Shown here: positions 1 to 64,000 of the stretch, in pieces
Position numbering within the stretch: the stretch's first letter is position 1
Layout: the number at the start of each line of letters is the position of its first letter
Virus record (IMG/VR): IMGVR_UViG_3300027909_000017
Direction: 5' to 3' (one strand)
DNA: 64,000 nucleotides
Source of the DNA: a virus
Notes under the pieces: generated by a model
Seen by the model: only the letters and a program-made list of their open reading frames with translations
Told to the model about the DNA's origin: nothing
Databases searched by the model: none
Translations under genes and position numbers: made by a program

Positions 1-39
1 GCTCACTGCCGCGAAGCGACGATTCACCAAAGGTCGACG

Positions 40-213
40 ATGACCAAGACGATCACGCTCAGTCAGAAAGAGCTCGAGGACGTGCTCGAGAAGTGGGCAT
101 CCGCCCTCTACTTCGACGGCAGGACGGTGCGCGTAATCCTGAACGTCGTGCCGGGAGACCGACCCGGTGAACCGAAGACGGTGAGCGTCGCGATCATCGG
201 GCCAGCCGAATGA
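40..213 (+). CDS. small hypothetical protein (57 aa)
   Basis: ATG at 40; open frame to TGA 211-213, overlapping next ATG (ATGA coupling). Confidence 0.5.
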   Translation: MTKTITLSQKELEDVLEKWASALYFDGRTVRVILNVVPGDRPGEPKTVSVAIIGPAE

Positions 214-461
214 GTTCGTTCGCGACTGACTACTCCTTCGTCAAGCGCTTCGCCGAGGGCGTCGTCGGGCTCACGAGCTCGCACGGGCAGCAGATGTTCG
301 TGCGCAGCAAGCTCCGCAAACCGAAGGCGTGCGCGCTCTGCAACGTCGAGCTCAAGACGAAGGAGCAGGCGTACCGCCCGATCACCAACGGCTACAACCG
401 CATGCACCGGCTCTGCGTCGCGTGCGTGCTCGAACTGGAACAACATGTTCAACTTCTTTGA
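210..461 (+). CDS. hypothetical protein with two CxxC motifs
   Basis: CALC and CVAC; coupled start. Confidence 0.6.
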   Translation: MSSFATDYSFVKRFAEGVVGLTSSHGQQMFVRSKLRKPKACALCNVELKTKEQAYRPITNGYNRMHRLCVACVLELEQHVQLL

Positions 462-714
462 GAGTAACACGCTCAGCAAAAGACTTTGGGCGTTGACCGT
501 GCTCGAACAAGTCGAGGTCTTCGTCGAGCGCGGCAACGATCGCAAGCGAGCTATCCACTTGACCGCGGTACTCTACTTGACCGCTGAGGCAGTCGACAGC
601 TTCGCGCACGCGCTCAGCTACCTGCACCGCGATATCGGACTACACCCTTTCGCTCTCCAGAATGTCGAGGCGGAACTCGACCGCGCTCTCCACTATGCGA
701 AGCAGCACCTATGA
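445..714 (+). CDS. hypothetical protein
   Basis: Fits the tiling of + strand genes. Confidence 0.55.
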   Translation: MFNFFESNTLSKRLWALTVLEQVEVFVERGNDRKRAIHLTAVLYLTAEAVDSFAHALSYLHRDIGLHPFALQNVEAELDRALHYAKQHL

Positions 715-1397
715 GCGCCAACATCCGCCACTCCTCCGAGAACTCCGAGTTCATGACGCCGCAGTGGCTCACGGACTGGGTCCACCACGTGATGGGCGGC
801 ATCGACCTCGACCCCGCTTCATCGCTGCAAGCGAACCGCACCGTACGCGCGGAGAGGATCTTCACCAAGAATGAGAACGGGTTATTTCAGCCGTGGCATG
901 GCCGCGTGTTTCTCAATCCTCCAGGCGGTCTGGTGGACGAGTGTGGCCGTGAAGTCATTCGAAAGAGCAAGCAGCGGCTGGGCTGCACCGAGACCGGAGC
1001 GTGCGGGCTCCCGCCCGGCCACAAGCACACGGGCGTCGAGAGCTCCGCGGTCTTCTGGTGGCACAAGCTCATGTACGAGTTCACGAGCGGGCGCGTGCCG
1101 TGCGCCGTGTTCCTCGGCTTCTCCCTCGAGCTCTTGCAAGCCGCCCAGACGTTCGCCGGCAATCAGCCGCTAGACTTCCCCGGGTCGATCCCGAAGCAGC
1201 GCATCCGCTTCGAGTACGAGGACGAGAACGGCGTGCGCCACCCGGCGAAGGACCCTACGCACGGCAACATCATCGAGCTCGTAACCGGCAAGTGGGGAGA
1301 GCCCGCGCCATCGCACGACAGTCGCCTGCTCGTCGTCGAGCGCTTCAAGCAGACGTTCGAGCAGATCGGCTACGTGCACGTGCCGAGGGGGTACTGA
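711..1397 (+). CDS. phage DNA N6-adenine methyltransferase-like (Dam-type)
   Basis: TPQWL, GIDLDPAS (SAM binding) and WHGRVFLNPPGG (motif IV variant). Confidence 0.75.
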   Translation: MSANIRHSSENSEFMTPQWLTDWVHHVMGGIDLDPASSLQANRTVRAERIFTKNENGLFQPWHGRVFLNPPGGLVDECGREVIRKSKQRLGCTETGACGLPPGHKHTGVESSAVFWWHKLMYEFTSGRVPCAVFLGFSLELLQAAQTFAGNQPLDFPGSIPKQRIRFEYEDENGVRHPAKDPTHGNIIELVTGKWGEPAPSHDSRLLVVERFKQTFEQIGYVHVPRGY

Positions 1398-1894
1398 TGT
1401 TCGTCGGTTCGATCGTGGCGAGCGTGATCGGCGCCGTTGTCGGCTGGGGAATCTTTCGCTGGGGCTACCGCACCGGTCTGAAGTGCGCCGAGTCCATCCT
1501 CAAGCGCCGGCTCGCGGAGCTCGACGAGCGCAACAAGCTCTGCGACGAGCAAGAGAAGCTCATCGAAGAAGTCCAGAGAAAACTTGGGAAGATTACGGGA
1601 ACGAGTTCGGAAGATCCCTACCGAGCCAAGCTCGCGGTCGTGCAGGAAGAACCGGCGAAGGTCTACTGCAAGGACTGCAAGTTCTTGTCGTTCGAATTCC
1701 CAGGGATCGAGCAGGGGCCGTTTTGCCTGCACGGACCGTGGACGGAGGACCCGGTACGCGGCAAGCACCGGAAGCCTCGCGACACCACGGCGAACGAGAA
1801 CTACGACTGCCCCGACTTCACGCTCAAAAAACCGAAGCGACCGCCGGCGACACCGCCCGGACCGTTGCCGCCGCCGAGAAAGGTTCTCGAATGA
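1397..1894 (+). CDS. membrane-anchored hypothetical protein
   Basis: N-terminal hydrophobic helix, coiled coil, CKDC; ATG overlaps previous TGA. Confidence 0.6.
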   Translation: MFVGSIVASVIGAVVGWGIFRWGYRTGLKCAESILKRRLAELDERNKLCDEQEKLIEEVQRKLGKITGTSSEDPYRAKLAVVQEEPAKVYCKDCKFLSFEFPGIEQGPFCLHGPWTEDPVRGKHRKPRDTTANENYDCPDFTLKKPKRPPATPPGPLPPPRKVLE

Positions 1895-2193
1895 AGATGT
1901 GGAAGGGTAGCGACACCGTCGTCGTGATGATGGTGTTCGGGTTGCTCATGTGCGTCGGCGTGATCAACCACGCGCTCACGCGCATCGAGGTTCCGATGCG
2001 CACGGGGATCGGCGCGTTCGCACCCGTCCCCGAGTGCGGCTGGTTCCCGGTGCTCGTCTGCACGGAGATGTCCGACGGCGAGCGCGAGTGCCACTGGGAC
2101 AAGACGTGGCGCTGCGGCTACGCGCTGTCGTGGCCCAAGACGATAGTCCGGCGACCGTTCGCCGAGGAAGTGATCAAGGAAAGGTACCCATGA
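1891..2193 (+). CDS. hypothetical membrane protein
   Basis: N-terminal TM, Cys/Trp-rich tail; coupled start. Confidence 0.55.
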   Translation: MKMWKGSDTVVVMMVFGLLMCVGVINHALTRIEVPMRTGIGAFAPVPECGWFPVLVCTEMSDGERECHWDKTWRCGYALSWPKTIVRRPFAEEVIKERYP

Positions 2194-2813
2194 ACTGGCG
2201 AGAGATAATGTCGTTCGACGCTGACACGAAAACGCTCTTCAAAGTGTTCTTCGCTGCTGTGAAGCAGCAGGCTCTGCGAAACATCGCGAAGGGTCAGCGC
2301 ATCCGCGTCGTGTTGCAGATCATGGCCGCGCTCGCGGTGCTCGCATGCGGCGGCGAGTCGTTCGAGCCAACGTTGTTCGGAACTGGAGGAGTCGATGCCG
2401 GAGAAGATTCAGGAAACACTGGTGGAGTTGCTGGAGCTGGTGGAGCCGCTGGTAGTGGCGGCGCTGCTGGTTCCGCTGGAGCTGCTGGTTCAGTGGCTAC
2501 AGGCGGCGTCGCGGGCGCTGGAGGAACTGGGGTGGTCTGCACTCACATCGAGGTCGTGAGCGCGACCTACGCGAACAACTGCGGCAAGCCCGTGCAGCTC
2601 AACAACGTCGACGAGAACTGCGACGGCAAGGCGAGCTGCGCCTACGACTTCGTCTACTTCGTCGACCCCGGCTTCGACCCGGCACCCGGCTGCCCGAAGG
2701 ACCTGAACGTGATCTACGAGTGCGTGGACGGTATGGCGGTCTCGCACGGGAGCAAGAGCGCTTACGTCCCGCCGGAGGCGCTGCACGTCGAGCTCGAGTG
2801 CGGGTGCTACTGA
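2190..2813 (+). CDS. lipoprotein-like protein with Gly/Ala linker and SUEL/rhamnose-binding lectin-like domain
   Basis: LAVLA-C lipobox-like; GTGG/AGAGG low complexity; IEVVSATYANNC...CDGKASC...DPAPGCPKDLNVIYEC. Confidence 0.65.
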   Translation: MNWREIMSFDADTKTLFKVFFAAVKQQALRNIAKGQRIRVVLQIMAALAVLACGGESFEPTLFGTGGVDAGEDSGNTGGVAGAGGAAGSGGAAGSAGAAGSVATGGVAGAGGTGVVCTHIEVVSATYANNCGKPVQLNNVDENCDGKASCAYDFVYFVDPGFDPAPGCPKDLNVIYECVDGMAVSHGSKSAYVPPEALHVELECGCY

Positions 2814-3010
2814 TGCCGTCGCCGATGACCTTCACGATGGTGGTCGAGCACCCCTTCAGGATCAAAGTTGGAAACGCCTTCGCCGAGAACGTGCTCCAAG
2901 GAGAGATCGTCGAGGTCACGTTCCGGAGCGATGCTAGCGTCGAGGAGATGCAAGCCGTTCTCGAGTTCTGGCTCGAGGGCCTGAAAAACTGGAAGGAGTC
3001 ACGGAGATGA
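2813..3010 (+). CDS. hypothetical protein
   Basis: Coupled ATG at 2813. Confidence 0.5.
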   Translation: MPSPMTFTMVVEHPFRIKVGNAFAENVLQGEIVEVTFRSDASVEEMQAVLEFWLEGLKNWKESRR

Positions 3011-3504
3011 AGAAGCTCGGGAAGGGCACCTACTGCTGCGAGATGCGCCGCTTCCGCCACCGGAGCGTGCAGTTCAACCCGACGGGGCCCGTGTACGCGG
3101 TCGGCGACCCGCAGCGGCTCCAGCACAACCTCGTCGAGGAGCAGGAGGTCATCCCGCTGACGGCGCGCCTGTTCGTCGGGCTCAGCGTCGGGCAGAAGGG
3201 CACGTACACCGTCGACGACGTCGTGCGCATCACGAAGCGCGTGAGGCAGAGACAAGGCCAGTCACCCGACGCCTCGTTCTTGCTCCAGCGCGGGATCTAC
3301 ACCGACCAGAAGAGCGAGATCGTCGAGGAGGACTCCGTGCAGGTCGTCATCTTCGCCTTCGACGCCGCGGGCAAGAGGGAGTTCCAGCGCGAGATGGTCG
3401 AGCTCGCCGAAGCTCTGATCAAGGAGCTCCAGCAAGAGACGATCTACGTCGAGCTCCAAGAGGGCGGCGTGCCGTACCGCGTGCTGAAAGTTACGAGGGA
3501 CTGA
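3007..3504 (+). CDS. PII-like-fold protein, possibly SAM lyase-like
   Basis: ARLFVGL...RGIY...VEEDSVQV...LAEAL..ELQQETIYV resembles the G-x-Y/EE/Q-D/E pattern of T3-type SAMases and DUF3574. Confidence 0.35.
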   Translation: MKKLGKGTYCCEMRRFRHRSVQFNPTGPVYAVGDPQRLQHNLVEEQEVIPLTARLFVGLSVGQKGTYTVDDVVRITKRVRQRQGQSPDASFLLQRGIYTDQKSEIVEEDSVQVVIFAFDAAGKREFQREMVELAEALIKELQQETIYVELQEGGVPYRVLKVTRD

Positions 3505-3794
3505 TGGAAAAGAAGGACAGTGGATCCGAGCAGCTCGTGCTGCTGGTCCTGGTAATCACGGTGATCGCGCTCGAGACGTTCTGCATCGCGAAGATCTGGA
3601 ACTGGCACGCGAGCGCGATCTGGCCGGCCGCGCCGAAGCTGACGTGGGCGAGCTCGGTCGGGTTGTATGCGCTGCTGACGATCTTCAAACGCTCGGACTT
3701 CTCCGAAGAGCCAACCAAGACCACGATCAACCACGTGTGCATCCGCACGCTCATCGTGATCATCATGCTCGGCGTCGCGTACGCGGTGCACTGA
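3504..3794 (+). CDS. small multi-TM protein
   Basis: Three hydrophobic segments. Confidence 0.6.
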   Translation: MEKKDSGSEQLVLLVLVITVIALETFCIAKIWNWHASAIWPAAPKLTWASSVGLYALLTIFKRSDFSEEPTKTTINHVCIRTLIVIIMLGVAYAVH

Positions 3795-4153
3795 TGCGCG
3801 CGCCCGGCTACTCGTTCGTGCTCGACGACGAGAAGCAGCCCTACGAAGTTGTCTACCCGGTGACGAGGCCGTTCGCGACGTACCGCAAGGTCTCGCGCGA
3901 CCGATTCTTCCGATCGTCGGCGAAGATGCGTTTCCGCGGCATGCTGATGAACGAGGCCATGGTCCACGTCGGTGACGGTGAGTACGCGCTCTCGCACGCA
4001 TGCGTGTCGGCGTGCCACTGCCCGCGCTGCGGCGCCGACGTCGGTGAGCTCTGCCGCGGCACCTACGGGCCAATCAAGTACACGCACGGCGATCGCCGCT
4101 TACTGTGGCGCAAGTACAACGACGGGCGCGCGACGCGCCGGAGGAAAGCATGA
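3794..4153 (+). CDS. hypothetical protein with CxxC zinc-binding motif
   Basis: CHCPRCGA...LC; coupled start. Confidence 0.55.
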   Translation: MRAPGYSFVLDDEKQPYEVVYPVTRPFATYRKVSRDRFFRSSAKMRFRGMLMNEAMVHVGDGEYALSHACVSACHCPRCGADVGELCRGTYGPIKYTHGDRRLLWRKYNDGRATRRRKA

Positions 4154-4386
4154 GCGAAGAAACAGAAAGCGAAGAGCTGCCGGGCGTCGAAGCCACGCTC
4201 AAGTGGCTCAACGAGCACGGCATCAAACCCTACCGATTCGCGCTCGACAACGGCATCGACCCGAGGAGCTTCTCACGCCTGCTGAAGAAGCAGACCGGGA
4301 TCTCGCTCGAGAACGCGATGAAGATCGAGCGCGGCACCAAGGGCGAGGTGAAAGCTTCCATGTTCGTCAAGGACGGTGCGGCGTGA
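4150..4386 (+). CDS. Cro/XRE-like HTH regulator
   Basis: YRFALDNGIDPRSFSRLLKKQTGISLENAMKIERGT. Confidence 0.7.
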   Translation: MSEETESEELPGVEATLKWLNEHGIKPYRFALDNGIDPRSFSRLLKKQTGISLENAMKIERGTKGEVKASMFVKDGAA

Positions 4387-4410
4387 AGAAGTACTACCAA
4401 GGAGTTAAAC

Positions 4411-5067
4411 ATGTGGATCGGTGAGAAGACTGAGTTCAAGTTCGACGTCGCGACCGACGTGGGGAGCGGCGCAGAGCAGCCGATATTGATCGAGACGGTG
4501 ACGTCGGCGTGGACGGTGTCGGGCCGGTTGCGCGCGCTCTGCGAGCAGATGGCCGTCGCGCGCGGGCACGGTACCGCGAACCACGAAGTCGAGCGCGTGC
4601 TGCGCGGGCACTACGAGGTCACGCGCCGCGAGCTCGACCGGCAGGGCGGCCACGCCGTGGCGGCATTGCTCATCGAGGACGTGACGGCCGACCAGGTCAC
4701 GGACCGGTTGCGCGTTTTCGAGCAGGAGGCGAACCACGAGTTCTGCGCCGCCGCGTACGTGCTCGACGCCGCGCTCGCGAAGTGGGGCTACTTCATGGGC
4801 AACGTCCGGTTCGAGGACAAGAGCCGACCCGGGGTCACCGTCACCCACACCATCCCCGAGACCGCCGAGGAGCTCGCAGCGTGCCTCGAGCCGTGGCTGG
4901 ACCAACTGCCCCACGACGAGGCGCGGGAAGCCTTCCGCGGCGCCGTGGCGGCCGCCAGGGCGCTGGAGGGGGCCAAGTGCCGGGAGCTCGTCGAGCTCGC
5001 CTCCGCGAGCGTGCCGCTCAAGGTCGAGGCGATCGCCGACACCGAGCCGCCCGAGCCGGCACCATGA
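4411..5067 (+). CDS. hypothetical protein
   Basis: AAGGAG RBS, 218 aa ORF. Confidence 0.7.
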   Translation: MWIGEKTEFKFDVATDVGSGAEQPILIETVTSAWTVSGRLRALCEQMAVARGHGTANHEVERVLRGHYEVTRRELDRQGGHAVAALLIEDVTADQVTDRLRVFEQEANHEFCAAAYVLDAALAKWGYFMGNVRFEDKSRPGVTVTHTIPETAEELAACLEPWLDQLPHDEAREAFRGAVAAARALEGAKCRELVELASASVPLKVEAIADTEPPEPAP

Positions 5068-5414
5068 AGTCCAAGGGACCCTACCGGACGCCCGTGAAGC
5101 CCCCTCCGGACATCGAGCTCGCGTTCTGCGACCGATGCGGCGTGGGTCTCGCGAACGTCCACATGCACCGGACGACGGGTAGGTACGGGCACCCGGAACG
5201 CGGTCCACACCGCGAATCGAGCGTCCTGCACCAGCACCCGCGCACCGGCTTCTGCGTGAAGGACAACAGCCTGGCGTGGGTCTTGGTCTCGCCCGAAGCG
5301 GCCAAGTACTTTGCGACGTTCTGCAACGTTTGCAAGTCGTTCGGCCACGTTGTCAAAGAGTGTCGATTGGCGTCCGTCGTCGTAAAGAGTCAAGAATGCA
5401 CAACTGGCGAGTGA
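5064..5414 (+). CDS. hypothetical protein, Cys-rich
   Basis: CDRC and CNVC; coupled start. Confidence 0.55.
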   Translation: MKSKGPYRTPVKPPPDIELAFCDRCGVGLANVHMHRTTGRYGHPERGPHRESSVLHQHPRTGFCVKDNSLAWVLVSPEAAKYFATFCNVCKSFGHVVKECRLASVVVKSQECTTGE

Positions 5415-5644
5415 GCTACCTGATCGCAACGGGCAATCTGACATCCAGAGCCCGAGAAGAGAGTCTCACCGTCGTCGCCCCAACCGCAGCCGACGCGCTC
5501 GAGATCGTGCGATGCAAACTGACCAGCAAGACGATGGTCAACCTCGGCCCGCTGACACCGATGTCCGGGGCGCGCTGGTCGATCGCCGACATCGAGTGGT
5601 TGTCGGAAACTGACCTCTCGAACGAGCCGAAGGAGGGAACATGA
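5396..5644 (+). CDS. hypothetical protein
   Basis: ATG 5396 in frame with listed ORF. Confidence 0.5.
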   Translation: MHNWRVSYLIATGNLTSRAREESLTVVAPTAADALEIVRCKLTSKTMVNLGPLTPMSGARWSIADIEWLSETDLSNEPKEGT

Positions 5645-5853
5645 AGCTCTACGCGTTCTTCGCCGTCGTCGCGGTCGCTTGTGCGTCCAACGCGCCCGAG
5701 CCGGCGTGCCCCAAGTGCTACGAGATCGACGAGGTCGCGCCCTACGAGCCGCCGCGCCGGATGATCATCCTCTGCGACGAGCCCGACGCGAGCGCGCCTG
5801 AACCGGAGTACCCGCCGCCCGACAGCGGCGACCCATTCTCGAGAGTGTTCTGA
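5641..5853 (+). CDS. small lipoprotein-like protein
   Basis: MKLYAFFAVVAVA-C lipobox-like. Confidence 0.55.
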   Translation: MKLYAFFAVVAVACASNAPEPACPKCYEIDEVAPYEPPRRMIILCDEPDASAPEPEYPPPDSGDPFSRVF

Positions 5854-5854
5854 C

Positions 5855-6034
5855 ATGGACTTTATAGTCGAGGTCGGCTCCTACGTGATCCGGGAGTCGC
5901 AGGACAAACACGCCGACCGGTACATGATCCGCTTGGTCGGCGCGTACAAGAGTCGCGACGAGTTCGTGAGCTCGCACGAGACGATCGAAGAAGCGCTGCG
6001 AGCGCTCGCCGACGAGCTCGAGAACCAGGAGTAA
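5855..6034 (+). CDS. small hypothetical protein
   Basis: ATG 5855 to TAA 6032-6034, fills the gap between neighbours. Confidence 0.5.
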   Translation: MDFIVEVGSYVIRESQDKHADRYMIRLVGAYKSRDEFVSSHETIEEALRALADELENQE

Positions 6035-6037
6035 AAC

Positions 6038-6379
6038 ATGAAGTGGATACCGGTCGACGAGACTCTGCCCGAGTCGAACGTCATCGTGCAGTCGCGCGTG
6101 CAGGGACCGTACGACGAGAAGCCGCGAACGAGGCTCGGCTACCGAGCGTTCCCCAGGATCAGCTCAGCTCGCGTTCCGATCAGCGAGGTCCCTCACGTCT
6201 GGTACAGCCTGCTCGACGTCGACCACAAGGGTCGGCACGACGAGCTGCTTCACGTCACGCACTGGGCGCCGTTGCTCGACCCGGAACTGAGCACCGACCC
6301 GTGCAAGTGCGCCGAGATCCAGCAGCATGATCGACGCCGACACTTCCAAGGCTGCCCGCTCAGAAAGCCGATCGACTGA
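6038..6379 (+). CDS. DUF551-like phage protein
   Basis: MKWIPVDETLPE...VTHWAPL. Confidence 0.65.
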   Translation: MKWIPVDETLPESNVIVQSRVQGPYDEKPRTRLGYRAFPRISSARVPISEVPHVWYSLLDVDHKGRHDELLHVTHWAPLLDPELSTDPCKCAEIQQHDRRRHFQGCPLRKPID

Positions 6380-6389
6380 AAGGTCCACC

Positions 6390-6635
6390 ATGAAGATCTC
6401 GATAGACATCGAAGTCGATCACATCGTGAGTCGCGAGACGCGAAAGGTCTCGTACATCGCCAAGCACGGGGAGGGGACGATCACCGGCAGGAGTCGAATA
6501 GCGGGGCCGGCGCAGCGCAAGACCTACCTCGTCGTTGGCTACGGTGAGTCGATCAGCGAGGCGCTCGCGGACATGTTCCAAAAGCTCGCAGAAGTGACGC
6601 GCACCGGGTCACTGCCACCAGCGAGGACGGCATGA
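6390..6635 (+). CDS. hypothetical protein
   Basis: ATG 6390 after GAAAGG. Confidence 0.5.
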   Translation: MKISIDIEVDHIVSRETRKVSYIAKHGEGTITGRSRIAGPAQRKTYLVVGYGESISEALADMFQKLAEVTRTGSLPPARTA

Positions 6636-6937
6636 GAGTCCTGATCCATCGCTCCCATGAGCGCGGCGACGCGCTGCGCGACTACATAATCGCTCGCGTG
6701 TTCATCGCCGATCGCGTGTTCGTGGACGCTGAGATGAACCCGTTCACCGAGGAGGCGGGCTCGAGTTTCGACAACGCGGCGCTCTACCTACTAGACGACG
6801 AAGCCGACGAGGACGAGCGCGAGGACTCGCACCGCGTCACGTTCGTCGGCGACCTCAACCAACCCTGCAACGACCTGTCCGGCGCCTTCGACTTCGTGCG
6901 CTGGTGGTACCTGCATCCGGAAGCGACGCACCCATGA
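6632..6937 (+). CDS. hypothetical acidic protein
   Basis: Coupled start and stop. Confidence 0.6.
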   Translation: MRVLIHRSHERGDALRDYIIARVFIADRVFVDAEMNPFTEEAGSSFDNAALYLLDDEADEDEREDSHRVTFVGDLNQPCNDLSGAFDFVRWWYLHPEATHP

Positions 6938-7401
6938 AACCCCTACTCGACTGGTTCGCGACGCACGTGCTGCGACGGCGCACGCTCTTCGTGCAACTGA
7001 TCACGAACGTCTGTTATAACTTCCCAGCCGGTCCCACATCGCGCTTCGTCGTGCTGCTAGTCTGCGTCACCTGGCCGTGGCGCCGCCGAGTGAGAGCGAC
7101 GTGGAAGACGGAAGAGCACCACCAACTCTTCGCCGTCACCTGCAAGGCACTGCGCGGAGCGTTCGACGTGCAGCTCCAGACCGAGTGGCCAACAGAATAT
7201 GCCCGCCACTACGAGCCGGGCTCCGGTACTGAGCTGTTCAAGCTGGTGCACCCGCGACACTTCCTTCCCGGCGAGACCATCGTCGTCGACGTGTTTCGCT
7301 CGAAGCACGTGCCGCCGATGCCGACGTGGGACTTCTACAAAAAGGTCAACGAGCGAGAGCAGGTGCTCATGAAAAAAGTTTTCCCGAAGTGGCCGTCATG
7401 A
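6934..7401 (+). CDS. hypothetical protein
   Basis: Coupled start and stop. Confidence 0.6.
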   Translation: MKPLLDWFATHVLRRRTLFVQLITNVCYNFPAGPTSRFVVLLVCVTWPWRRRVRATWKTEEHHQLFAVTCKALRGAFDVQLQTEWPTEYARHYEPGSGTELFKLVHPRHFLPGETIVVDVFRSKHVPPMPTWDFYKKVNEREQVLMKKVFPKWPS

Positions 7402-7844
7402 AACCCCTTCTCGTCGGCGAGGCGAACCCGTACCAGACCGACCCGCGGCTCGCGCAGCGTTACGCGCTCTATCCCGATCCGCCAAACTGCGCGGGCTGGC
7501 GACTCTGCCACACGATCATGCAGCTCGAGGAGGATGAGTACCTGCGCCGCTTCGACCGCGTGAACCTGTGCGACGGGAAGTGGGGGATAAAGGAGGCGCG
7601 AGCAAGAGCCGAAGAGCTGTCCAAGTCGCACGACGTGATCGTGTTCCTGGGCGCGAAGGTCTCCAAAGCGTTCGACTGCAAGTTCGAGCCGTTCTGGGTG
7701 TCTCAACGCTTCACGATCAACGGCGTGCTCAGCCCGCAGCGTCGCGTGATGCTCCCCCACCCGTCCGGGCTATCGCGCGCGTGGAACGAGCCGGGCGCCT
7801 ACGAGCGGGCGCGGGTGGCGCTGAGAGAGGCGGGGTTGCTGTGA
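7398..7844 (+). CDS. uracil-DNA glycosylase superfamily protein
   Basis: LLVGEAN (motif A), VIVFLGAKV, LPHPSGLSRAWN (motif B). Confidence 0.6.
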   Translation: MKPLLVGEANPYQTDPRLAQRYALYPDPPNCAGWRLCHTIMQLEEDEYLRRFDRVNLCDGKWGIKEARARAEELSKSHDVIVFLGAKVSKAFDCKFEPFWVSQRFTINGVLSPQRRVMLPHPSGLSRAWNEPGAYERARVALREAGLL

Positions 7845-8071
7845 TCGGCCTCAACATCGACTTCCGAAGCCTCGAGCTGCGCATCGCCAAGTCGATGATG
7901 TCGAGGGTCAAGGACCTTGCTCGATCGATCGGTTGGACCGTCGTCGAGACAGAGACGTGGGTCACCGAGCAGTCGTTCGACGACTGGATGCAGCGTGAGG
8001 AGCGCCGGCTACGCGGCGAGCCTGAACCCGAAGAACGTTGGGTGAAGGCGTCGAAGCTGGTTTGGCCGTGA
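7841..8071 (+). CDS. hypothetical protein
   Basis: GTG coupled to previous TGA. Confidence 0.5.
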   Translation: MIGLNIDFRSLELRIAKSMMSRVKDLARSIGWTVVETETWVTEQSFDDWMQREERRLRGEPEPEERWVKASKLVWP

Positions 8072-8198
8072 AAGTTCGAGCCCGACGCTGCCGCGGCTGC
8101 GGCGGCTTGCACCCGCACACGTGCGTCGCGGTTCCGAAAGAGCTCGCGGGCTACTGGCACCTGCCCTGCTTGCGCAAGGCGAGAAGAAAGGCACGAGC

Positions 8199-8699
8199 AT
8201 GACCAAGTACACGAAGCTCGACGCTGACCGCGCTGTCGCGGCGCGTGAGCAGTTCCTTCGCGACTTTCCTCACATCCGACGCGGCATAGCTCGAGACCGC
8301 GTCCTGGCCGGGCACGGCTACGCGAACTTGGAGGTCTTCGACTCCGGCGCGATGAAGGACCTGGAGATCGCGACGCACATCGTGGCGCGGCTCCCGGGCA
8401 AGGACCGGCTCGGTCGGTACGTGCGCTGCCACGAGCTCGCGCGCGTCGTCTCGCTGCACCTGCCGAAGACGTGGCACGTGCTCGACGGCCAGGTCGGCCC
8501 GGTGCAGCACTCCTGGCTCCAGGACCCGATGACCTTCACCGTGCTCGACGTCTACGTGCCGACGCGCCTGCCGCAGGTGCAGCTCGTCGACGTGGGGATT
8601 CACTTCCAGCGCGACCTATACATCGAGTCCGAGAAGCGCCGCGATATTCGGTGGGCGGTGGTTCGGTGGCTCGAGTTAAAACTCCAACAGGGCCAATAG
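8199..8699 (+). CDS. hypothetical protein
   Basis: ATG 8199 after AGAAAGG; last gene before the non-coding interval. Confidence 0.65.
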   Translation: MTKYTKLDADRAVAAREQFLRDFPHIRRGIARDRVLAGHGYANLEVFDSGAMKDLEIATHIVARLPGKDRLGRYVRCHELARVVSLHLPKTWHVLDGQVGPVQHSWLQDPMTFTVLDVYVPTRLPQVQLVDVGIHFQRDLYIESEKRRDIRWAVVRWLELKLQQGQ

Positions 8700-8724
8700 T
8701 TGGTGTCTGGATCCGCAACAGGTA

Positions 8725-8784
8725 ATTAATTATCGAAAAATAATTCGAGCCACGTTTCCTGGATTAATTACCGAAAAATAATTC
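8725..8784. repeat. two 22-nt direct repeats ATTAATTA(T/C)CGAAAAATAATTC
   Basis: Copies at 8725-8746 and 8763-8784, one mismatch; each has AATTA-N8-TAATT dyad. Confidence 0.9.
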
Positions 8785-8800
8785 TGTCGACCAACACGGC

Positions 8801-8830
8801 AACACCCCGCAACAGGTAGGGGTGTTTTTC
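8801..8830 (+). terminator. hairpin with T tract
   Basis: AACACCCC-N10-GGGGTGTT then TTTC; CCGCAACAGGTA (8807-8818) also at 8713-8724. Confidence 0.5.
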
Positions 8831-9155
8831 ACTTTCTGTCGTGGTTCTATGTACTTACGTACCATACAATAGAACAACACCTAGATCTAAGCTTCACGAG
8901 AGGGAACATGAATGATGTTAAAACGAACATAGGTGTATGGTCAAAAACGCACAGATCTTTTTATAGGGGGTGGAGTCGCGTGCGCGCCCGCGCGCGCGTA
9001 TAGGCTTTCGATCGATCGATAATTGGCCCGCGGGCCTGGAGGCGCGACTCGGCGCGTCATCAGAAAACGATCACCGCGGACTTGACGCGCGGCCAGTAGA
9101 TCTGGCAAAAGCGAAGGTCCGCCCCGATGAACGTCTAGAATTCCCCAGCAAGAAA

Positions 9156-9185
9156 AAGCCCCAGGGCCGGGCGACCCTGGGGCTT
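9156..9185 (-). terminator. perfect 11-bp hairpin, minus-strand terminator-like
   Basis: AAGCCCCAGGG-N8-CCCTGGGGCTT preceded by an A tract on +. Confidence 0.5.
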
Positions 9186-9277
9186 GGAAGCGTAGAGATG
9201 CGACCTCTCCGCCAGGCAGAAACTACCGACAATCATGAGCGAGATCAAGCTGAAAACGCGGTCCTGTCGGGTGCCGT

Positions 9278-12037
9278 GTGCTGATCTCCCACTTCGACCA
9301 CGCCAAGGACAACGAGCCGAAACAGGCCGACATCACTTGGGAATTCTTCGCGGCGAACCTGGGACCCCACGACTTCACGCACCAGGTCAAGAAGTTCGTC
9401 CCCTGCTTCTCGCCGGCTGAGTACGACCTCAGCGACCCCGACGTCGTCCGGGACGACGCGTTCGTCCGCCGGCTCTCGCAATTCGTGCTCGACGTCGACG
9501 AGGTGCCGGAGGCGACGTTCCACGCGCTCGTCGGGTACGTGCAGCAGCTCGGCCTCGCGGCCGTCGTGTACTCGACGTGGTCGCACGCCGAGGCGCTCGC
9601 GACGACGGGGCTCTGGAAGTTCCGCGTCGTCGTGCCGCTCGACGTGCCGGTCGACGCCGCGCGCTGGCGCGAGTTCTGGGCGAAGGCGAACTACGGCGTG
9701 TTCAACGGCGTCGGCGACCCGAAGTGCTGCAACGAGAGCCGGCTCTACTTCGGCCCGTTCGCGCCGCCCGGCACCGAGGCGGTGAACTTCTTCTTCGTGA
9801 TCCCGGGCCAGCCGCTCGAGACCGCGCGCGTGTTCTCGCTGCCGCTGCCGGAGGGTGTGTCGCGCACGCGCGACGCGGAGGACGAGCAGAAGTTCCGGAA
9901 CAACACCCAGCAGGCGATCGACCTGCTGGCCGCGGCGTGGCCGCCGCGCCGTCGCCATGAGGCACACCTCGCGCTCGCGGGCGGGCTGCTCGGCTCCGGC
10001 TACCCCGACGACGCCGCGGTAGAGTTCCTGTGCGCGGTCGCGCGCGAGCACGCGGGCAGCGACGAGGAGCGCGACAAGCGCGAGAGCGCCGTCGCGCACA
10101 CGCGCGAGCAGGTCGACACCGGCGGCAACGTCACCGGCTGGACCACGCTCGCGTCGATCATCGGCTACGAGGTCGTGGAGAAGGTCCGCGCGCTGGTCGA
10201 GAAGCCGCCGGACATCTCCGGCGACCAGCTCAAGCGCTACGCGAAGCACTTGCAGCGGACGAAGAACAAGGACGACCTCGGCGACGCGCTAGCGCGCGTG
10301 TGCGAGGGTCGCGTGTTCCCCGAGCCGCTCGCGCTCCGGCTAGCCGCCGAGCTCGGCGCGCGCTTCCCGGAGTACGACCCGAACTCGATCGCGCAGCACT
10401 TCGACCTGTCGATCAAGGCGATGCGCAAGGACGGCGAGGGCGTGTCCGTCGCGCAGGTCGCCGCGCGCGTCAAGCAGCGGCAGGACGAGGTGCGCGTCGC
10501 ACGCGCCGAGGCGCGCAAGGAGATCGAGCAGAAAGAGCAGGCGGTCGCCGGCGACAAGGCGAACCGCATCCGGCAGTCGTTCAACAACGGCCGCTCGCAC
10601 CCGTACACGATCGACGAGCTGCGCCAGTTCCAGCCGGTGATCGGTTCGGGCCACCAGTGGATCTTGCAGAAGGACCGGTCGTTCTACTTCTTCCACTTCG
10701 GCCGCTTCCGCGGACCGTACACGGAGGCCGAGGCGCACAACGCCGCGCTCCGCGAGCTCGCGCCGGCCGCGAGCGCGGGCGTCGAGCTCTACAAGTTCAC
10801 GAAGGACGGCAGCGCCGACTTCAAGTCCATGCGGCAGCTCGTCGCCGAGTACGGCTCGGTCGCGGACGAGCTCCTGATCGACATGCGCGCGCAGGCGACC
10901 AGCTACGACTTCACGACGCGCACCATCGTCGAGGCGCCGTGCCCGCTGCGCCCGATCGCGGCGCGCTACCACGCGGACGTGGACGAGTGGCTCTACCACC
11001 TCGCGGGGCCGGCGTACTGGGAGGACCTGAAGACGTGGCTCGCGATCCTGCCGCGGCTGGATATCGTGCGCGTGGCGCTGTTCCTGACCGGGCGGCGCAG
11101 CCTCGGAAAAAGTTTGCTGGCGCTCGGCTGCTCGCGCCTCTGGACCACGCGCGGGCCCACGTCGCTCAACGCCGCGTTCGGCGCGTTCAACGACATCGTC
11201 GCGAGCTGCCCGCTCTGCTTCGCTGACGAGCAACTGCCCAAGGACTACCGCGGCTACACGATGAACCCGGAGCTCCGGCACCACATCCAGGCGACCGAGC
11301 GCCTGTACAAGCGGAAGTTCCTGCCGAACGGCAAGCTGCTCGGCGTGACGCCGACCATCGTCGCCGCGCACGACCCGTCGATCCTGCGCACGCCCGAGGA
11401 GCTCTCGAACAACGAGATCGAGGGCATCATGGAGCGCTACTTCCACATCCCGGTGCGCGACGAGGCCGGCGACTTCCTCGCGAACCTTCGCCCGACCACG
11501 TTCGAGCGCGGCTGGGTCGAGAACGACGTGATCGCCGAGTTCGTGTGGTGGCTCTACTACAACCACAAGCACGAGCAGCAGGGCCGCTTCTACATCAACC
11601 GGCCGGACCCCGAGAACACGCGCTGGCTCGCGACCTCGACCGGCGCGCGCAGCGCCGTGCTCCGCTGGCTGTGCAGCTACCTGGCCGACCGCATGAAGTT
11701 CGAGGGCGACGCGAACACGCTCATGCACGTGCGCGTGTACCAGGGGCGTCTACTCGTGAACATCAAGGGCTTGCTGCAATTCTGGGACAAGTACGTCGGC
11801 AACGAGAAGTGCCCGACGTCCGGGAAACTCGCGCAGACCATCGGCGAGCTCTCGACCGAGGAGCGCATCCAGCTCCGCGACGGGAAGAACGTCCCGACCA
11901 ACTACCGCGTGATCATCCAGGACAACTTGTTCGCGTGGGCGAAGAACAGCGGCTTCATCACCGAAGAAAAGATTCAGGAGGAATTGTTGATTGATTCCAA
12001 GCAGACGAGCGTCGGCCTCGTGCGCTCGCTTCGCTAG
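9278..12037 (+). CDS. AEP primase-polymerase fused to helicase (NrS-1/DUF5906-like)
   Basis: FVLDVD, YSTWSH, KFRVVVPL, RLYF; C-terminal Walker A GRRSLGKS, Walker B CFADE. Confidence 0.8.
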   Translation: MLISHFDHAKDNEPKQADITWEFFAANLGPHDFTHQVKKFVPCFSPAEYDLSDPDVVRDDAFVRRLSQFVLDVDEVPEATFHALVGYVQQLGLAAVVYSTWSHAEALATTGLWKFRVVVPLDVPVDAARWREFWAKANYGVFNGVGDPKCCNESRLYFGPFAPPGTEAVNFFFVIPGQPLETARVFSLPLPEGVSRTRDAEDEQKFRNNTQQAIDLLAAAWPPRRRHEAHLALAGGLLGSGYPDDAAVEFLCAVAREHAGSDEERDKRESAVAHTREQVDTGGNVTGWTTLASIIGYEVVEKVRALVEKPPDISGDQLKRYAKHLQRTKNKDDLGDALARVCEGRVFPEPLALRLAAELGARFPEYDPNSIAQHFDLSIKAMRKDGEGVSVAQVAARVKQRQDEVRVARAEARKEIEQKEQAVAGDKANRIRQSFNNGRSHPYTIDELRQFQPVIGSGHQWILQKDRSFYFFHFGRFRGPYTEAEAHNAALRELAPAASAGVELYKFTKDGSADFKSMRQLVAEYGSVADELLIDMRAQATSYDFTTRTIVEAPCPLRPIAARYHADVDEWLYHLAGPAYWEDLKTWLAILPRLDIVRVALFLTGRRSLGKSLLALGCSRLWTTRGPTSLNAAFGAFNDIVASCPLCFADEQLPKDYRGYTMNPELRHHIQATERLYKRKFLPNGKLLGVTPTIVAAHDPSILRTPEELSNNEIEGIMERYFHIPVRDEAGDFLANLRPTTFERGWVENDVIAEFVWWLYYNHKHEQQGRFYINRPDPENTRWLATSTGARSAVLRWLCSYLADRMKFEGDANTLMHVRVYQGRLLVNIKGLLQFWDKYVGNEKCPTSGKLAQTIGELSTEERIQLRDGKNVPTNYRVIIQDNLFAWAKNSGFITEEKIQEELLIDSKQTSVGLVRSLR

Positions 12038-12041
12038 AAGG

Positions 12042-12070
12042 TTGACAACGTAAACCAAGAGGCATACAAC
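12042..12070 (+). promoter_or_regulatory. sigma70-type promoter for tmRNA-groES
   Basis: TTGACA-N17-TACAAC. Confidence 0.7.
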
Positions 12071-12086
12071 CGATAACTCGAACAAA

Positions 12087-12430
12087 GGGGCCGAATTAGT
12101 TTCGACGTGGGCAAAGAAGGACATCCTGACCGTGCAGCGTTACCGGACGCCAAAACCGGTCGTGCAACTGCGAACGACAACGCAATCGCTGACGTCGCGA
12201 AAGCGGCGTGAGTCGTCGGCTAGCGAGGAGCTCGAGTAGCGAAAGCCGGCGTCAACCACACGAGCTAGGCGCGTAGTTCTCGGTGCAAGCGCGTTCGAGA
12301 TAAAGCAACCGAGTGGTGGAGGGCACATCGCCCCCGAAGGTCGTCGGCGACCTCAACGCCGGCTACGCACGTGAGCGAGGGACGTCTGGAAGGTTCGCGG
12401 ACCCGGGTGCAATTCCCGGCGGCTCCACCA
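12087..12430 (+). ncRNA. ssrA: tmRNA; tag peptide ANDNAIADVAKAA*
   Basis: 5' GGGGCCG pairs with 3' CGGCTCC-ACCA including G3:U70; T arm CCGGG-TGCAATT-CCCGG; tag ORF 12170-12211 ending AA-stop. Confidence 0.95.
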
Positions 12431-12531
12431 GGTCTGTCGAATGCCTGAAAAAAGTCTGTTTCACGCAAACGATGGTCAGCCGAGCGTGGCCCCGGCTCGT
12501 GACCTGCTACGGGGCTCTTTTGGAGGAGCAC

Positions 12532-12822
12532 ATGAACCTGCGACCGCTACCCGACAAAGTGATCATCAAGCGCCGCGAGGCCCAGGAAAAGACCGAGGGT
12601 GGGATCATCATCCCCGAAGTCGCGCGCGAGAAGCCGCACCAGGGCGAGGTCGTCGCGATCGGCGCGATGCGGCTCGACAACGGTCTCGAGTTCGACCCGG
12701 GTTACGGCGTCGGTGACAAGGTCGTGTTCGAGCTCTACAGCGCACGGGACGTAGAGATCGAAGGGGAGAAGTACGTCAGCGTCCGGAACGACGACGTGCT
12801 CGGGGTCATCGAGAAGTCGTGA
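12532..12822 (+). CDS. groES: co-chaperonin GroES
   Basis: LRPLPDKVIIKR...KTEGGIIIPEVAREKPHQGEVVAIG...VGDKVVF...DDVLGVIE; GGAGGA RBS. Confidence 0.95.
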   Translation: MNLRPLPDKVIIKRREAQEKTEGGIIIPEVAREKPHQGEVVAIGAMRLDNGLEFDPGYGVGDKVVFELYSARDVEIEGEKYVSVRNDDVLGVIEKS

Positions 12823-13013
12823 GCGAGCCGAACTTGATCCAGGCCGCGTTCCGACTTCCGGTCGGTCTGGTCAAGCGCGTCGACCGGCACGCGAAGCGGC
12901 TCAGCGAGCAGACGGGCATGAACGTCACGAGGGCTGACGCGGTGCGCGCGCTCTTGCATTCGGCGCTGCTAGTCGAGGAGCAGAAGACGCCAACGAACGG
13001 GAGGAAGCGGTGA
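12819..13013 (+). CDS. ribbon-helix-helix DNA-binding protein
   Basis: AAFRLPVGLVKRVD...VTRADAVRALL. Confidence 0.65.
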   Translation: MSEPNLIQAAFRLPVGLVKRVDRHAKRLSEQTGMNVTRADAVRALLHSALLVEEQKTPTNGRKR

Positions 13014-13471
13014 AAGAGGAAGCGATGAAAGAAACTCTGAAGAAACTGTCGGGTGGCAAGGAAGTGAAGGTCAAGGAAACGCCTACTTGCTTCTCGAAGC
13101 AGTGGACGGACGAGGAGCGGCTGAAGCTCGTCATCTTGCTCGCCGAGCAGATCCAGAGCGACATCCCCGCGGGGCGTTACGGCGCCGCGCTCGAACCTCA
13201 GATCGACGACGGTGCGCCGGTCGCGTTCCGACCGAACATGCAGTCGATCATCGAGATCATCGCGTCGACCGCCGACGTGCTCGAGGCTCAGCGGCCCGGA
13301 CTCGAGAAGTTCGTGCGTGAGCGGCTCGAGGTGCTCGGTCAGACTGAGGCGGAGTTCTACGGCGTCTCGCTCGCCGAGCAGCGCCTGCGCATCGCGGTCT
13401 GGGAGTCGCTGTTCGGCGACCCGAAGATCGACGAAGCGCTCGCTCCCACCATCGACGCGGACTTCGAATGA
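13010..13471 (+). CDS. hypothetical protein
   Basis: Coupled ORF. Confidence 0.6.
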   Translation: MKEEAMKETLKKLSGGKEVKVKETPTCFSKQWTDEERLKLVILLAEQIQSDIPAGRYGAALEPQIDDGAPVAFRPNMQSIIEIIASTADVLEAQRPGLEKFVRERLEVLGQTEAEFYGVSLAEQRLRIAVWESLFGDPKIDEALAPTIDADFE

Positions 13472-15094
13472 ATGTCTGCGCCCTGGGCACCCGCATCCCC
13501 GATCGTCCCGGTCGCAGAGATCGACCCGGACATCGAGCCGTGGATCAGCGCGACGCAGGTCGACAACTACGAGCTCTGCGGGCGCAAGTGGGGCTTCCGC
13601 TGGCTCGACGGCATCAAGGCGGACCCGAACAAGTTCGCGCAGCTCGGGCTCGACACGCACGGGCCGATGGAGCACTGGCTGAAGTACGGGACCGTGCCGA
13701 CGGGCACGGACAAGGCTTCTCAGCTCGCACAGGCACTCATCCCGTACGTCCCGCCGCCGCAGGCGGTCGACCCGGCCAACGTGGAGCGAGACGAGTTGAT
13801 CGTCGTCGACGACGTGATGTTCGTCGTGAAGGTCGACCTCTACATGCCGCTGGTCGAGTCCGTGCAGCGCGTCTGCGCGCACTGCGGGACGTTCGTCTAC
13901 GACACCGACAGCGGGACGACGTGCTTGAACGGGCACGGCGGCGCGCCGTTCCACGAGGTGCTCGTGCGACGCCCGCGCGTGTACGACCACAAGACGTGCG
14001 GCACCTTCGACTACTGCGTGACCGAGCGCGACATCGAGTTCAACGCGCAGGCGGCGCTCTACGCGCTCTGGGCTTTGATCGTCACCGAGAGCCGGCTCGT
14101 CGACGTGCAGTGGAACTACGCGCGCACGAAGGGTGCGATCAAAGTCCGCCCCGTGCTGAAACCGGTCGACGACCGAATGATCGTGCCGCGCATGGAGAAG
14201 TCCGTGCAGACGGGGCGCGAGATCAAGTGGCATCTGAAGAACACGAAGCGGGCTCTCGACATCATGCCGAACCCGAACGCGTGCGACGAGTACGGCGGCT
14301 GTCCTTACAAGGAACGCTGCGGAATCACAGCTAGACAGAGGATCGGAGCAATCATGAGCGACAACTTCAAGCAAGGTGCACAACAATTCCTGCAAAACTT
14401 CGGCAACGGGCAACCGGGCACGGGCCCGAACGGGCAACCGCTCGTCAACCCGCCGCAGTTCGTTCCACCGGCGGGAGCGCCCCAGTTCGCTCCACCGGCG
14501 GGAGCGCCCCAGTTCGCGCCGCCTGCCGGGGCGCCCCAGTTCGCACCGCCCGCGGGCGCGCCGCAATTCGCGCCGCCAGCGGGAGCGCCGACGCAGTTCT
14601 CCCCGCCGGCCGGTTTCGCGCCGCAAGGTGGACCGCCGCCCACGCCGCAATTCGCGCCACCGCAGATGCCGCCGGCCGCCGCGCCGCAGTTCGCTCCGCC
14701 GCAGGCCGCCCCGGCGCCGCAGTACGCCCCGCAACCCGCGGCCGCGCCGCAACCGCAGTGGCAGGCGCCACAGGGCCAGCAAGCGCCGCCCGCCGCCTGG
14801 CAGGCACCGCAGGCCCCGCCGGCGCAGCAAGCGCCGCCTGCTTGGCAGGCTCCCGCCGCCGCACCCGCCCCGGCGCCGCAGCCGGCACCCGCTCAGCAGT
14901 TCGTGCCACCCGGGACTCCGCAAGCCGAGGCGAAGGAGAAGGGACCGGGCAGGCCGAGCAAGAGCAAGGAGTACGACATGACGGGCGCGTGGCAGCGTTT
15001 CTACGCCGCGGCGATCCCGCTCGTGCAGGGCAACAAGTTGGCGGCCGCGCAGATCGCCGACGACGGCATCTCCGAGCTCAAGGCGAGGCAGTGA
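13472..15094 (+). CDS. PD-(D/E)XK (RecB/Cas4-like) nuclease with long Pro/Gln/Ala-rich C-terminal extension
   Basis: ISATQVDNYELCGRKW, GLDTH, VKVDLY, YDHKT, QAALYA, CDEYGGCPYKERC; possible internal start MSDNF after GGAGC. Confidence 0.7.
   Translation: MSAPWAPASPIVPVAEIDPDIEPWISATQVDNYELCGRKWGFRWLDGIKADPNKFAQLGLDTHGPMEHWLKYGTVPTGTDKASQLAQALIPYVPPPQAVDPANVERDELIVVDDVMFVVKVDLYMPLVESVQRVCAHCGTFVYDTDSGTTCLNGHGGAPFHEVLVRRPRVYDHKTCGTFDYCVTERDIEFNAQAALYALWALIVTESRLVDVQWNYARTKGAIKVRPVLKPVDDRMIVPRMEKSVQTGREIKWHLKNTKRALDIMPNPNACDEYGGCPYKERCGITARQRIGAIMSDNFKQGAQQFLQNFGNGQPGTGPNGQPLVNPPQFVPPAGAPQFAPPAGAPQFAPPAGAPQFAPPAGAPQFAPPAGAPTQFSPPAGFAPQGGPPPTPQFAPPQMPPAAAPQFAPPQAAPAPQYAPQPAAAPQPQWQAPQGQQAPPAAWQAPQAPPAQQAPPAWQAPAAAPAPAPQPAPAQQFVPPGTPQAEAKEKGPGRPSKSKEYDMTGAWQRFYAAAIPLVQGNKLAAAQIADDGISELKARQ
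14453..14587 (+). repeat. five tandem 27-nt units encoding PQF(V/A)PPAGA
   Basis: Units start at 14453, 14480, 14507, 14534, 14561; synonymous codons vary. Confidence 0.9.
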
Positions 15095-15360
15095 TGCACC
15101 CGCAGATGAACTTCAGCGAGGCGCTCGACCACCTCAAGCGTGGCGTGCGCGTCGCACGCGCCGGTTGGAACGGCAAAGGGATGTGGATCATGCACATCCC
15201 TGCCAACAAGTGGAGCACGAGCGTAGGTCCGAACTCGAGCGGCGTGCCGAACGCTCACCGCTTGCCGTGGATCGCGATGAAGACGGCGGACGACGGTCTC
15301 GTGCCGTGGCTCGCGTCGCAGACGGACTTGCTGGCCGAGGACTGGGAAGTCGTCGAGTGA
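15094..15360 (+). CDS. DUF2829 protein, Tad2-like nucleotide-signal sponge
   Basis: MNFSEALDHLKRGVRVARAGWNGKGMWI...LVPWLASQTDLLAEDW. Confidence 0.85.
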   Translation: MHPQMNFSEALDHLKRGVRVARAGWNGKGMWIMHIPANKWSTSVGPNSSGVPNAHRLPWIAMKTADDGLVPWLASQTDLLAEDWEVVE

Positions 15361-17186
15361 TGGAGTTGGGCGAGAAGAAGCGTCGCGCGGTGGACAAGGT
15401 CCCGCCGAGCTCGGACTTGGTGCGGATCGCCAAGTTGCCGAGACGTTTCTACTCGCCCGAGGAGCTCGAGTGGCTGGCTGACGAGATGACCGCGCGCATA
15501 AAAACTCCGAATGGTCAGATGCGCCTGCGCCCGATCCAAGCGCAGGCGCTGTTCGAGCTCGGCACCGTCGGGGGCATGTTCGGGATCCTGCGCGTCGGCG
15601 CGGGTAAGACGCTCATCTCGTTGCTGGCGTCGGTCGCGCTGAAGGCGCAGCGGCCGCTCATCATCGTGCCAGCGAAACTCGAAGAGAAGACGAAGCGCGA
15701 CATGGAAGTGCTCGCGCAGCACTTCCGACTCCCGCCGTGGCAGCGCATCATGACGTACGAGTGGCTCGGTCGCGAGCAGGCGGGGCAAGACGAGGAGACG
15801 GGCCGGCCCGACGCGCTCGACGAGTGGAACCCGGACTTGGTCAGCCTCGACGAGTGTCAGAAGGCGAAGAGCATCGAGGCCGCGGTCACGAAGCGACTGC
15901 GCCGGTTCTTCCGAACGCACAATCAGGCGCGCTGCGCCGCGATGAGCGGCACCGCGACCAAGCGCTCGATCCTCGACTTCGCTCACATCCTCACGTGGTG
16001 CTTGCCGGCGAAGCTCCTGCCGATCCCCACGCACTGGAACGACCTGGAGCTCTGGTCCTTGGCGCTCGACGAGCGCAAGAGCGAGAACATCTACATCGAC
16101 CCCGAGGCGCTCGAGGCGCTCTGCTTCGACCAGGAGGATCTCGAGCTCTGGAGGAACGCCTACTCGCCGCTCGACCGCCGGCAGGCGGCGCGCGTCGTGT
16201 TCCGCAAGCGACTCGTGCAGACGCCCGGCGTCGTCTCGACCGTCGAGTCGCCAATCGACGCGACGCTCACGATCCGCGCGCTGCGCGTCGAGCTCTCGGC
16301 CGACATCGACGCCGCGTTCGCGCACATGCGCCCGAATTGGGAGACGCCGGACGGCTGGTCGATCGCGGACGGCATGGAGATGGCGCGCCACGCACGCGAC
16401 CTCTGCCTGGGCTTCTACCTGCGGTGGGACCCGCGCCCGCCGTTCGAGTGGGTCGAGCCGCGTAAGGCGTGGCACAAGTTCGTTCGAGAGATCTTAAAGC
16501 ACTCGCGCAAACTCGACAGCGAGCTTCCCGTCCGCAAGTGGGCCGCCGCGTGCACGCGCCGCCAGCAGGAGGGCGAGAGGCTCAACGAGCGCGAGCAGGA
16601 AGCGGTCGCGCGCTTGGGAGCGTGGCAAGCTGTGTGCGACACGTTCGTGCCGAACACCGTGCCGGTCTGGATCGACGCGAGCATGCTCGAGTTCGCGGCG
16701 GAGTGGGCGCGGACGCGCGTCGGGATCGTGTGGTGCGAGAACCCGTGCGTCGGCCAGCGGCTCCGCGACGAGTTCGGGCTCGAGTACTACGGGCGCGAGG
16801 GGTTGAACCGCGCCGGGCGACTCATCGACGACCACTCGCCGAAGAAGTCGCTCTGCGCGTCGATCCGGTCGAGCGGCGAGGGTCGGAACCTGCAAGCGTG
16901 GTGCAAGAACCTGACGCTCGATCTTCCCACCAGCGGCGACGTCGCCGAGCAGCTCATCGGGCGCACGCACCGCGACGGGCAGGAAGCCGACGAGGTCGAG
17001 TTCGAGTTCGTCGTGTCGTGCCGCGAGCACGTGGACGCCTACGAGCAGTTGATGAGGGACACGCGCTACATCGAGTCGATCACCGGCTCGCCGCAGAAGG
17101 CGATGCTGGCAGGCCACGACATCGACCCGCGCGTGATGCGCGGCAACGGACCGCGCTGGTGGGCGAACGAGCGGAGGGACGATTGA
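15360..17186 (+). CDS. superfamily 2 (SNF2-like) helicase
   Basis: LRPIQ, VGAGKT, LDECQ, MSGT, QLIGRTHRDGQ. Confidence 0.85.
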   Translation: MELGEKKRRAVDKVPPSSDLVRIAKLPRRFYSPEELEWLADEMTARIKTPNGQMRLRPIQAQALFELGTVGGMFGILRVGAGKTLISLLASVALKAQRPLIIVPAKLEEKTKRDMEVLAQHFRLPPWQRIMTYEWLGREQAGQDEETGRPDALDEWNPDLVSLDECQKAKSIEAAVTKRLRRFFRTHNQARCAAMSGTATKRSILDFAHILTWCLPAKLLPIPTHWNDLELWSLALDERKSENIYIDPEALEALCFDQEDLELWRNAYSPLDRRQAARVVFRKRLVQTPGVVSTVESPIDATLTIRALRVELSADIDAAFAHMRPNWETPDGWSIADGMEMARHARDLCLGFYLRWDPRPPFEWVEPRKAWHKFVREILKHSRKLDSELPVRKWAAACTRRQQEGERLNEREQEAVARLGAWQAVCDTFVPNTVPVWIDASMLEFAAEWARTRVGIVWCENPCVGQRLRDEFGLEYYGREGLNRAGRLIDDHSPKKSLCASIRSSGEGRNLQAWCKNLTLDLPTSGDVAEQLIGRTHRDGQEADEVEFEFVVSCREHVDAYEQLMRDTRYIESITGSPQKAMLAGHDIDPRVMRGNGPRWWANERRDD

Positions 17187-17323
17187 AGGCGAAGTACTGC
17201 GAGCAACCGGACCGGCACGTGCCGCGCATCAAGTGCGGATACCCGCTGCCGTGTCCGCACCACACGGTGTTCGTAGTCGTGTGCACGAAGAAACGTAAGA
17301 AGGCCAAGAAAAAGGAGAAGTAG
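17183..17323 (+). CDS. small Cys/His- and Lys-rich protein
   Basis: TTG start overlapping previous stop. Confidence 0.4.
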   Translation: MKAKYCEQPDRHVPRIKCGYPLPCPHHTVFVVVCTKKRKKAKKKEK

Positions 17324-17326
17324 CAG

Positions 17327-17860
17327 ATGTATAGTTTTGGAAACTTTCAACGGGCCGAGCTCGGGCCGCAGCGGCTGCCGAAGCTCGCTGACGGATTCGA
17401 GGGCGTGCTCCAGATCGTCAAGACGTGGGTGAAGGACGGTCGGCGCGGACCGATGTTCATGTGCGAGTGCATCGTGATGCAGAGCAACCACCCCACGAAC
17501 CCGGTCGGGCAGCGCATCATGTGGAAGCAGGACCTCACCAACAAGAACGTGGCGGACAACGCCATGTTTCAGTGGGCCGCCGCGGTGTTCGGCATCGGCG
17601 GTGAGAACGAGGCGGGACTCAACTGGCTGCGCGCGAGCCTCGGCGACGACAACAGCACCTACCCGCCGAAGCCGGGCCTCTTGAGCCACGCGGTCGGCAA
17701 CGTCCCGCAGAGCGGCATGACGCAGGAGTACAACCTGTTCACGCACGACTTGCAGACGCGGCAACCGCGCTACGTCGCGTGCCGCGCGTTCCAGACGACT
17801 ACGGGCAACAACCGCCAGTTCCTCGCGCACAACTGGGCACCGCTTCAGCAAGCGTCCTGA
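17327..17860 (+). CDS. hypothetical protein, possible ssDNA-binding OB fold
   Basis: Beta-rich; lies among replication genes (inference). Confidence 0.4.
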   Translation: MYSFGNFQRAELGPQRLPKLADGFEGVLQIVKTWVKDGRRGPMFMCECIVMQSNHPTNPVGQRIMWKQDLTNKNVADNAMFQWAAAVFGIGGENEAGLNWLRASLGDDNSTYPPKPGLLSHAVGNVPQSGMTQEYNLFTHDLQTRQPRYVACRAFQTTTGNNRQFLAHNWAPLQQAS

Positions 17861-17874
17861 GAAAGGAAAGAGAG

Positions 17875-18528
17875 ATGCGACAGAAGATCACCCCCATCGA
17901 CGGGGGCAAGAACGATATTCGCCTGATCGTCAGCGACGAAGGATGGTCCGAAGACTCAGGCATCGTCGACGGCGAGCCGATCGACCCGCCGGACGCGACA
18001 GGGGGCTGGCTGCTCGTCGACTTCTGGGTCGAGTACGACGAGGAGCAGCGCACCGAGGAGCGCGACGTCACACCGACTCAGGGAAGCCCGTCGACGAAGA
18101 AGGTCAAGGTCGTCACAACGCGCAAGATCCAACCGCAGCTCCACGCGCTCTGGGTGAAGCCCAAGGCTGAGCTCAAGAAGGCGAAGAAGGGCAGCCGACC
18201 GAAAGCGACTGCGCCGAAGCCAGAGGAGAAGAAGGCGAGCGAGCCGCGAGTCGCGCGACGGCGCACGCGGGGCAAGAAGAAAGAGCTCAAGGTGACGATC
18301 GTCGACAAGCTCGACAAGGACCGCGTCGAGGAATCGCTCTGGGTCGACCAGAACGTGCCGGTCGAGTACATCGCGAAGGTCTGCCCGCACACCAAGGAGA
18401 TGCTCCACGCGACGATCAACGTCGGCGAGGGACGACTGGTGTCCTACGACGACGCGTCGTCGTACACGCCGCTCTGCCACGACTGTCAGAAGACGGCGCA
18501 GGCCGATGGCGCTACCGCAGAAGCTTGA
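17875..18528 (+). CDS. hypothetical protein
   Basis: AAGGAAAG RBS before ATG 17875. Confidence 0.6.
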   Translation: MRQKITPIDGGKNDIRLIVSDEGWSEDSGIVDGEPIDPPDATGGWLLVDFWVEYDEEQRTEERDVTPTQGSPSTKKVKVVTTRKIQPQLHALWVKPKAELKKAKKGSRPKATAPKPEEKKASEPRVARRRTRGKKKELKVTIVDKLDKDRVEESLWVDQNVPVEYIAKVCPHTKEMLHATINVGEGRLVSYDDASSYTPLCHDCQKTAQADGATAEA

Positions 18529-18883
18529 GGACATCAGCCTCGAGCGGGCTCGCGAGCTCCGCGACCAGTTCTTGAAGGATTGGCCGGAATTCGCGCGCCT
18601 GCTCGCGAAGCTCAAAGAGGTGAAGCCAGTGAACAAGCACATGACGGTCGGCGAGCTCCGCCGAGCGCTCGAAGGCGTCGACGACTCGATGATCGTGATT
18701 GTCGAGCTCACGCTCAACGAGGACAACGGCGACGAGCACCACGTCGGCGGCCTGAGCGGCGTGAAGGTCGAGTACCGCTGCGCGGACAAGCCGGCGCTCT
18801 TTCTCTCGGGCGACCAAGAACCGGACGATTACGACCCTTACGAAGAAGGAGACGACGATGGGGACCAAGAGCAACCCGAGTGA
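18506..18883 (+). CDS. hypothetical acidic protein
   Basis: ORF tiling. Confidence 0.55.
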   Translation: MALPQKLEDISLERARELRDQFLKDWPEFARLLAKLKEVKPVNKHMTVGELRRALEGVDDSMIVIVELTLNEDNGDEHHVGGLSGVKVEYRCADKPALFLSGDQEPDDYDPYEEGDDDGDQEQPE

Positions 18884-19160
18884 GTACGACTGCTACGCGA
18901 AGCTCGAACCAGACGAGCCGTACTTCGTGCTCATGGGTCGTGACCCCGTCGCGTGGTTGGTCGTGGGGATGTGGTGCGTGTTTCGCGCCACGTACGCGGA
19001 CGAACCCGAGCGGATCAAAGAGGCGCGGCGGTGCGCACGCGCGATGAAGCAGTGGGCGATCGACAAGGGCAAGCAGGCCCTGATCGACAAGGTGCTCGAG
19101 ACGCTCGACACACTGTCACCAGGATTCGAAGTTCTCGAGACCTTCATCGAAGCGGAGTGA
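18858..19160 (+). CDS. hypothetical phage protein
   Basis: MGTKSNP...DCYAKLEPDEPYFVLMGRD. Confidence 0.65.
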   Translation: MGTKSNPSEYDCYAKLEPDEPYFVLMGRDPVAWLVVGMWCVFRATYADEPERIKEARRCARAMKQWAIDKGKQALIDKVLETLDTLSPGFEVLETFIEAE

Positions 19161-21295
19161 TGGCTCGCCTCTCCTACGGTCCGTGCCAGGTGTGCGGAGG
19201 CCCGATCCTGTATCAGGGTGCGGGCTTCTGCTCGCCCGACTGCCAGGGTCGCGCCGCGCTGCTCGGCTACCTCAGCCAGCGCAAGCCGCGCGCGCTCGAC
19301 ACCGAGACCGCGCTCACGCGGCGGGGACTGCTCGCCCCGCCGCTCGCCTGCTTGACGTGGAAGAACGCGTCCGAGCGCGGCATCGTGCACGCCAAGGAGG
19401 CCAAGGAGCACTTCGTCAGCATCTTGAACAGCGACGAGCTGATCGTCGGCTTCAACATCGCGTACGACATGACGGTGTGCTGCGCGGAGTGGCCCGACCT
19501 CATCCCGCTCGTGTTCGAGGCGTACCAGGCGGACCGGATCACGGACGTGATGTACCGGGAGAAGCTCCGCGACATCGCGGAGGGCACGCTCGAGTGGGGC
19601 GAGGACGACGAGACGCAGGAGCGCGTCTACCTGAGCTACAACCTCGAAGAGGTCGCGTACCGACGCTGCCGCATCAAGCTCAACAAGGGCGGTTGGCAGC
19701 TCCGCTTCGGTGAGCTCATCGACGTGCCGATGTCGTTCTGGCCGCTCGAGGCGCAGCAGTACGCGGTGATGGACGCGGTCGCGACCGAGGCCGCGTTCCT
19801 CGACCAGGAGCGCGAGGACATCGAGCGCGGCACGACCTACTTCGAAGACCAGTTCCGGCAGGCACGAGCGTACTTCTGGCTCCAGCTCATGGGCTGCTGG
19901 GGTTTCCATACTGAGCTCTCGGCCGTGCGCGAGTTCGCTCGCAAGGCCCAGCTCAAGTACGAGCAGCTCCGCGACGAGCTCGTGCACGCGGGGCTCGTGA
20001 CGAAGAAGACGAGCTCGAAGACCGGCATCACGAAGTTCACGAAGAAAAAGAAGCCGGTCCAGGACCTGGTCGTCGCTGAGAAGCTCTCGGAAGGAAAACA
20101 GGTCCAGCTCACCAAGACCGCGATGAAGCGGATCGACGAGCTCGAGGTCGCGCTCGAGAACGAGTACGTGCCCGCGAAGCGCGCGTCCCTCGAGCGGCAG
20201 ATCGAGAAGTGTCTCAGCTCGGTCGTCACCGACAAGGACGTGTGCGGGCGCGCGAAGAACCCGCTGCTCAAGAAGTACGCGGACCTCTCGCACTACGAGC
20301 ACATGCTGACCAGCGACGTGCCGCTGCTCATGCTCGGCACCGAGTACCCGATCCAAGGCAAGTTCGACCTGGCGAGCACGGGCCGCACGAAGAGCACGCT
20401 GCACCACGGCCTGAAGGGCAACACGCAGAATTGGTCAACGTCGAACGGGATGCGCGAGTGCGTGATGCCGCGTCCCGGCTGCGTGTTCGCGATCGGCGAC
20501 TTCGCGGGTTTCGAGCTCCGCACGTGGTCGCAGGTGTGCCTCTGGAAGTTCGGCCAGACGCGCATGGGCGAGATGCTGAACAAGGGCCTCGACCCGCACC
20601 TCGAGATGGCGTCGCTCATCCTGAAGATCCCGTACGAGCAAGCGAAGCTCGAGTTCGAGCAAGACCCGAAGGGCCGCGTGTACCTGCCGCGCCAGACGGG
20701 CAAGGTCGGCGACTTCGGCCTGCCCGGCGGGCTCGGCGCCGACCGACTCGTCGACTACGCGCGCACCTCGTACAACGTGATCCTCACGCGCGAGGAGGCG
20801 GTCGACCTGAAGGACCACTGGCTCAACGCTTGGCCCGAGGCGCAGCTCTACCTCAACGAGGGCACGCGCTTCATGGACGCCAAGGAGCGGCAGTGCGTGC
20901 AGTACATCAGCAACCGCGTGCGCGGCTGGCAGCGACCGAAGTTCACGGAGTACCTCAACAGCTTCTTCCAAGGGCTCGCGGCTGACGCGGCGAAGAATGC
21001 CGGCTTCCTGATCGCGTACGCCTGCTACGCGGACACGAGCTCGGTCCTCTACGGCTCGCGGCCGTGCATGTTCATCCACGACGAGTTCGTCGTCGAGGTG
21101 AAGGACGACCAGTACGCGAGTGACAAGGCGCACGAGCTCGCGCGGCTCATGGAGCTCGGCGCGTCGCCGTTCCTGCCCGACATCCCGCCCGTCGTCGAGC
21201 CCGTGCTGGCGCGGCGCTGGAGCAAGGCGGCGAAGCCGATCAAGGACTCTGGCGGGCGACTCGTCCCGTGGGAGCCGAAAGCGAAGGCGGCGTGA
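19160..21295 (+). CDS. polA: family A DNA polymerase with 3'-5' exonuclease
   Basis: Exo ALDTET, GFNIAYD, YAVMDA; Pol STGR, GDFAGFELR, RQTGKVGDFG, FQGLAAD, IHDE. Confidence 0.9.
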   Translation: MARLSYGPCQVCGGPILYQGAGFCSPDCQGRAALLGYLSQRKPRALDTETALTRRGLLAPPLACLTWKNASERGIVHAKEAKEHFVSILNSDELIVGFNIAYDMTVCCAEWPDLIPLVFEAYQADRITDVMYREKLRDIAEGTLEWGEDDETQERVYLSYNLEEVAYRRCRIKLNKGGWQLRFGELIDVPMSFWPLEAQQYAVMDAVATEAAFLDQEREDIERGTTYFEDQFRQARAYFWLQLMGCWGFHTELSAVREFARKAQLKYEQLRDELVHAGLVTKKTSSKTGITKFTKKKKPVQDLVVAEKLSEGKQVQLTKTAMKRIDELEVALENEYVPAKRASLERQIEKCLSSVVTDKDVCGRAKNPLLKKYADLSHYEHMLTSDVPLLMLGTEYPIQGKFDLASTGRTKSTLHHGLKGNTQNWSTSNGMRECVMPRPGCVFAIGDFAGFELRTWSQVCLWKFGQTRMGEMLNKGLDPHLEMASLILKIPYEQAKLEFEQDPKGRVYLPRQTGKVGDFGLPGGLGADRLVDYARTSYNVILTREEAVDLKDHWLNAWPEAQLYLNEGTRFMDAKERQCVQYISNRVRGWQRPKFTEYLNSFFQGLAADAAKNAGFLIAYACYADTSSVLYGSRPCMFIHDEFVVEVKDDQYASDKAHELARLMELGASPFLPDIPPVVEPVLARRWSKAAKPIKDSGGRLVPWEPKAKAA

Positions 21296-21774
21296 CCGCC
21301 CCGGCCCAACTCCTCTCCTTTGACCCGGCCAAGACAAGCGGCTGGGCGTGGTTCTCGAACGCCCAGCTCGTGCGAGCTGGTTACGGACCGTTTCACAAGT
21401 TGATCGCCGAGCCACCGACGGATCTGATCTGGTTCGCGGACGTAGCCGACCAGAAGACACTCGTGCTCATCGAGACGCCTCACGACCTGTGGAAGGGCGA
21501 GGTCGACGACATCATCAAGGTCGCGATCATGGTCGGCCGACTCGAGGAGTTCTACGCGAAGCGCGGTTGCGAGGTCGTGCGAGTGAAACCGGTGGAGTGG
21601 AAGGGTTCAGTACCCGGCGACGTGATGACTGATCGCATCTTGAATCGGTTGCGTCCGGAGGAGCTGGCGCGCGTGCCACTGAGACCGCGCGCGAAAACTC
21701 CGGACCACAACTGCGTTGATGCGATCGGACTCGGACTCTGGAAACTAGGAAGGATGCACGGAACATGGCAGTGA
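21292..21774 (+). CDS. RuvC-like Holliday junction resolvase
   Basis: LLSFDPAKTSGWA, VLIE, PVEWKG, HNCVDAIGLG. Confidence 0.7.
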   Translation: MTAPAQLLSFDPAKTSGWAWFSNAQLVRAGYGPFHKLIAEPPTDLIWFADVADQKTLVLIETPHDLWKGEVDDIIKVAIMVGRLEEFYAKRGCEVVRVKPVEWKGSVPGDVMTDRILNRLRPEELARVPLRPRAKTPDHNCVDAIGLGLWKLGRMHGTWQ

Positions 21775-22115
21775 AACCCTCGAAACGAGCTAACCCGCCG
21801 CGGACGCAATTGACCGAGGCTCGTCGGAATTGGGGCGGCCGACTCCTGCTCGAACTGGTGGCCATCCGGAAAGACGCGATCTGGTTGGGCGAGCAAGTGG
21901 GCTATTCGACACCGAGCTCGATGCGGCAGGTGGTGAACGGCCACCAGGGCATCAGCTTGCAGGTCTACAAGAAGATCATCCGGCTAGTGCCGGAGATGCG
22001 CGGCGTGCCGAGACCGCCGCTCACGCGCGAGCGACAGGGCCTCGGTGCGTACGGCAAGCACAAGAAACACGAGTACCCAAAACTTGGGACGCTCGAGTCG
22101 AGGCGAGCACGATGA
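21765..22115 (+). CDS. HTH-like DNA-binding protein
   Basis: WLGEQVGYSTPSSMRQVVNGHQGIS. Confidence 0.5.
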   Translation: MAVKPSKRANPPRTQLTEARRNWGGRLLLELVAIRKDAIWLGEQVGYSTPSSMRQVVNGHQGISLQVYKKIIRLVPEMRGVPRPPLTRERQGLGAYGKHKKHEYPKLGTLESRRAR

Positions 22116-22441
22116 CGCCGGCGGAGAAGCACCTGATCGAGACCGTGCTCAATCGCGAGAGCACGACCGAGGACGTGTGCAGCGCACGCGAGCTCGTGCG
22201 GCGAGAACGCGACCAGACCTTCATCGAAGACTTCAGGCGATACGTAAACGACTTCGATGTCCGACTCGCGCAAGCGGCGAGCGATAAGCGTTTCGACCGA
22301 GTGGGTGGCTACATCGAACCGGTGCAGATAGCTCTCCGCCATCTCAACACCTTTCTCACGTTGAAGTGCCGAATCTGCGGAAAGTCAGTTCTGTTTGGTT
22401 ACAACACCTGCGTGAGCTGCGCGGACGAGAGGGGACCGTGA
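22112..22441 (+). CDS. hypothetical protein with C-terminal zinc ribbon
   Basis: CRICG...CVSC. Confidence 0.55.
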   Translation: MTPAEKHLIETVLNRESTTEDVCSARELVRRERDQTFIEDFRRYVNDFDVRLAQAASDKRFDRVGGYIEPVQIALRHLNTFLTLKCRICGKSVLFGYNTCVSCADERGP

Positions 22442-22557
22442 CGCCGCTGACGCTGTTCTTCTACGTGCTCGCGGTCTTGGGCGGAATCGTGGTCGCGTTG
22501 TTCGTCTTGGCGTTCTTGACGATCGTCGTCATCAAGATAGGGGATTGGTGGCTGTGA
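22438..22557 (+). CDS. small single-TM peptide
   Basis: Hydrophobic 39 aa ORF coupled on both sides. Confidence 0.5.
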   Translation: MTPLTLFFYVLAVLGGIVVALFVLAFLTIVVIKIGDWWL

Positions 22558-23225
22558 GCATTCTCAGCGGAAAAAAGATCATCGAGCAGGTCGAGCTCGG
22601 CAACATCGAGATCGACCCGTTCAACCCGGAGCACGTGAACCCTGCGAGCGTGGACCTGACGCTGGGCTCGACGTACAAGAAGTTCTTCAACGCGCTACAC
22701 CCGCCCGAGGACTTGAGGCTCGACGCGAAGGTCGAGAACAAGATGCTCGAGTTCGAGATGGGGGAGCACGGGCTCTGGTTGCTCCCCAACCACTTCTACC
22801 TCCTGCACACGGTCGAGCGCGTGTGCGCGAAGACGTTCGTCCCCGTACTCGACGGCAAGAGCTCGATCGGCCGGCTCACCGTGCTCATCCACTTCACGGC
22901 CGGTTTCGGCGACCCCGGCTTCGACGGCCAGTACACGCTCGAGGTGATGTGCGTGCACCCGACGCTGATCTATGCCGGCATGCGGATCGCGCAGATGCGC
23001 TTCCACACCATCGAGGGCGAGGTCGAGGACTACAAGGAGCGCGGCAACTACGTCGGAGAGCGCGCGACGGGGCCGGTGGAGTCTCAGAGCTGGAGGCAGT
23101 TCAAAGCACGGGACGAGGACTGTTTCTTGTGCAAGGGCTCGATGGTGATCGACCACAAGTTAGGCGGTCGAATGGAGTGCCCCGACCCAGACAACGTCCA
23201 CGAAAAAGTTCGGAGGCAACGATGA
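22554..23225 (+). CDS. dcd: dCTP deaminase
   Basis: ILS..I, PASVDLTLG, GKSSIGR, AGFGDPGFDGQYTLE, GMRIAQ. Confidence 0.9.
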   Translation: MSILSGKKIIEQVELGNIEIDPFNPEHVNPASVDLTLGSTYKKFFNALHPPEDLRLDAKVENKMLEFEMGEHGLWLLPNHFYLLHTVERVCAKTFVPVLDGKSSIGRLTVLIHFTAGFGDPGFDGQYTLEVMCVHPTLIYAGMRIAQMRFHTIEGEVEDYKERGNYVGERATGPVESQSWRQFKARDEDCFLCKGSMVIDHKLGGRMECPDPDNVHEKVRRQR

Positions 23226-23734
23226 GCGACATGACGTTTGAAGAATTCTTGCGACACGAAGAAGAGCGAGAGAAGCACGCTCGCGAGAAGAGAATAGCCG
23301 CTGACCAGCAGCGCGAGATCGACGAGAAGACCAAGCGCGAGTCGATCGACGTCGAGAAGCTGAAGAAGCAGAAGAAGGTCGCGCAGAAGGAGCTCAAGGA
23401 CCGGATCATGCGCGAGGCCCACGAGCGCCACGTCGCCAACGGCAAGAAGACGTATCCCGAGGACAAGTTCAAGCCGCCGGCCAGCGAGGTGGAGTGGCTC
23501 GTGTTTCACAAGACGACGGGCGAGTTGCTCGGTGAGGCACGAACGCTGCGCGCGTACGAGGCATGGTCAGAGCTGAACCCGAAGCGGGAATTCCAGGACA
23601 AGTTCGGCACGGGCGTCGAGCTCATCCCGTTCACGGCCTGTCGGTGCATCCAGCGCGCGGATTGGGAGGCGGCCGAGGCGCGCGTGCGTGCGGCGAAGGG
23701 CGCGAACGGGAAGTCAAACGGGGTGCACCGGTGA
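23222..23734 (+). CDS. hypothetical coiled-coil protein
   Basis: Charged helical ORF; coupled. Confidence 0.6.
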   Translation: MSDMTFEEFLRHEEEREKHAREKRIAADQQREIDEKTKRESIDVEKLKKQKKVAQKELKDRIMREAHERHVANGKKTYPEDKFKPPASEVEWLVFHKTTGELLGEARTLRAYEAWSELNPKREFQDKFGTGVELIPFTACRCIQRADWEAAEARVRAAKGANGKSNGVHR

Positions 23735-24285
23735 GCGACTTCGACAAGCTCCGAACCGAGCTCAAGGAGCAGGGGTTCATCGTCGAGAAGACGAACCGCG
23801 GGCACTGGAAGGCCACGCAGCCGAACCGAGGGAACTGGCAGGTCGCGAGAAACGGGACGGGCACGGTCACGTTCTCGGAGAGCAACGACCCGCGCGCCAT
23901 CAAGAACACGATCTCGGACCTGCGCAAGATCGGCTTCGAGTGGCCGCCGACCAACAAGAAGAACGGGAACGGCCGGAGTGAGGACGAGCTCGGCTACGAG
24001 ATGGGCCCGTGCCCGCACTGCCACATGCAGACCTTCAACTTACGCGCCGGCGCGTGCGAGAACATGGGCTGCCCCACGCGCGCCCCGCAGGACACGGACG
24101 CGCTGTACGCGGAGGTGAAGGCGGTGAAGGAGCTGATGGCGACGGCGCAAGACGAGTTCAAAAAGAAGCAGGAGGCGTGCGAGCGAGCCGCGGTCGAGCT
24201 CCAAGATGCAAAGGCGCAGTACGACGACTTCAAGCGCACGCACGAGAGATTGAAGCAGCAACTGATCAAGGCACTGGAGGAATAA
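23731..24285 (+). CDS. HicA-like domain + zinc ribbon + coiled coil
   Basis: LKEQGFIVEKTNRGHWKA...NDPRAIKNTISDLRKIGF; CPHC...C..MGC. Confidence 0.5.
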   Translation: MSDFDKLRTELKEQGFIVEKTNRGHWKATQPNRGNWQVARNGTGTVTFSESNDPRAIKNTISDLRKIGFEWPPTNKKNGNGRSEDELGYEMGPCPHCHMQTFNLRAGACENMGCPTRAPQDTDALYAEVKAVKELMATAQDEFKKKQEACERAAVELQDAKAQYDDFKRTHERLKQQLIKALEE

Positions 24286-24286
24286 G

Positions 24287-25258
24287 ATGATCGACATCGA
24301 GAAACTGCTAGCGGTGAAGACGCTCATCACGCACGCGAACTGCCCGGACGGCATCGCGAGCGCGCTCATCGTGAAGGATGCACTACCCGACGTGGAGGTG
24401 AGGTTCGTGCAGTACAACACGAAGGAGCACTCACACCTCGATACCGGACCTGGAACATTGTTCTGCGACTTTACGCCAGCCAAAGAAGCGGCCAAGTCTA
24501 TCGGTTGGTGGATCGAGAACGGGGCGATCGTGCTCGACCACCACGAGAAGCAGCGGGACATCGCCGACGCCTTCGCGGAGGTCGGGCTCGGCGTGTTTGG
24601 CGAGAACTCCAAGCTCGAGTGCGGGGCGTGGCTCGCGTTTGAGCACGTGTGGAAGCCGATCATGCACGCGAAGCCGATCGAGGAGCTCAGGATCGCTACC
24701 AGTAGCGTGCGAGAGTTCGCCGAATTCGCCGCCGTCCGCGACACTTGGCGTCGCGATGACGATCGTTTTGAGAAAGCGCGTATGCAGGGAGAGGTGTTGC
24801 TTTTCTGGGGTGAGGACTCAGTTGACGCCGGACTCGGCGAGATGATCAGCCGCTCGCTTGGTGTCCAGTCGGAAGAGTTCGCCAAGCTCCTGTTCAGGAA
24901 GTCGCTGCGTGCGGCCAAGAACTCGCTCGCGGACTCGTACATCTTCACCACGCGCCGCGGAACGCGCGTGTGCATGTTCCAGAACACGAAGCCCACGACC
25001 GAGGCCGCAGAGCTGCTCGATGCGCAGGGTCCGGTCATCGTGGTCGGTTTCCACTACAAGTTCGACGGCAAGCTCAAGTTGGTCTTCTCGACGCGCTGCC
25101 ATCACGGTTTCGACGTCGGGGAGTTCGCGAAGTCCAAACCAGGTGGGGGCGGTCACGAGAAGGCTGCTGGGTTCACCGTCGAGCAGTCACCCGAGGTCGG
25201 GTCCAACCCGTACGCGGTGTTCAAGCTGCTGCTCGAGGAGTGGGAGGATGGGCAGTGA
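24287..25258 (+). CDS. DHH/DHHA1 phosphoesterase
   Basis: THANCPDG, FCDF, VLDHH, GGGHEKAAGF. Confidence 0.85.
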   Translation: MIDIEKLLAVKTLITHANCPDGIASALIVKDALPDVEVRFVQYNTKEHSHLDTGPGTLFCDFTPAKEAAKSIGWWIENGAIVLDHHEKQRDIADAFAEVGLGVFGENSKLECGAWLAFEHVWKPIMHAKPIEELRIATSSVREFAEFAAVRDTWRRDDDRFEKARMQGEVLLFWGEDSVDAGLGEMISRSLGVQSEEFAKLLFRKSLRAAKNSLADSYIFTTRRGTRVCMFQNTKPTTEAAELLDAQGPVIVVGFHYKFDGKLKLVFSTRCHHGFDVGEFAKSKPGGGGHEKAAGFTVEQSPEVGSNPYAVFKLLLEEWEDGQ

Positions 25259-25557
25259 ACGCGGAGCAGAAAGCGCGCAAGAGAGCAGCGATCGCGCGTC
25301 GCCGACACGAGTCGTACATGCGCGATGTAGCCAAACGCCTCGGCCCTCAGTGCGGGCACGAGGACTGTGAGGCGTTCAACGCGGGCTCGCGCGCGATCGC
25401 GGAGGCACTGGAGTGGGCGCTGTCGAAGAACATGCCCGTCGAGTGGATCACGTCGATGATCTCACGCGGCTTGATGATCGCGATCGTCGTGAACCGGCTC
25501 ACGCCGGCCGACTTGAATGGTGAGAAGGCTGAACACCAGCCGCACGAGGTCAATTGA
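25255..25557 (+). CDS. hypothetical protein
   Basis: GTG coupled start. Confidence 0.5.
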   Translation: MNAEQKARKRAAIARRRHESYMRDVAKRLGPQCGHEDCEAFNAGSRAIAEALEWALSKNMPVEWITSMISRGLMIAIVVNRLTPADLNGEKAEHQPHEVN

Positions 25558-25770
25558 GTGGTCCGCGTACTCGGCTGGGCGTGGAAGGGGGGCCACGCGG
25601 CGTGCCGCGCGTGCGTCGACGCGGGGCGGGTGCCGGAGTTCTTCGAGGGCTCCGGATTCCGCGTGACCGTCTACGACGCGGGGCCGCCTAACTTCGCCGC
25701 GCCGTGCTCGTGGTGCGGGACCGAAGTCCGCGGCGAGAATTGTTCAACAACGAATCTTGTGGAGGAAGAC

Positions 25771-26349
25771 ATGTCCGACAACCAAGCGATCGTCCTGGCC
25801 AAAGACACGGTCGCGCAGCTCCCGGCCGTGACCGACGAGTGGCTAGCGGAGCTCAGAGCGTACGTGATCAACACCGACGAAGAAGAACAGATGATCGCGG
25901 CGGTGCTCCGCGGCGTGAAAGACAAGCACGACTTCGCAGACGAGAAACGCAAGACGATCACCAAGCCGTTGAACGACGCGATGAAGGCGACGAACGCGCT
26001 CTTCAAGCCGTCGCTCGAGGCGTACAAGGAGGTCGAGAAGCTGCTCAAGGACAAGATCGCCGACTACATCGCGCGCAAGCAGCAGGCGAACACGGCGGCG
26101 CTCCACGCGGCGGCCGCGGCGGCGACTCCTGAGCAGGCCGTGCGCGCGATCGAGTCGACCTCGCCCGTCGCTCCACCGGGCGGCGTGTCGATCCGATACC
26201 AGTGGAAGTTCGAGGTGGTCGACCCGAACGCGGTGCCCCGAGAGCTCTGCTCCCCGGACGACAAGAAGATCCAGGCCGCGCTCGCCGCCGGCATGCAGGT
26301 GCCCGGCGTGCGCGTGTTCCAAGAACCGATCGTGAGCTCGCGACGATGA
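25771..26349 (+). CDS. phage coiled-coil protein (Gp157/Gam-like); may start at 25558
   Basis: GGAGG RBS before 25771; RKTITKPL...WKFEVVD...VPREL...PGVRVF. Confidence 0.6.
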   Translation: MSDNQAIVLAKDTVAQLPAVTDEWLAELRAYVINTDEEEQMIAAVLRGVKDKHDFADEKRKTITKPLNDAMKATNALFKPSLEAYKEVEKLLKDKIADYIARKQQANTAALHAAAAAATPEQAVRAIESTSPVAPPGGVSIRYQWKFEVVDPNAVPRELCSPDDKKIQAALAAGMQVPGVRVFQEPIVSSRR

Positions 26350-26546
26350 CGTGGGGCATGTGCGTAATTACCGACGAAGTTTACGATCGAGAGAAGTGCT
26401 TCAAGTGCTCGAGTAAAGCAGTCATCAGCGTTGCCGGAAGCCTCTGTTGCGAGCGCTGCATAATATTCAGCGTCCTGGACTTTTTAAATCGACGAAGATC
26501 CCACCAAGAAAGTTTGCTGTCGAAGATCGAGAGGGACCGAAAGTGA
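26346..26546 (+). CDS. small Cys-rich protein
   Basis: CFKC...CCERC. Confidence 0.45.
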   Translation: MTWGMCVITDEVYDREKCFKCSSKAVISVAGSLCCERCIIFSVLDFLNRRRSHQESLLSKIERDRK

Positions 26547-26758
26547 CCAAACCCTTCTACCCGAAACCCGTCGCGCCGGAGCACCAGTACCAGCCGACGC
26601 CGCGCTTGCGCTACCAGGGCGACGTGCACCCGATCACGGGCGAGCGCGTGTTCCGTCAGGACGCTGAAGGCTACAAGGCCGCGTACCGGACGATCTGGCG
26701 GCAGAACCCGAACCACCCCGCGCTCGCGAACAAGGAGCTGTGGCCCAATGCAATCTGA
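26543..26758 (+). CDS. hypothetical protein
   Basis: GTG coupled start. Confidence 0.5.
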   Translation: MTKPFYPKPVAPEHQYQPTPRLRYQGDVHPITGERVFRQDAEGYKAAYRTIWRQNPNHPALANKELWPNAI

Positions 26759-27443
26759 GACGAGGATCTCGTGCATCAGTTGCGGCGGCAGTGGGCGCAT
26801 CGTCTCCGCGATGAACGCTTTCAACCCGAGCGGCGTGGGGACCTGCGCCATGTGCGGCGGAGCGGGGACCGTCCCCGTCGTTCTGGTCGACGCCGGTAGT
26901 TTCGTAGACCCGCGGGACGCGGAGATCGCGCACCTGAAGAACCTGATCACGCAGCTCCAGGTCGACAACACGCGCCTGCTCGAGGAGCGGCGCAAGGTCG
27001 ACACGCACTACATGGTCGAGCACTTCCACCGCGTGTGCGACGTGCCGGTGCTGCACGAGCCGCAGGTGCCGGCGGACGAGCGCGTGCGGCTGCGCGCTGA
27101 CTTGGTCATGGAGGAGAGCTTCGAACTCGTCGAGGCTCTCTACGGCCCGAGCGTGGCGCTGTCCAAGATGCGCAACGCCGTGCAGGACTTCATCCGAGCA
27201 GCGCCCATCAACGCGCGCAACATCGTCGACTTCGCCGATGCATGCGCCGACGTGAAGTACGTGGTCGTCGGCGCCGAGCTCGAGTTCGGCATCGACGGTC
27301 GACCGGTTTTCTTGGGCGTGCACGAGGCGAACATGACGAAGGCGGGTGGCCCGGTGCGCGGGGATGGGAAGCGACTCAAGCCCGAGGGTTGGCAGGCGTT
27401 CGACGTTAGTAAAGAGCTCAGGAGGCAGGGATGGAGGAAGTGA
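26748..27443 (+). CDS. MazG/PRA-PH-like NTP pyrophosphohydrolase with N-terminal zinc finger
   Basis: VEHFH, LVMEESFELVEA, FADACADVKYV, VHEANMTK, DGKRLKP. Confidence 0.8.
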   Translation: MQSETRISCISCGGSGRIVSAMNAFNPSGVGTCAMCGGAGTVPVVLVDAGSFVDPRDAEIAHLKNLITQLQVDNTRLLEERRKVDTHYMVEHFHRVCDVPVLHEPQVPADERVRLRADLVMEESFELVEALYGPSVALSKMRNAVQDFIRAAPINARNIVDFADACADVKYVVVGAELEFGIDGRPVFLGVHEANMTKAGGPVRGDGKRLKPEGWQAFDVSKELRRQGWRK

Positions 27444-28150
27444 AGCAGAGGAGCGCGGCGGTCGCGTACGTTCGCCGCGACGACAAGATCTTGTGCGTGT
27501 GGAACAAACGCTACAACGGCTGGACGATGCCGGGCGGACTCGTCGAGGAAGGTGAGATTCCGGCGGACGCAGTCGTGCGCGAGCTCCGCGAGGAGACCGG
27601 GCTCGGCGAAAACCGGCGCATGGCCTGGCAACTCATCTACGAGGCGCCGACTGAGCCGCACTTCAACGACGGTCGCGGGACGTACTGCTACGTGTTCAGC
27701 GTGATCGTCGGAGGTGAACCTAGCGAGCGCGAGCCGGGCTGCCCCGTGACGTGGCTCACGCACGACGAATTCTTGGAGCAGAGCCCGTTCGCGAAGTTCT
27801 ACGAGAAGATGTTCAGGGTCATGAATGCAATGGGAGTGAAGACAATGAGGAAGGTCGTAGCGATCATCGGGTCGAGCAAGTTCAAGGACCACCAGCTCGG
27901 CATCGCGCAGCGCGAGACGCTGCTCGGAAACGTCGTGCTGCTCACCGGTTTCTGGCACCACGTCGACAAGAAGCCGATCACCGACGAGCAGAAGGCGCGG
28001 CTGGACGAGCTCTCGCTCCACAAGGTCAAGATGGCCGACGAGGTGATCGTCGTGAATCCGAACGGCTACATCGGTCAGAGCACGGCAGAGCAGATCAAGT
28101 TCGCCGAGGCACACGAGAAGAAGCTCCACTACACCGGGGGCAAGCCATGA
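27431..28150 (+). CDS. NUDIX hydrolase fused to nucleoside deoxyribosyltransferase-like (DUF4406-like) domain
   Basis: PGGLVEEGEIPADAVVRELREETGL; HKVKMADEVIVVNPNGYIGQST. Confidence 0.8.
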   Translation: MEEVKQRSAAVAYVRRDDKILCVWNKRYNGWTMPGGLVEEGEIPADAVVRELREETGLGENRRMAWQLIYEAPTEPHFNDGRGTYCYVFSVIVGGEPSEREPGCPVTWLTHDEFLEQSPFAKFYEKMFRVMNAMGVKTMRKVVAIIGSSKFKDHQLGIAQRETLLGNVVLLTGFWHHVDKKPITDEQKARLDELSLHKVKMADEVIVVNPNGYIGQSTAEQIKFAEAHEKKLHYTGGKP

Positions 28151-29097
28151 CCGAGACCAACGCGCGCATCCTGTGCGACTCCGTCTCGTCGGCGGGGCAC
28201 CGCCTTATCACGTTCGAGTGCACGTTCCCGCGCATCGTGCTCGCCGAGGTGAACACGCACCGCGACAAGTCACGGAACTCGGCGTCGAGCCGAGCCATCC
28301 CGGTCGAGAAGATGATCAAGCGGGTGCTCGAGGACCCGTACGTGCCAACTCACTGGGGCAAGAACCAGAAGGGTATGCAGGCTGACGAGGACGTGGATGC
28401 TGACGCCGCCGCGGACGCGACGGGTGTTTGGCTGGCGGCTCGCGACGTGATGGTCGAGCAGGCCAACGACCTGCTGAACATCGGCATCCACAAGCAGATC
28501 ACGAACCGCCTGCTCGAGGCGTTCATGTGGCACACGGCGTTGGTCACCGGCACGGAGTGGTCGAACTTCGAGAACCTGCGCGACAACAAGGACGCGCACC
28601 CGGACTTCCGGGACTGCGCGCACATGGTTCGTGAGCTCCGCGCGAAGAGCAATCCGAAGTTGCTCGGAGAAAACGACTGGCACGCACCTCTGCTTTACGA
28701 CGAGGACTTCGAGCAGGCGATCTTGGCCGACCCGACGCACCCGCTCTGCGTGCAAGACCGTCTCATCAAGATCTCCGTCGGTCGCTGCGCGCGCGTGAGC
28801 TACCTGACGCACGACGGAAAGCGCGACCACCAAGCCGACGTCGAACTCTGCGAGCGCTTGCTTGTAAACGGGCACATGTCCCCGTTCGAGCACGTGGCGC
28901 GGCCGATGACGGCGGGTGAACTCGAGCTATTCAAGTCTTTTAAATTCAGGTGGAACGGCGAGGGTTGGGCACATGTAGCAGGCCAGAACGGCGAGTACGA
29001 GTACACGCACTTCCTCGGCAACGTGCAGGGCTGGGTCCAGTACCGGAAGTTGATCCCGCACGAGGACGACATCCTGGGAGCTCGGCAATGCGCGTAG
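28147..29097 (+). CDS. thyX: FAD-dependent thymidylate synthase
   Basis: EVNTHRDKSRNSASSRAIP, RCARVSY, HMSPFEH. Confidence 0.9.
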   Translation: MTETNARILCDSVSSAGHRLITFECTFPRIVLAEVNTHRDKSRNSASSRAIPVEKMIKRVLEDPYVPTHWGKNQKGMQADEDVDADAAADATGVWLAARDVMVEQANDLLNIGIHKQITNRLLEAFMWHTALVTGTEWSNFENLRDNKDAHPDFRDCAHMVRELRAKSNPKLLGENDWHAPLLYDEDFEQAILADPTHPLCVQDRLIKISVGRCARVSYLTHDGKRDHQADVELCERLLVNGHMSPFEHVARPMTAGELELFKSFKFRWNGEGWAHVAGQNGEYEYTHFLGNVQGWVQYRKLIPHEDDILGARQCA

Positions 29098-29654
29098 CTA
29101 TCTACGGGGCGTCCGGTACCGGCAAGACGACGGTTGCTAAGATGATCAAGCAGGAGTTCGGTTTACCGTTCAACCCGGTAGGCAGCCGGACCGTCGCCAA
29201 GGAGATGGGTTTCGACAACCCCTACGACGTCGACGCCGCAGGCAAGCGCGCCGAGTTCCAGTGGAAGCTCGTCGAGAGCAAGGTGGCGTGGGAGCGCGCG
29301 CACGAGCAGTTCGTCACCGACCGGACCACGCTCGACAACCTCGCGTACACCATGTTGCACGACATCTACGCCGCGAGCGATGACATGTTCATCGCGGCGT
29401 GCCGAGCCGGCTTCGTCAGGTACACGCACCTGATCTTCTGCCCGACGAGCGTCTTCTGCTCGCTCGACGACCCGCACCGCGTGCAGAACATCAACTACCA
29501 GCGGCTCTACGAGGTCTTGCTCAAAGCGCTGATCCTGCACGCCGTGACCGAGGACAAGTTGATGACCGACATTCGCGTCGTCCACGCGGCGACAGTGGGC
29601 GAACGCAGCAATTGGGTACGCAACTTCAAGAACCTTCTCCAAGCCCATGGATGA
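29088..29654 (+). CDS. P-loop NMP kinase-like (AAA_28) protein
   Basis: IYGASGTGKTT, FVTDRTTLD. Confidence 0.75.
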   Translation: MRVAIYGASGTGKTTVAKMIKQEFGLPFNPVGSRTVAKEMGFDNPYDVDAAGKRAEFQWKLVESKVAWERAHEQFVTDRTTLDNLAYTMLHDIYAASDDMFIAACRAGFVRYTHLIFCPTSVFCSLDDPHRVQNINYQRLYEVLLKALILHAVTEDKLMTDIRVVHAATVGERSNWVRNFKNLLQAHG

Positions 29655-30069
29655 CCGCACGTACCGGATCCGGTGCGAGATTCTGGACCTGTTCTTGGAC
29701 GCGCAGGCTCTGATCTTTGAGAGGATCCGCGCGCGCTATTCGATTCCGGCGCTACCCATCTGCGCGAGGGGGACATGCATCGTTTGCGGCTCGGAGTTCG
29801 AGGCCGGACCGCACGCGATCGGGTTGAAGATCTATTGCAGCTCCCGGTGCAGCATGCGGCAGCGGAACCTGCGCCGTCGCCCCCAGGTCGAGCGCTCGAC
29901 GGCGAGGTGCCCCTGTTGTTCCGCAGAGTTCGAGACGGATGGGATCAAGCTTTTCTGTAGCAAGCGATGCGGGCGTCGAGTGAGGAAACGCCGCATGAAA
30001 GAGCGACGGCTTGACGGTGACACTGTGTCACCTGCTATAGTCCCCGGATGCAGATCATCTGGCGACTAG
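29647..30069 (+). CDS. twin zinc-finger protein
   Basis: CIVCG...YCSSRC and CPCC...FCSKRC. Confidence 0.55.
   Translation: MDDRTYRIRCEILDLFLDAQALIFERIRARYSIPALPICARGTCIVCGSEFEAGPHAIGLKIYCSSRCSMRQRNLRRRPQVERSTARCPCCSAEFETDGIKLFCSKRCGRRVRKRRMKERRLDGDTVSPAIVPGCRSSGD
30011..30041 (+). promoter_or_regulatory. promoter with a perfect palindromic operator in the spacer
   Basis: TTGACG...TGcTATAGT; GGTGACAC-T-GTGTCACC at 30016-30032. Confidence 0.7.
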
Positions 30070-30518
30070 AGCTCAAGGACGGAAACATCGTCGACGTCTT
30101 CTCCGCGTGGTTGAACGTTGAGGGCAAACAAGAGACGATGAAGAACGGGAAGCAGGACGTCCCGGTGATCATCGCGGCCATCTCGTTCGTGCCGAAGATC
30201 GACGACATCCTCCCCGACGGCGTGGTCGAGACGGTGCCAGCCCACTTCCTGCTCATCAGCGGCGTCAAGAGCCCGAACGGCATCATGCCGTACACGGGGC
30301 TCGACCAGATCTGGGCCGACGAGGTGAAACGCGTGCGCCGCGAGTTCGTGCCCAACCAGGCGAACTTCGGTTTCGAGGAGGGCCCCTGCACCGAGGTCAA
30401 TGACGCCTACAAGGAGTGGTGGGAGGAGACGACCGACCAAACCGAAAAAGACGAAGATGACGAGGACGAAAAGGACCCGCCGCCTGCCCCGGAAGCGCAG
30501 CCCGCTGCTTCCTCCTGA
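30048..30518 (+). CDS. hypothetical protein
   Basis: ATG 6 nt after TATAGT, no SD. Confidence 0.7.
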   Translation: MQIIWRLELKDGNIVDVFSAWLNVEGKQETMKNGKQDVPVIIAAISFVPKIDDILPDGVVETVPAHFLLISGVKSPNGIMPYTGLDQIWADEVKRVRREFVPNQANFGFEEGPCTEVNDAYKEWWEETTDQTEKDEDDEDEKDPPPAPEAQPAASS

Positions 30519-30712
30519 TGCCCGTGGCGACCGACAAGATCCGCGTCACCGTCCGCATCAGTCCGGAGCTCCACGATAAGTTCATCCGGACCAGCGAGAA
30601 GTTGCGCCTGTCGCGTTCGGTCATCCTCGAGCAAGCGCTCTCGAACTGGTTGGGTCAAGATTCCATAGTGCTGAGCACTCGGAAGAAGAACGGTAACGGT
30701 CGAGCGCGATGA
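30518..30712 (+). CDS. ribbon-helix-helix regulator
   Basis: IRVTVRISPELHDKF...LSRSVILEQAL. Confidence 0.75.
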   Translation: MPVATDKIRVTVRISPELHDKFIRTSEKLRLSRSVILEQALSNWLGQDSIVLSTRKKNGNGRAR

Positions 30713-30909
30713 GCGGTGCCAACGGAAAGAAGAAGCGTTTTCACGTCTGCATCGACGAGGAGCTCTACGCGAAACTGGGTGCCGCGAGCCGCGAGCTCGG
30801 TGTCTCGCAGTCCGTGATCGTCGTGCAGGCACTCCGATCGTGGTTGCGCGGTCGGGGGAATCGGAGGAGATTCCTCGACAACGGCGGCTCGTCCGTCAAG
30901 GAGCTGTGA
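30709..30909 (+). CDS. ribbon-helix-helix regulator
   Basis: RFHVCIDEELYAKL...VSQSVIVVQAL. Confidence 0.75.
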   Translation: MSGANGKKKRFHVCIDEELYAKLGAASRELGVSQSVIVVQALRSWLRGRGNRRRFLDNGGSSVKEL

Positions 30910-30910
30910 C

Positions 30911-31234
30911 ATGGCCTTCCAAGCGGTCCTCGTCTACGACATGCTCACCGGTTATCAGAACAACGCCGCGTTGATGAACAAGGACCTCACGCCGCTAAGC
31001 GTGAGTTCCACTCTCGAAGCGCTGGGCTTCGACCGCGTGGGGGACATGACCGTCTCGACGAGCGGCCTGACCCTGCGCCGGACGATCACCGTGCGGACGA
31101 ATGCGGTCGGCGACCGGCTCTGGAACTCGGCTGATCAGGTGAAGGCGATCACGATGCGGCTGTTCCGGGGTGGCTTGGCCATGCTGCTGCCGAGTGTGGT
31201 GACGGCATCTGATCCAGTGGTTACAGAGGTTTGA
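30911..31234 (+). CDS. hypothetical protein
   Basis: AAGGAG RBS. Confidence 0.65.
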   Translation: MAFQAVLVYDMLTGYQNNAALMNKDLTPLSVSSTLEALGFDRVGDMTVSTSGLTLRRTITVRTNAVGDRLWNSADQVKAITMRLFRGGLAMLLPSVVTASDPVVTEV

Positions 31235-32829
31235 ATCGCATGTCGGAAGACGAAGAGAACGAGAGGGGCAGCAAGAAGAAGGGCCGGAAACGCACGCCGA
31301 CTCGGCGCGCGAACATCGCCCCGGGGCCGATGTACCCGTCCGGAACTCCGGTCGACCCGTCGACAGGTCTGCCGTACGACAATTACCCAATCGACGCGCG
31401 CACCGCTCGGCAGGTCGGTTATGACTCAGAGAGCGCGAGGGTGAACGCAGTCATGGGACACGTACAGAAGCGGAAGGCCGCGGGGGATACCAACATCCGA
31501 TTCAACGCACCCGAGCACGCGAAGTACCAGCTCGCGGTGAACGAGAATCCCGGAGCGCGGATCCGGTTCGAACAGGTCGAGCCCGTCGAGGACTACAACA
31601 TCCCGGAGTCCACGCTCGGGGCGCTACCCTCGCTCGGGAAAGCGATCGAGTACTTGAAGCGGCACCACTGGCGCGGGCAGCGCGCCGTCTACAAGTGGTA
31701 CGTCTACGACTCGACTAACTATCAAAAAGCTGCTGGTCGCATCCCATTCGACGTGCAGCAGGAGGAAGAAGTGGTGCAGCAACCTCCCGGCAACAATGGT
31801 CAGCCGCCTTATCCGGGCATGATGCCCGGGATGCCAGGTATGCCCGGTTTCGGCGTGCAAGGCACACCCGGCTTCCCTCAGATGCCCATGAACCCTTGGG
31901 GCATGGGCATGCCGATGATGCCGTTCCCGTTCGCGATGCCGTACCAGCAGCAGGCTGCGCCGCCGGTCGCGCCTCCGCAGCAGGTGCCGCCGCAACCGGC
32001 GCAGGGCCAGCCGCAGATGCCGTTCCCGTACCCGATGCCGGCCGGGATGGATCCGAATGTCGTCAACATGCTGCTTGCGCTGACGCGAGAGAATGCCGCG
32101 CTCGTTGAGGAAACGCGCCGAGCCGCGCAGCAGGCGCAGGCGGGTCAGCAGCCGGTGATGACGCCGCAGATGATGTACATGATGATGACGATGTACCCGT
32201 GGATGTTCCCGGGCATGACCGCGCAGCAACAGCAACAGCAGCCCAAAGAAGAGCCGAAACCGGAGAAGCCCAAGACGCCGATCGAGCAGATGAAGGACAC
32301 GATCGGGATGATGCAGACCGTCGCGAGCATGGGTCGCAAGTTCGCTACCGACTTCAGCCCCGAGGACGCGGAGAAGCCGGACCCGAACCGACAAGAAGTG
32401 AACGAAGACGCCTACCCGTACGTCGTGAAGGAGTTCCCGCACTGGCGCATGGTCGTGAGCAAGGACGGAGAACCCGTCGACGCGGCGACGTCGGTCGCGC
32501 ACAACCTCGACAAGGTGCAGGAAGGCGTGCGTGGCCTGTTCAAGGAGATCCGCGAGGGCGTCAAAGAGTTCATCGAGCACAAGGACAACCAGGTCGAGGC
32601 GAAGAGTCGCCACGAGCAGGAGGCCCTCGAGCGCAAGCAGGTCGAGTTGAAGCTCGCGCAGGAGCAGATCAAACAGCAGGAGGAGGCGTTGCAGCAGGGC
32701 GAGCGCATGGTGACCTTGCAAGAGCGCATGGCGCGACTCGGCATCACGCCCAACAACGCCCCAAACGGCAACGCACCCGGTAACGTGCCGCCGTCACCTA
32801 ACGGCAGCGGCGTCGCGGATCCGCAGTAA
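31231..32829 (+). CDS. hypothetical protein with Pro/Gln/Met low-complexity region and coiled coil
   Basis: 532 aa ORF; start may be ATG 31239. Confidence 0.75.
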   Translation: MNRMSEDEENERGSKKKGRKRTPTRRANIAPGPMYPSGTPVDPSTGLPYDNYPIDARTARQVGYDSESARVNAVMGHVQKRKAAGDTNIRFNAPEHAKYQLAVNENPGARIRFEQVEPVEDYNIPESTLGALPSLGKAIEYLKRHHWRGQRAVYKWYVYDSTNYQKAAGRIPFDVQQEEEVVQQPPGNNGQPPYPGMMPGMPGMPGFGVQGTPGFPQMPMNPWGMGMPMMPFPFAMPYQQQAAPPVAPPQQVPPQPAQGQPQMPFPYPMPAGMDPNVVNMLLALTRENAALVEETRRAAQQAQAGQQPVMTPQMMYMMMTMYPWMFPGMTAQQQQQQPKEEPKPEKPKTPIEQMKDTIGMMQTVASMGRKFATDFSPEDAEKPDPNRQEVNEDAYPYVVKEFPHWRMVVSKDGEPVDAATSVAHNLDKVQEGVRGLFKEIREGVKEFIEHKDNQVEAKSRHEQEALERKQVELKLAQEQIKQQEEALQQGERMVTLQERMARLGITPNNAPNGNAPGNVPPSPNGSGVADPQ

Positions 32830-32889
32830 CTCCGTAGTTTCGCGCAGTGAACTTGCAGCGCGCGCCGGCGCAGTCGCATACTGCTGGGC

Positions 32890-33786
32890 GTGCAACTCCA
32901 AGAGCTTGTCACCACGATCCGACCGCACCCGTGGGGCGAGGCCGGTGTCCGGAGCTCGCTGGATGAGGTTGCGCGCTACGTCTCGAAAGGCATCAGCAAC
33001 CCGTACGTCCGCACGTTCGCGATCGACAAACTAGCCGAGGCGCAGGCTCGCGGCATTAATGTCGACACGTCGCGCGGACGCGCCGAGGTGCTGCTCGAGG
33101 TGTTTCAGCGCGAGAAACTGTGGGTGCCGGACCCGGTCAATGCCGAGTACATGCCCGAGGCTCACCTCATCGCGTGCGACCCCAACAAGCCGCACGTGAC
33201 GCCCGAGGGCAAGACGCTCGTCTGCAAGAGGGGCGACGACTGCGACGGTAAGACGATCGGACTCGGCGCGTGCTTCGGCGCGGTCGGGTTGAACAGTGTG
33301 GTCGTCGGGCACGGTTACGACCCCGATGGTGGTCGCATCGAGCACGTGCTGACGATGGTCTGGCTCGGGAAGCGTTGGCACTACGCCGACCCGAGCTTGA
33401 AAGAACTGAAACTTGGCCAGTGCGTGCCGTTCACGCGCGAGCGCGTGCTGAGCGTGCCGAACGTGCAGGTGCTCTGCGACGCGAGCTCGTGCATGACCGG
33501 CCAGGAGACGCGCTTCAACCCCGACGACATGAACTTCGTCAACGAGGGGATATTCGTCGGCGTCGCCGGCGCGCCGAACTCGCTCGCGGGAGTGCGCTCG
33601 CCCATCGTCTGGGTGACGAACGAAAAGCCGATGGTGCAGTGGCTCGGTTCTATCGGCGAGACCGCGGCGCAAAACAACCAGACCGCGCAGCGCTTCACCA
33701 CACTGGAGAAGATCTTGCTCGCGGGAACTTTCATCAGCGCGACCACGCTCGCGCTCGAGCTCTACGACCGCACGAGGCAGCTATGA
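32890..33786 (+). CDS. transglutaminase-like cysteine protease with C-terminal TM
   Basis: Triad motifs GDDCDG, IEHVL, WHYADPS; tag IVWV..VQWLG before a hydrophobic C-terminus. Confidence 0.75.
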   Translation: MQLQELVTTIRPHPWGEAGVRSSLDEVARYVSKGISNPYVRTFAIDKLAEAQARGINVDTSRGRAEVLLEVFQREKLWVPDPVNAEYMPEAHLIACDPNKPHVTPEGKTLVCKRGDDCDGKTIGLGACFGAVGLNSVVVGHGYDPDGGRIEHVLTMVWLGKRWHYADPSLKELKLGQCVPFTRERVLSVPNVQVLCDASSCMTGQETRFNPDDMNFVNEGIFVGVAGAPNSLAGVRSPIVWVTNEKPMVQWLGSIGETAAQNNQTAQRFTTLEKILLAGTFISATTLALELYDRTRQL

Positions 33787-34724
33787 ATTGGGTAAATCCT
33801 ATCAAGATCCCGGCAGAATTGAAGCGTCTTGGTCTCGGTCAAGCAGCCGATCCGAATCTAGACGCTTGGGCACAGATGATCACCGCGCTTCGCGACAGCG
33901 TCCAACTTTCTTGGAACGCTGCGAAGGCTTCGTACCTGGGTCTGAAGAAGGTCCGCGAAGATCTCGGTCTGCCGTTCATCGCGGCGCCGAGCGGAGAAAC
34001 TGATGCGAATGTTGGAGCGTGGGGCGCCGACCTCGACCAACAAGCCGTCGACTTGCAGGCCATCAACACGATCCTGATCAACGCCGCTAACGACGTCCTC
34101 GAGAACAAGCGCAAACTCATCTGGGATCCGACTCTGAAAGAGTTTGTCATTGAGGCGTTGCCCGACGACGTCGTGCGCGTGGAGAACGTCGGCGGCAAAC
34201 CGACGCTGGTCCTGATCACGACCGGCGCCGCCACTCACAGCACCGGCACGATCGGTATCGCGCCGCTGGCGATCGGTGCTGGCGTCGCGGTCTTGGCCGT
34301 CGTCGCCGGCATCGGTCTCTACTCGTTGGTCAAGGACACGAACGCGACGATGCGCTCGCTCGCGGAGCAGAAGACGACGCAGACGCTCTCAAACAATCAA
34401 GTGAAGATGATCGAGAAGGGCGCTACGCCGGAGCAGGCGGCGCAAGCCACCAAAGCGGTCACCGACGGAGTCGCGTCGATTAAAGAAGCTGACGCGAAAC
34501 TCGAGCAAGCGAAGGCCGGAGGAAAAGACGTCGACGCTTGGACTAACTTGATCAAGACCGGCGGATTCATCGCGCTCGGTCTCGGCGTTCTCTACATCGT
34601 CGCGCAACTCGTACCGAAGGGCGGTGTGCGTAGCACAGCACCGGCGATGCCGATGCAAGAGAACCGTCGGCGTCGTCGGCGTCGGTCGAATCGGACCAGG
34701 ACTCGAGCCGCCTACGCGAGGTGA
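33783..34724 (+). CDS. tagged virion membrane protein (MNWV), two TMs, QEN-poly-Arg tail
   Basis: ATG 33783 coupled; TMs IAPLAIGAGVAVLAVVAGIGL and FIALGLGVLYIVAQLV. Confidence 0.75.
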   Translation: MNWVNPIKIPAELKRLGLGQAADPNLDAWAQMITALRDSVQLSWNAAKASYLGLKKVREDLGLPFIAAPSGETDANVGAWGADLDQQAVDLQAINTILINAANDVLENKRKLIWDPTLKEFVIEALPDDVVRVENVGGKPTLVLITTGAATHSTGTIGIAPLAIGAGVAVLAVVAGIGLYSLVKDTNATMRSLAEQKTTQTLSNNQVKMIEKGATPEQAAQATKAVTDGVASIKEADAKLEQAKAGGKDVDAWTNLIKTGGFIALGLGVLYIVAQLVPKGGVRSTAPAMPMQENRRRRRRRSNRTRTRAAYAR

Positions 34725-34730
34725 TGAGCC

Positions 34731-35276
34731 GTGGCACGTCCTCAGATCGCAAAAACCACCGTGTGCGACAGTCGCGAATGTCGCCGCGTAAACCTGCTCG
34801 TTCGTGGCACGCACATCGAGCTCGTTTCTGTCGAGCGAGTGCGCGAGGTCGGTTACCACAAACTCGACTACTATAAGATGCCGAGTGACGTGAAGTTTCC
34901 AGCGGAATATGTGCTGGTTCAGGACACTTCAGGCGAAGCGCTGCGACGCTGCGACTTCTACATCGTGCGCGCGAAGTCGAGTGGGTCGATCGTGGGCCAC
35001 GATACGAGTGACAAAGTTCTGCGTGATGCAGAAGAGTACTTTCGAAACGGACGACGCATGTCTTCGACGAATGTCGACATCCCAAACGGAGCGTGGCATC
35101 GTCTCGGGAAGGTACAGTTCATTCGGTATCGCCGCTGGGGACATGCGAAGGGTTTTTACGAGCACGAGTACTCACCGACCGTCGTCTTGCAACAGACGGC
35201 GAGCGGAGCGCGTGCGTGGCGACTCCCACTACCTGGTGGATGTCAAGTTGACAGTAGAGGTTTCGGTTGGCCATGA
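34731..35276 (+). CDS. hypothetical protein in the morphogenesis module
   Basis: ORF between membrane and core-like genes. Confidence 0.7.
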   Translation: MARPQIAKTTVCDSRECRRVNLLVRGTHIELVSVERVREVGYHKLDYYKMPSDVKFPAEYVLVQDTSGEALRRCDFYIVRAKSSGSIVGHDTSDKVLRDAEEYFRNGRRMSSTNVDIPNGAWHRLGKVQFIRYRRWGHAKGFYEHEYSPTVVLQQTASGARAWRLPLPGGCQVDSRGFGWP

Positions 35277-35277
35277 T
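35241..35277 (+). promoter_or_regulatory. promoter candidate for core/capsid genes
   Basis: Palindrome TGTCAA-G-TTGACA; TTGACA-N18-CATGAT. Confidence 0.45.
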
Positions 35278-37054
35278 GCCGCTGACCAAGTTGGCTGCGC
35301 GCGTGCAAGCGCGTTTGGATGAAGCGAATCTGGAGGAGAATCCGGTGGCACAAGCCGTCAAAGAGAATCGCCGTCGCAAGGGCAGCAAGAAACCGAGCGC
35401 TGCTCAGTTGCGTGCACGCGAGAAGTTCGCGCGCATGGCTCGGTCAGGAAAGTTCAAGCGCAAGCGTCGCAAGAAGGAACTCGCGCAGAATCGAAAGATG
35501 AGCAAACGGCGTAGCCGGCGCATGGAGGACAATCGCCGGAATCGCACCTACCAAGCAAACCGGGGACGCAAGTACGAGTCGAATCAGAGCGCCCCCGCGA
35601 AGTCACAACAGGAGAATGCATCCATGGCCGCCGAACTCGAAGAGAACGCAAGGAAGGGCAAGAAGAAGGGCAAGAAGCGCCGGAAGGGGCGTCGCAAGGG
35701 TCGTAAGACCAAGCGACGCGCCAAAGCCCGTTCTCGAAAAGGCGGACGTCGCAAGAGTCGTCGTGGCAAGCGCAGGGCCGTGCGTACGGTCAAGACCCAC
35801 GTCGTGTCTTTGCCGCGCAGCACCGTCGCCGTCACGGAGAAGAAGCGTCGTCGCCGCAAGAAGAAGGCCGGCAAGAAGAAGCGTCGTGGCGGAGGTCGTC
35901 GGAAACGCGCGCTGATGGAGAACCCGTCTGGATTCTTCAGCGGCCCGGGACCGATGGCTCTCTACGAGAACCAAGCCGGCCCGTTCACGATGGCCGGACT
36001 CCGCGCCTACGGCGTCGCCGCCGTCGGTGTCGGCCTCGGTTTGATCGTCGCCGACGTGACGGATCGCTTGATCGCGACCCGCACGCCGAAAGACGGTCGC
36101 AACCCGTGGTACGGCAAGGACGCGGCCGGAGCGATCCGGATGCGCCCCGATGCGTGGCGTCTCGGCGGACAGGCCGGTGGTGCGGTTGCCGGTATGGCGG
36201 TCGCCTACTGGGCGCGCGGTCGCGGCATCATCCCGTGGCTCGTCGGCGGCATCGCTGTCGGCTTCGGCGCGAACCTGGTCAAGCAACTCTGGGACTGGTA
36301 CCTCGCTCCGACTGTCATGAAGGTCGAGCTCGCGGACGCGGGCAAGCCCAGCATCGGCAATCGGCTCTACTCCCTGGAGCAGAATTACATCCAGGAGCAG
36401 GTCGCGAAACTCTTCGCGCAGCGTCCGTTCGTCGCGTCGCTCGCGCCGGGACAGAACGACCCGCCCCAGATCACGTCCCCGCTCGGCGGTGGCGGAACCG
36501 GCGCCGGTCCGATGTACCAGCTCTCGGGTCAGCCCGGAGTTGGTCGCCCCGGACAGAACGCGCGCTCGGTCATCCGCACCGGTCGCGTCGGCACGTGTCA
36601 GGAGTGCGGTTGCTCGGACGGTTGCTACAGCAACTGCCCGACGCTGTGCCCGGACTGCCCGGAGTACAACCAGAACACGATGTGCCGTCACCAGGTGCAA
36701 GCCGGCGACGACATCAACGCGTTCGCTTCGGCGGGTGGCGTGTCGGTCGAACAGATCCTCGCGCTCAACCCGAACACTCCGTGGACACCCGGCAGCGTCG
36801 TCTTCCTCCCTTACGGAGTTTGCTCCGCGATGGAGAAGGGCTCGTTCAACCCGGTGGTCGCTGAGCTCAATCCCGTCGCTCCTCCGAGCCCACTGCCCGT
36901 CCCGCTCACCGCGGAGACGATGGTGGAACCGCCGGGTGGTCCGGTCGCGCCTCCGGCTGCCTTCGCGGCTCCCGGCGTGTACGGCACACCCATGAACGGC
37001 GACGATCACATCAAGAAGGCGATGATCTTCTCGGGCGGTCTTCGCAGGGACTGA
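35267..37054 (+). CDS. Lys/Arg-rich membrane protein with Cys cluster and LysM domain (core-like)
   Basis: Basic N-third with repeated xEN motifs; central TMs; CQECGC...; HQVQAGDD...GVSVEQILALNP...PGSVVFLP at about 36686-36811. Confidence 0.75.
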   Translation: MAMMPLTKLAARVQARLDEANLEENPVAQAVKENRRRKGSKKPSAAQLRAREKFARMARSGKFKRKRRKKELAQNRKMSKRRSRRMEDNRRNRTYQANRGRKYESNQSAPAKSQQENASMAAELEENARKGKKKGKKRRKGRRKGRKTKRRAKARSRKGGRRKSRRGKRRAVRTVKTHVVSLPRSTVAVTEKKRRRRKKKAGKKKRRGGGRRKRALMENPSGFFSGPGPMALYENQAGPFTMAGLRAYGVAAVGVGLGLIVADVTDRLIATRTPKDGRNPWYGKDAAGAIRMRPDAWRLGGQAGGAVAGMAVAYWARGRGIIPWLVGGIAVGFGANLVKQLWDWYLAPTVMKVELADAGKPSIGNRLYSLEQNYIQEQVAKLFAQRPFVASLAPGQNDPPQITSPLGGGGTGAGPMYQLSGQPGVGRPGQNARSVIRTGRVGTCQECGCSDGCYSNCPTLCPDCPEYNQNTMCRHQVQAGDDINAFASAGGVSVEQILALNPNTPWTPGSVVFLPYGVCSAMEKGSFNPVVAELNPVAPPSPLPVPLTAETMVEPPGGPVAPPAAFAAPGVYGTPMNGDDHIKKAMIFSGGLRRD

Positions 37055-37140
37055 TCGAAGAGACGTCAACAAGAGTTCTGAGTTTTTGAACAAAGGGCCC
37101 GGGGCGGAAGAAGCCGTCTCGGGCAGGAGAAAGAAAGACA

Positions 37141-38355
37141 ATGGCCAATATCGACAATCGATCCGGTGCGTGGAAGAAGTGTGCCACCATCGGTGAAGCT
37201 GCTGCGGTGCCCTGGTCGGCGCTTACGGCAATCATCAGCGACCAGACGCAGATCAAACTTCCGATGACTCCCGAGGAGTTTCAGAAGTTCGAAGGCAACA
37301 TCAACTTCTTCGATGTCGATACCGAGGCCAATCCGTGCCCGGGACGGCAGATCACGGGAGCGTTTACCGGCGCTCGCGTCGAGACGCCGTTCCTCGCGCT
37401 CGGAGCCTTCTTGATCCTCATCGGCGAGGGCTACTCCAAGACGCTGCCCGGAGCGCTCATCTCGGAACCGGCTTCCGAGTCGAGTACCCCGTGCTTCGAC
37501 GGGTGCATTCCCGTTGGAGGTCTCGGTGCAGACGCAGCCGCGCGCAACGCGGCTCTGTACTGGGGTGGACCGACTCAGCTCTTCCTCGAATCGTTCAGCC
37601 AGGCGTACCGCTTCCAGGTGCGCATGGGTCGCCGCATCGTCGTGGTCGACGAGCTCGCCGACCACATCGGTGTGTGGCCCCGCGCGAAGGCGTTCTGCGG
37701 AGCGAGTGACTCACTCGCCCCGATGATGCCCGAGATTCAGGAAGTGAACTCGGTCCTCCACGACAAGGACTTCGACCGGCTCTTCATCCCGCAGAACGTC
37801 GTCGTGGGCGATGCGGGAACCGAGTGCATCGGCGCACCGACCGCTGGAGTGACCTACGGCCACTTCACGCAGTCGGGTATCGCGCACAAGGCGTACATGT
37901 TCCAGCGGCCGCTGCTCTACGTTCCGACGACCACCATCCGGATTGGTCTGACGCGCGTGGAACAAGACTGCTGCTTCCTCGACTCGATGCGGCGCCAAGC
38001 GGTGCTCGATCTCGGCGTCGTGCCGACGCCCGCACCTGGCATCCTCAGCGAGACCTTGGACTGCGGCGCCGGCTACTCGTCGGCGTACACCATCCCGGGT
38101 GGCTGCCTCACCTACGGCGTCGGACTCTTCGGCGTCGAGCTCTTCCCGAGCGCGTGCATCGATTACCTGAACTACATCCTCCCCGAGAGCTTGCAGTTTC
38201 AGATGCTGCTCGAGAACAGCTTCATGCAGGGTCTGCTCCAGGCCAACTCCCTCAAGGGCGCCGGCCAACAGATGCTCAACGGCCTCACGCCGCAGGGCAA
38301 GCAGAACCTCAAGGCGCTGCTCGAGCGCAAGCCGATGGCGATCCTGGACGAGTAA
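37141..38355 (+). CDS. putative major capsid protein, single jelly-roll type
   Basis: AGGAG RBS with flanking hairpins; strand pattern NFFD..PFLALG..YRFQVRMG..DE..IG..RPLLYVP..IRIGL..VGLFG like P23-77/SH1-type MCPs (by eye). Confidence 0.55.
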   Translation: MANIDNRSGAWKKCATIGEAAAVPWSALTAIISDQTQIKLPMTPEEFQKFEGNINFFDVDTEANPCPGRQITGAFTGARVETPFLALGAFLILIGEGYSKTLPGALISEPASESSTPCFDGCIPVGGLGADAAARNAALYWGGPTQLFLESFSQAYRFQVRMGRRIVVVDELADHIGVWPRAKAFCGASDSLAPMMPEIQEVNSVLHDKDFDRLFIPQNVVVGDAGTECIGAPTAGVTYGHFTQSGIAHKAYMFQRPLLYVPTTTIRIGLTRVEQDCCFLDSMRRQAVLDLGVVPTPAPGILSETLDCGAGYSSAYTIPGGCLTYGVGLFGVELFPSACIDYLNYILPESLQFQMLLENSFMQGLLQANSLKGAGQQMLNGLTPQGKQNLKALLERKPMAILDE

Positions 38356-38393
38356 TCGTCCAAGCGCTCGCGTCACACACTAGCAAAAAAGGC

Positions 38394-38421
38394 GCGGGCG
38401 CTCGGTCACTCGGGCGCCCGC
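38394..38421. terminator. GC-rich hairpin after the putative MCP gene
   Basis: GCGGGCGC/GCGCCCGC stem; A6 tract at 38385-38390. Confidence 0.55.
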
Positions 38422-38455
38422 TCCAGTATTCTATTCCGGAAAAAGTGGTGAACCG

Positions 38456-39124
38456 ATGATTGGAGGAAAAAGGGTCAGGGAACTCGGTGTCGGGGACATC
38501 CCGCTCATCGCCCAGTACGACCCGCGCCTCGCGGTTGCGCTGGCATACGGCGGAGCGTTCGCGCCGAAAGGCGTGATCCTCAACGGCATCGCGTCCGCCG
38601 TCGGTGGTTGGGAGATCTTGACGCTCCGAGCAACGTTTCAGAGCGGCACGGCCAACCAGACCATCCCGGTCACGCTGCCGGACGTGGCTGAGGTCGACAT
38701 GTGGGTGCGCGACATCCGCGCGACCGTGCGTCGACCGAACTACTTCCCCGGCAACCCGCTGCGCGATATCGCGAACACCGCGTACGCGCAAAACCCGGAC
38801 ATCGACTTCACGCTCGAGGTGAAGACGTGGTGCAACTTCGCCATCAGTCTCGACCCCGTGCCGCTCGGCTTGATCGCCGAAACGTTCGAGTGTGTTTGCC
38901 CGGTCGGCCTCGTGCTCACGTGCGGTGCGTCGATCATCGGCAGCTTCACGAACACGCGCGCGCTCGTCGACCCGGACGAGATCCCGACCGAGGTCACCGT
39001 CGCGTTGCACGTCACTCGTCTGCCGCGCACGAACTGCTACGCGCAGATCGACATCGCCACAGCACTCAGCGTGCTCAAAGAACAGAAGATCCTGCCCGAC
39101 ATCGATCCTGGTTGCTGCGGGTGA
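38456..39124 (+). CDS. putative second single jelly-roll capsid protein
   Basis: DMWVRDI..DFTLEV..SLDPVPLGLI..LVLTCGASIIGSFTN..EVTVALHVTRL. Confidence 0.55.
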   Translation: MIGGKRVRELGVGDIPLIAQYDPRLAVALAYGGAFAPKGVILNGIASAVGGWEILTLRATFQSGTANQTIPVTLPDVAEVDMWVRDIRATVRRPNYFPGNPLRDIANTAYAQNPDIDFTLEVKTWCNFAISLDPVPLGLIAETFECVCPVGLVLTCGASIIGSFTNTRALVDPDEIPTEVTVALHVTRLPRTNCYAQIDIATALSVLKEQKILPDIDPGCCG

Positions 39125-39135
39125 GGTGGTGATGG

Positions 39136-40086
39136 ATGGCGCAGAGTCGAGCAGATGCGAGGAAGCACGAGTCGGAGATCACGGTAGCGGCTGAGCTACT
39201 ATCCGAGACGCCCGAGCTCGCCCACCTCTCTCGAGACTACTGCGGTTGGCGCTCGCGCTGTCCCGTCGTCGTCGACATCGTCAGTTCCGCGTTCGACATC
39301 GACAACATCGGTCTCGGCAGCTCGCCGTACACCGGCGACATGAGCCGCACCGGCATCGCGGTACCTCTCGCGCCGACGGTCAACCAGCAGCACCGTTACC
39401 TGTTTCGTCTCGCGACCATGGAGGTGCCGAGCGGGGCGGCGGCGGTCATCCTCGGAGTCCACACCGCGCAGACGCTGCGCACCGTGCTCGAGGGGACCGA
39501 CGGTGAAGGCTCGAGCTGTTTTCGACCGCTCGAGATCTTGGTGCGCGAGCCGTTCTGGCAACCGCCGAACGGCAACATCTCGTGGCACTTGAGGCAGTGG
39601 CAGTTGCGCGAGCACCGTCGCTTGCTGACCGCCGGCCCGGCAGCGGCCGGCTTCGACATCCACGTGGACGGCAATGACACCGCGCTCATGTTCGCCGAAA
39701 CCGTGTCGTTCGCGCCGTACACCCCGCCGTTCTCCGGCATGCCTCCAGGGCGCGCGATCGGTGCACTCGGCACGTGGCGCGACAATCGCGACTGGGAGGT
39801 GCACATCCCCATCTTCGGTCCGAAGAAGATCGGCCTCTGGGCGTCAGTGCACCAGTTCGACTCGTTGCTCATCTGCCCGACAACCGCACCGACCGACCTC
39901 GGCGCCATCTCGCAAGAGGACCGCTTCCTGTACGCGTTCGGTTCGACCGGGACCGGCGTCCAATACGGTCGGGTGGCTGGCGCCATCACCGTGGAGCTCT
40001 GGCCGAATTGCAACGACCTGAGAGACCACCTGCGCGCCGGGGGTAAGCTTTTCCAACCGAGTTCAACAAGGAGATTGCAGCCGTGA
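39136..40086 (+). CDS. putative jelly-roll minor capsid/penton protein
   Basis: Beta-rich, no TM, third gene of the capsid-like trio. Confidence 0.4.
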   Translation: MAQSRADARKHESEITVAAELLSETPELAHLSRDYCGWRSRCPVVVDIVSSAFDIDNIGLGSSPYTGDMSRTGIAVPLAPTVNQQHRYLFRLATMEVPSGAAAVILGVHTAQTLRTVLEGTDGEGSSCFRPLEILVREPFWQPPNGNISWHLRQWQLREHRRLLTAGPAAAGFDIHVDGNDTALMFAETVSFAPYTPPFSGMPPGRAIGALGTWRDNRDWEVHIPIFGPKKIGLWASVHQFDSLLICPTTAPTDLGAISQEDRFLYAFGSTGTGVQYGRVAGAITVELWPNCNDLRDHLRAGGKLFQPSSTRRLQP

Positions 40087-41153
40087 GCAAAGTCAATTGG
40101 ACGGGACGCATCAGTCCGGACAACCGCCGCGGCTCTGTGGGAGCTCCCCCGCCCGTGTTCTGGTGGTACTTCAAGGTCTACGCGAAGTACGGAGGCGAGG
40201 TCGTGCACTCGGAGGGCCCGAGCGGCATGACCGGAGCTCAGGGCAACGCGCGCATCTTGATGCTCGGTCAGCAGTACGGGACCGAGTACGTGGTGTGCGG
40301 CACGTACCTCGGCGGCTACGGCGGCAAGAGCACGTACTGCACTTACGACGGTGGCGTCACGACCAAGTACGGTGAGCCGCCGGCTTTCCCGCCGGTGCCG
40401 ACGTCGCCTCCGGTGCCGATCATCCCGCTCTTCTTCAACACGCCTCGCGTCCCGTATCGACCGTTTTTCGGTCCCGCTACCCTCAATCCATTCACGCCGA
40501 TCTTTCCCGGCTACCGCACCCGCGTCTCGTGGGTCGCGCCGTCGCCGCGTCCGTTCTTCGTGTTCGGAGCGCGCAGGGTCGAGTGGCTCGGCAGCCGCCT
40601 CGGTCAGAACGCTTGCAACGACCTGAACAACGCGGTCGCGAGCGCGAAGGCTTCGAGGAACGGGTTGCAGCAGAACTTGAGCGCGGTGAACAACGCGTAC
40701 AACCAAGCGGTGCAAGCCGGTAATCAAGAGGCCATCGCGGATCTCTACGCGACCAAGCTCGGAATCCAGGCCGACCTCGCGAAGCTCGACGCCGACATCG
40801 TCGCGCTCGAGGCTCAGGCGAAGGCCGCGTGCGCGCCGCCCCCGCCGTCGACCGGCTGCACGTCGGACGCTGACTGCGGTCCTGCTGGCTTCAAGTGCGT
40901 CGACGGGAACTGCGTTCCGTGGGACTGCTTCAAGGACTCGGACTGCGGAGCCGGTCTGAAGTGCGACGGCAAGGGCAAGTGCATCCCCGCGACCACGACC
41001 GCGAGCGTCGGCGGTGGTGGGATCTGGCTGCTCGCCGCCGCGGCGGCTGCCGCGATCTTCTTCGCGATTAAACCACCGAAGCTCCCGAAGACTGCCGCCG
41101 GTCGGTTGCAAGAGAACCGTCGGCGTCGACGTCGACAGGCGGCCGCCGCTTGA
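40083..41153 (+). CDS. doubly tagged membrane protein with Cys-rich repeats and QEN-poly-Arg tail
   Basis: KVNWT at N-terminus, RVSWV..RRVEWLG internally, coiled coil, two CxxDxDC repeats, TM. Confidence 0.8.
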   Translation: MSKVNWTGRISPDNRRGSVGAPPPVFWWYFKVYAKYGGEVVHSEGPSGMTGAQGNARILMLGQQYGTEYVVCGTYLGGYGGKSTYCTYDGGVTTKYGEPPAFPPVPTSPPVPIIPLFFNTPRVPYRPFFGPATLNPFTPIFPGYRTRVSWVAPSPRPFFVFGARRVEWLGSRLGQNACNDLNNAVASAKASRNGLQQNLSAVNNAYNQAVQAGNQEAIADLYATKLGIQADLAKLDADIVALEAQAKAACAPPPPSTGCTSDADCGPAGFKCVDGNCVPWDCFKDSDCGAGLKCDGKGKCIPATTTASVGGGGIWLLAAAAAAAIFFAIKPPKLPKTAAGRLQENRRRRRRQAAAA

Positions 41154-41168
41154 GCGGGAGGAGGCTAA

Positions 41169-41546
41169 GTGCGGGTCACTTGGGTCAAAACAAACCGGCG
41201 AGTCGAATGGCTCGGTAAGATTCCGAGCGGGCGCGTCGGTCTGACCGACCAGGAGCGCGTCAACGAGGCGCGGTCGTACTTCCCTGGGTGCTACTCGAAG
41301 GCATTCGATGATTGCATCGATAAAGGCTTGGTGACCGCCTACCCGAATTGTGCGCGAATCCTCGAGCTCTGGGGCAACGACAAGACGGCACCCGTCTCAC
41401 TCCAACTCGACGCCGTGATCGATCAGATGCCGTATTGTTCCGCGCCGAGCACGGCAACGTCGTCGAGCGACAACACGGTGATCTGGGTCGTCGGCGCGGT
41501 GGCGCTCGCCGCCGTCGCTGGTTACGCGCTCGCGGGAGGTTTCTGA
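41169..41546 (+). CDS. tagged tail-anchored Cys-containing protein
   Basis: MRVTWVKTNRRVEWLG...C-terminal TM. Confidence 0.8.
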   Translation: MRVTWVKTNRRVEWLGKIPSGRVGLTDQERVNEARSYFPGCYSKAFDDCIDKGLVTAYPNCARILELWGNDKTAPVSLQLDAVIDQMPYCSAPSTATSSSDNTVIWVVGAVALAAVAGYALAGGF

Positions 41547-41758
41547 TGAGGGTCAACTGGGTCGGAACCAGTCGCGAACTCGAGTTTCACCGCGCGCAGC
41601 GAACGATGCTCAGCGGACCACGTCGTCTCGGTGTCAGTGCCGGCGGCGTCTCGGTCGCGACATCCGGCATCATCGCGCCGCTCGTCGTGGTCGGCATCTT
41701 GGCGCTCGCCATCTACGGCGGCGTGAAGGCGATCGGGAAACTACCAGAGGGGCGTTGA
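41546..41758 (+). CDS. tagged small membrane protein
   Basis: MRVNWVGTSRELEF; ATG overlaps TGA; TM. Confidence 0.75.
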   Translation: MRVNWVGTSRELEFHRAQRTMLSGPRRLGVSAGGVSVATSGIIAPLVVVGILALAIYGGVKAIGKLPEGR

Positions 41759-41761
41759 TGC

Positions 41762-42034
41762 ATGCGCGTCGACTGGGTGCAGAGTCGACGCCGCGTGGAG
41801 TGGCTGGGCGCGCTCCCGTCAGGCGAGAGTGCGGAAGCTCTCGTCGGCGGCGACTTAACAGCGTTGCCCGTCGTGACGTTTCATACCGGCTTGCGTGCTG
41901 GACTCATCGGTCTCGGTCTGTACGTGGCAGGTTTTCGAGGCGAACAACTCGTGAAGGGTGCGATCGCCGGTGCGGTCGGCATCGAGGCGTTCGTGCTAGC
42001 GTGGGCTCTATACGAACGAGGTAAGAAAAAATGA
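41762..42034 (+). CDS. tagged small two-TM protein
   Basis: MRVDWVQSRRRVEWLG. Confidence 0.8.
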   Translation: MRVDWVQSRRRVEWLGALPSGESAEALVGGDLTALPVVTFHTGLRAGLIGLGLYVAGFRGEQLVKGAIAGAVGIEAFVLAWALYERGKKK

Positions 42035-42783
42035 ACGCCGTCAATTGGGTAAACGCACGAGGACAAACTTCGGCGGTTGGTCCGAAAGGTCGCAAGGCGC
42101 GTCGCGTGCAGTGGCTAGGTGCGCCCGCGTTCGGCGTCGGCGCGCTCGACGTCGCCTCGAACGGGTTCGCGAAGGGGCTGCTCGCGTCGTGGAACGCGAC
42201 TGACGGCGCGAACTGGATCAATCAGTACGGCTTGCAGCCGGGTGACGTCGACCCGAACGCCTGGTACGACCGAGACGGCTACGTCCTCGCCGGCTTCGTC
42301 AAGTGGTGGAACGGCACGAACGCGCAGAAGCTTCCCGAGCCGGGGACGAAGAACGGCGTCGCTTGGGTCGACCTGACGCAGCAGCACTTGACCACGCTCC
42401 AGAATTGGGCGCTGTCGAAGGGTATCATCAACCCGGGTCAGCTCCCGGCTTCGCCGCAGCCGACTCCTGTGCCGATGGACATGTCGACGTGCCTGGCCAA
42501 TTGCCAGAACACGTACGGGCTCGATCCGATCTCGCTCGCGACGTGCGCCGCTGCGTGCGCTCAGTCGTTCCCTCTCACTCCTCCACCGGTGCCGATCTCA
42601 CCGACACCGACGACGCCGGCGCCGACTACCCCGCCCTCCACTCCTCCGCCTACCATCCCGACGGCGCCCGTCACGCCGGGCACCACGACGACCAGCGAGA
42701 GCAAGACGAACGTCTGGCCCTGGGTGATCGGTGGCACTGCTTTGGTGGCACTCGGTGCGTTGGTTCTTTCTGGAGGGAAGTGA
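42031..42783 (+). CDS. tagged tail-anchored protein with Pro/Thr linker
   Basis: AVNWV...RRVQWLG; paralogous domain in next gene. Confidence 0.8.
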   Translation: MNAVNWVNARGQTSAVGPKGRKARRVQWLGAPAFGVGALDVASNGFAKGLLASWNATDGANWINQYGLQPGDVDPNAWYDRDGYVLAGFVKWWNGTNAQKLPEPGTKNGVAWVDLTQQHLTTLQNWALSKGIINPGQLPASPQPTPVPMDMSTCLANCQNTYGLDPISLATCAAACAQSFPLTPPPVPISPTPTTPAPTTPPSTPPPTIPTAPVTPGTTTTSESKTNVWPWVIGGTALVALGALVLSGGK

Positions 42784-42786
42784 GCC

Positions 42787-43926
42787 ATGCGCGTCGAATG
42801 GGTACAGAGGCGTCGAGTCCAGTGGGTGCGTGAGACACGCGCTCAGCTCGGTGTTGGTCTGATCGGCATTCTTGAATGGGAAGACCCCGTCGAGAAGAAC
42901 CCGTCCGGCGCGCAGCTTCACGCCAAGAACATTCTCTGGCTGTGGGGAAAGGCGAATCCGACGTACAGCCCGATCGCCGGCTACGGGACTGCGGCCGACC
43001 TCACGAGCAATTGGATGGATCGCGATCGTCAGATGATGTCCGCGTTCTGCAACTGGTGGAACATCACGCACCCGAGCCAGGCGATCCCCATCTCGCAAAA
43101 CGTCACGAACGCGAACATCAAGGCGCTCGACCAGTGGGTCAAGGAAGAGAACGCCAAAGCGTCGCAGGCTCAACCGATCACACCCGGGCAATTCCCTCCG
43201 GGTAGTGGACAGCCGCAACCGCAGCTCACTTTTCCTCTGCTCACTCTCACGCCGCTCGGCTGGCCTCCCGGCGTGCCGTACCCACCGCCGAAACCTTCCT
43301 GGTGGCCCGACGGGCTCAATTACCCACCGGTCGGCGACTCGTGGGCGCCCGTTCCTCCTGGTTGGTGGAATCTCTCGCCGAACCCGCTGCCGTGGCCGCC
43401 GCCGAAACCTGACGGCTGGCCCACGTTCCCGTACCCGCTCCCGCCCACGGCGCTCGCGTCGGTCATGTCGTGCGATCAGGTGTGCGACGCTCAGTTCGGA
43501 ACCAAGGGCACGACTCCGAACCAGACCGCGCTCGACGTCTGCAAGAAGGGTTGCTCGACGGCTGCGACTCCGCCTCCGCTGACGTTCCCGATCGGTCCGC
43601 AGAATCTTCGCCCGCTCCCACCCGACACGGGGACGGCTCCGAGCACGGGGACGACGTCCACGCCGAAGTCGAGCGTCGTGCCGATCGTGCTCGGTCTTGC
43701 AGCGCTCGGCGGCGTCGCGTGGTTGTTGATGCGCGGCAGCGGCACGACCTTGCTCGAGAACCCGCAGTTCAGCTTTCTCGGCTGGACGTTCGGTGCCCAC
43801 AAAACGGGCAGGGGCAAGGTCAAACCGCCGAAGATGAAGCTCACGAAGAAGGGTAAGAAGGAATTCGCCGCGGAATGGAAGCGCGTGTTTCCCACACTAC
43901 CCGTCCCGGATATTGACGAGCCATGA
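42787..43926 (+). CDS. tagged protein with Pro/Trp repeats, TM and LEN-basic tail
   Basis: MRVEWVQRRRVQWV; LLENPQ after TM. Confidence 0.8.
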   Translation: MRVEWVQRRRVQWVRETRAQLGVGLIGILEWEDPVEKNPSGAQLHAKNILWLWGKANPTYSPIAGYGTAADLTSNWMDRDRQMMSAFCNWWNITHPSQAIPISQNVTNANIKALDQWVKEENAKASQAQPITPGQFPPGSGQPQPQLTFPLLTLTPLGWPPGVPYPPPKPSWWPDGLNYPPVGDSWAPVPPGWWNLSPNPLPWPPPKPDGWPTFPYPLPPTALASVMSCDQVCDAQFGTKGTTPNQTALDVCKKGCSTAATPPPLTFPIGPQNLRPLPPDTGTAPSTGTTSTPKSSVVPIVLGLAALGGVAWLLMRGSGTTLLENPQFSFLGWTFGAHKTGRGKVKPPKMKLTKKGKKEFAAEWKRVFPTLPVPDIDEP

Positions 43927-44387
43927 AAGTTGATTGGGTCCGTCCGATGCAGAATGCCTCGCGCTTCGGCGCGCTGGGGCAAGCTGCGACTCCACCGGCG
44001 CCGCCGGGGTGGACGGGTCCGTGGCCGCCTCCGAAACCCCCGTTCTGGGACCTCACCGGGCTGCCCTGGCTGCCCACGGCCCTCCCTGCGCAGCGACCGC
44101 CCTTGTACCCGCCCACGCTGCCCTGGCCGCCTCCGCCGCCCCCGTACTGGCCCGCGGGGTGGGACTGGCCGCCGCAGCCGCCGGCGAGCTGGACGACTCC
44201 GCCTCCGGTGCCTGCCTCGACCCCCGTAACACCCCCCTCCGGCGGCGCGGGGCCGGCACCGACTTCTTCTGTCTCGAGCTCGGGCGGCGACAGCGTCGCT
44301 TACGTGATCGGTGGCGTGCTGGTCCTCGGACTGTTCGCACTTGTCGCGCTCGGCGGCATGGCGTCGCAGGAGGAAGATGCGGCGTGA
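43923..44387 (+). CDS. tagged Pro/Trp-rich tail-anchored protein
   Basis: MKVDWV...GALGQ; WPPPKP repeats; TM. Confidence 0.8.
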   Translation: MKVDWVRPMQNASRFGALGQAATPPAPPGWTGPWPPPKPPFWDLTGLPWLPTALPAQRPPLYPPTLPWPPPPPPYWPAGWDWPPQPPASWTTPPPVPASTPVTPPSGGAGPAPTSSVSSSGGDSVAYVIGGVLVLGLFALVALGGMASQEEDAA

Positions 44388-45097
44388 CTCACCCGCTGGA
44401 CCTCTTCATGCCCGTCGGCGCCGTCGCGATGCCGAGCGCTTGGTTCGATTCCGGATGCGGTGGACCGCGTGCGCGGTGGACCGCTGAAGGTCTGATCGAG
44501 GTCGAGGGCGAGGGTGCGAAGTCGCGTGCACTGCCCGCGGACGTGAAGAAGTGGCGTGACCTGATCATTACCAAGTCGACCAAGTACGGCGTGCCGGCAC
44601 AGTTCACGACCGGCATCATGGGTCTCGAGAGCAGCGGAGATCAGAACGCGAAGTCGCCCGCGAACGCGTGTGGGCTGATGCAGCTCATCCCGTCGACCGC
44701 GTCTGACCAAGCCGGCCGCCCCGTCACGTGCGCGGAGCTCTTGAGCGACGCCGACCTCAACGTTGATCTCGGCACGAAGTTCTTGGCCGAGCTCCTGACG
44801 AAGTACGGCAACAACCCGATCAAGGTCGCGGCCGCCTACAACGCCGGCTCGGCGAAGTGTGGGATGAGCAGCAAGTGCACCTCACCGAATCGATGGAACT
44901 TGCTCACCGACTGCGGTCAGAGCGGCGCGTCCGCTGATTATCCCGGTATCGTGTTCGGCTACACGAACGCGGCCGCAGCGTGGCTCGGCGCCAATCCAAC
45001 GGTGAGCCCGTCTTCGTCAGGACCGAGTCTCGGCGCGCTCGTGCTCGGTACCGCGGCCGCAGGCGGTCTGCTCTGGGCATGGGGAGCATTTAAATGA
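44384..45097 (+). CDS. tail-anchored lytic transglycosylase (SLT family)
   Basis: IMGLESSG, ACGLMQLIPSTA, NVDLGTKFL, AAYNAG; C-terminal TM; GTG coupled. Confidence 0.85.
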   Translation: MTHPLDLFMPVGAVAMPSAWFDSGCGGPRARWTAEGLIEVEGEGAKSRALPADVKKWRDLIITKSTKYGVPAQFTTGIMGLESSGDQNAKSPANACGLMQLIPSTASDQAGRPVTCAELLSDADLNVDLGTKFLAELLTKYGNNPIKVAAAYNAGSAKCGMSSKCTSPNRWNLLTDCGQSGASADYPGIVFGYTNAAAAWLGANPTVSPSSSGPSLGALVLGTAAAGGLLWAWGAFK

Positions 45098-46131
45098 ACC
45101 GCGTCAATTGGTGCGTTCCTATCCGGCGTCTCGAGTTTCTCGGCGCGTACACGGGCTACGACAAGATCAAGGACAACGCGCTCGCCAAGGAGATCATCGG
45201 GCGACGCGGCGCTGTCGACGAGGAGTCGCTCAAGGCGTACGGCAAAGTCGGCGGCACGATCGCGGGTGCGGGACTCTGCGCGGCGACTGGCGTAGGCGCA
45301 ACGGTTGCGGTCGGGTGCGGCATCATCGGCGGCATCATCGGCGAGTGGATCGCGAGCAAGATCCCCGTCGCGCACGGTTCGACGATGGAAGACCTCGTCG
45401 GCGACACGATCAACAACTTCATCAAGCCGAAGGCGAAGCTCTCCGCCAACGGCATGTACGCGGTGCGTGCCTACCTCACGATGCGCGACCTCGCGATCAC
45501 GAAGGGCCTCGCGACTGACGCTTCGTTGACCGCGGCCGGTATTCCTCCGGCACCGGTTGACCCGCGCTGGGCGCCGAACGCGCAGCGGTACTCGCGAGCG
45601 AAGAGCAACTACTCGGACGTGCTCGTCCAGCTCGCGCAGTCATCTGCGTGGCAGAAAGAGTGCAAGGCCGCGAAGAACATCAAGGCCGTGAATTCCAAGT
45701 TCTCGTGCCAGGACTACCTCTATGCCGTCTACTACGAGGGATACATCGGCCCGGTCGCGGCGCCGGGCGAACCGATCGACTGGTACGCGGTCGGGCGCGA
45801 CGAGATCGCGTTCTATTGGAAGGTGCTCAAGTACAAGAAGGACTGCGAGGCGTGGATTCGCGGGCCTCAGTTCATCGGCACGAAGCTCGACCCGAACTTG
45901 ACGTGCCCGATGAATGCGCCGAGTACGCTGGCGAAGATCTACCTCGACAAGCTGAACGCGACGGTGAAGTGGCCCGCTAAGGGCAGCCCGCTACTGCCCG
46001 ACGTCCTCGACATCTCTCAACACATCTTTGGTTCGTCCGGTACCACCAGTACTCCGTCGAAGACAAGTCCGGTGCTCGTGGTCGGAGGACTCGCCGCCGC
46101 TGCTGCGGCGGTGTGGTACTTCTTCCTGTGA
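45094..46131 (+). CDS. tagged membrane protein with glycine-zipper segment
   Basis: RVNWC..RRLEFLG; GGTIAGAGLCAATGVG..GIIGGIIG; C-terminal TM. Confidence 0.8.
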   Translation: MNRVNWCVPIRRLEFLGAYTGYDKIKDNALAKEIIGRRGAVDEESLKAYGKVGGTIAGAGLCAATGVGATVAVGCGIIGGIIGEWIASKIPVAHGSTMEDLVGDTINNFIKPKAKLSANGMYAVRAYLTMRDLAITKGLATDASLTAAGIPPAPVDPRWAPNAQRYSRAKSNYSDVLVQLAQSSAWQKECKAAKNIKAVNSKFSCQDYLYAVYYEGYIGPVAAPGEPIDWYAVGRDEIAFYWKVLKYKKDCEAWIRGPQFIGTKLDPNLTCPMNAPSTLAKIYLDKLNATVKWPAKGSPLLPDVLDISQHIFGSSGTTSTPSKTSPVLVVGGLAAAAAAVWYFFL

Positions 46132-46718
46132 GGGTGAACTGGGTCGGAGCCGTCAACGGCCCGACGGTCTTGATCGGAGACTCGCTCGCGGTCGGGCTCG
46201 CGCAACCGCTCAAGGCGGAGTTCGGCGCCGAGCCGTTTCAAGCGTTCGCGAAGGGCGGAACGGCGGTCTCGCAGTGGCTCAACGGCTCGCAGGCGGGCGA
46301 GCTCGCGAAGGCCCTCGAGCTCGGCCCGAAGCGCGTGCTCGTCTCGCTCGGCACGAACGACACGAACTCGAAGGTGCCCGCGGACCAGCTCAAGCAGCAG
46401 GTCGCCGCTCTCGTGCAGAAGATTCGCGACGTCGGCGCCGAACCGGTGTGGCTCAGCCCGGGAAAACTGCCGTGGCCGTATCCGGACTTGATCGCGGCCG
46501 TCGCGTTCTCGAACGCGCGCGTGGTCATGCAGCCGGACGTCAAGAAGTTCGACGGCATTCACCCGACCGGCGACGGCTACAAGGAGTGGGCGAAGGCGAT
46601 CTATCAGGACTTGAACCCGTCGGCGACGATGGGCACGAGCTCGTCGACGACGAAGACGATCACCAACTTCGCGGTGCTCACCGGTCTCGCGTTGCTCACG
46701 TGGTGGGTGCTGTCGTGA
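46128..46718 (+). CDS. tagged tail-anchored SGNH/GDSL hydrolase
   Basis: MRVNWV; LIGDSLAVG, GTND, DGIHPT; TM. Confidence 0.85.
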   Translation: MRVNWVGAVNGPTVLIGDSLAVGLAQPLKAEFGAEPFQAFAKGGTAVSQWLNGSQAGELAKALELGPKRVLVSLGTNDTNSKVPADQLKQQVAALVQKIRDVGAEPVWLSPGKLPWPYPDLIAAVAFSNARVVMQPDVKKFDGIHPTGDGYKEWAKAIYQDLNPSATMGTSSSTTKTITNFAVLTGLALLTWWVLS

Positions 46719-47566
46719 AAGTCGATTGGGTGCAGACGAAGCGTGCTCACCAGCGCGTGGAGTGGCTCGGTCAGACCGTCGAGCTCTTCCAACCCACGAC
46801 GACGCTCGAGGACATCGTGCCGGAGCAGCGGCCCAAGTTCGAGGCGCTCATCGCGTACGCGAAGTCATTCGGCATGACGATCAAAGTGCGCTCGGCGGGC
46901 CGCACGTGCGCGACGCAGCAGTCGTACTACGACCTCGGCGAGCAGATCACGCAAGCGAACTTGTGCCGTTCCATGCACGTGTTCGGTCACGCCGTGGACT
47001 TCGACCTCGTGCCCAACACCTGCCTCTCGTACACGAAGCTTGGCGAGTGGTGGGAGAAGCAGGGCGGCGTCTGGGGCGGCCGCTGGAAGCAGTTCGGCCC
47101 GTGCGGGGACATGGGACACTTCCACATCGGGATGAACGGCGCGCAGGCCGTGCCGACGTCGCTGTGCCCGGCAAACGTCACCGAGTCCGAGTGCAAGAAG
47201 ATCCGCGAAGACTACCTCACCAAGGCGTTTGGTCAGGCGACGCCGACAACCTCGACGAGCTCGCGCATGGGCATCCTGTCAGGACTCTTGATCGCGGGCG
47301 CTGCCGCGGCACTCCTCTACGCGACGTTGAATGTACGGGCGCCGGTCCGCGTGCGCGAGAACCGAGCGAGGACTGTTGAGCAAGCGTACAAAGATCTACT
47401 TGAAAAATTCGACGAAGAGATGGCTCTCGCGCAAGAAGCGGAAGATCAAGGTCTCTACGAACGAGCCGACGTACACTCCCGAGCGGCCGACGCCGCGGAC
47501 CGACGAGCCGCCAAACTCTCGCAAGAAGTGATCGACGGCAAACGCCGTTGGGAAGATCCGTACTGA
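46715..47566 (+). CDS. tagged M15-family (L-Ala-D-Glu-type) peptidase with TM and REN tail
   Basis: MKVDWV..RVEWLGQ; RTCATQ, SMHVFGHAVD, WGGRW, DMGHF. Confidence 0.85.
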   Translation: MKVDWVQTKRAHQRVEWLGQTVELFQPTTTLEDIVPEQRPKFEALIAYAKSFGMTIKVRSAGRTCATQQSYYDLGEQITQANLCRSMHVFGHAVDFDLVPNTCLSYTKLGEWWEKQGGVWGGRWKQFGPCGDMGHFHIGMNGAQAVPTSLCPANVTESECKKIREDYLTKAFGQATPTTSTSSRMGILSGLLIAGAAAALLYATLNVRAPVRVRENRARTVEQAYKDLLEKFDEEMALAQEAEDQGLYERADVHSRAADAADRRAAKLSQEVIDGKRRWEDPY

Positions 47567-47577
47567 GGAGAAAAAAC

Positions 47578-47874
47578 ATGAACAAGCAACCGAATGGAAA
47601 AGTTGGCAACCTCCAGGTGCTGAACTCGATGAAGGCTGCTGTCGCGCAGCAACGAGCCGTGGGCAGCGTCCCTGTTCAATGGGTCGATAGTTGGATCGCG
47701 CAGCTCCAGGCCGAATACGGCGGATACGGTGGTTACCCGTACAGCGGTTACCCGTACACGTACTCCCCGCTCCTGCCCTACTCGCTCGTCGACTTTCACC
47801 CCGTCGACACGTTCTTCTCGCCGTTCTTCACCGAGCGCGTGAACTTCCGCGTGACCTCGTCGACGATGAAGTGA
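47578..47874 (+). CDS. small Tyr/Gly-rich protein
   Basis: GAGGAG RBS. Confidence 0.65.
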   Translation: MNKQPNGKVGNLQVLNSMKAAVAQQRAVGSVPVQWVDSWIAQLQAEYGGYGGYPYSGYPYTYSPLLPYSLVDFHPVDTFFSPFFTERVNFRVTSSTMK

Positions 47875-47948
47875 GGCGGTCAGTTGCCTCCGCAGTTGGC
47901 GGAGGAATTGGCGAAGCAGTTCGCTGAGCTGCGCAGGGAGAACATGAC

Positions 47949-48500
47949 GTGAAACACCCGACTGAGACGTTCTTGCACCTCGGGCACGCGGGCGGGAGCG
48001 GTATCCCGTCCCGCTGCCGCATGCGCGACCTGTGGGACGAGCACGTCCAGTACACGCGCATGGCGATCGTTGCCTTCGCGAATGGTCTGCCCGAGCTCGA
48101 CGCAACGGTGGCGCGTCTCCAGCAGAATCAGGACGCACTCGGCGCGTTCTTCGGCGAGCGGCTGGGTGCCGCAGTCGGGCAGAAAGTCGCGGCGCTGCTG
48201 CACGAGCACATCGACGGCGCCGTCGCACTCTTGAAGGCCGCGAAGAGCGGCAGCGGCTTCGAGCAGGCGTACGGAGCCTGGAGGCAGAACGGCATCGAGA
48301 TCGCCGACGCCCTCGCGTCGACCGGTTTCTGGTCACAGCAGGCGCTGCGCGAGGCGATGCTGAAGCACTTGGAGACGACGGTTGCCGAGGCAGACGCCGA
48401 GATCAAGGGTCGCTGGGCGGAGAGCGTCGCCGCTTACGACGTCGCGCGCGAGCACGCGCTGATGATGGCGAGGGTGTTCTCGGACGGGTTATCACTATGA
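47949..48500 (+). CDS. conserved helical-bundle hypothetical protein
   Basis: MRDLWDEHVQYTR...RLQQNQDALG...LLHEHI. Confidence 0.65.
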   Translation: MKHPTETFLHLGHAGGSGIPSRCRMRDLWDEHVQYTRMAIVAFANGLPELDATVARLQQNQDALGAFFGERLGAAVGQKVAALLHEHIDGAVALLKAAKSGSGFEQAYGAWRQNGIEIADALASTGFWSQQALREAMLKHLETTVAEADAEIKGRWAESVAAYDVAREHALMMARVFSDGLSL

Positions 48501-48754
48501 ATCAACATCCGACAGACATGTTCATCGGGCAGCTCGTTTACCCGAACACTTTTTGGCGAGACAAGTGGGTCTGGTACACGAACGCTTGGAGCCACGCAGG
48601 TGGAGACTACGATTACGGTCCCGGTGCCTATCCACCGTGCGACGACAAGGGGATCAGCTCGTGCACGAGCGGGCCTCCGTACGTTGCGGAACACATCTGG
48701 CGGCTCGACGGACCCGGTCTCTGGACCGATCTCGGTTGGGAATACAATTATTGA
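48497..48754 (+). CDS. small Trp/Tyr-rich protein
   Basis: Coupled on both sides. Confidence 0.6.
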   Translation: MNQHPTDMFIGQLVYPNTFWRDKWVWYTNAWSHAGGDYDYGPGAYPPCDDKGISSCTSGPPYVAEHIWRLDGPGLWTDLGWEYNY

Positions 48755-49587
48755 TGGACGCAGTCTTCTGGCTCAAGGCACAAGCGCCGACGAAGCTCGC
48801 GTGGCCGAGCGGCGTGAAGCACGTCGGCCTCGACCCAGTCGCGGCGGGGTTCGTGTGCGGGCCGGAGGACAAGTACTGCTCGACGGCGTTCGGAAAACTC
48901 TACGGCTCATTGAAGGACTCGAGCGGGCGCATCACGCCGACGCTGCGCAAGAAGTACGGCGTCGACGGCAAGCTCGTGTTCGTGAGCTTCTCAGCCGGTC
49001 TCGGGTTCACGAACCCGCTGCTCGCGAATGACGCCGACCGCGCAGACATCGCCGGCGTGGTGCTCATGGACTCAACGTTTGGTAGCGGCTATTCCGGCTA
49101 CCAGAAGGCGGCGAAGGACGCGAGCGCCGGCAAGTTCAACCTCGTCAGCGTGACGAGCGACAAGGGCACGACCGACTCGCACATGAACGGCGACTACGCT
49201 TGGCGTGAAGCCGTGCTCAAGCCGACGGGTCTGCTCAACATGTCTGAAACTTCACCGGTGTCCCCGATGCCGAAACCTGGTGAAGGAGTCTTCAACCAGG
49301 GCACGCTCTGGTACTACCGCTACAAGGACGCCGAGTACTCGCACACGCAGCTCGGCAAGCTGCTCGCACCCGTGAGCGAGGCGCACATCATGCCGTGGCT
49401 CGCGGGCGGCGGAGTCGGTTCAACCGGTACGTCACGCGGCCCGTCAACGCTGCTGCTACTCGGCGGCTTGGCGGCGATCGTCGGCGGGGCGTACGCTTAC
49501 ACGACACTCAGGAGGAACGATGGCGGACGACAGCAAGGCAGAGCTCGTTCGACGAGCCGAGCAGGCGATCGTCGACGTCGTCGTTGA
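48754..49587 (+). CDS. tail-anchored alpha/beta hydrolase-like protein
   Basis: Nucleophile elbow VSFSAG, VVLMDS, HTQ; degenerate tag AVFWL; TM then basic tail. Confidence 0.65.
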   Translation: MDAVFWLKAQAPTKLAWPSGVKHVGLDPVAAGFVCGPEDKYCSTAFGKLYGSLKDSSGRITPTLRKKYGVDGKLVFVSFSAGLGFTNPLLANDADRADIAGVVLMDSTFGSGYSGYQKAAKDASAGKFNLVSVTSDKGTTDSHMNGDYAWREAVLKPTGLLNMSETSPVSPMPKPGEGVFNQGTLWYYRYKDAEYSHTQLGKLLAPVSEAHIMPWLAGGGVGSTGTSRGPSTLLLLGGLAAIVGGAYAYTTLRRNDGGRQQGRARSTSRAGDRRRRR

Positions 49588-49717
49588 GTGGGGGAAGAAG
49601 AAGGTCTGGCAGGAGCGCGAGCTCAGCGACCTGGAGCAGGAATTGAAAGCCGCACTTTGGGACCTCGAGCGAGCTAAGCGTGTGACAGGACAGGTGAAAG
49701 TTCCCGGTGGGGAATAG
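49520..49717 (+). CDS. small hypothetical protein
   Basis: AGGAGG RBS. Confidence 0.6.
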   Translation: MADDSKAELVRRAEQAIVDVVVEWGKKKVWQERELSDLEQELKAALWDLERAKRVTGQVKVPGGE

Positions 49718-49738
49718 TACGTGGTAGGATGACAAGCG

Positions 49739-50017
49739 ATGCGTCGACGTTTCAAAGCGCTCAAGATGGACGGCAAGACCGCCGTCGCGTTCGTGGTCGC
49801 CTCGTGGCTCTTGGTATTAGAAGGGTGCGGTGCGACGTCGCACGAGCCGTGCACGCAAGCCGACATCGCACAGGTCGTCGCCGCGCACGAGGCACGACTC
49901 GCGAGCAAGTGCGTCGGCCAGGGCAAGGACTGCCCGGAGCGCAAGGCGGAGGACGCACGTTTCAAGGAAGAGCTCCGCACGTGGGTGCGCTGTGACGACG
50001 AAGGGCCGCAGCAATGA
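49739..50017 (+). CDS. small lipoprotein (possible o-spanin)
   Basis: Hydrophobic run, VLEG-C lipobox, further Cys. Confidence 0.5.
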   Translation: MRRRFKALKMDGKTAVAFVVASWLLVLEGCGATSHEPCTQADIAQVVAAHEARLASKCVGQGKDCPERKAEDARFKEELRTWVRCDDEGPQQ

Positions 50018-50111
50018 CGGCGATCGTCGGCTACGCACACGAGCGGTTATCGCAGAAGTACATTCACTTCTGCTGGCTCTTGCACTTCGTAGTGAACGGG
50101 AGGTTGATGCC

Positions 50112-50372
50112 ATGAGCACTGTACCCGTACCGATTCCGGAGAATCTGCTGCCGCTCGTGAACAAGCTCACGACGCTGCAAGCCATGGAGCCGCTGGTCAC
50201 CGACCACATCGCGCCGGTGATCAACAACATGCTCGACTTCGCTCTGACCAGCGGCAAGGCGACCGACCCCGACGTCTGGATCCGAGCTCTGCAAGCCGCG
50301 GTCGTCTACGTCGAGACGCTCAAGGCCGACGACGAGTGGTTGTCACGAGTGCCGATTAACCGAGGTGGATGA
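50112..50372 (+). CDS. hypothetical protein
   Basis: GGGAGG RBS. Confidence 0.6.
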   Translation: MSTVPVPIPENLLPLVNKLTTLQAMEPLVTDHIAPVINNMLDFALTSGKATDPDVWIRALQAAVVYVETLKADDEWLSRVPINRGG

Positions 50373-50950
50373 TGGGAAGCGCGCTAGATCTTTGGAAGTC
50401 CAAGCAGAAGGATCGCTGGGAGCAAGTCGTCTCCCAGTTGATCGACGCCGTCGTCGCTGCGTTGGGTGGTGGCAGCGGTGGTGGCTCGCTCGGCGAGCTC
50501 GACGTCGTGGAGACGCGGCGAGCGGGCCTCGACCAACTCCTGGTCGGAGCGGGCAGCGACATCGTCCTGAACAACATCGTCTTCACGCGCGGCGAGATCG
50601 CGTACGACTTCAACACCGGCGTCTACACGCTCCAGCCGCTCAAGGTGTACGAGCTCGACTTCAGCGCTTTTTTCACCTCGTTCTCGGACGCGACCGGTGG
50701 AGGTCTCGAGATCGCGTGGGTGGACGCGAACACGAACGCGCCGCTCGACACGAACATCTCCGGCATCTTCAAACCGAGCACGAGCACGGACCCGAGCAAC
50801 GAGTCGCCGCGGGCGCACGCCGTGTTCATCTCGGAGCAAGCGGCGCAGGTGAAGTTGCGCTGCATCAACGCGACGGGCACCGCCACGCTGTCTGGACCTA
50901 GCGGCGGTGGCTCCTCGTCGTCGGGCGCGGTAGTCAAGCAACTGAGGTGA
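50369..50950 (+). CDS. C1q/TNF-like beta-sandwich protein (putative spike/receptor-binding), paralog 1
   Basis: IAYDFNTGVYTL; ends VVKQLR. Confidence 0.55.
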   Translation: MMGSALDLWKSKQKDRWEQVVSQLIDAVVAALGGGSGGGSLGELDVVETRRAGLDQLLVGAGSDIVLNNIVFTRGEIAYDFNTGVYTLQPLKVYELDFSAFFTSFSDATGGGLEIAWVDANTNAPLDTNISGIFKPSTSTDPSNESPRAHAVFISEQAAQVKLRCINATGTATLSGPSGGGSSSSGAVVKQLR

Positions 50951-50951
50951 C

Positions 50952-51506
50952 GTGATGAGTAGGCTCCTGAAACTGCTGCTGTCTGGACAGAAGGAACGCT
51001 GGAAGCAGCAGGTCTCCGTCGCGATCGATGCTGTCGTCACCGCACTCGGCGGCAGTTCCGGCGGCGGTGTGCTCACCGAGCTCGACATCCTCGAGACGCA
51101 GCGCACCGGCGGGAACCAGACCGTGGCAAGCGGTGACGACCTCATCTTGCAGACCACGCTCTTCAGCCAGGGCGACATCGCTTACGACCCGGCGACGGGC
51201 ATCTACACGCTCGTGCCGGGGAAGACGTACGAGCTCGCCGCATACCTGCACTTCATCAACTACGGCGGCGACGAGATGCAGATTAACTGGGTCCAGGCCG
51301 ACACGGAATCGTTCCTTGACGAGTCGCTGATCGGTGTGTACGTCGCCGACGACGGCGTGAGCAGCTCGTCCTCGAGTCCGGGACCACACGCGATCTACAA
51401 GCCGGCGAACGCGACCGAGGCGCGCATCAAGCTCAAGAACGTGGGCGTGCAGACTGCCGACCTGCAATCGTTCGTCTCGGGTGCCATCATCAAGCAACTG
51501 AGGTGA
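50952..51506 (+). CDS. C1q/TNF-like beta-sandwich protein, paralog 2
   Basis: IAYDPATGIYTL; ends IIKQLR; aligns end to end with paralog 1. Confidence 0.55.
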   Translation: MMSRLLKLLLSGQKERWKQQVSVAIDAVVTALGGSSGGGVLTELDILETQRTGGNQTVASGDDLILQTTLFSQGDIAYDPATGIYTLVPGKTYELAAYLHFINYGGDEMQINWVQADTESFLDESLIGVYVADDGVSSSSSSPGPHAIYKPANATEARIKLKNVGVQTADLQSFVSGAIIKQLR

Positions 51507-51509
51507 CCG

Positions 51510-52016
51510 ATGGTCAACTGGGTCGAGCCGTCTGAAGCCCTCGCGCCGCCCGACGCGCCGGTCGCGGACATCTTGCGCGACCCAGGCCAGGAGCCGGGGA
51601 CGCTTGGCCTCCCGCGCGGCTTCGTGATCGCCGGTCAGAACCTCCCCTGCGACGACTCGTCGACGGCGTTCGTGCGCGGCGTGCTCGTGCCTAAGAACGT
51701 CTACGACTCGATGTCGGTCGAGCAGCGCCTGGCGCTCGACAACCCGAACGCGTACCCGCTCTGGCGCCTGTACGGCGGCCCGCTCGCGACGCGCGCGCTG
51801 GCGAACGACTGGGACCGCTGGCTCTACTTCTGGGCGTTCAACAACGGCCAGGTCTGGATCTCGCACGGCGTGCCCTGCGTCGCGCCTCCGTGGGCGGTGG
51901 CGCCGCCCCCGGACACGAGCTTCCAGTGGAACTGGGTGTGGGAGGCCGGTCCCGGCAAAGTCGCGAACCGGTACTACGACGCGCAGCAGGGCAAGAACGT
52001 CGTCGTGGTGGTGTGA
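51510..52016 (+). CDS. tagged Trp-rich protein without TM
   Basis: MVNWVEP. Confidence 0.7.
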   Translation: MVNWVEPSEALAPPDAPVADILRDPGQEPGTLGLPRGFVIAGQNLPCDDSSTAFVRGVLVPKNVYDSMSVEQRLALDNPNAYPLWRLYGGPLATRALANDWDRWLYFWAFNNGQVWISHGVPCVAPPWAVAPPPDTSFQWNWVWEAGPGKVANRYYDAQQGKNVVVVV

Positions 52017-52843
52017 TGGGCATCCACGCGGTCGAGCGCCAGTTCATCGTCGCGGGCTTCTACCGCGACTTCGCGCGCGAGCCGTCGCTCGTCGAGGCGC
52101 AGGTCTGCCAGGGCGTGAGCGGGCTCGAGACGAGTTACGGCAAGGGTTGGCGCAGCGAGGCCGGCAAGCGCTCGAAGAACCGCGGCGCGGTGCAGTCGGG
52201 TCGGCCGCCGTGTGACCCCGCCAACTCGTTCTTGTACAAGGACACGCACCCGAACCCGGACGGCTCCAGCACTTCGTACTCGATCTGCTTCCGCAGCTAC
52301 GCGACCGACGAGGAGGCGTGCGCGGACATGATCCGGTACGTCGTCGGCACGGCGAGCAAGCCGAAGAAGAACGTGCTCGACGCCTGCGCGCGCGGCGACC
52401 TCTGGGGTGTCAGCGCCGGCATGCGCGCCAATCGCTACTACGAGGGCTTCGGTAAGACGCAGGCCGAGCGGATCGAGAACCACCGCAAGGCGCTCGCCGG
52501 CGCTATCAAGCGCCAGTGCGACGAGCTCGGCGAGGCGTTCCCGAGCGGCAAGCCCACGACCATGGGCGAGGTCAAGAAGCTCTTTCAGAGCGTCTTCAAC
52601 GCGCCCAAGAAGCCGAAGATCGAGCGCGGCTCGCGCGGCGAGGCGGTCAAGGACTGGCAGCGGTTCATCGGCGTCGTGGCAGACGGCATCTTCGGCCCGG
52701 TGACGGAGCAGGAGACGATCGTCTGGCAGGGCGCGCACAAGAACGTCGTCACCGGCGCGCCGCTCAAGATCGACGGCGTCGTCGGCAAAGAGACGTGGGC
52801 CGCTGCGGAGGTCGAGGCGCGTGCGTTGCCGGAGGCAGCGTGA
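52016..52843 (+). CDS. endolysin: GH73-like glycosidase + peptidoglycan-binding domain
   Basis: GLETSYG, FRSYAT; RGSRGEAVKDWQ..VADGIFGP..T, IDGVVGKETW. Confidence 0.75.
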   Translation: MGIHAVERQFIVAGFYRDFAREPSLVEAQVCQGVSGLETSYGKGWRSEAGKRSKNRGAVQSGRPPCDPANSFLYKDTHPNPDGSSTSYSICFRSYATDEEACADMIRYVVGTASKPKKNVLDACARGDLWGVSAGMRANRYYEGFGKTQAERIENHRKALAGAIKRQCDELGEAFPSGKPTTMGEVKKLFQSVFNAPKKPKIERGSRGEAVKDWQRFIGVVADGIFGPVTEQETIVWQGAHKNVVTGAPLKIDGVVGKETWAAAEVEARALPEAA

Positions 52844-52846
52844 CGG

Positions 52847-53224
52847 ATGGTCGAAAACCTCCCCCACCCGGCACTGGTCGCATCCTTCCTCCAGACGCAG
52901 GGCGTTACCGAGGGCGTGAACAACCTGGCAACGTCGGGACCTCTGGGTCTGGCGCTCGTCGTCGTGACGCTGGCGCTGATCTGGACGATGAAGAAGTTGC
53001 TCGACACCAAGAACGAGCAGAAGAACGACGCGATCAAGAACACGGACGACATGCTGAAGTTGAGCGACCGGACGAACACGGTCATCAACAAGATCGAAGT
53101 GATGATCAACACGAACAACGAGCGCCTGAGCCGCAACGACGAGACGTCGAAGGAAGTGGCCGAGGTGCTGACCGAAGTTCGGGAGATCTTACGAGCGCTG
53201 AGGGAACAACGGATGCGGAGGTGA
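52847..53224 (+). CDS. holin-like single-TM coiled-coil protein
   Basis: Follows endolysin; GPLGLALVVVTLALIW. Confidence 0.5.
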   Translation: MVENLPHPALVASFLQTQGVTEGVNNLATSGPLGLALVVVTLALIWTMKKLLDTKNEQKNDAIKNTDDMLKLSDRTNTVINKIEVMINTNNERLSRNDETSKEVAEVLTEVREILRALREQRMRR

Positions 53225-53229
53225 CGGAC

Positions 53230-53511
53230 ATGGCTGCTGCGACATACAACGTTGAAGAGTTAGCGATCCCCGACCCGTTCCCGTCGTCAGCGCCGCAGCC
53301 GATCATCCCGGTCGACGAGGAGGACGTCGAGGACCCTGACACAGACCAGATCGAGACGCTGAAGCTCACCGACCCGAAGGGGGCGCTCGAGTTGGCCCGC
53401 CAGAAAGTGCGCCACAGCTCGCAGCAGATGGAGAAGCTCGGCCGCAAGATGACTCCGTCGGAACCGGCTCCGGTGCCGAGCTCCGTGCCCAGCACCAAGA
53501 AAACGGACTAG
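53230..53511 (+). CDS. hypothetical acidic protein
   Basis: GGAGG RBS. Confidence 0.6.
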   Translation: MAAATYNVEELAIPDPFPSSAPQPIIPVDEEDVEDPDTDQIETLKLTDPKGALELARQKVRHSSQQMEKLGRKMTPSEPAPVPSSVPSTKKTD

Positions 53512-53520
53512 ACTTCCCGC

Positions 53521-53808
53521 GTGGGCAAGACACGCAAGGACAGCGACCAGCACAAGCTCGATCGGCTGACCAAGCCAGAAGAGCACCGCGACACGCTCGT
53601 GCCCTGCGAGGCGTGTGGCGGTCACGGCTTTCGCAACGTGCGCAAGACCATGTTCGACGGGACGCGCTATCGGTTCTTGGAGACGAAGGTCACGTGCAAC
53701 TGGTGCCGTGGCGACGGTTCGGTGACCAAGAGGCTCTCGAAAGCGTTCCACCGCTGGACACGTATTTTGCGGCGCAACCGCGCTGCTGGCCTCTGCCCAC
53801 GGGAGTGA
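53521..53808 (+). CDS. DnaJ-type zinc-finger protein
   Basis: CEACGGHG and CNWCRGDG. Confidence 0.65.
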   Translation: MGKTRKDSDQHKLDRLTKPEEHRDTLVPCEACGGHGFRNVRKTMFDGTRYRFLETKVTCNWCRGDGSVTKRLSKAFHRWTRILRRNRAAGLCPRE

Positions 53809-53822
53809 GGTAGACTTCTCTC

Positions 53823-54128
53823 ATGGCAAGCAGACACTGGGGACTCCTCAAAGCCGCGGGCGGGCAGATCTCGCTCCACTCGCAGACTGGACGTTTTTTG
53901 CAGAAGGTCGCGTTCCTCGACGTGCCGCACATGTTCGTGAACGGCCCGCGCTCGCTCCTGATGTCGGTCGCTGGCGAGCAGTCGCTGCACAGCCAGGTCG
54001 GCCGGCACCTCCAGAAGATCGCGAACTTGGACACGGACACGCCGAAGCCCGTCGCGCCGAACGAGATCGGCGGCGAGTTGCAGGTGCAGAGCCCGTACGG
54101 TTTGGCGCTCGGCGGCTCGCAGTTCTAG
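53823..54128 (+). CDS. hypothetical protein with internal repeat
   Basis: SLHSQ(T/V)GR(F/H)LQK(V/I)A twice. Confidence 0.6.
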   Translation: MASRHWGLLKAAGGQISLHSQTGRFLQKVAFLDVPHMFVNGPRSLLMSVAGEQSLHSQVGRHLQKIANLDTDTPKPVAPNEIGGELQVQSPYGLALGGSQF

Positions 54129-54704
54129 TCACTCCCAGAGCACGCGCGACATGTACTCGGCCCACTGACGCGCCCCGCGTCGCGTGGGGTGCACGCCGTC
54201 GCTCTCGAGCGGCAGCGGTCCCGGGTCGATCGCGAAGACCTCGGACTTCGCCACCGCGTCGTGGATGTAGCGCGTGTCCATCGCCAGCGGCGGGGGCAAG
54301 AGCCACACCGCGGACGGCGCCTCGTACCTCACCTCGTCGTCGCGCGCGTACATCAGGTCGTTGAGGAGGTTCACGATCGTCGAGATGTCCTCGGCGAGCT
54401 TGGGCCGCTCGACGCGCGTGCAGTTCACCCCGAGCGAGATGAGCAGGACGCGCGCCTTCGGGTGCTCCTTGACCACGCGCTCGAACCACTTCTTGCGGAG
54501 CCACTGACGGGCGCTCGACCCGCCCTTGGCCCACACCGCGGCGTCGACGTTGCGGATCTTAGCGACCTCGCGGAACGACGGGCCGGTCACGTACGCCATC
54601 GAGTCGCCGCAGAGCACGTACTTCGCTTCGCTCGGCTTCGCCGCTACCTCGCACACAGGCGCGACGAGGGCGAGCGAGCCGGCGATGAAGCTCCGGCGGT
54701 TCAC
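54129..54704 (-). CDS. SGNH hydrolase with Tat-like signal
   Basis: MNRRSFIAG; LCGDSMA, SLGVN, DGVHPT. Confidence 0.75.
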   Translation of the reverse strand: MNRRSFIAGSLALVAPVCEVAAKPSEAKYVLCGDSMAYVTGPSFREVAKIRNVDAAVWAKGGSSARQWLRKKWFERVVKEHPKARVLLISLGVNCTRVERPKLAEDISTIVNLLNDLMYARDDEVRYEAPSAVWLLPPPLAMDTRYIHDAVAKSEVFAIDPGPLPLESDGVHPTRRGARQWAEYMSRVLWE

Positions 54705-55243
54705 GCGCGCGACTCCGTGAGCGGCGCGATGTACTCGCGCTTGAGCTCCGCGAGCACGTCGTCGAGTTTGGGGGCGCTCGCGTCCTTGTCGGACAGGATG
54801 GGGCCCGCCACGGGCCAGGGGACGTCGTAGCCGACGCTCTCCCAGTAGATCTGCCGCTCCGCGACCTCGTCGCGCGCGGCGTCGAACCGGTAGCGGACGC
54901 GGCAGAGCGGGCTCGTCGAGACGACGTAGCCGTGCGCGGTCCACGGCGGGATGATGAGCATCTTGCGGTCGCCCTCGCCGAGCCACAGCCAGTCGACGTG
55001 CCCCGTCTTCAGGTTCACCAGCACCTCGAAGATCAGGCCGATCTCGACCGTCAGGACCTTGATGAGTGGGGAGCGCCGCGGGTCCTGGAAGTGCACGCCG
55101 CGCAGGACGCGGCTACGCGACTCGACGACCAGCTCGCGGATCATCGGCACGGCGAGCGAGAACTCCACGGCGCGACCGCGCTCGTCGTCGTGGTGGGGCG
55201 CCTCGAGCAGGCGCGCCCCGGACGCCATCTCCATGACGTTCAC
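54701..55243 (-). CDS. rmlC: dTDP-4-dehydrorhamnose 3,5-epimerase-like
   Basis: DERG, VLRGVHFQ, IPPWTAHGY, PWP..PILSDKD. Confidence 0.85.
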   Translation of the reverse strand: MNVMEMASGARLLEAPHHDDERGRAVEFSLAVPMIRELVVESRSRVLRGVHFQDPRRSPLIKVLTVEIGLIFEVLVNLKTGHVDWLWLGEGDRKMLIIPPWTAHGYVVSTSPLCRVRYRFDAARDEVAERQIYWESVGYDVPWPVAGPILSDKDASAPKLDDVLAELKREYIAPLTESRA

Positions 55244-55923
55244 GACTGAGCCGCCCCGCGCATCTCGCTCCGCACGCGCGTGAGGACTTTCCGGAACATC
55301 GCCGCGCGGATCGGCGCGTACTTGTAAGCGATCGTCCCGGCGTAACCGGTGATGGTGCACGTCACCCAGTCCGCAGAGTAGCAGCGGCTCCGGTGCCCGG
55401 CCATGACCTTGCCCGCCTCGCGTGACGACTCGAGCAAGTGCGAGTCGGTGAGCCCGACGGTCTCCTTGATGCGCGCGTCGGTGAGGCCCTGGATCTGGAA
55501 CGCGGTGGAGGCGTGGAAGACGACCGTGCCCCACTTGCTGTCCTTGCGGATGCCGCGCTCCCACTTCGGGACGGCGCCGATCGGGTAGAGCGCGCCGTCG
55601 CACTCGCGCTGGTTCGGCTTCGGCCCAAAGATCTCGCAGCCGCCGTTCTGAATTCGCGAATCGAGGCGCGACTCGAAGTAGCCGAGCGTGAGCTTGAGCG
55701 ACGCCTCCTCCTCCGGCGGTCCGGGCCACTTGCGCTTGCAACCGTCCACGGCGAAGTCGCCGGTGCACGTGTTCTCGTGAGCGACGATCGCCATCTGCGC
55801 CGTGAAGCGCGTCAGGTACTCGCGCCGCTCGACGGCGGCTTGTTCGGCCTTGTCCGGCGGGACGTGCGGCGGGGTCATCGAGTTCGCGACGGTGAAGAGT
55901 GCGGCTCCAAGTTTAATAGACAT
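55240..55923 (-). CDS. hypothetical protein, possibly lysozyme-like fold
   Basis: LGYFESRL..FQIQ; weak. Confidence 0.4.
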   Translation of the reverse strand: MSIKLGAALFTVANSMTPPHVPPDKAEQAAVERREYLTRFTAQMAIVAHENTCTGDFAVDGCKRKWPGPPEEEASLKLTLGYFESRLDSRIQNGGCEIFGPKPNQRECDGALYPIGAVPKWERGIRKDSKWGTVVFHASTAFQIQGLTDARIKETVGLTDSHLLESSREAGKVMAGHRSRCYSADWVTCTITGYAGTIAYKYAPIRAAMFRKVLTRVRSEMRGAAQS

Positions 55924-56020
55924 CGGGCGACCGTAGCGAGCTCGCGCGAGCGAGGCAAGTTCTCGACAACGTTGCGTTCCGCGACGACCAGTTTTTTTGA
56001 TTGCTCGCACGCGGGGTTAA

Positions 56021-56398
56021 GTGCAGAGTGGTGACACTTTGGCACCGCGTAACCGTCGTCAGCTCCGCAAGAAGAAAAAGCAGCAGTCGCGCAAGAAACC
56101 GGCGCGCGAGCCGAACGAGCTCGAGAAGATGGTGGCCCGCGGCGTGTCGCGCGTCGCCGACGTGGTGGACGCGGGGCTCGAGGTCTTCGAGCGCGACCCC
56201 GAGCGCGCGGTCAACGCCACCATCTCGTTCATGGACGGCGTCGGCAAGATCGGCGCGTTCATCAAGCAGAACCCGGACGAGGCGAAGCGCGTCGCCGCGT
56301 CGATCGCGGTCGACAGCGTCAACAAGCTCTCGCACGCCTTCATCTCGGCGGGCGCGCGGCAGATTCGCAAGGACTTGAACGGCAAGAGGAAGCGCTAA
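56021..56398 (+). CDS. basic hypothetical protein (start may be TTG 56039)
   Basis: ORF track; K-rich N-terminus. Confidence 0.55.
   Translation: MQSGDTLAPRNRRQLRKKKKQQSRKKPAREPNELEKMVARGVSRVADVVDAGLEVFERDPERAVNATISFMDGVGKIGAFIKQNPDEAKRVAASIAVDSVNKLSHAFISAGARQIRKDLNGKRKR
56030..56046. promoter_or_regulatory. second copy (15/17) of the 30016 operator
   Basis: GGTGACACTTTGGCACC at the divergent junction. Confidence 0.55.
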
Positions 56399-56403
56399 CC
56401 GTC

Positions 56404-56841
56404 GTGATCTGGTTCTGGCTGTACATCGGCGGGTGCGTGGGTTGGCTCCTGTGCCAGCTCACGTCGCCGGACGTGCGCAACATGCACGCGCGAAACACCC
56501 ACATCGCCAAGCAGCGATCGCCGTTCTGGGGGCCCGTGCTCTGCGTGGTCGCGGCGCTCGTGTTTATCCCGCTCTGGCCGCTGATGATGCTCGGTTGGTT
56601 AGCCGGCGCCGAAAAGTTTCTCCTCAAGATCGCGGACCAGAAGTACATGCGCGTGAAGATCACGTGCCCGACGTGCAGCTTCCAGTCCGAGGTCTCCATC
56701 CCGCGCAACGCGCAGCGCTGGGTCGAGTTCCCGGCGGGGTGGTACGTCAACGAGCAATTCGAGTGGGCGTGCTCGCCGGCGTGCGCGCGGCACTCCGAGA
56801 TCTGCCCGCATCAATCAGAAAAACAAGGAGGGGCGACGTGA
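56404..56841 (+). CDS. two-TM + zinc-finger protein, paralog 1
   Basis: IWFW..LWP..CPTC..PAGW..CSPAC. Confidence 0.65.
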   Translation: MIWFWLYIGGCVGWLLCQLTSPDVRNMHARNTHIAKQRSPFWGPVLCVVAALVFIPLWPLMMLGWLAGAEKFLLKIADQKYMRVKITCPTCSFQSEVSIPRNAQRWVEFPAGWYVNEQFEWACSPACARHSEICPHQSEKQGGAT

Positions 56842-57272
56842 CCTGGTTCTGGATCTGGCTCGGGGGCTCGGTCGCTCACGCGCTATTCCTCTTCGCTAAC
56901 GCATTGCTACTCGACCAGTTCCGCCACTGCGTGCACAAGCGCATGTGGGGCCAAGTCGTCGGGCTACTGCTAACGATACCGCTCTGGCCAGTCGGCGTTG
57001 TCGCGCTCTTGATACCAAAGCGCGTTTTAAAGAAGTGGCTCGATCGTTTGGAGCCGGATAGCTCGTCGTACGTCGACGTGGTTTGCCCCGTGTGCGGCTT
57101 CAAGGGGGAGGTCGCGATCTGGGACGACGTCGAAGGTCACACCTGGGACAAGATTCCGATCGGTTGGTGGATGAGCTGTCAAGAAGAGATCGCCTGCTCG
57201 AAGAAGTGTGCCGACGACTTCGCGGTGCACAAAGCTCGTCGAGAAGACCCACGATTCCTGGAACTGCACTGA
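56838..57272 (+). CDS. two-TM + zinc-finger protein, paralog 2
   Basis: TWFW..LWP..CPVC..PIGW..CSKKC. Confidence 0.65.
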   Translation: MTWFWIWLGGSVAHALFLFANALLLDQFRHCVHKRMWGQVVGLLLTIPLWPVGVVALLIPKRVLKKWLDRLEPDSSSYVDVVCPVCGFKGEVAIWDDVEGHTWDKIPIGWWMSCQEEIACSKKCADDFAVHKARREDPRFLELH

Positions 57273-58399
57273 TGAAGCCGCTCGTCCTATTCGAGACGCT
57301 CTTCGAGCTCTTCTTCGACGGCTGGTGCGCCTCGTCCCGGGCCTACGCGCGCGGCATGGAGCGAGCCGGCGTCGACGTTCGGCTCCAGACGTGGCGAACG
57401 CCCGAGAAGGGTGAGGTGGTGCACCCGCAGGTGCGCGCCGAGATCGGGCACATGATGCGGCCCTGCGAGCGGTTGTGGGACGCCTACGTGTGGAGCGGCG
57501 CGTTCGGCGGACCGTTCGAGGGTACGGCAGTCGCGCTCTCGAAGATCTTGACCATACGGCGCACGTTCCGTAAACCGGTCGCGTTCTACACCATGTTCGA
57601 GCGCACCAACGTGCAGCGAGAACTCGTGCGCATGCTGAACCAGCTCGACAGCGTGATGGTACCCTGCAAGGCGAACCTGCGCGCGCTCCAGCTCGCCGGC
57701 GTCAACAACGCTCGGCGCATCCCGATCCCGTTCTTCTCCGACGACCCGCACCTAGCACTGCCGAAACCAGCAACGCCGGCGAAGACGTTCTACTGGATCG
57801 GTCGCTGGGAACCTCGCAAGGCGCCGCACCGGCTGATCAAGGCGTTCATGCTCGCGTTCGAGCCGGGCGAGGCCAAGCTCGTGATGAAGTGCGGTCCCGC
57901 GCCGTGGGTGAAGAGCCCGTACGTGTCTCCGGAGGAGGCGATCGAGCGCGCGGTCGCGCAGACGTCGTGGCGGCAGAACGACGCGGCGCTCGGCATCGAG
58001 GTCATCCGCGAGAAACTCGAGCCGGAGGAGATGGTGGCGCTCCACGCGCGCGGCGACGTCTATTGCTCGGCGTCGCACGGCGAGGGGATCGACATGCCGG
58101 CGTTCGCGGCGAAGCTCGGCGGCCGGCGCATCGTCACGGTCGCGTGCGGCGGACCCGAGGACTTCGTCGACGACGGCGACTTCGTGGTGCAGGGCAAGGG
58201 GAACATCGCGATACCCGCGTACGACCGCATCTGGGGCGCCGGCTCGACCGCGGTCGACTACGACCTCGACGAGCTCGTGGCGGCGCTCAAGAAGGCGCGT
58301 CGCGCGACTGAGCCGCCCCAGCGGCTGAAGATCGCCGAGCACCACGTCGAGGCCGTGCAGCACGACCTGGGTCGCTGGGTGAGGAGCATGGTCTCGTGA
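57272..58399 (+). CDS. GT-B (GT4-like) glycosyltransferase 1
   Basis: YTMFE, FYWIGRWEPRK, SASHGEGIDMPAFAAK. Confidence 0.85.
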   Translation: MKPLVLFETLFELFFDGWCASSRAYARGMERAGVDVRLQTWRTPEKGEVVHPQVRAEIGHMMRPCERLWDAYVWSGAFGGPFEGTAVALSKILTIRRTFRKPVAFYTMFERTNVQRELVRMLNQLDSVMVPCKANLRALQLAGVNNARRIPIPFFSDDPHLALPKPATPAKTFYWIGRWEPRKAPHRLIKAFMLAFEPGEAKLVMKCGPAPWVKSPYVSPEEAIERAVAQTSWRQNDAALGIEVIREKLEPEEMVALHARGDVYCSASHGEGIDMPAFAAKLGGRRIVTVACGGPEDFVDDGDFVVQGKGNIAIPAYDRIWGAGSTAVDYDLDELVAALKKARRATEPPQRLKIAEHHVEAVQHDLGRWVRSMVS

Positions 58400-59643
58400 G
58401 CCGGCTCCACATCCGCCGCAAGCTGAAGTTCATCAAGCGACGGCCCAAGGGCCCGGTGCGTCGCCCGCACGGCAAGCACGCGGACGCGGTCGCGCGCCCG
58501 GCGCACGCGGTCAACGCCACGCTGTACCGCCCCAACGACGACCGGCCGGCGATCGTCTTCGACGTCCCGTGGGCGCGCCACAACGTCGGCTGGGACATCT
58601 TGGCGAGGCGCTACGCGCGCGCGATGGTCGCCGCAGGGCTCGACGCGCGCCTCTACCCCGTGACGGGTGACATGAGCCCCGAGGTGCGCGCGGAAGCGGC
58701 GGCGTACGCGATGCGCGTCGACCGCGCCGCTGTGAACATCTGGTCGACGTGCTTCCACCGGCCAGACGTCTTGATCCCCGAGCTCGCGCGCCACCTCTTT
58801 CCGCGCCCGCGCCCGCGCGTGTTCTACACGATGTTCGAGCGCCTGCGCGCGACGCCGCAGATCGTTGGGTGGCTCAACTTCCACGTGGACGGGGTCTGGG
58901 TGCCGTGCAGCGCGAACCGCGACGCGCTCTGCGCCGCCGGCTCGACCAACGCGCGCTACATCCCGGTGCCGTGGTTCGACGACGACGCGTTCCTGCACCT
59001 GCCCCGCCCACGAGCGTCTCGAGCGTTCTACTGGATCGGCGCGTGGGAGCAGCGCAAGGCGCCTGAGAACGTCATCCTGGCTTTCATGCGAGCGTTCCGG
59101 CCAGCACAGGCGACGCTGCTCCTGAAGACGGCGAACTTCCAGGCCGGTTACCCGACGCCCGAGTTCTTCATCAAGCACGCGCTGCAAGACCCAGCAGCAA
59201 TTCGAAACGGCTGGGTGGGTCCGACTGGTATAACGGTGGACCGGCGCGTCCTGTCGCGCGCGGAGATGCTCGGCCAAGTCCACGGCCAAGGCGACGTGTA
59301 CGTGAGCGCGAGCCGCGGCGAGGGCGTCGACATGCCGGCCTTTGAGGCGAAGCTCGCCGGCCGGCGCGTGGTGACGACCGACTCGGGCGGACCGCGCGAC
59401 TTCCTCGGCGAGCGTGACATCCTCATCCCGCGCACGGGTGAGCAGGCGGTGCCGCGCATCTACCAGTGGGAGATGGGCTCGGCGCAGGCGGACTACTCGC
59501 TCGACGCGCTGGTGGCCGCGTTGCAGCGCGCTCACGCGGAGACGCCGCGGCTCGACATCGACTGGCCGCGCGAGAAGTTCCACTACTCGAACGTGGGCCG
59601 GATACTGAAAGAGTGGTTCGAGCAGATGCGGGGCCTCCGGTGA
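58396..59643 (+). CDS. GT-B (GT4-like) glycosyltransferase 2
   Basis: YTMFE, FYWIGAWEQRK, SASRGEGVDMPAFEAK. Confidence 0.85.
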   Translation: MSRLHIRRKLKFIKRRPKGPVRRPHGKHADAVARPAHAVNATLYRPNDDRPAIVFDVPWARHNVGWDILARRYARAMVAAGLDARLYPVTGDMSPEVRAEAAAYAMRVDRAAVNIWSTCFHRPDVLIPELARHLFPRPRPRVFYTMFERLRATPQIVGWLNFHVDGVWVPCSANRDALCAAGSTNARYIPVPWFDDDAFLHLPRPRASRAFYWIGAWEQRKAPENVILAFMRAFRPAQATLLLKTANFQAGYPTPEFFIKHALQDPAAIRNGWVGPTGITVDRRVLSRAEMLGQVHGQGDVYVSASRGEGVDMPAFEAKLAGRRVVTTDSGGPRDFLGERDILIPRTGEQAVPRIYQWEMGSAQADYSLDALVAALQRAHAETPRLDIDWPREKFHYSNVGRILKEWFEQMRGLR

Positions 59644-60320
59644 GCGACAAGAAAGTCATCCTCGGCGCGCCGTGCGTGCGTCGGCTCGACCTACTCGAGC
59701 AACTCTACCACTCAGCCGCGCGTGGTACACGGCCGCCCGACCTGTTCTACATCGTGGACAACGGCGCAGGTGTGCGGAGCGTCTTTAGCGAGGCGGCGTG
59801 CGCGCATTCGACGCCGAAGTTCGAGGTGCTCGACCACGGACGCAACCTGGGCGTCAGCACCGCGTGGAACATCATGTTCAACTTGTTCCCGAACGAGCAT
59901 CTGATCATCTCGAACGACGACGTGAGTTTCCACGCGAACACGATCGAGGAGATGGTCAAGGCTGCGGAGGAGACCGACGCCGAGTTCATCTTCCCCGCGA
60001 CGCCAACGCACACGACGTTCTGCGTGTTCCTGCTCAAGCACTCGGCCTGGCAGAAAGTCGGCCCGTTCGACGAGGGATTCTGGCCCGCGTACTTCGAGGA
60101 CGTCGACTACTGGCACCGGATGCGCCACCACGGCGTGAAGATGCTCGAGATCACGACGACGTGCTACGACCACGTGCTGAACGGCTACCTGAAGGTGATG
60201 ACGCCGGCCGAGAACAAGCAGTTTCACCAGTACATGCAGAACAACTACCGCCGCTACGTGCGCAAGTGGGGTGGGGGACCAGGCAAAGAGACGCGCACCG
60301 TACCGAAGGAGCTTCCGTGA
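59640..60320 (+). CDS. GT-A (GT2-like) glycosyltransferase
   Basis: IVDNG, NLGVSTAWN, ISNDD, GPFDEGF..YFEDVDY. Confidence 0.85.
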   Translation: MSDKKVILGAPCVRRLDLLEQLYHSAARGTRPPDLFYIVDNGAGVRSVFSEAACAHSTPKFEVLDHGRNLGVSTAWNIMFNLFPNEHLIISNDDVSFHANTIEEMVKAAEETDAEFIFPATPTHTTFCVFLLKHSAWQKVGPFDEGFWPAYFEDVDYWHRMRHHGVKMLEITTTCYDHVLNGYLKVMTPAENKQFHQYMQNNYRRYVRKWGGGPGKETRTVPKELP

Positions 60321-60973
60321 TGGACACGATCGAGAATGTGAAGAAACGGGCGTCCGAACAGTTCAACGTCGCGGTGAGCGAGATCTGCGACGCGGGCACG
60401 GACAGCCTGTCGTTCTTCGGTCCGCTGTACACCAAGGAGGGCGGGCTCTCCCTCCAGCAGGACCCCGAAGAGTTCGGCGCGCTGCTCGTGTTTCTGAACA
60501 GTTTGTCGGACCGCTCCTCGTACCTCGAGATCGGTTCCGCGAGTGGCGGGACCGCCGTCATCATGCACCGGTGGACCGGTTTCGAGGAGATGTACTCGAT
60601 CGACGACGGTCAGCACCCGCGCTACGTCGAGCTCCCCGAGAACTTCAAAGACCTGCCGATGGAGCACGTGCGCATGGACAGCCACGGTCCCGAAGCGCGC
60701 CACTTCCTCGACGGGCTCCAGTTCGACGTCGTGTTCATCGACGGCGACCACAGCGAGGCGGGCGTGTGGCAGGACGTCGAGCTCGTGCGCGAGCACGTGC
60801 GACCCGGCGCTCTCATCATCCTGCACGACGTCGTCGTCATGGACGGGTGCAAGAAGGCGTGGGAGCGCGGAGCGCGCGAGGGTATCTGGGTGCCGATCGC
60901 GGAGTACATCGGCCGCGGCGTCCCCGGCACGCTCGGCACGCCGCTCGGGATCGGGGTCGGATTCGTCCTGTGA
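60320..60973 (+). CDS. class I SAM-dependent methyltransferase (Methyltransf_24-like)
   Basis: YLEIGSASGG, FIDGDHSEAGV, GALIILHD. Confidence 0.85.
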   Translation: MDTIENVKKRASEQFNVAVSEICDAGTDSLSFFGPLYTKEGGLSLQQDPEEFGALLVFLNSLSDRSSYLEIGSASGGTAVIMHRWTGFEEMYSIDDGQHPRYVELPENFKDLPMEHVRMDSHGPEARHFLDGLQFDVVFIDGDHSEAGVWQDVELVREHVRPGALIILHDVVVMDGCKKAWERGAREGIWVPIAEYIGRGVPGTLGTPLGIGVGFVL

Positions 60974-61800
60974 GCGTGAATCTCCGTCTCGCCGTGATGT
61001 CGGTAAAGCCCGACTTGTTCGAGGAGACGCTCGCGCTCGCCCTCGACAACGCGACAGGTCCGATCTCCGTCGTCGCGTTTGGCAACGGCGTCGAGCTCGC
61101 GATGCCGGCAAAGTACGCCGAGCTCGACCACGTCATCACGAGCAAGCCGGAGAATCTCGGCGTCCCCGCTGGCCTGCACGAGCTCTGGCTCCAGGCCAAG
61201 CACCGGTGGCCGGACAATCCCCAGAACGAGGTCGTCGCTTACGTGCACGACGACGTCTACATCTACGAGCGCGGGTGGGACGAGCGCGTGCGCGCCGTCT
61301 TCGAGCGCGACCCGAAGTGCGGGCTCGCCGGCTTCGGCGGCTCGACCGCGTACGGCTCGCCGAGCATCTACAAGGCGCGCTACTCGTGGCAGCAGGTCGC
61401 TCGCCAGAACTTCTTCTCGAACATGCGCAGCGCCGAGACGCACGGGCAGCGCATCAAGAACGAGATGCCGATCGTGTTCACGGACGGCTACTCGATGATC
61501 GTGCGCCGGTCGCTGCTCGACACAATCGGCGGCTGGTCGGTGATCCCGCGTCAGTACGTGCACTACGGCTACGACTGCTTCATCGCGTGCATGGCGCGCC
61601 GACACGGCTACAACGCCTGGCTAGTGCCGGTCGACATCGAGCACGGCGTGGGTGGCTGGGGCGCGCTCACGCGCAACGAAGACGGTGGCAGCTACCAACA
61701 ACTCGCCAACCAGAACGGCGGCGACAAGGCCGTGCACGACGGCGTCCACGAGTTCCTCTACAACCACTTTCGCGACGTCATGCCACTGAGGCTCCGATGA
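60970..61800 (+). CDS. GT2-like glycosyltransferase
   Basis: AYVHDDV, GLAGFGG, HYGYDCF. Confidence 0.7.
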   Translation: MSVNLRLAVMSVKPDLFEETLALALDNATGPISVVAFGNGVELAMPAKYAELDHVITSKPENLGVPAGLHELWLQAKHRWPDNPQNEVVAYVHDDVYIYERGWDERVRAVFERDPKCGLAGFGGSTAYGSPSIYKARYSWQQVARQNFFSNMRSAETHGQRIKNEMPIVFTDGYSMIVRRSLLDTIGGWSVIPRQYVHYGYDCFIACMARRHGYNAWLVPVDIEHGVGGWGALTRNEDGGSYQQLANQNGGDKAVHDGVHEFLYNHFRDVMPLRLR

Positions 61801-62084
61801 GATTCAACCCGAAGAAGTTCTACCGAAACGACCGGCGCGATGCAGAGGCGCGCGCATACGAGGCCAAGCAGAAAAAGCGCGTCGAGCACGTGCGCATGGT
61901 GGTGGCCTGGGAGATCGCCGAGGGCGTGCCCGGTCGACAGGTCGCCGAGTTCGAGATCCGCAACCGCGTCACCGAGCTCGGCATCTTGCACTGGGGGAGC
62001 AACGAGTTCTCCGACTACCAGAAGCGCGTCTTCGAGAAGTACCCGCTGCCAAAGGGTCACGAGCTCACGCCGGTGAGCCCGTGA
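61797..62084 (+). CDS. hypothetical protein
   Basis: Coupled on both sides. Confidence 0.55.
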   Translation: MRFNPKKFYRNDRRDAEARAYEAKQKKRVEHVRMVVAWEIAEGVPGRQVAEFEIRNRVTELGILHWGSNEFSDYQKRVFEKYPLPKGHELTPVSP

Positions 62085-63328
62085 AGCACTGCCGCTTCTG
62101 CCACACGCCGCTCGACGCGAAGCACGGCGTCGAGCTCGTGCTCGACCTCGGCGCGACGCCGCTCGCCAATGACTTGAAAGTGAGCCGCGAGTTCGCGCTG
62201 CAAGCCGAGACGTACCCGCTCACCATGATCAAGTGCGGCGGCTGCGACGGCTTCCAGCTCACGTACGCCGTCGACAAGGAACTGCTCTTTCGCGACTACC
62301 ACTACTCGACGCCCGACATGGCCTCGCTCAGCAAGCATTATGCCCGCGTCCGTCGCTTCTTGGGCGGTCGATACTTCGACAAGGTGCTCGAGATCGGCGG
62401 CAACAACGGCGCCTTCTTGCGCACGTTCCACGGGCCGTTCATGCCGGAATTGAAACTGAACGTCGAGCCGGCCTTGAACATCAGCGTCGACCTCGGCGAC
62501 GCCAATCAGAAGGTCACCGTCCGAGAGTTCTTCAACCACGACCTCGCGTTCAACGTGATCTTACCCGAGTACGGGAAGATGGACTTGATCGTGGCGCGGC
62601 ACTGCTTCGCGCACATCGACGACCTCGACCAGGTGTGCCGCGGCGTGAGTGAGATTCTGAACACGCGCAAGGGTGTCTTCTACATCGAGAACGCCTACGT
62701 CTTCGCGACGATGTTTGGTCTCCAGTTCGACCAGATCTACCACGAGCACATGAGTTACATCGCGCTCCGGCCCGTGCAGAAACTCCTCGAGCGTCACGGC
62801 ATGCGCGTGTTCGACGTCGGCTTCTCAGACGTCCACGGTGGCTCGATCATGATCGCCGCGTGCCGCGAGGAGGCGCGCTTCACTGACGACTTGGTCCCGG
62901 TCTGGGCATTGTCGGAGCAGCAGCACCTCTTTCAAGAGGTCAACTACGAGTTCACCAAACGCTCCAAGCGGCGCATCAACGAGCTCGCGGACATGTTCAC
63001 GAAGTTCGACGCCGAAAACAAGACGGTCGACATCTACGGCGCGACGGCGAAGAGCACCACGCTCTTGAACGTGGTGAAGGGTCGCGCTCGACGCTTCAAT
63101 ATCCGCCGCTGCTACGACCGCGCGCCGTTGAAGATCGGCAAGTTCCTGCCGGGCACGGGCATCCCGATCGTCCCCGAAGAGCACATGAGCACGAACCCGC
63201 CCGACTTCTGCTTCATCACTGCGTGGAACTACGCGGACGAGATCATGAAACGCGAGAAGTGGTACACGAAGGACTTCGGCGGGCAGTGGATCGTGCCCTA
63301 CCCGAACGAGATCCGGGTGGTGTCGTGA
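62081..63328 (+). CDS. NDP-hexose C-methyltransferase
   Basis: CRFC..LDLGATPLAN..C..C, VLEIGGNNG, FDQIYHEH, VHGGS, YGATAKSTTLLN, AWNYADEI. Confidence 0.9.
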   Translation: MKHCRFCHTPLDAKHGVELVLDLGATPLANDLKVSREFALQAETYPLTMIKCGGCDGFQLTYAVDKELLFRDYHYSTPDMASLSKHYARVRRFLGGRYFDKVLEIGGNNGAFLRTFHGPFMPELKLNVEPALNISVDLGDANQKVTVREFFNHDLAFNVILPEYGKMDLIVARHCFAHIDDLDQVCRGVSEILNTRKGVFYIENAYVFATMFGLQFDQIYHEHMSYIALRPVQKLLERHGMRVFDVGFSDVHGGSIMIAACREEARFTDDLVPVWALSEQQHLFQEVNYEFTKRSKRRINELADMFTKFDAENKTVDIYGATAKSTTLLNVVKGRARRFNIRRCYDRAPLKIGKFLPGTGIPIVPEEHMSTNPPDFCFITAWNYADEIMKREKWYTKDFGGQWIVPYPNEIRVVS

Positions 63329-63522
63329 GCAAGAAGCCGTACAAGCCGTCGCCTGATCACCCGTGGAACCTCAAGGCCCGCGCGCAGGTCCTCGCTGCGC
63401 AGGGCAAGAAGCGCCCGCAATCGGACTTGCTCGTGTTGCAAGCGCTACGCGAAGACGAAGAGCGGTTCGACCGTGAAGAGACGGCTGAGCTCGAACGAGG
63501 CATCAAGGAGTTTTTCGAATGA
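63325..63522 (+). CDS. small hypothetical protein
   Basis: GTG coupled. Confidence 0.5.
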   Translation: MSKKPYKPSPDHPWNLKARAQVLAAQGKKRPQSDLLVLQALREDEERFDREETAELERGIKEFFE

Positions 63523-64000
63523 GCGTCAGGGTCTTGATCACCGGATTGTGCGGTTTCATCGGTCACCACGTCGCCGAGCACCTGCTCGAGGCCACGGACT
63601 GGGAGCTCGTCGGACTCGACCGCATCGACGCGACCAGCACGCTGCACCGCCTGCGCCACCTCGAGTGCTGGCCCGAGTGCGCGAATCGCGTGAAGTTCGT
63701 CTGGCACGACCTGCGCGCGCCGATCAACATGACCGTCGACCGCCAGCTCGGCCCCGTCGACGCCGTGCTGCACCTCGCCGCGTCCACGCACGTCGACCGC
63801 AGCATCACCGAGCCGCTCACGTTCGTGCACGACAACGTTGTCGGGACCGCTCACTTGCTCGAGTGGTGGCGAGCGCGTCAGGGTCTGGGCGGCGAGAGCG
63901 TTTTTCTTCAAAACTCCGAGAACCCGTTCTTCCTCTACTACGGCACGGACGAGATCTTCGGCGCGGCCAACGAGACTCAGGTGTTCTCCGAGTGGGACCG
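63519..64000 (+). CDS. rmlB: dTDP-glucose 4,6-dehydratase-like (truncated by window end)
   Basis: VLITGLCGFIG, HLAASTHVDRSI, NVVGT, GTDEIFG. Confidence 0.85.
   Translation, partial: MSVRVLITGLCGFIGHHVAEHLLEATDWELVGLDRIDATSTLHRLRHLECWPECANRVKFVWHDLRAPINMTVDRQLGPVDAVLHLAASTHVDRSITEPLTFVHDNVVGTAHLLEWWRARQGLGGESVFLQNSENPFFLYYGTDEIFGAANETQVFSEWD

Follow-up and report, generated by a model that had tools for sequence, protein, structure and literature searches.

A tag-bearing transglutaminase-fold enzyme in the particle gene block of a large uncultured bacterial virus

The enzyme gene and its neighbourhood

The window analysed here is a 64,000-nucleotide stretch of DNA from the IMG/VR virus record IMGVR_UViG_3300027909_000017. 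Its source is a large uncultured tailless bacterial virus, and near the start of the particle-building genes lies an open reading frame, P0001 (32890..33786, + strand), whose 298-aa product combines a transglutaminase-fold enzyme with a tagged tail-anchor by fusion. The frame has a GTG start and a GC3 of 0.86; metagenomes hold an identical 298-aa protein and 55 further homologue clusters, and this is a real coding sequence. The catalytic domain, delimited by AlphaFold2 (AF2) pLDDT and fold matches, spans residues 16–235 (32935..33594, + strand) and comprises an N-terminal three-helix part (residues 16–74) and an α/β core. The N-terminus is hydrophilic and belongs to the folded domain, and outside the core a hydrophobic stretch occurs at the C-terminus alone.

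Downstream of the catalytic domain are two tag elements. The first, IVWV (33604..33615, + strand), is the C-terminal end of the ancestral enzyme (W241 in 78 of 102 aligned sequences) and occurs also in short family forms without an anchor. The second, MVQWLG (33631–33648), opens a fused small-protein module, M248–L298 (33631..33783, + strand), which continues through a linker into a C-terminal hydrophobic helix (33700–33780). This module aligns end to end with stand-alone genes of 53 and 62 aa in relatives (E 1e-7 and 9e-9, respectively), and a separate small tagged gene is seen in the gene lists of loci L003 and L005. Since tag and anchor form a separate small gene in relatives, the window enzyme is a gene fusion. 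An earlier sequence-only reading of this DNA held that the enzyme carries a sorting tag, IVWV..MVQWLG (33604–33648), ahead of a C-terminal transmembrane (TM) helix. The motif is present, is kept in close homologues and is the same tag as in neighbouring virion proteins; it is, however, internal here because a small tagged protein was fused on, whereas in the other tagged proteins it sits at the extreme N-terminus. A hydrophobic helix does follow (residues 271–297), but its core, 276–292, is only moderately hydrophobic (mean Kyte–Doolittle value about 1.3, hand count), which makes a TM helix likely but not assured. Roughly one in three close homologues has no anchor. In most lineages the enzyme is membrane-tethered. 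The residue following WLG is not conserved among the tagged proteins of the window; in many relatives the tag Gly is followed by Gln (WLGQ, WSGQ, WRGQ, GLGQ). A Tat-like signal, which the ‘RR’ of the tag might suggest, was rejected by eye, as no hydrophobic core follows it.

The gene order p532, enzyme, p313, p181, p595 and a jelly-roll (capsid) trio was constant in all loci examined, which gives the enzyme a scaffold-like gene as its neighbour and puts it before the capsid genes. The upstream partner p532 (31231..32829, + strand; syntenic in L002–L006) gave no match in family searches. It has a basic N-terminus, a Pro/Gln/Met-rich middle and a coiled-coil C-terminus, with Gln runs and a Lys/Pro-rich stretch, and is probably scaffold-like. 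The downstream partner p313 (33783..34724, + strand), likewise syntenic, has an N-terminal tag and a C-terminal TM segment followed by QEN and an Arg tract. The enzyme gene had been described as the first of a tagged operon; this gained no support, as the conserved block begins one gene earlier, with p532, and a promoter and terminator scan gave no signal.

With p313 as the probe, the enzyme was found just upstream in 10 of 10 testable loci with a tag-bearing p313, and these loci included no case of a tag in a genome lacking the enzyme. This co-occurrence carries little weight nonetheless, since the block is syntenic throughout and the loci all come from one lineage. Alignments of the enzyme (A1) and of the capsid protein (A2) retrieve the same five IMG/VR contigs. 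The enzyme family comprises at least 375 clusters, all uncultured, and its gene is a hallmark of the virus group. In the distant relatives L012, L020 and L022, and in gp34 of phage SSIP-1, the enzyme is present and the W tag absent; the enzyme is older than the tag and more widespread. In L022, and in that lineage only, the gene directly upstream of the enzyme encodes a chagasin I42 cysteine-protease inhibitor domain (52.8 bits, cut-off 27.2). Twenty long family members (400–1132 aa) revealed no cell-wall-binding domain and no informative fusion besides inteins. A search of 185,579 species genomes for a host or prophage with the close-subfamily alignment A4 found nothing, and tblastn of the enzyme against 50,697 phage records gave no match.

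Active site, inteins and predicted fold

The enzyme had been read as a transglutaminase-fold protein with a Cys-His-Asp triad in the motifs GDDCDG, EHV and ADPS. This description stood up well: the motifs lie where they had been placed, the triad is conserved and the fold is matched by the AF2 model. Conservation was scored in 197 relatives, with identities down to about 35%. The catalytic residues are Cys118 in GDDCDG (33241–33243, + strand; 194/195), His152 in EHV (33343..33345, + strand; 197/197) and Asp167 in ADPS (33388..33390, + strand; 186 Asp and 11 Glu of 197), and the complete triad is kept in about 195 of the 197. The nucleophile lies between two invariant or nearly invariant Asp residues, D117-C118-D119 (33238..33246, + strand; D117 in 180/194, D119 in 195/195), and D81 is also invariant (189/189). 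Judged by these sequences, the enzyme is almost certainly catalytically active. By analogy with LapG-type proteases, the Asp-Cys-Asp arrangement round the nucleophile, together with Asp81, may form a calcium site; if real, it would leave the enzyme off in the low-calcium cytoplasm.

Two further pairs of residues are conserved. Cys96 and Cys112 (33175..33225, + strand) are both present in 106 sequences, both absent in 52 and discordant in 26, while Cys196-x4-Cys201 (33475..33492, + strand; C196 in 185/186, C201 in 175/187) is complete in 173. A single four-Cys zinc site in the style of PNGase was rejected: C96 and C112 are lost together, independently of C196 and C201, which makes two separate pairs more likely. 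On their conservation pattern these pairs look like disulfides, which would suit a job outside the cell.

In 29 of the 197 family members an intein sits exactly at the 117/118 junction, immediately ahead of the catalytic Cys; the window enzyme itself has none. The inserts start with Cys-Phe in the roughly two thirds of the 29 with a clean alignment of the N-terminal junction, all 29 have Asn or Gln as the last residue before C118, and a block B TxxH motif is visible in their alignment. Matches to Hint, Vint and Intein_splicing were weak, and LAGLIDADG_3 reached up to 23.0 bits (cut-off 22.5). By these sequence features the inserts are class 1 inteins. Their insertion exactly at the nucleophile marks the site as conserved and indispensable.

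The AF2 model of the enzyme has a pLDDT of 85 (above 90 for most of residues 16–200) and a pTM of 0.73. Helix 118–131 starts at C118, and H152 and D167 lie on strands 150–159 and 162–166. Foldseek gave PNGase (2f4m, E 1e-4) as the top match, with further matches to Rad4, the putative Cys protease 3isr, TglA and TG2/TG3. VIA-align yielded Z-scores of 11.7 for the putative protease 3kd4, 11.2 for factor XIII, 10.6 for TG3 and TG2, 10.2 for PNGase, 9.9 for 3isr, 9.2 for LapG and 8.4/8.1 for PeiP/PeiW. The fold matches span residues 3–216, and inactive members of the fold (Rad4, protein 4.2) are among them. By its fold and by the order of its triad the enzyme belongs to the transglutaminase/papain-like superfamily (Pfam clan Peptidase_CA).

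The fold was reached by structure only, as a profile search against PDB sequences found nothing significant, and searches of Pfam, PHROG and NCBIfam with the window enzyme gave no real match. Against PF01841 (Transglut_core, gathering threshold 23 bits) the window enzyme had no match even at E 1, and weak matches were seen in seven of 35 relatives (best E 8e-4), but the cut-off was passed by the L022 enzyme (23.8 bits) and by SSIP-1 gp34 (29.6 bits). We therefore file the enzyme as a separate family in the superfamily, linked to PF01841 via these homologues. A match to LEA_3a (23.9 bits), under the cut-off of that family and on the helical N-terminus, was dismissed as spurious.

Relationship to SSIP-1 gp34 and to known enzymes

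SSIP-1 was reached through a fold match in BFVD, where the top match of the enzyme was a 304-aa protein (E 8.6e-9) that we took, from its length only, to be gp34. The relationship was then confirmed by hhalign (probability 96.5%, E 8e-10, 127 columns), which brought the Cys, His and Asp motifs into register. In tblastn against SSIP-1 the enzyme was the sole protein of the window's structural block with a match (E 1.9e-6). On these alignments the enzyme is homologous to gp34, at about 23–27% identity. SSIP-1 is a tailless, membrane-containing phage, and gp34 resembles the enzyme in its length (304 aa), its C-terminal hydrophobic anchor and its place early in the structural gene block. It was annotated as a ‘structural protein’ by the depositors, the one source for its presence in the particle. 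Unlike the enzyme, gp34 passes Transglut_core, carries no W tag and is unalignable past the Asp motif, and equivalents of PFTRER and of C196/C201 were not found in it. A literature search that did not extend to the original description of SSIP-1 found no functional study of gp34.

Among characterized proteases, LapG and DvhG (BTLCP, PF06035, MEROPS C93) offer a parallel in motif. They have the fold (Z-score 9.2 over 140 residues) and the Cys-His-Asp triad in common with the enzyme. Their nucleophile is flanked by acidic residues that bind calcium, a site to which D117-C118-D119 might correspond; in DvhG, mutation of the acid-Cys-acid motif D316-C317-E318 abolishes activity (PMC13090378). The substrates of both proteases are membrane-associated and are cut close to the N-terminus at a short conserved motif, (T/A/P)AAG as against a possible ...WLG for the window enzyme. 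What tethers LapG to the membrane is a conserved Trp loop (GWxQ) in LapD, which bears only a loose resemblance to the W tag. They differ in having a signal peptide, a soluble periplasmic location and a c-di-GMP circuit, whereas the enzyme is viral, has no signal peptide and ends in an anchor. Membership of the LapG family was rejected: PF06035 matched none of 35 family members, and at E 10 it found nothing in the full records of two related viruses.

Adenain (C5), poxvirus I7L (C57) and African swine fever virus (ASFV) pS273R (C63) are packaged cysteine proteases that trim many precursors at Gly-ending motifs, the mode of action proposed below for the enzyme. These clan CE proteases have a Ulp1-like fold with the catalytic order His-Glu/Asp-Cys, unrelated to the transglutaminase-like fold and Cys-His-Asp order of the enzyme, and none is among the fold matches listed. 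PeiW and PeiP (MEROPS C71), pseudomurein endoisopeptidases of methanogen phages and prophages, are phage-borne and have the same fold and triad (Z-scores 8.1–8.4). They are, however, soluble lysis enzymes with pseudomurein-binding repeats (PMBR) for another type of host wall, while the enzyme and its 20 long relatives are without PMBR or another wall-binding domain. True transglutaminases (factor XIII, TG2/TG3) have only fold and triad in common with the 298-aa enzyme, from which their β-sandwich and barrel domains are absent. Small proteins (187–270 aa) of uncultured phages in the ESM Atlas, labelled ‘transglutaminase-like superfamily’, are very similar in predicted structure (TM by row 0.77–0.88, rmsd 1.8–2.5 Å over residues 3–206, feature score 0.92); they are soluble and lack tag and anchor, and the few members with a record are labelled Uroviricota.

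Possible roles in the virus particle

The reading we favour, which seems to us quite possible though short of likely, is that the enzyme is a particle-maturation peptidase acting on the virus's own particle proteins. It would be a transglutaminase-fold cysteine hydrolase built into the particle at an internal membrane, with the catalytic domain on the capsid-facing side. The fused tag and anchor would retain it near the scaffold-like p532 and close to the tagged N-termini of some dozen membrane proteins. It might cut after the Gly that ends the tag (...WLG|x), and comparable hydrophobic-Gly positions in the N-terminal arms of the capsid proteins would be further candidates. The sequence-only reading had also offered cleavage at ‘EN’; by topology, the post-TM EN sites would lie across the membrane from the catalytic domain. 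A ‘hydrophobic-Leu-Gly-Gln/Glu’ motif, seen by eye in capsid N-terminal arms of relatives, was considered as a universal cut site and rejected as such, with no statistical enrichment in the window or in distant relatives; it is kept only as a lead. Generic hydrophobic-Gly motifs gave no N-terminal enrichment in L012, L020, L022 or SSIP-1.

The further proposal that the enzyme is the dedicated processor of the tag is somewhat weakened, because distant relatives and SSIP-1 have the enzyme without the W tag. The enzyme is tagged only where the virus uses tags. It looks like something that the tag system carries, and the pattern suits such a cargo no less than a processing enzyme. AF2 also leaves the enzyme's own tag undocked from the active site (residues 230–265, pLDDT 42–59).

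In weighing a peptidase we counted in its favour the putative and proven proteases among the best structural neighbours (3kd4, 3isr, LapG), the acid-Cys-acid match to DvhG, the intein at the nucleophile, the I42 inhibitor gene beside the L022 enzyme, the position in the block by a scaffold-like gene, the co-occurrence with p313, the retrieval of the same five contigs by A1 and A2, the homology to gp34 and the lack of a wall-binding domain. Counted against it were the enzymes without a W tag in L012, L020, L022 and SSIP-1, the undocked cis tag, the variable residue after WLG in the window, the anchorless homologues, the disulfide-like Cys pairs, the absence of a match in Pfam, PHROG, NCBIfam or PF06035, and the restriction of I42 to one lineage. 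We know of no maturation protease in any membrane-containing tailless phage (PRD1, PM2, P23-77, SSIP-1 and similar), which gives the peptidase reading a low prior.

Virion wall hydrolases, on the other hand, are the rule in PRD1-type phages, and the enzyme might instead serve entry (or lysis) as an anchored cysteine peptidase or isopeptidase, cutting wall peptide links or the wall–lipoprotein link when the internal membrane meets the envelope. It would then act with the virus's transglycosylase, much as the peptidase portion does in many wall hydrolases of virions. Among its structural neighbours are the phage wall isopeptidases PeiP and PeiW (Z-scores 8.4 and 8.1), and psiM2 PeiP is one of its BFVD matches; gp34 is annotated as structural in SSIP-1, whose ORF54, also tail-anchored, has a transglycosylase-like start (by eye). 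The disulfide-like Cys pairs and possible calcium site would also suit extracellular action. We nevertheless consider this role, the main rival to a maturation peptidase, unlikely: the gene sits in the conserved assembly block beside a scaffold-like gene, the 20 long relatives carry no wall-binding domain, and the adjoining chagasin-type inhibitor in L022 makes little sense if the enzyme has no cytoplasmic substrate.

That inhibitor gene and the acid-Cys-acid motif, both pointing to a peptidase, also speak against other acyl-transfer or amidase chemistry at the membrane (a deamidase, an N-acyltransferase or a lipid-acting enzyme), in which no protein would be cut and the tag would only load the enzyme into the particle. 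Arylamine N-acyltransferases, protein glutaminases and PNGase have the same fold and are among the matches, and the membrane tether seen in most lineages would be in keeping with such chemistry. The N-acyltransferase matches are weaker, however (Z-scores 6–7.5), no CoA- or lipid-binding features were seen, and we regard this role as improbable.

We think it decidedly improbable, too, that the enzyme is a true transglutaminase, forming isopeptide links from Gln of the flexible N-terminal tags or of the Gln/Pro-rich p532 to Lys of capsid or membrane proteins and so riveting membrane proteins to the shell after release. Fold and triad are as in factor XIII and TG2/TG3 (Z-scores 10.6–11.2), Gln adjoins the tag Gly in many relatives, p532 offers Gln runs and a Lys/Pro-rich stretch, and calcium gating is typical of transglutaminases. 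Yet the post-tag Gln is not conserved in the window, the extra β domains of the animal enzymes are absent, the I42 neighbour points to a protease and most studied prokaryotic members of the superfamily are hydrolases. It is very hard to credit that the enzyme has lost catalysis and persists as a structural protein with the fold alone, as in Rad4/XPC or band 4.2, despite the inactive Rad4 and protein 4.2 among the matches, given a triad and several neighbouring residues that are near-invariant in about 197 sequences and inteins at the nucleophile that must splice exactly.

The maturation peptidase can be cast more broadly, in a form that we regard as doubtful. The enzyme would then serve an entire undescribed lineage of large tailless bacterial viruses with a membrane, among them SSIP-1, as its maturation protease or transamidase. 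Packaged, membrane-tethered and calcium-gated, it would cut or link the short Trp/Gly tags that sit on a dozen membrane proteins and on the capsid arms, after particle closure or release. If true, prokaryotic jelly-roll viruses would have their first particle-maturation system of this sort, analogous to that of adenovirus AVP but built round a fold unrelated to it. A protease would add a third unrelated fold to virus maturation proteases, beside the assemblin/HK97 and adenain types, and a cross-linker would be an enzymatic counterpart to HK97 chainmail.

A near-universally conserved and, from its sequence, apparently active enzyme heading an assembly block, with a gp34 homologue in the cultured SSIP-1, offers a testable handle on proteolytic maturation and membrane-protein sorting. 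Its gene is also the best sequence marker tying the uncultured 70–120 kb virus group to SSIP-1, as well as a new and recurrent intein home.

The enzyme gene and its predicted active site

The window has a G+C content of 62–68%, with coding almost all on the + strand, and the GC3 of 0.86 of the enzyme ORF (P0001; 32890–33786, +; GTG start, 298 residues) fits the local coding signature. The sequence-only reading had proposed a Cys-His-Asp triad in GDDCDG, EHV and ADPS motifs and a sorting tag inside the enzyme itself. Translation bore out both, placing the codons for C118, H152 and D167 at 33241–33243, 33343–33345 and 33388–33390, and the tag pieces IVWV and MVQWLG at 33604–33615 and 33631–33648, all on the + strand. 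P0001 had no real match in Pfam, PHROGs or NCBIfam. A word-indexed search yielded 56 homologue clusters, all metagenomic and none with a name, while an exhaustive HMMER search found 375 family representatives at E ≤ 1e-3, of which 192 reached E ≤ 1e-10.

P0001 was modelled using AlphaFold2 from A1, a 35-sequence enzyme alignment (pLDDT 85, pTM 0.73), with confidence > 90 across most of residues 16–200. The best PDB match by Foldseek was PNGase (E 1e-4), followed by Rad4/XPC, the putative cysteine protease 3isr, TglA and animal transglutaminases. Comparison with 48,161 chains using VIA-align yielded hits with the putative protease 3kd4 (Z 11.7), factor XIII (Z 11.2), TG3 and TG2 (Z 10.6), PNGase (Z 10.2), LapG (Z 9.2), PeiP and PeiW (Z 8.4 and 8.1), vasohibin (Z 7.7) and N-acetyltransferases (Z about 7). 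Neighbours in the ESM Atlas were small viral ‘transglutaminase-like’ proteins (TM by row ≤ 0.88, rmsd 1.8 Å). When 197 family members were aligned to an HMM built from A1, the triad was near-invariant (C118 in 194/195, H152 in 197/197, D167 as 186 Asp and 11 Glu), and D119 (195/195), D81 (189/189), E184 (191/195), W163 (193/197) and C196 (185/186) were also retained. The structural matches and strong conservation thus confirm both the fold and the triad read from the sequence, and P0001 is almost certainly catalytically active.

Two further cysteines, C96 and C112, are kept or lost jointly (both in 106 members, neither in 52), independently of the near-universal C196/C201 pair. This suggests two separate pairs, which are probably disulfides; a single zinc site of four Cys was rejected because the pairs vary independently.

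The fused tag and anchor

Elsewhere in the window, tagged proteins carry the tag at their extreme N-terminus (M-(R/K)-V-x-W-V, then often RRV(E/Q)WLG). In P0001 it occupies residues 239–253, and a linker leads from it to a C-terminal helix (271–297). The enzyme of the related locus L003 is shorter (248 aa) and has no anchor, and that of L005 terminates three residues past a WLG; in both loci a separate gene of 53–62 aa follows, with the tag at its start and the anchor at its end. Residues 248–298 of P0001 align end-to-end with these small proteins (E 1e-7 and 9e-9), and Met248 coincides with the start codon of the stand-alone gene. By this alignment, the C-terminal tag and anchor of P0001 are a small protein fused on, through which the enzyme in the window is predicted to be tethered. 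An internal start at Met248 (33631) could still give the small anchor protein alone; no clear ribosome-binding site was seen before it by eye. Several further family members terminate exactly at a WLG-like motif, the anchor is absent from about a third of close homologues, and most of the distant homologues have one or two TM segments behind a long unknown insert.

The enzyme is more widespread than the tag. In G002, a complete relative, the W tag starts 9 of 24 structural-block proteins (e.g. ...RWSGQ, ...RWLGQ, ...LWLGE). In the window, where gene calls are imperfect, a strict pattern finds it at 5 of 25 N-termini (interior background 0.05 per 40 residues) and direct listing gives about a dozen. 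In the distantly related loci L012, L022 and L020 the enzyme keeps its position, yet W-tag N-termini number only 0/12, 0/13 and 1/15, with no enrichment of looser hydrophobic-Gly patterns there; no W-tag N-terminus is visible in the cultured tailless phage SSIP-1. The enzyme bears its own tag only in viruses that use tags. Read most simply, the tag would serve to load or position proteins, with the enzyme among its cargoes.

A conserved assembly block

In all related loci, tblastn searches returned one gene order: p532, enzyme, p313, p181, p595 and the capsid proteins, namely a 404-aa capsid-type protein and then two smaller jelly-roll proteins. More distant contigs repeat the same succession of gene lengths, and L022 is linked to the window through five proteins. 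The enzyme and capsid-protein alignments pull out the same five IMG/VR contigs (41–97 kb), one of them complete, with terminal repeats. As a metagenome probe, the tag-bearing p313 found 11 loci, and the enzyme lay upstream in all 10 with enough upstream DNA. Tags without the enzyme, which would contradict its proposed role as dedicated processing enzyme, were therefore not seen in these 10 loci, although the support is weak because all belong to one syntenic lineage.

The top BFVD fold match was a 304-aa protein (E 8.6e-9). SSIP-1 (JN880423) encodes gp34, a 304-aa protein annotated ‘structural protein’, which scores above the cut-off for Pfam Transglut_core (29.6 bits), aligns with A1 by hhalign (probability 96.5%, E 8e-10) so that the three catalytic motifs line up, and has a hydrophobic anchor at its C-terminus. 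Among nine window structural-block proteins compared with SSIP-1 by tblastn, the enzyme was the sole match (E 1.9e-6). By its annotation, then, this homologue is particle-associated, and the gene for the active-looking transglutaminase-fold Cys-His-Asp enzyme is a core gene of the block.

The upstream neighbour p532 (31231–32829) always adjoins the enzyme. Its N-terminus is basic and its C-terminus a coiled coil; between them lies a low-complexity region rich in Pro, Gln and Met that includes a run of Gln and a stretch of Lys/Pro. It is possibly scaffold-like or a cross-linking substrate; SSIP-1 ORF33, in the same position, has no sequence similarity to it and no structural annotation. The small protein p181 (34731–35276) is conserved with the enzyme even in L012 and L022, the most distant relatives, and has an invariant-looking C-terminus (...G-C-x-x-D-x-x-G-F-x-W-P) and no family match.

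Chemistry and target

The nucleophile C118 has Asp on either side (D117, D119). These are the counterparts of the acid-Cys-acid residues that, in LapG and DvhG, bind calcium needed by both proteases (PMC13090378, PMC4359373); membership of the LapG family itself was rejected, there being no PF06035 match. The gene immediately preceding the enzyme in L022 (8967–9941, +), which has a hydrophobic segment at its N-terminus, matches the chagasin-family I42 profile (52.8 bits, cut-off 27.2), and a second, weaker copy lies 8 kb off (2104–2721, −). Such inhibitors act on papain-like proteases. An adjoining I42 gene was found in one lineage only, and no I42 domain in the window.

Inserts of 136–347 aa lie exactly between D117 and C118 in 29 of the 197 members (window equivalent 33240/33241, +; P0033, P0035, P0049, P0052, P0055, P0064–P0067 and others). 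They have intein junctions, and comprise mini-inteins (136–186 aa) and full-size inteins with a LAGLIDADG nuclease (318–347 aa); the last residue is Gln rather than Asn in about half, and the usual penultimate His is absent from all. As C118 is the intein +1 residue, the enzyme works only if splicing is exact. No wall-binding domains were found in 20 long relatives.

Peptidase chemistry is most likely. We tentatively favour the virus's own particle proteins as the target, in maturation; the scaffold-like neighbour gene, the distance from the wall-enzyme cluster and the inhibitor neighbour tip the balance this way. This reading is weakened by the relatives that lack the tag, by the Cys pairs that resemble disulfides and by a cis tag left undocked in the model, and no maturation protease is known from such phages. 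The catalytic domain would lie on the same side of the membrane as the N-terminal tags, opposite the post-TM ‘EN’ sites, so the tag Gly would be the better candidate cut site, if a shared motif is cut. Action on the host wall at entry is a less probable alternative: the Cys pairs that count against maturation speak for it, but the gene lies away from the wall-enzyme cluster, beside the scaffold-like gene, and in L022 next to the inhibitor gene. Other acyl chemistry seems unlikely, and cross-linking, with p532 as a possible substrate, slightly less plausible still.

Several minor features were recorded. In the capsid-type proteins of several relatives (window 37141 and 38456; L003, L005, L006, L022), namely the jelly-roll proteins of 404 and 222 aa, the N-terminal arm has a hydrophobic-Gly-(Gln/Glu) motif (IGE, LGQ, IGQ, GLGQ, LGE, FGE) at a distance of 15–35 residues from the start, with no enrichment in a statistical test. 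Just upstream of the structural block, two small tandem genes (30518–30909; 64 and 66 aa) resemble regulators of the ribbon-helix-helix type; one terminates ...NWLGQ, taken as a chance likeness to the tag. ARAGORN found a tmRNA gene at 12087–12430, its tag peptide terminating ...KAA. The related locus L029 lies in a GenBank whole-genome-shotgun record (WNGF01000319.1, 84,992 bp), and a named assembly behind it could indicate the group's habitat or host. On the 71 kb contig of P0031, some 10 kb upstream of the enzyme gene, a gene of 572 aa has a faint HerA_C match and may bear on the group's missing packaging motor. Finally, the L022 enzyme (10001–12007) and another membrane protein of that locus (18791–20041) terminate in ...N-P-R-R-R-R after the TM, resembling the ‘EN plus basic tract’ junction of the window.

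Follow-up and report, generated by a model that had tools for sequence, protein, structure and literature searches.

A short motif ending in an invariant Asn recurs throughout the structural module of an undescribed large tailless bacterial virus and, judged from its distribution, is a real and selected signal at the boundary between a membrane anchor and a C-terminal piece. The preliminary description of this DNA had read the motif as a cleavage site, and a processing site still appears to be its best single explanation: we put at about even the chance that it is a maturation or processing junction used across the virion module of the virus family. The features concerned lie in the window, i.e., the whole 64,000-nucleotide stretch that was analysed, and are collected in Table 1.

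Table 1. Motif sites and associated features in the window (↓, boundary after Asn; TM, membrane segment)
Position	Strand	Feature	Basis
31537..31548	+	V-N-E-N↓P in the 532-residue protein 31231-32829; possible further site	translation
32890..33786	+	Transglutaminase-core Cys-His-Asp enzyme; C118 at 33241, H152 at 33343, D167 at 33388	fold
33783..33800	+	N-terminal M-N-W-V-N-P, 33783 protein; like relatives' N-terminal tags ending in N↓P	sequence
34548..34616	+	Second membrane segment (anchor), 33783 protein	hydropathy scan
34653..34664	+	Junction motif M-Q-E-N, 33783-34724 protein; N294 = proposed P1	translation; 16 residues past TM2
34654..34675	+	22-mer, copy 1	exact repeat search
34665..34724	+	Arg-rich cargo tail, 33783 protein: 19 residues (11 K or R) and stop codon	translation
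35267..36061	+	Basic N-region, 35267-37054 protein, upstream of first membrane segment: 265 residues, 89 K+R	sequence
35330..35341	+	Site L-E-E-N↓P, 35267 protein	translation; position kept in L004
35357..35368	+	Site V-K-E-N↓R, 35267 protein	translation
35606..35617	+	Site Q-Q-E-N↓A, 35267 protein; the sole window site without hydrophobic P4	translation
35636..35647	+	Site L-E-E-N↓A past acidic spacer, 35267 protein	orthologue comparison
35912..35923	+	Site L-M-E-N↓P, 35267 protein	orthologue comparison
35960..35971	+	Site L-Y-E-N↓Q, 35267 protein	orthologue comparison
38206..38217	+	L-L-E-N↓S near C-terminus of jelly-roll capsid-like protein; possible further site	sequence, model
41004..41078	+	C-terminal membrane anchor, 40083 protein	hydropathy scan
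41106..41117	+	Junction motif L-Q-E-N, 40083-41153 protein	translation
41107..41128	+	22-mer, copy 2	exact repeat search
41118..41153	+	Arg-rich tail, 40083 protein: 11 residues (6 Arg) and stop codon	translation
43669..43734	+	Membrane anchor, 42787 protein	hydropathy scan
43750..43761	+	Junction motif L-L-E-N, then Pro, 42787-43926 protein	translation
43762..43926	+	54-residue cargo, first residue Pro, K-rich middle, 42787 protein	composition
47267..47329	+	Membrane anchor, M15 peptidase-like protein	hydropathy scan
47351..47362	+	Junction motif V-R-E-N, M15 peptidase-like protein 46721-47566	translation
47363..47566	+	67-residue cargo, M15 peptidase-like protein: net acidic, not protamine-like	composition

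Enrichment and consensus of the motif

All ten EN sites cited in the preliminary description, four in tails and six in the 35267 protein, translate as claimed, and the pattern proved stronger than described there. The structural module contains 11 matches to [LMVIF]-x-E-N-[PRKAQ], with 0.8 expected from whole-protein shuffles and 0.9 from 15-residue block shuffles (at least 11 in 0 of 400), while the other 55 proteins of the window hold one match against 1.7-1.9 expected. Bare EN is only mildly in excess in the module (17 against 9.6, p ~0.02), and the control words NE, DN, phi-x-DN, phi-x-NE and phi-x-ED gave no enrichment in the same shuffle comparison. The motif set was chosen after the window had been viewed, so that only the relatives provide an independent test. 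Six distant relatives contain 28 matches against 4.2-4.3 expected, 27 ENP against 3.8 and 153 NP against 84.8, orthologous sites in these counts not being independent events.

The same signal is carried by eight related metagenomic loci, in all but one of which the capsid-like protein is 34-40% identical. Across 112 sites the Asn is invariant and is followed by Pro in 87, with Leu at P4 in 45% and Glu at P2 in 46%, giving the consensus A/R, L/M, L/x, E/x, N, then P or R within Pro/Gly/Ala-rich linkers that show no other conservation. What stays constant across the family is the Asn, mostly with Pro after it, and a P4 Leu or Met; a Glu at P2 is typical of the lineage of the window virus, and relatives often have S, Q, A, L or G. 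The core had originally been described as EN plus a basic tract, a definition that has to be replaced by Asn then Pro, as the Glu varies and most cargos in the relatives are non-basic domains.

Carriers and their interchangeable cargo

The motif occurs in three settings: tails that follow a membrane anchor, the basic N-terminal third of the 35267 protein, and N-terminal tags of 8-10 residues in relatives, which end in it. It lies 8-25 residues past C-terminal anchors in general and 9-16 residues past the predicted segment in each of the four window tails. Among predicted post-anchor tails, 25 of 35 have the motif inside ~32 residues, compared with 11.8% of random windows (binomial 3e-16), and those lacking it are mostly false membrane calls. 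The idea that a basic tract follows EN in the tails holds fully for two of the four, MQEN at 34653 and LQEN at 41106 being followed by RRRRRRR and RRRRRR, respectively. The K-rich stretch of the 42787 protein begins ~15 residues past LLEN↓P, and VREN at 47351 is followed by RAR but then by a net acidic tail (12 K+R against 17 D+E). EN is missing from a fifth basic tail behind a membrane anchor, the one at the C-terminus of 48751-49587.

In the 33783 family the M-Q-E-N position is kept in 31 of 36 homologues, with unrelated cargos at the tail position. Every tail longer than 22 residues has the motif, and five homologues with 13-residue tails end at about the place where it would be. In a second, independent carrier family, the M15 family (51 homologues), N↓P or EN is present in 19 of 20 tails of at least 15 residues, the twentieth reading LQAN↓H, and 26 homologues end ahead of the motif position. 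Genes syntenic with 40083 have LQEN↓R or LLEN↓R in L004, L002 and L006 and LQAN↓A in L001, followed in all four by a K/R-rich tail.

The pieces that follow the Asn are diverse: 42 of them fall into 22 unrelated clusters, in which no toxin or immunity domains were recognised. A 200-residue cargo, which comes after A-R-D-N↓P in P0051, P0055 and P0058, aligns over its full length with stand-alone L006 and L002 proteins (50-58% identity, E 1e-65 to 1e-77). In these stand-alone proteins the homology begins at residue 9, a Pro directly after the tag M-W-Q-R-L-F-S-N. A tagged L002 protein has an untagged orthologue in L003. As these alignments place it, the motif position is the exact module boundary where cargo joins carrier.

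The basic region of the 35267 protein has an equivalent of 210-280 residues, about one-third K+R, in all eight orthologues, and N-type sites punctuate it in all nine while the sequence between them diverges. The site at 35636 corresponds to EEEEMLLEN↓A in L001 and AMELEEN↓P in L002 and L006, and that at 35960 to LFEN↓P or LFEN↓Q. L-L/M-E-N↓P is found at the 35912 equivalent in 6 of 7 other orthologues, with R-R-R-N↓P in L003 and other N↓P sites in L005, whose basic region has nine or ten sites.

The 22-mer reported as identical at 34654 and 41107 is an exact match, has no further copies on either strand of the window and is one of two exact direct repeats of at least 22 nt there. It had been attributed to copying of a tail module. 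Given the shared peptide, identical codons have a chance of ~0.005-0.008, which hints that the repeat may have arisen by copying, but the identity is missing in the closest relative.

Proposed processing and alternative explanations

If the motif is a processing junction, the carriers that bring the fused piece into the assembling particle would be virion proteins with a membrane anchor or, in relatives, short N-terminal tags. A trans-acting endopeptidase would then cut at or beside the invariant Asn, most likely at Asn↓Pro or Asn↓Arg, and release the piece from its anchor. The 35267 protein would yield two very basic polypeptides of 83 and 92 residues (net +27 and +49), and the anchored proteins would yield the short Arg-rich tails of 19 and 11 residues, the 54-residue K-rich piece and the 67-residue acidic one. 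If cut, the basic products would be candidate charge neutralisers for a packaged genome of at least 92 kb. The motif, its enrichment, its rule of position, its conservation in distant relatives and its exact match to module boundaries are observed; we infer the cutting itself, the choice of bond, the use of a protease rather than self-cleavage, the identity of that protease and the side of the membrane.

The subsite-like logo counts for processing, with a recognised stretch of four to five residues as is typical of proteases. However, most endopeptidases tolerate Pro at P1' poorly, and the Pro after Asn counts against a protease. Moreover, should the N-termini be cytoplasmic in the single-pass carriers and also in the two-pass 33783 protein, their motifs would lie on opposite sides of the membrane, which is awkward for one protease. 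Release had been placed on the DNA side of an internal membrane, but this is not supported. By the positive-inside rule, such basic tails would be on the cytoplasmic face during synthesis, and in PRD1-type assembly this face looks to the capsid, not to the DNA.

An uncleaved hinge or docking signal is compatible with the same data, a reading that we regard as somewhat unlikely. An Asn-capped, Pro-broken hydrophobic turn would dock carriers and tagged proteins on the capsid lattice, a scaffold or a membrane factor, or would space the cargo, which would stay covalently attached in the virion. The positional and modular evidence fits such a linker-plus-docking motif equally well, and no protease was recognised in the window with Pfam and PHROGs. 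In the model of the capsid-like protein, the motif is predicted to end one helix just ahead of the next. Furthermore, W-L-G-type and N↓P-type N-terminal tags interchange among L001 paralogues (e.g., V-F-S-W-F-G↓P beside V-F-L-S-N↓P), and Gly and Asn, both classic helix-capping residues, favour the same C-cap conformation. On the other hand, a recognisable part of 4-5 residues in Pro/Gly/Ala-rich linkers is short for a docking helix, and the sites that dice the basic region, nine or ten of them in L005, have no obvious docking role. Variants without cargo keep the linker and lose the Asn, which suggests that the Asn serves the cargo and not the carrier.

Self-cleavage by asparagine cyclisation, the chemistry of asparagine peptide lyases, would need no dedicated protease and may be triggered by the assembled particle. 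Such Asn-dependent cleavage recurs in the maturation of non-enveloped virus capsids (PMC3207474, PMC10328401), and the viral lyases release membrane-active or genome-associated peptides (PMC3207474, PMC10328401). The invariant Asn, the predominance of Pro after it and the lack of a recognised protease gene in the window would all agree with this chemistry. Asn↓Pro is, in fact, the scissile junction in three known self-cleaving systems, reovirus mu1, FlhB/YscU (N↓PTH) and RsgI, and RsgI and FlhB are also cut beside a membrane anchor. However, the known cases need a conserved folded, autocatalytic domain around the Asn, whereas the motif here is portable among non-homologous, apparently unstructured flanks or stands 8-10 residues from an N-terminus. 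The sites here lack the NPTH that marks the FlhB family, and more than ten unrelated contexts would each need a catalytic environment, which makes self-cleavage improbable.

We give very little credence to the view that N-P-(K/R)-(K/R) in basic regions is a DNA-binding turn akin to S/T-P-K-K of histone H1 and sperm histones, with the post-anchor sites coincidental or unrelated. Asx-Pro turns can mimic Ser/Thr-Pro turns, and L005 has the runs R-R-R-N-P-A-R and K-K-N-P-R-R-K, but the non-basic cargo, the N-terminal tags on soluble proteins, the preference for P4 Leu and P2 Glu and the exact module boundary would be left unexplained. A translational break like that of picornavirus 2A 'StopGo' (D-V/I-E-x-N-P-G-P), with carrier and cargo made separately, is hardly credible: cargo does begin with Pro, and L-E-E-N-P and L-L-E-N-P-G bear what we take to be a superficial likeness to the D-V-E-E-N-P-G-P form, but the hallmark N-P-G-P is missing (of 112 sites, 11 have Gly at P2', and Pro is outside the six commonest residues at P3'), the lineage of the window virus has Arg, Ala or Gln in place of Pro, and we know of no 2A working on bacterial ribosomes.

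Relation to known systems

The analogy that had been drawn with adenovirus pVII/mu is reasonable in the sense of 'works like', given the basic pieces predicted here (net +27 and +49 and two Arg-rich tails). The adenovirus cysteine protease cuts pVII, pX/mu and other proteins at (M/I/L)-x-G-x↓G or (M/I/L)-x-G-G↓x. Both systems have a short consensus with hydrophobic P4 that recurs in several virion proteins, cutting in either would give very basic, DNA-condensing polypeptides, and the window virus has a jelly-roll capsid-like protein. Unlike adenovirus, it has Asn rather than Gly at P1, membrane-anchored substrates, mostly non-basic cargos in its relatives and a bacterial host, and no adenain/Ulp1-type protease was found in the window. 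We know of no description of maturation proteolysis in prokaryotic jelly-roll membrane viruses.

The prohead protease gp21 of phage T4 cuts capsid-targeting sequences and internal proteins at L/I-x-E↓. Here, too, short N-terminal tags and internal sites would guide cargo into the particle before being removed, and the hydrophobic-x-E-N of the window could be read as L-x-E↓N. However, the relatives conserve Asn and not Glu, the capsid-like protein is a jelly roll and not of the HK97 fold, and no prohead protease family was detected in the window.

Polymorphic toxins, including phage MuF-fused cargos, likewise combine a constant carrier, a short conserved junction and polymorphic C-terminal domains (22 clusters here), and the V-E-N-N of the CdiA PT-VENN region resembles hydrophobic-x-E-N. 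However, the carriers here are virion membrane proteins rather than secreted filaments, and the junction follows a membrane anchor. Sortase, exosortase and rhombosortase signals share the tripartite C-terminal arrangement of short motif, membrane helix and basic cluster. No sortase-like gene was found in the window, and the order here is helix, motif and tail, the tail often being a whole domain.

Candidate enzyme and further sites

The enzyme at 32890 had been proposed as the protease for the EN motif. It has a Cys-His-Asp transglutaminase-core fold and is a candidate processing enzyme, but it is not linked to the motif and could equally act on the separate W-L-G tags or in cell-wall attack. 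The protein itself contains a W-L-G tag internally and ends in a hydrophobic segment. In polymorphic toxins, transglutaminase/papain-fold domains are described as toxin domains or catalytically inactive forms, not releasing peptidases (PMC3482391). Searches of the window against Pfam and PHROGs found no canonical protease family.

The L-L-E-N↓S of the capsid-like protein is placed by the model at a break between two helices, and hydrophobic-x-G/x-N occupies this column in about 20 of 28 homologues.

Results

On translation, the peptides listed in the preliminary description of this DNA, which had noted a Glu-Asn dipeptide followed by basic residues after membrane segments, proved correct together with all their coordinates. 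The four tail sites are found 9-16 residues past a predicted membrane segment. The enrichment expected of such a word in the structural module is borne out, with 11 occurrences of [LMVIF]xEN[PRKAQ] against 0.8 expected from whole-protein shuffling and 0.9 from shuffling in blocks of 15 residues; as a bare dipeptide, EN is weakly enriched (17 observed, 9.6 expected). None of 400 shuffles reached 11 occurrences, control words were flat in the same test, and the other 55 window proteins hold a single occurrence (1.7-1.9 expected). The count of NP in the window (24 against 18.2 expected) is not significant. The signal in the window resides in the four- to five-residue word and not in the dipeptide. 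Because this word was picked after viewing the window data, the real test lies with the relatives.

The capsid-like protein (37141) has 30 homologues in metagenomes, and we fetched seven syntenic loci (L001-L007) and then an IMG/VR contig (L008). By identity of the capsid-like protein L004 is close (88%), and L001, L002, L003, L005, L006 and L007 are distant (34-40%). In these six distant loci the word [LMVIF]xEN[PRKAQ] occurs 28 times against 4.2-4.3 expected, ENP 27 times against 3.8, and NP 153 times against 84.8 (z = 8.4). The constant elements of the sites are the Asn and a Leu or Met four positions ahead of it, and the residue after the Asn is mostly Pro. The Glu preceding the Asn is a trait of the window's lineage; elsewhere its position is taken by S, Q, A, L, G or D and the Asn after it stays constant, as in LALN↓P, MLSN↓P, LFQN↓P, FRGN↓P and LQAN↓A (the arrow marks the proposed junction). 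A logo of 112 non-redundant sites has Ala/Arg at P5, Leu (45%) at P4, Leu/Ala/Phe at P3, Glu (46%, 51 sites) at P2, Pro (78%, 87 sites) or else Arg, Gln, Ala or Lys at P1', and often Arg, Lys or Gly at P2'-P4'; as the sites were gathered as N-P or E-N-[RKAQ], the frequencies of Asn at P1 and Pro at P1' arise partly by construction. No further relatives were found in a first scan of viral contigs with the capsid-like protein or in a scan of genome contigs with an alignment of the 34731 protein, and a tblastn search of deposited phage genomes with the capsid-like protein was also negative.

The motif occurs in three settings. Following C-terminal membrane anchors, it lies within about 32 residues in 25 of the 35 predicted tails of at least 15 residues, as compared with 11.8% of random windows (binomial 3e-16), and it is placed 8-25 residues after the helix; the ten exceptions are for the most part hydrophobic strands in globular proteins, miscalled as anchors. 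The second setting is the basic N-region of the 35267 family (210-280 residues, about one third Lys and Arg), which has sites in every genome; the window has six of them and L005 nine or ten N-P. Conservation is seen at three or four positions, the basic stretches between them being divergent. In the relatives, the motif also ends short N-terminal tags on small soluble proteins, e.g., M-S-W-Q-R-L-F-E-N↓P and M-N-W-S-A-V-F-L-S-N↓P, some of these sites being only 8-10 residues from the N-terminus. The 33783 protein of the window begins M-N-W-V-N-P.

Homologues were gathered for two unrelated carriers, i.e., the 33783 family (36 proteins) and an M15 peptidase family (51 proteins). In the 33783 family, all tails longer than 22 residues carry hydrophobic-x-x-N with P, R or Q after it, at a distance of 15-25 residues from the anchor, and the 13-residue tails of five homologues end about where the motif would be expected. 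In the M15 family, the motif is at most about 17 residues from the anchor in 19 of the 20 tails of at least 15 residues, the twentieth reading LQAN↓H, and 26 homologues have tails of 0-12 residues that end ahead of it. The 42 cargos beyond the Asn form 22 clusters without detectable mutual similarity, seven on the 33783 carrier and 15 on the M15 carrier. Pfam searches with 25 cargos returned DUF5661 once, a weak GNAT match and nothing else; a possible resemblance to ADP-ribosyltransferases, considered for two cargos (Y-H-G-T/S), was dropped. Arg-rich tails on the 33783 carrier are confined to the window's lineage. In the window and in L004, L001, L002 and L006, the gene just after the capsid trio (40083 in the window) retains a short tail beyond the motif that is rich in Lys/Arg.

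The junction can be placed to the residue. A 200-residue cargo that follows A-R-D-N↓P in three 33783 homologues (P0051, P0055 and P0058) also occurs as a gene of its own in L006, L002 and L001, with 50-58% identity over the full length (E 1e-65 to 1e-77), and in the stand-alone proteins of L006 and L002 the homology starts at residue 9, which is the Pro directly after an eight-residue tag ending in Asn. A tagged L002 protein has an L003 orthologue without the tag, and the 34731 orthologues in L007 and L008 carry a Cys-rich N-terminal extension that ends N↓P immediately ahead of the conserved domain. The exact start of homology, the L003 orthologue without the tag and the L007/L008 extension identify the Asn/Pro bond as a boundary between modules. 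On these alignments, the putative mature module begins with Pro regardless of its fusion partner. The motif of the preliminary description is borne out and widens into a rule for the whole family. The NCBI label of P0055 gives a metagenome bin of Polyangiaceae as its source, and this one label hints at Myxococcota as hosts.

The window has a GC content of about 64% and nearly all of its genes lie on the + strand; a public contig of at least 92 kb (about 92 kb) carries the window's own proteins. Genes for replication and nucleotide metabolism fill the upstream half (family A polymerase, helicases, PD-(D/E)XK nuclease, dCTP deaminase, NUDIX and a small AAA ATPase). Downstream of them is a block in which database matches are almost absent; many of its proteins have a membrane segment at the C-terminus, and domains that attack the wall (SLT, GDSL and M15) occur. 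No terminase, portal or tail families were found in the window. The 37141 protein (404 residues) is modelled as a beta-sandwich (pLDDT 75), whose best matches are all weak (Z 5-6.7) and include jelly-roll capsid proteins from viruses that contain a membrane (SPV1, HCIV-1, HHIV-2, PRD1 P3 and P23-77 VP17), with unrelated beta-sandwich proteins scoring level with these; it is not an HK97-fold model. This setting is compatible with a large virus that has an internal membrane and no tail. The hydrophobic-hydrophobic-x-(G/E)-N word of the capsid-like protein, compared at the same column across 28 homologues, falls in the model at the break between two predicted helices and could be a further processing site or a helix cap only. 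Features with coordinates are collected in the table.

Features of the window and of related loci with their coordinates
Position	Feature	Remark
12313-12822	GroES-like co-chaperonin gene	Cpn10, E 2e-26; N-terminal extension of about 75 residues
14464-14517	27-nt exact tandem duplication	inside the PD-(D/E)XK nuclease gene; sole exact direct repeat of at least 22 nt besides the 22-mer
31231 to ~49600	block of genes with few database matches	
32890-33786	candidate enzyme with Cys-His-Asp triad	orthologue at L002:5229-6515
33604-33648	W-L-G signal	
34654 and 41107	22-mer	
34731-35276	protein modelled as a beta-barrel	181 residues
35267-37054	protein with basic N-region	Cys-rich clusters and LysM-like end across the anchor from the basic part
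38206-38217	word in the capsid-like protein	conserved, about 45 residues before the C-terminus
40083-41153	protein after the capsid trio	Cys-rich clusters across the anchor from the basic part
40524-40595	W-L-G signal	
41169-46770	W-L-G signals	N-termini of about ten genes
48751-49587	protein with C-terminal hydrophobic segment	basic tail ending in five Arg, free of EN and NP; exception to the rule
L001:2731-3075	retropepsin-like aspartyl protease gene	PF13975, E 3.5e-8

Among the candidates for a cutting enzyme is the 32890 protein, in which C118, H152 and D167 are invariant in five orthologues and follow the papain-like order of the Cys-His-Asp triad of a transglutaminase core (PF01841-like). 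It matched no Pfam family and no PDB sequence; its Atlas model is similar to viral clusters whose members carry PF01841 in only a minority of cases (18-44%; TM 0.60 by query and 0.79 by match, feature score 0.93). In the L002 orthologue, the catalytic Cys is the exact insertion point of a mini-intein of about 135 residues, and this marks the Cys as critical; the mini-intein starts C-F-P-S-W-T, contains a T-x-x-H block and ends V-T-V-S-N ahead of the enzyme's own C-D, and its matches to Pfam Hint models are weak (E 0.02-0.04). A complex prediction of residues 1-240, with alignment, against residues 203-246 of the 35267 protein (two sites) gave ‘no answer’ (score 0.00), which weighs neither way on binding. 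The 32890 protein could equally serve the separate W-L-G tags, one of which it carries itself, or attack the cell wall, instead of cutting the motif.

No protein of the module is more conserved than the 34731 protein, which is 44-49% identical to its distant relatives; 265 of the 1.8 billion representative proteins are related to it, with a core of residues 55-181, and neither Pfam nor PHROGs has a family for it. Its model is a confident beta-barrel (pLDDT 81) without a convincing match: the best PDB Z is 3.7, Foldseek matches in PDB, BFVD and Atlas all have TM of at most 0.34, and a few rows of picornavirus 3C and trypsin-like proteins are far under significance. We set it aside as a hidden protease. 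The aspartyl protease gene of L001, which starts M-W-L-G inside the structural module, was likewise set aside as the cutter, its counterpart being absent from the window and the other loci. Searches of about 60 window proteins (64 kb of the contig of at least 92 kb) against Pfam and PHROGs gave no match to an adenain/Ulp1-like protease.

Discussion

The motif has about an even chance of being a processing junction that is cut by a trans-acting protease. This reading draws on recognition limited to four or five residues amid unconserved Pro/Gly/Ala-rich linkers, on the repeated sites inside a basic polyprotein, on natural cargo-less variants that retain the linker without the Asn, and on the exact module boundary. 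The main rival, that the motif is a docking or hinge signal that stays uncleaved, we consider less likely. Self-cleavage at Asn↓Pro is quite improbable: such chemistry is known in reovirus mu1, FlhB/YscU and RsgI (PMC3207474, PMC10328401), but there the sites sit in a conserved fold, which is not so here.

In the processing scheme, interchangeable domains and protamine-like peptides would travel into the particle on membrane-anchored virion proteins or on N-terminal tags of 8-10 residues; once the cargo is inside, a trans-acting endopeptidase would cut at or next to the Asn. Taken as a whole, delivery by carrier, Asn↓Pro and cargo in large, tailless, membrane-protein-rich jelly-roll bacterial viruses (75-112 kb, the size reached by contigs of the family), with release by a protease of new specificity (P1 Asn, P1' Pro), is a tentative proposal. 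Cutting of the 35267 protein after each EN would yield two basic polypeptides (residues 35-117, net +27, and 128-219, net +49), short neutral or acidic spacers and a membrane/LysM-like part of 360 residues. The four freed tails would be of 19 residues (11 K/R), 11 residues (6 R), 54 residues (K-rich) and 67 residues (acidic). The earlier reading, that cleavage frees protamine-like peptides, is partly supported: it fits the two 35267 polypeptides and the two Arg-rich tails and fails for the acidic one, and it is itself bound to the even chance of processing. It is plausible that the basic products condense the genome.

The same reading had placed these peptides on the DNA side of an internal membrane, which is not supported. 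By the positive-inside rule, the Arg-rich tails and the basic N-region would remain on the cytoplasmic face during insertion, and in PRD1-like budding of a membrane patch into the cytoplasm this face looks at the capsid. The Cys-rich and LysM-like side of the anchors is suggested to be extracytoplasmic. If all N-termini were cytoplasmic, the two-pass 33783 protein and the single-pass carriers would show their motifs on opposite sides of the membrane. The 22-mer is, as first described, exact at its two positions, and it is found nowhere else. Given identical peptides, the probability of identical codons is about 0.005-0.008 with the codon usage of this genome, and the identity is absent in L004, the closest relative. 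The case for the proposed copying of a tail module is weak; local copying or conversion at a conserved junction, fitting cargo exchange, is possible.

By analogy, the motif system would work like adenovirus core-protein processing and like the capsid-targeting sequences of T4, and it is built like polymorphic carrier-junction-cargo proteins; it is a member of no known class with which it was compared. The consensus of adenain (clan CE) is (M/I/L)-x-G-x↓G or (M/I/L)-x-G-G↓x, whereas the sites here have Asn and not Gly at P1 and Glu at P2 in 51 of 112; a hydrophobic P4 is common to both. T4-type prohead proteases cut at L/I-x-E↓ with Glu as the conserved P1. This pattern fits the sites of the window but fails in the relatives, where Glu is variable and Asn constant, and the capsid-like model is a jelly roll, not an HK97 fold; no prohead protease family was detected in the window. 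Asparagine peptide lyases (MEROPS N6/N7; RsgI) share the P1 Asn, often with Pro (87 of 112 here, partly by construction), but have a single conserved self-cleaving domain, whereas here the flanks are unrelated, as in the 22 cargo clusters, and some sites are near the N-terminus. The invariant N-P-G-P of 2A/CHYSEL is not seen, with Gly at P2' in 11 of 112 sites and Pro outside the six commonest P3' residues. Sortase and exosortase signals place the motif before the helix and a basic cluster after it, and here the order is reversed, with the motif after the helix. As in polymorphic proteins, e.g., at the PT-VENN junction of CdiA (PMC3482391), a constant carrier, a short junction and unrelated C-terminal domains (7 + 15 cargo types) are all present.

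If true, the proposal would provide a viral counterpart of polymorphic-toxin modularity and, as far as we know, the first maturation proteolysis in prokaryotic jelly-roll viruses. We know of no described proteolytic maturation or histone-like core proteins in PRD1, PM2 and P23-77, which are bacterial membrane-containing jelly-roll viruses. A family-wide processing signal would give such viruses both processing and histone-like cores, nearer in their workings to adenoviruses and large eukaryotic DNA viruses. The rule that cargo follows the Asn offers a simple key for reading dozens of opaque genes and points to at least 22 unknown domains, probably carried into the next host. A cutter, if it exists, would have an unusual Asn-before-Pro specificity and could be a useful tool.

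A second signal, ending in W-L-G, is present in the window and in all related loci. It takes the form V-x-W-V ... V-E-W-L-G in the window and M-I-T-W-L-G, F-A-W-L-G or H-L-G-Q in the relatives, and besides N-termini it occupies internal positions in the 32890 and 40083 proteins. In paralogues of L001, W-F-G↓P and L-S-N↓P tags substitute for one another.

Follow-up and report, generated by a model that had tools for sequence, protein, structure and literature searches.

The adenovirus proteins pVII and pre-mu (pX) are histone-like core precursors, which are cut by the viral cysteine protease AVP at (M/I/L)XGG|X (PMC4246237). The basic internal proteins IPI-III of phage T4 are packed with the DNA and reportedly lose an N-terminal capsid targeting sequence to the prohead protease gp21 (PMC9026906, PMC9958956). 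A review of membrane-containing phages mentions neither condensation, DNA-binding or genome-condensing proteins nor cleavage or proteolytic maturation (PMC6356626). In these internal-membrane phages, membrane proteins (P7/P14, P11, P18 and P32 in PRD1; gp41 and gp44 in SSIP-1) are encoded among the structural genes and near wall-degrading enzymes, as is the protein described here, with which they share no detectable sequence similarity. To our knowledge, the named PRD1 and SSIP-1 proteins include none with a LysM or an extended basic domain. The lamin B receptor combines a basic nucleic-acid-binding N-terminal domain with a multi-span anchor and tethers DNA to the inner nuclear membrane; being eukaryotic, cellular, unrelated in sequence and devoid of a glycan-binding domain or a repeated motif, it serves as an analogy only.

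In a 64,000-nucleotide window of viral DNA (the whole stretch that was analysed), the open reading frame 35267-37054 on the plus strand is a real gene, with a third-position GC content of 0.78 and similar values in neighbouring genes. Its true start is probably ATG 35273 (593 aa), which fits both the 593-aa public gene call for the same protein (P0001) and an ATGA overlap with the upstream stop. The encoded protein, hereafter the target, consists of a basic front, a three-helix membrane core, a Cys cluster, a LysM and a Pro-rich tail with a conserved end, in this order. The features of the gene and of two upstream genes are as follows:

32890-33786, plus strand: transglutaminase-fold Cys-His-Asp enzyme with a C-terminal anchor, homolog of SSIP-1 gp34 (C..H..D read in the sequence)
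34731-35276, plus strand: upstream partner gene g34731 (181 aa, β-rich, conserved Cys/His/Asp), always directly before the target and overlapping its start
35267-37054, plus strand: whole target reading frame, uninterrupted, 595 codons from TTG 35267
35267-35341, plus strand: leader-like N-terminal helix, T-K-x-A-x-R-V-Q-x-R-L/I ..., ending at the first motif site LEEN-P (homolog alignment)
35342-35971, plus strand: Lys/Arg-rich region, residues 26-235, with 85 K/R, 13 D/E and nine further motif sites inside
35912-35971, plus strand: juxtamembrane site pair LMEN-PSGFFSGPGPMA-LYEN, its last Asn at a fixed distance before the membrane-core anchor family-wide
35990-36316, plus strand: membrane core of three helices and a loop (AlphaFold2 pLDDT 80-91; invariant columns in family alignments)
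36317-36577, plus strand: post-membrane helix N-R-x-Y-x-x-E-Q-x-x-x-Q, then a Gly/Pro-rich linker of low model confidence
36578-36685, plus strand: Cys cluster T-G-R-x-G-x-C-x-x-C ... G-C-x-x-x-C-x-x-x-C-x-x-C ... C (family alignment)
36680-36823, plus strand: LysM domain (profile and fold), bracketed by conserved C473 and C519
36824-37051, plus strand: Pro-rich tail ending in a short hydrophobic strand and a charged end, ..K-K-A-M-I-F-S-G-G-L-R-R-D (conserved C-termini)

Searches with the target protein against PHROGs and with tblastn against 50,697 phage records revealed no match, and an IMG/VR scan returned pattern matches only and zero relatives. A scan of GTDB genomes detected no relative and thus gave no clue to a prophage or host. 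We found no described phage protein that combines these parts. Clustered at 50% identity, the best matches of the wider family form about 100 groups; locus L010 was left out of some family comparisons. Its members apparently come from environmental metagenomes, and some record names point to groundwater. The family has no annotation and was not found in cultured-phage or genome collections, and thus marks an unrecognised virus group, of which a literature search revealed no description. Three features recur throughout the wider family: the basic N-part, the membrane core and, at a constant spacing ahead of helix 1, an Asn(-Pro). The LysM is clade-specific, and distant members without it keep the rest.

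The original prediction of a very basic N-terminal third is borne out by 88 K/R versus 17 D/E in residues 1-235, a net charge of about +71. With 37% K+R over 241 aa, the N-part has the composition of a protamine-like or H1-tail-like domain, for which we required an extended stretch of low complexity that contains at least 30% Lys+Arg and is poor in acidic residues. Among the family representatives, 78 have an N-part of at least 100 aa (median 236 aa, 32% K+R), and some distant members have histone-H1-like, K/A/P-rich fronts (P0093). The description of this part as histone-like therefore holds for composition but not for descent, since no homology to the histone, HU, p6 or H1 families was detected. 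Searches of the N-part against Pfam and PHROG families gave no match, a p6 match in one of 13 homologs (E 0.049) was at chance level, and distant members matched only DUF6582 among known families.

The front carries ten Φ-x-(E/Q/D/A/S)-N sites, starting at residues 22, 31, 72, 86, 95, 103, 114, 124, 216 and 232; the largest block between them (residues 128-219) has a net charge of +49. The stricter pattern [LMVIYF]-x-[EQDAS]-N was found nine times in the N-part (0.51 expected; none of 20000 shuffles reached nine), and the E-N dipeptides said to punctuate this third are indeed in excess (six versus 0.74 expected; 0/20000 shuffles). All ten sites are conserved in position in the five closest homologs (including P0002-P0005), while the intervening sequence drifts; distant homologs contain tandem units such as A-N-A-N-P-R6 or A-A-A-N-P-R-R-K-R-R. 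Across 89 representatives, L/Y/F is enriched 3.7-6.6x at position -3 of the motif Asn, E/D 5.5-5.8x at position -1 and Pro 8.7x at position +1, where it occupies 53% of sites. Two positions are kept beyond the close relatives: 35 of 75 full-length representatives have Φ-x-x-N-P within their first 70 aa, and an Asn lies 19-31 aa ahead of the D-R-x-x-A-T-R anchor in 92 of 93, mostly at 31 or 26. In the module neighbours g33783 and g40083 the same motif separates the C-terminal TM from a poly-Arg tail; it also follows the TM in g42787 and g46715 and occurs in a C-terminal extension of the first capsid-like protein; in the module neighbours it is partly conserved at homologous loci. Outside the target, the virion module contains seven sites versus 2.3 expected (22/2000 shuffles), and early genes are not enriched. 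Judged from these alignments, a repeated, conserved short site at module borders is present in the target family.

We rejected two known Asn-Pro signals as explanations of the motif. No site ends in N-P-G-P as the 2A 'StopGo' signal (D-[V/I]-E-x-N-P-G-P) does; the sites read L-E-E-N-P-V or L-M-E-N-P-S, and sites in homologs read E-N-P-G-L or E-N-P-M-G-P. We also know of no case in which 2A works on bacterial ribosomes. FlhB/EscU-type autocleavage at N|PTH shares the frequent N-P, but T-H is absent after it and the region is of low complexity.

By analogy with adenovirus pVII and pre-mu, the motif most likely marks processing sites. In both cases very basic proteins belong to a dsDNA virus with a jelly-roll capsid, which is putative for the target, and a hydrophobic residue (P4 of the adenovirus site) stands three before the key residue of the site. 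The adenovirus proteins, however, are soluble, without membrane anchor or LysM, and show no sequence or fold relation to the target. Their site is Gly-Gly, whereas the putative cleavage site here is Φ-x-E-N-(P), and the candidate enzyme has a transglutaminase fold unlike adenain. Adenovirus also packages a virus-encoded cysteine enzyme with its core precursors, and a putative counterpart is encoded near the target. The short conserved N-terminal leader ending at a protease-type site recalls the T4 internal proteins, which differ in being small, soluble products of a tailed, membrane-free phage. The gp21 sites are of the type Leu/Ile-x-Glu, with Glu as the invariant residue where the target has Asn. 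A motif that behaves like a set of processing sites makes the earlier term polyprotein a reasonable reading, with putative cleavage at these sites.

Three hydrophobic segments had been claimed for the middle of the protein. Kyte-Doolittle analysis showed strong peaks at 247-265 and 320-338 and, at about 296-315, a weaker peak rich in Gly and Ala, and AlphaFold2 modelled three long helices. Helix 1 (242-270) ends in the invariant A-D-x-x-D-R-x-x-A-T-R-x-P and is followed by a conserved loop (271-295; P-W-Y-G-x-D-A-A ... R-P-D-A-W-R-L), helix 2 (296-315) and helix 3 (322-350). A VIA-align fold search of this core detected generic transmembrane helix bundles only, with Z up to 9.6, too low to indicate kinship between helical proteins. 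A holin or other lysis membrane protein was rejected, as the target has 595 aa compared with about 70-150, has no PHROG match and is encoded inside a structural block. Given the three modelled helices, the basic front and the LysM would lie on opposite membrane faces; the middle helix is weakly hydrophobic, and with two spans only both ends would be on one side. The positive-inside rule predicts that the basic front stays cytoplasmic.

The Cys cluster was found as originally described: C444, C447, C449, C453, C457, C461 and C464 form CxxCxCxxxCxxxCxxxCxxC, and C473 and C519 flank the LysM. Apart from C449, which is not conserved in the family, all eight remaining Cys are invariant or almost invariant; in distant relatives the cluster is Gly/Cys-rich and metallothionein-like. 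The LysM proposed for the target is confirmed by profile and fold for residues 472-515, and glycan binding is predicted from this assignment. The single sequence stays below the Pfam threshold for PF01476 (13.6 bits versus 20.9; E 0.068), and 10 of 13 homologs match weakly (best E 0.0054). The family profile, by comparison, matched solved LysM proteins with E from 1.9e-8 to 4e-3, namely the disulfide-rich effector Ecp6 as the best (1.9e-8), LytE (4.2e-7) and the T. thermophilus NlpC/P60 LysM (2e-6), and in a library of 1.84 billion proteins it also matched many multi-LysM proteins, with 7-13 stretches. The AlphaFold2 model shows the order β 472-476, α 483-490, α 494-500 and β 511-515 (pLDDT 70-86) and superposes on LysM structures with an rmsd of 1.5-2.3 Å over about 45 residues. 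The top Foldseek matches were all LysM (1e0g, TM 0.67, rmsd 1.9 Å; 5k2l, TM 0.74; 5ylg, rmsd 1.5 Å), with probabilities of 0.95-0.99 and E values of 0.2-0.9 that are high because the domain is small. The target shares the β-α-α-β topology and the pattern G-D-(D/T)-L..(I/L)-A ... L-N ... G-x-x-(L/V)-x-(I/L)-P with E. coli MltD, B. subtilis LytE and Ecp6, and has flanking Cys as in Ecp6 and plant LysM receptors. What sets it apart is a context for which we know of no described LysM protein: there is one LysM only, and it closes a multi-span membrane protein that begins with a protamine-like part.

By eye, the end of the target's tail resembles the R-R-V-E-W-L-G half of a tag carried by tail-anchored neighbours. 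A reading of these tags as Tat signals was dropped because most tagged proteins lack the hydrophobic h-region that should follow.

The target lies in a fixed block of a coiled-coil gene (g31231), the transglutaminase-fold enzyme, a membrane protein (g33783), a small β protein (g34731), the target and three capsid-like genes. This order was kept in all long loci and the block was found on every related metagenome contig of sufficient length, all drawn from one metagenome scan. The model of g34731 (pLDDT 83) yielded only junk Foldseek matches (TM about 0.1), including 3C proteases at an rmsd of 17 Å, and a best VIA Z of 4.5. An ESM Atlas search returned only scores below 0.8, which are noise. 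The transglutaminase-fold enzyme, two genes upstream, co-occurs with the target wherever enough upstream sequence is present. It matched SSIP-1 by HMM (E 1.8e-6) and tblastn (E 2e-6), and its homolog there, gp34, is an annotated structural protein. Of the module genes tried by HMM, this was the only one to match: the three capsid-like genes, g33783, g34731, g31231 and g40083 gave no match to SSIP-1, and the target family HMM detected no homolog in its six frames (best E 0.012, 9 bits). SSIP-1 gp44 occupies the same position as the target, directly before the three-gene structural block gp45-47, and gp41 and gp44 contain R-E-N-P / H-E-N-P motifs. Tail-anchored neighbours of the target carry SLT and M15 domains. 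The sole compact P-loop reading frame near the module in the window (64 of about 92 kb), at 29085-29651, was rejected as a packaging ATPase because it is of the AAA_28 kinase type, and the window showed no prohead protease of the S77 type. The virus is apparently an uncultured, tailless, internal-membrane bacterial virus distantly related to SSIP-1. That the target is a virion protein we infer from its gene position and the structural SSIP-1 homolog of its neighbour.

We tentatively favour, with slightly less than even confidence, the reading that the target is an inner-membrane protein of the virion that neutralises the genome on one face, carries its LysM on the face of the wall-degrading enzymes and is processed at the Asn motif. 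The basic front would lie on the genome side of the viral membrane, alongside the poly-Arg tails of the tail-anchored neighbours, and would neutralise the genome of roughly 90 kb and compact it against this membrane. The Cys/LysM part would lie on the opposite face, with the N-terminal transglycosylase and peptidase domains of these neighbours, and would hold that face on peptidoglycan when the membrane is exposed at entry. At Φ-x-(E/D)-N-(P), cuts would remove the conserved leader and release short protamine-like peptides, and the basic part would finally be split from the membrane core. The nearby transglutaminase-fold Cys-His-Asp protein, whose activity is putative, is the most obvious candidate for the enzyme acting on the motif.

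Several points count against parts of this proposal. About half of the sites have a Pro directly after the Asn, which is unfavourable for most proteases if cleavage occurs after Asn. The catalytic domain of the candidate enzyme would face away from the basic tails of the tail-anchored proteins. Assembly of the PRD1 type turns the membrane's cytoplasmic face towards the capsid and not the DNA, so that, together with the positive-inside rule, a front on the genome side poses a topology problem. The original idea of a membrane-spanning link from DNA to peptidoglycan agrees with the conserved architecture and with the opposite faces given by three modelled helices, but the mature membrane protein would no longer link DNA to the wall once the juxtamembrane sites were cut.

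Such a link would persist if the protein were never cleaved and formed a single-chain tether between genome, membrane and outer face, with the motif as a structural or DNA-binding Asx-Pro turn that starts each Arg/Lys run, comparable to the SPKK/SPXX minor-groove motifs of sperm histones. The frequent Pro, poor for most proteases, is ideal for an Asx-Pro turn or helix N-cap; N-P-R6 is repeated in tandem in L007 and L010, and poly-Arg directly follows the motif in neighbours. We nevertheless regard this account as unlikely. Many sites have no basic residues after the Asn (LEEN-PVAQAV, LMEN-PSGFF, LYEN-QAGPF and those of the capsid-like protein tail), and a turn explains neither the conserved hydrophobic -3 and acidic -1 residues nor why the spacing of the site to helix 1 is kept in members whose surrounding sequence is hardly basic.

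The topology problem would be avoided if the target acted in the cytoplasmic membrane of the infected cell, with the front holding viral DNA and a disulfide-bonded Cys/LysM part in the periplasm on the host wall, where it could label a site of assembly or replication, hold such a site in place or help in lysis. This arrangement matches the positive-inside topology for three spans; LysM normally works outside the cytoplasm, and eight conserved Cys beside it suit an oxidising compartment, as does the disulfide-rich nature of the best match, Ecp6. The gene, however, is fixed between a structural-protein homolog and the capsid-like trio in all loci and far from the lysis-type genes downstream, the motif and the tag-like C-terminal end are common to other module proteins, and distant members without LysM keep the rest. 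A role in the host membrane appears distinctly unlikely.

The favoured virion reading can be extended to a motor-free compaction and enclosure of the genome of about 90 kb, which we likewise consider quite doubtful. DNA would be pulled to the viral membrane, while this forms, by an anchored protein that is the precursor of protamine-like peptides; the transglutaminase-fold cysteine enzyme, carried in the particle, would then cleave this precursor at Φ-x-E-N-(P), and the leftover LysM-bearing membrane protein would dock the exposed membrane on peptidoglycan at entry.

It is improbable, with a slim chance at most, that the transglutaminase-fold enzyme instead modifies the side chain of the motif Asn (deamidation or an isopeptide to Lys), or that the chain cleaves itself at Asn-Pro through cyclisation of the Asn, resulting in a cross-linked or self-processed nucleoprotein layer. 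Asn is the only invariant motif residue, often followed by Pro and usually preceded by Glu. Enzymes of this fold, among them transglutaminases and PNGase, use the side-chain amides of Gln or Asn as substrates; the HK97 capsid is stabilised by isopeptides between Lys and Asn, which involve a helper Glu; and Asn-Pro self-cleavage occurs in FlhB/EscU (NPTH) and reovirus mu1 (N42-P43). Many family members, however, are almost without Lys in their basic part (6 K versus 77 R in L017), the T-H of NPTH is missing, and the self-cleavages known so far depend on a folded context, unlike this low-complexity region.

Very improbably, the front binds anionic lipid head groups or an acidic inner capsid surface as a membrane-shell glue or scaffold, which a PRD1-type membrane origin would favour by placing cytoplasmic basic parts capsid-side, but about +71 per chain far exceeds the need of lipid anchoring and is typical of nucleic-acid condensers, and the H1-like or protamine-like composition is kept across about 80 divergent representatives.

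Knowledge of internal-membrane phages comes from only a few cultured isolates, and the target would offer a handle on their biology. If the favoured reading is true, it would give access to the way in which a large virus without a tail keeps about 90 kb of DNA neutralised and organised within a lipid vesicle, and to the way in which such a virus attaches its membrane to the cell wall at entry. So far, maturation of the core by a cysteine enzyme of the virus is a trait of eukaryotic jelly-roll viruses, of adenovirus and also of ASFV and poxviruses; the target would bear on whether it exists in bacterial viruses, and the motor-free extension, if true, would make it a prokaryotic counterpart of adenovirus core maturation.

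The target frame comprises 595 open codons (35267..37054, +) with a third-position GC of 0.78, as in neighbouring genes. Its entry in the public protein collection, P0001, is a 593-aa product, a length consistent with a start at ATG 35273. This codon shares bases with the TGA that ends the upstream gene (CC-ATGA-TG), and an AGAGG precedes it by a few bases. Residues 1-235 contain 88 Lys/Arg vs 17 Asp/Glu (net charge about +71 per chain), confirming the very basic N-terminal third of the original prediction. This front is protamine/H1-like in composition only, and searches of Pfam, PHROG, homologs and distant members revealed no match to any known DNA-binding family.

Hydropathy analysis of the target showed strong segments at 247-265 and 320-338 with a weaker Gly/Ala-rich segment between them, and AlphaFold2 (14-sequence alignment) modelled long helices at 242-270, 296-315 and 322-350 (pLDDT 80-91), plus a short amphipathic one within the conserved loop that joins helices 1 and 2. 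The three hydrophobic segments originally described are therefore acceptable, the middle one being less certain. The cysteines of the noted cluster lie at residues 444, 447, 449, 453, 457, 461, 464, 473 and 519; all except C449 are invariant or nearly so across the family. The LysM, originally called clear, is weak in the single sequence, yet well established once the family is considered: the Pfam LysM model weakly hits 10 of 13 homologs, and the family profile matches solved LysM proteins (E 1.9e-8 to 4e-3) as well as many multi-LysM proteins in a library of 1.84 billion proteins. The modelled β-α-α-β unit superposes on LysM structures of MltD, chitinase and NlpC/P60 with 1.5-2.3 Å over ~45 residues. 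By profile and predicted fold, this part can be assigned to the LysM family, securely at family level.

A word-indexed search revealed 13 relatives of the target with 38-78% identity, all metagenomic, and a metagenome scan detected 19 target loci, of which several lie on contigs 84-120 kb long. Every metagenome locus with sufficient flank has the same gene order:

g31231 (named, like its neighbours, by start coordinate), coiled-coil protein
Cys-His-Asp transglutaminase-fold protein
33783-34724, +, g33783, membrane protein
34731-35276, +, g34731, 181 aa, in all loci immediately before the target, whose start it overlaps (ATGA)
35267-37054, +, target
37141-40086, three conserved capsid-like genes

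The AlphaFold2 model of g34731 is confident (pLDDT 83) and β-rich, with conserved residues C12, C17, D65, C74, H145 and C171, but fold searches turned up nothing similar (best VIA Z 4.5); the protein may serve the target as partner, chaperone or enzyme.

The virus-like window (GC 62-69%) encodes a family A DNA polymerase, ThyX, a PD-(D/E)XK nuclease and an SF2 helicase, and SLT and M15 wall-degrading domains are found downstream of the target. Between 31 and 52 kb nearly all genes are without Pfam or PHROG match. The window also encodes a GroES/Cpn10 homolog (12313-12819, +; Pfam E 2.2e-26) that is extended by ~75 aa at the N-terminus, and a MazG/PRA-PH-type pyrophosphohydrolase (26748-27440, +; E 3.8e-11) adjoining ThyX. 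A small P-loop protein directly before the structural block (29085-29651, +) matches the kinase-type AAA_28 (E 7.7e-13) and is not an FtsK/HerA-type packaging ATPase; no packaging ATPase was seen within the 64 kb inspected.

A profile search omitting the basic part gave 5559 matches at E up to 1e-3, many of them ordinary LysM proteins, and 71 reached 1e-30. About 100 of the best 150 matches carry the membrane-core signature. Among these core-bearing proteins, 78 have an N-terminal part of at least 100 aa (median 236 aa, 32% Lys+Arg), Cys-rich segments are general, and 38 show a LysM by a crude pattern, mostly in the closer clade. Distant members lack the LysM and retain the basic front (sometimes H1-like and K/A/P-rich), a Gly/Cys cluster, the core and, immediately ahead of helix 1, an N-P. 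Some of them (P0081, P0108, P0149) have a DUF6582 (E 3e-7 to 1e-3) that precedes the basic region and lies at the N-terminus or close to it.

The EN sites said to punctuate the basic third proved to be a defined motif, Φ-x-(E/Q/D/A/S)-N, which includes 10 of the 12 Asn in residues 1-235 (LEEN, VKEN, LAQN, MEDN, YQAN, YESN, QQEN, LEEN, LMEN and LYEN, within residues 22-235). A stricter pattern with a hydrophobic residue at -3 occurs 9 times vs 0.51 expected, a count reached in 0 of 20000 shuffles. Hypothetical cuts after each Asn would yield a leader of 25 aa, several 8-41 aa peptides, a 92-aa block of net charge +49, a neutral 16-aa spacer and, from Q236 onwards, a membrane protein of 360 aa. 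Two known elements resemble the motif and were rejected: the 2A peptide (core V-E-E-N-P-G-P), whose defining G-P is absent, and the N|PTH self-cleavage site, whose defining T-H is absent.

All ten sites are positionally kept in the five closest homologs while the intervening sequence drifts, and more distant homologs contain tandem units such as A-N-A-N-P-R6 and A-A-A-N-P-R-R-K-R-R. Relative to background, the 676 Asn in the N-terminal parts of 89 representatives are enriched for L/Y/F at -3 (3.7-6.6x), E/D at -1 (5.5-5.8x) and Pro at +1 (53%, 8.7x). In 92 of 93 representatives an Asn lies 19-31 residues, mostly exactly 31 or 26, before the invariant D-R-x-x-A-T-R of helix 1, usually within G-L-F-E-N-P-x-G-P or Y-x-K-x-N-P.

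The motif recurs in neighbouring proteins. The membrane proteins g33783 and g40083 (40083-41153, +) show a C-terminal TM followed by the motif and a poly-Arg tail (MQEN-R7 and LQEN-R6, respectively), with L-E-N-R-K-R-R, L-L-D-N-P.. and L-Q-Q-N-P-K-R-R-R in homologous tails, and g42787 and g46715 carry it after a membrane segment. The first capsid-like protein (37141-38355, +) has two sites, LLEN-S and LQAN-S, in a C-terminal extension (last 50 residues), where its homologs have G-N-P and x-x-N-P; these motifs suggest that the extension may be removable. Sites outside the target are partially conserved in homologous loci. The enrichment of Φ-x-[EDQAS]-N-[PR] in the virion module without the target is modest (7 vs 2.3 expected; reached in 22 of 2000 shuffles) and absent in early genes. 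The proteins of 41169-47566 (+) form a tail-anchored run with common N-terminal R-V-x-W-V and R-R-V-E-W-L-G tags, and the extreme C-terminus of the target, K-K-A-M-I-F-S-G-G (R-R-S-L-E-F-S-G-A in the homologous locus L003), looks like the second, R-R-V-E-W-L-G half of the tag.

The HMM of the transglutaminase-fold gene matches gp34 of SSIP-1 (JN880423; E 1.8e-6, tblastn E 2e-6), annotated in that record as a structural protein. SSIP-1 revealed no target homolog by sequence; the positional counterpart is gp44, directly before the structural genes gp45-47, and gp44 and gp41 carry H-E-N-P / R-E-N-P motifs like that of the target:

25740-26612, SSIP-1 gp41, structural; M-R-E-N-P at the very N-terminus and V-R-E-N-P-Q-G ~14 aa before the C-terminal TM
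33840-34565, SSIP-1 gp44, structural; V-H-E-N-P-S-G and A-Q-N-P

Several features of the motif argue for a role as processing sites. It is short and linear, one of its residues is invariant, and its positions are kept within a fast-drifting low-complexity region. Its sites fall at module borders (behind the conserved leader, where one basic block meets the next, ahead of helix 1, and between membrane anchors and basic tails), and it is also found in non-basic contexts. The obvious candidate enzyme would be the Cys-His-Asp transglutaminase-fold protein encoded upstream in the conserved block; as a weak point, its enzyme domain would sit on the face opposite the basic tails. Most proteases cut poorly where Pro follows the Asn; alternatively, the chain could be cut before the Asn or autocatalytically, or the Asn could be the target of side-chain chemistry. 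For processing, the closest precedent is provided by the adenovirus histone-like core precursors, in which a packaged cysteine protease recognises and cuts (M/I/L)XGG|X (PMC4246237). The T4 internal proteins, whose targeting leader is cleaved, are a second precedent. A review of membrane-containing phages (PMC6356626) mentions neither condensing proteins nor maturation by proteolysis, and our literature search found neither a described phage protein combining these parts nor a paper on this virus group, which is undescribed.

The original prediction was a membrane protein linking DNA condensation to peptidoglycan binding; its observations hold, and its interpretation is partly supported. The architecture and its conservation are established, as are the LysM and the fixed place of the gene. 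From its composition, the basic front would bind and neutralise DNA; at +71 per chain, some hundreds of copies would balance a good part of the ~184,000 phosphates in a 92-kb genome. One face of the viral membrane would carry the basic front together with the poly-Arg tails of the tail-anchored neighbours, and the other the LysM and the N-terminal SLT/M15 domains, so that wall-binding and wall-cutting would act together once the membrane is exposed at entry. In PRD1 the membrane is exposed at entry and the wall-acting parts are then at work. The positive-inside rule would keep the basic front in the cytoplasm, but in PRD1-type assembly the cytoplasmic membrane face ends towards the capsid, away from the DNA; thus either this virus would gain its membrane by another route, or its basic parts would not face the genome. 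The target would thus join two known kinds of part, a virion core-condensing precursor and a LysM wall anchor, within a single membrane protein; this architecture is unusual and testable, and each functional step assigned to it is inferred.
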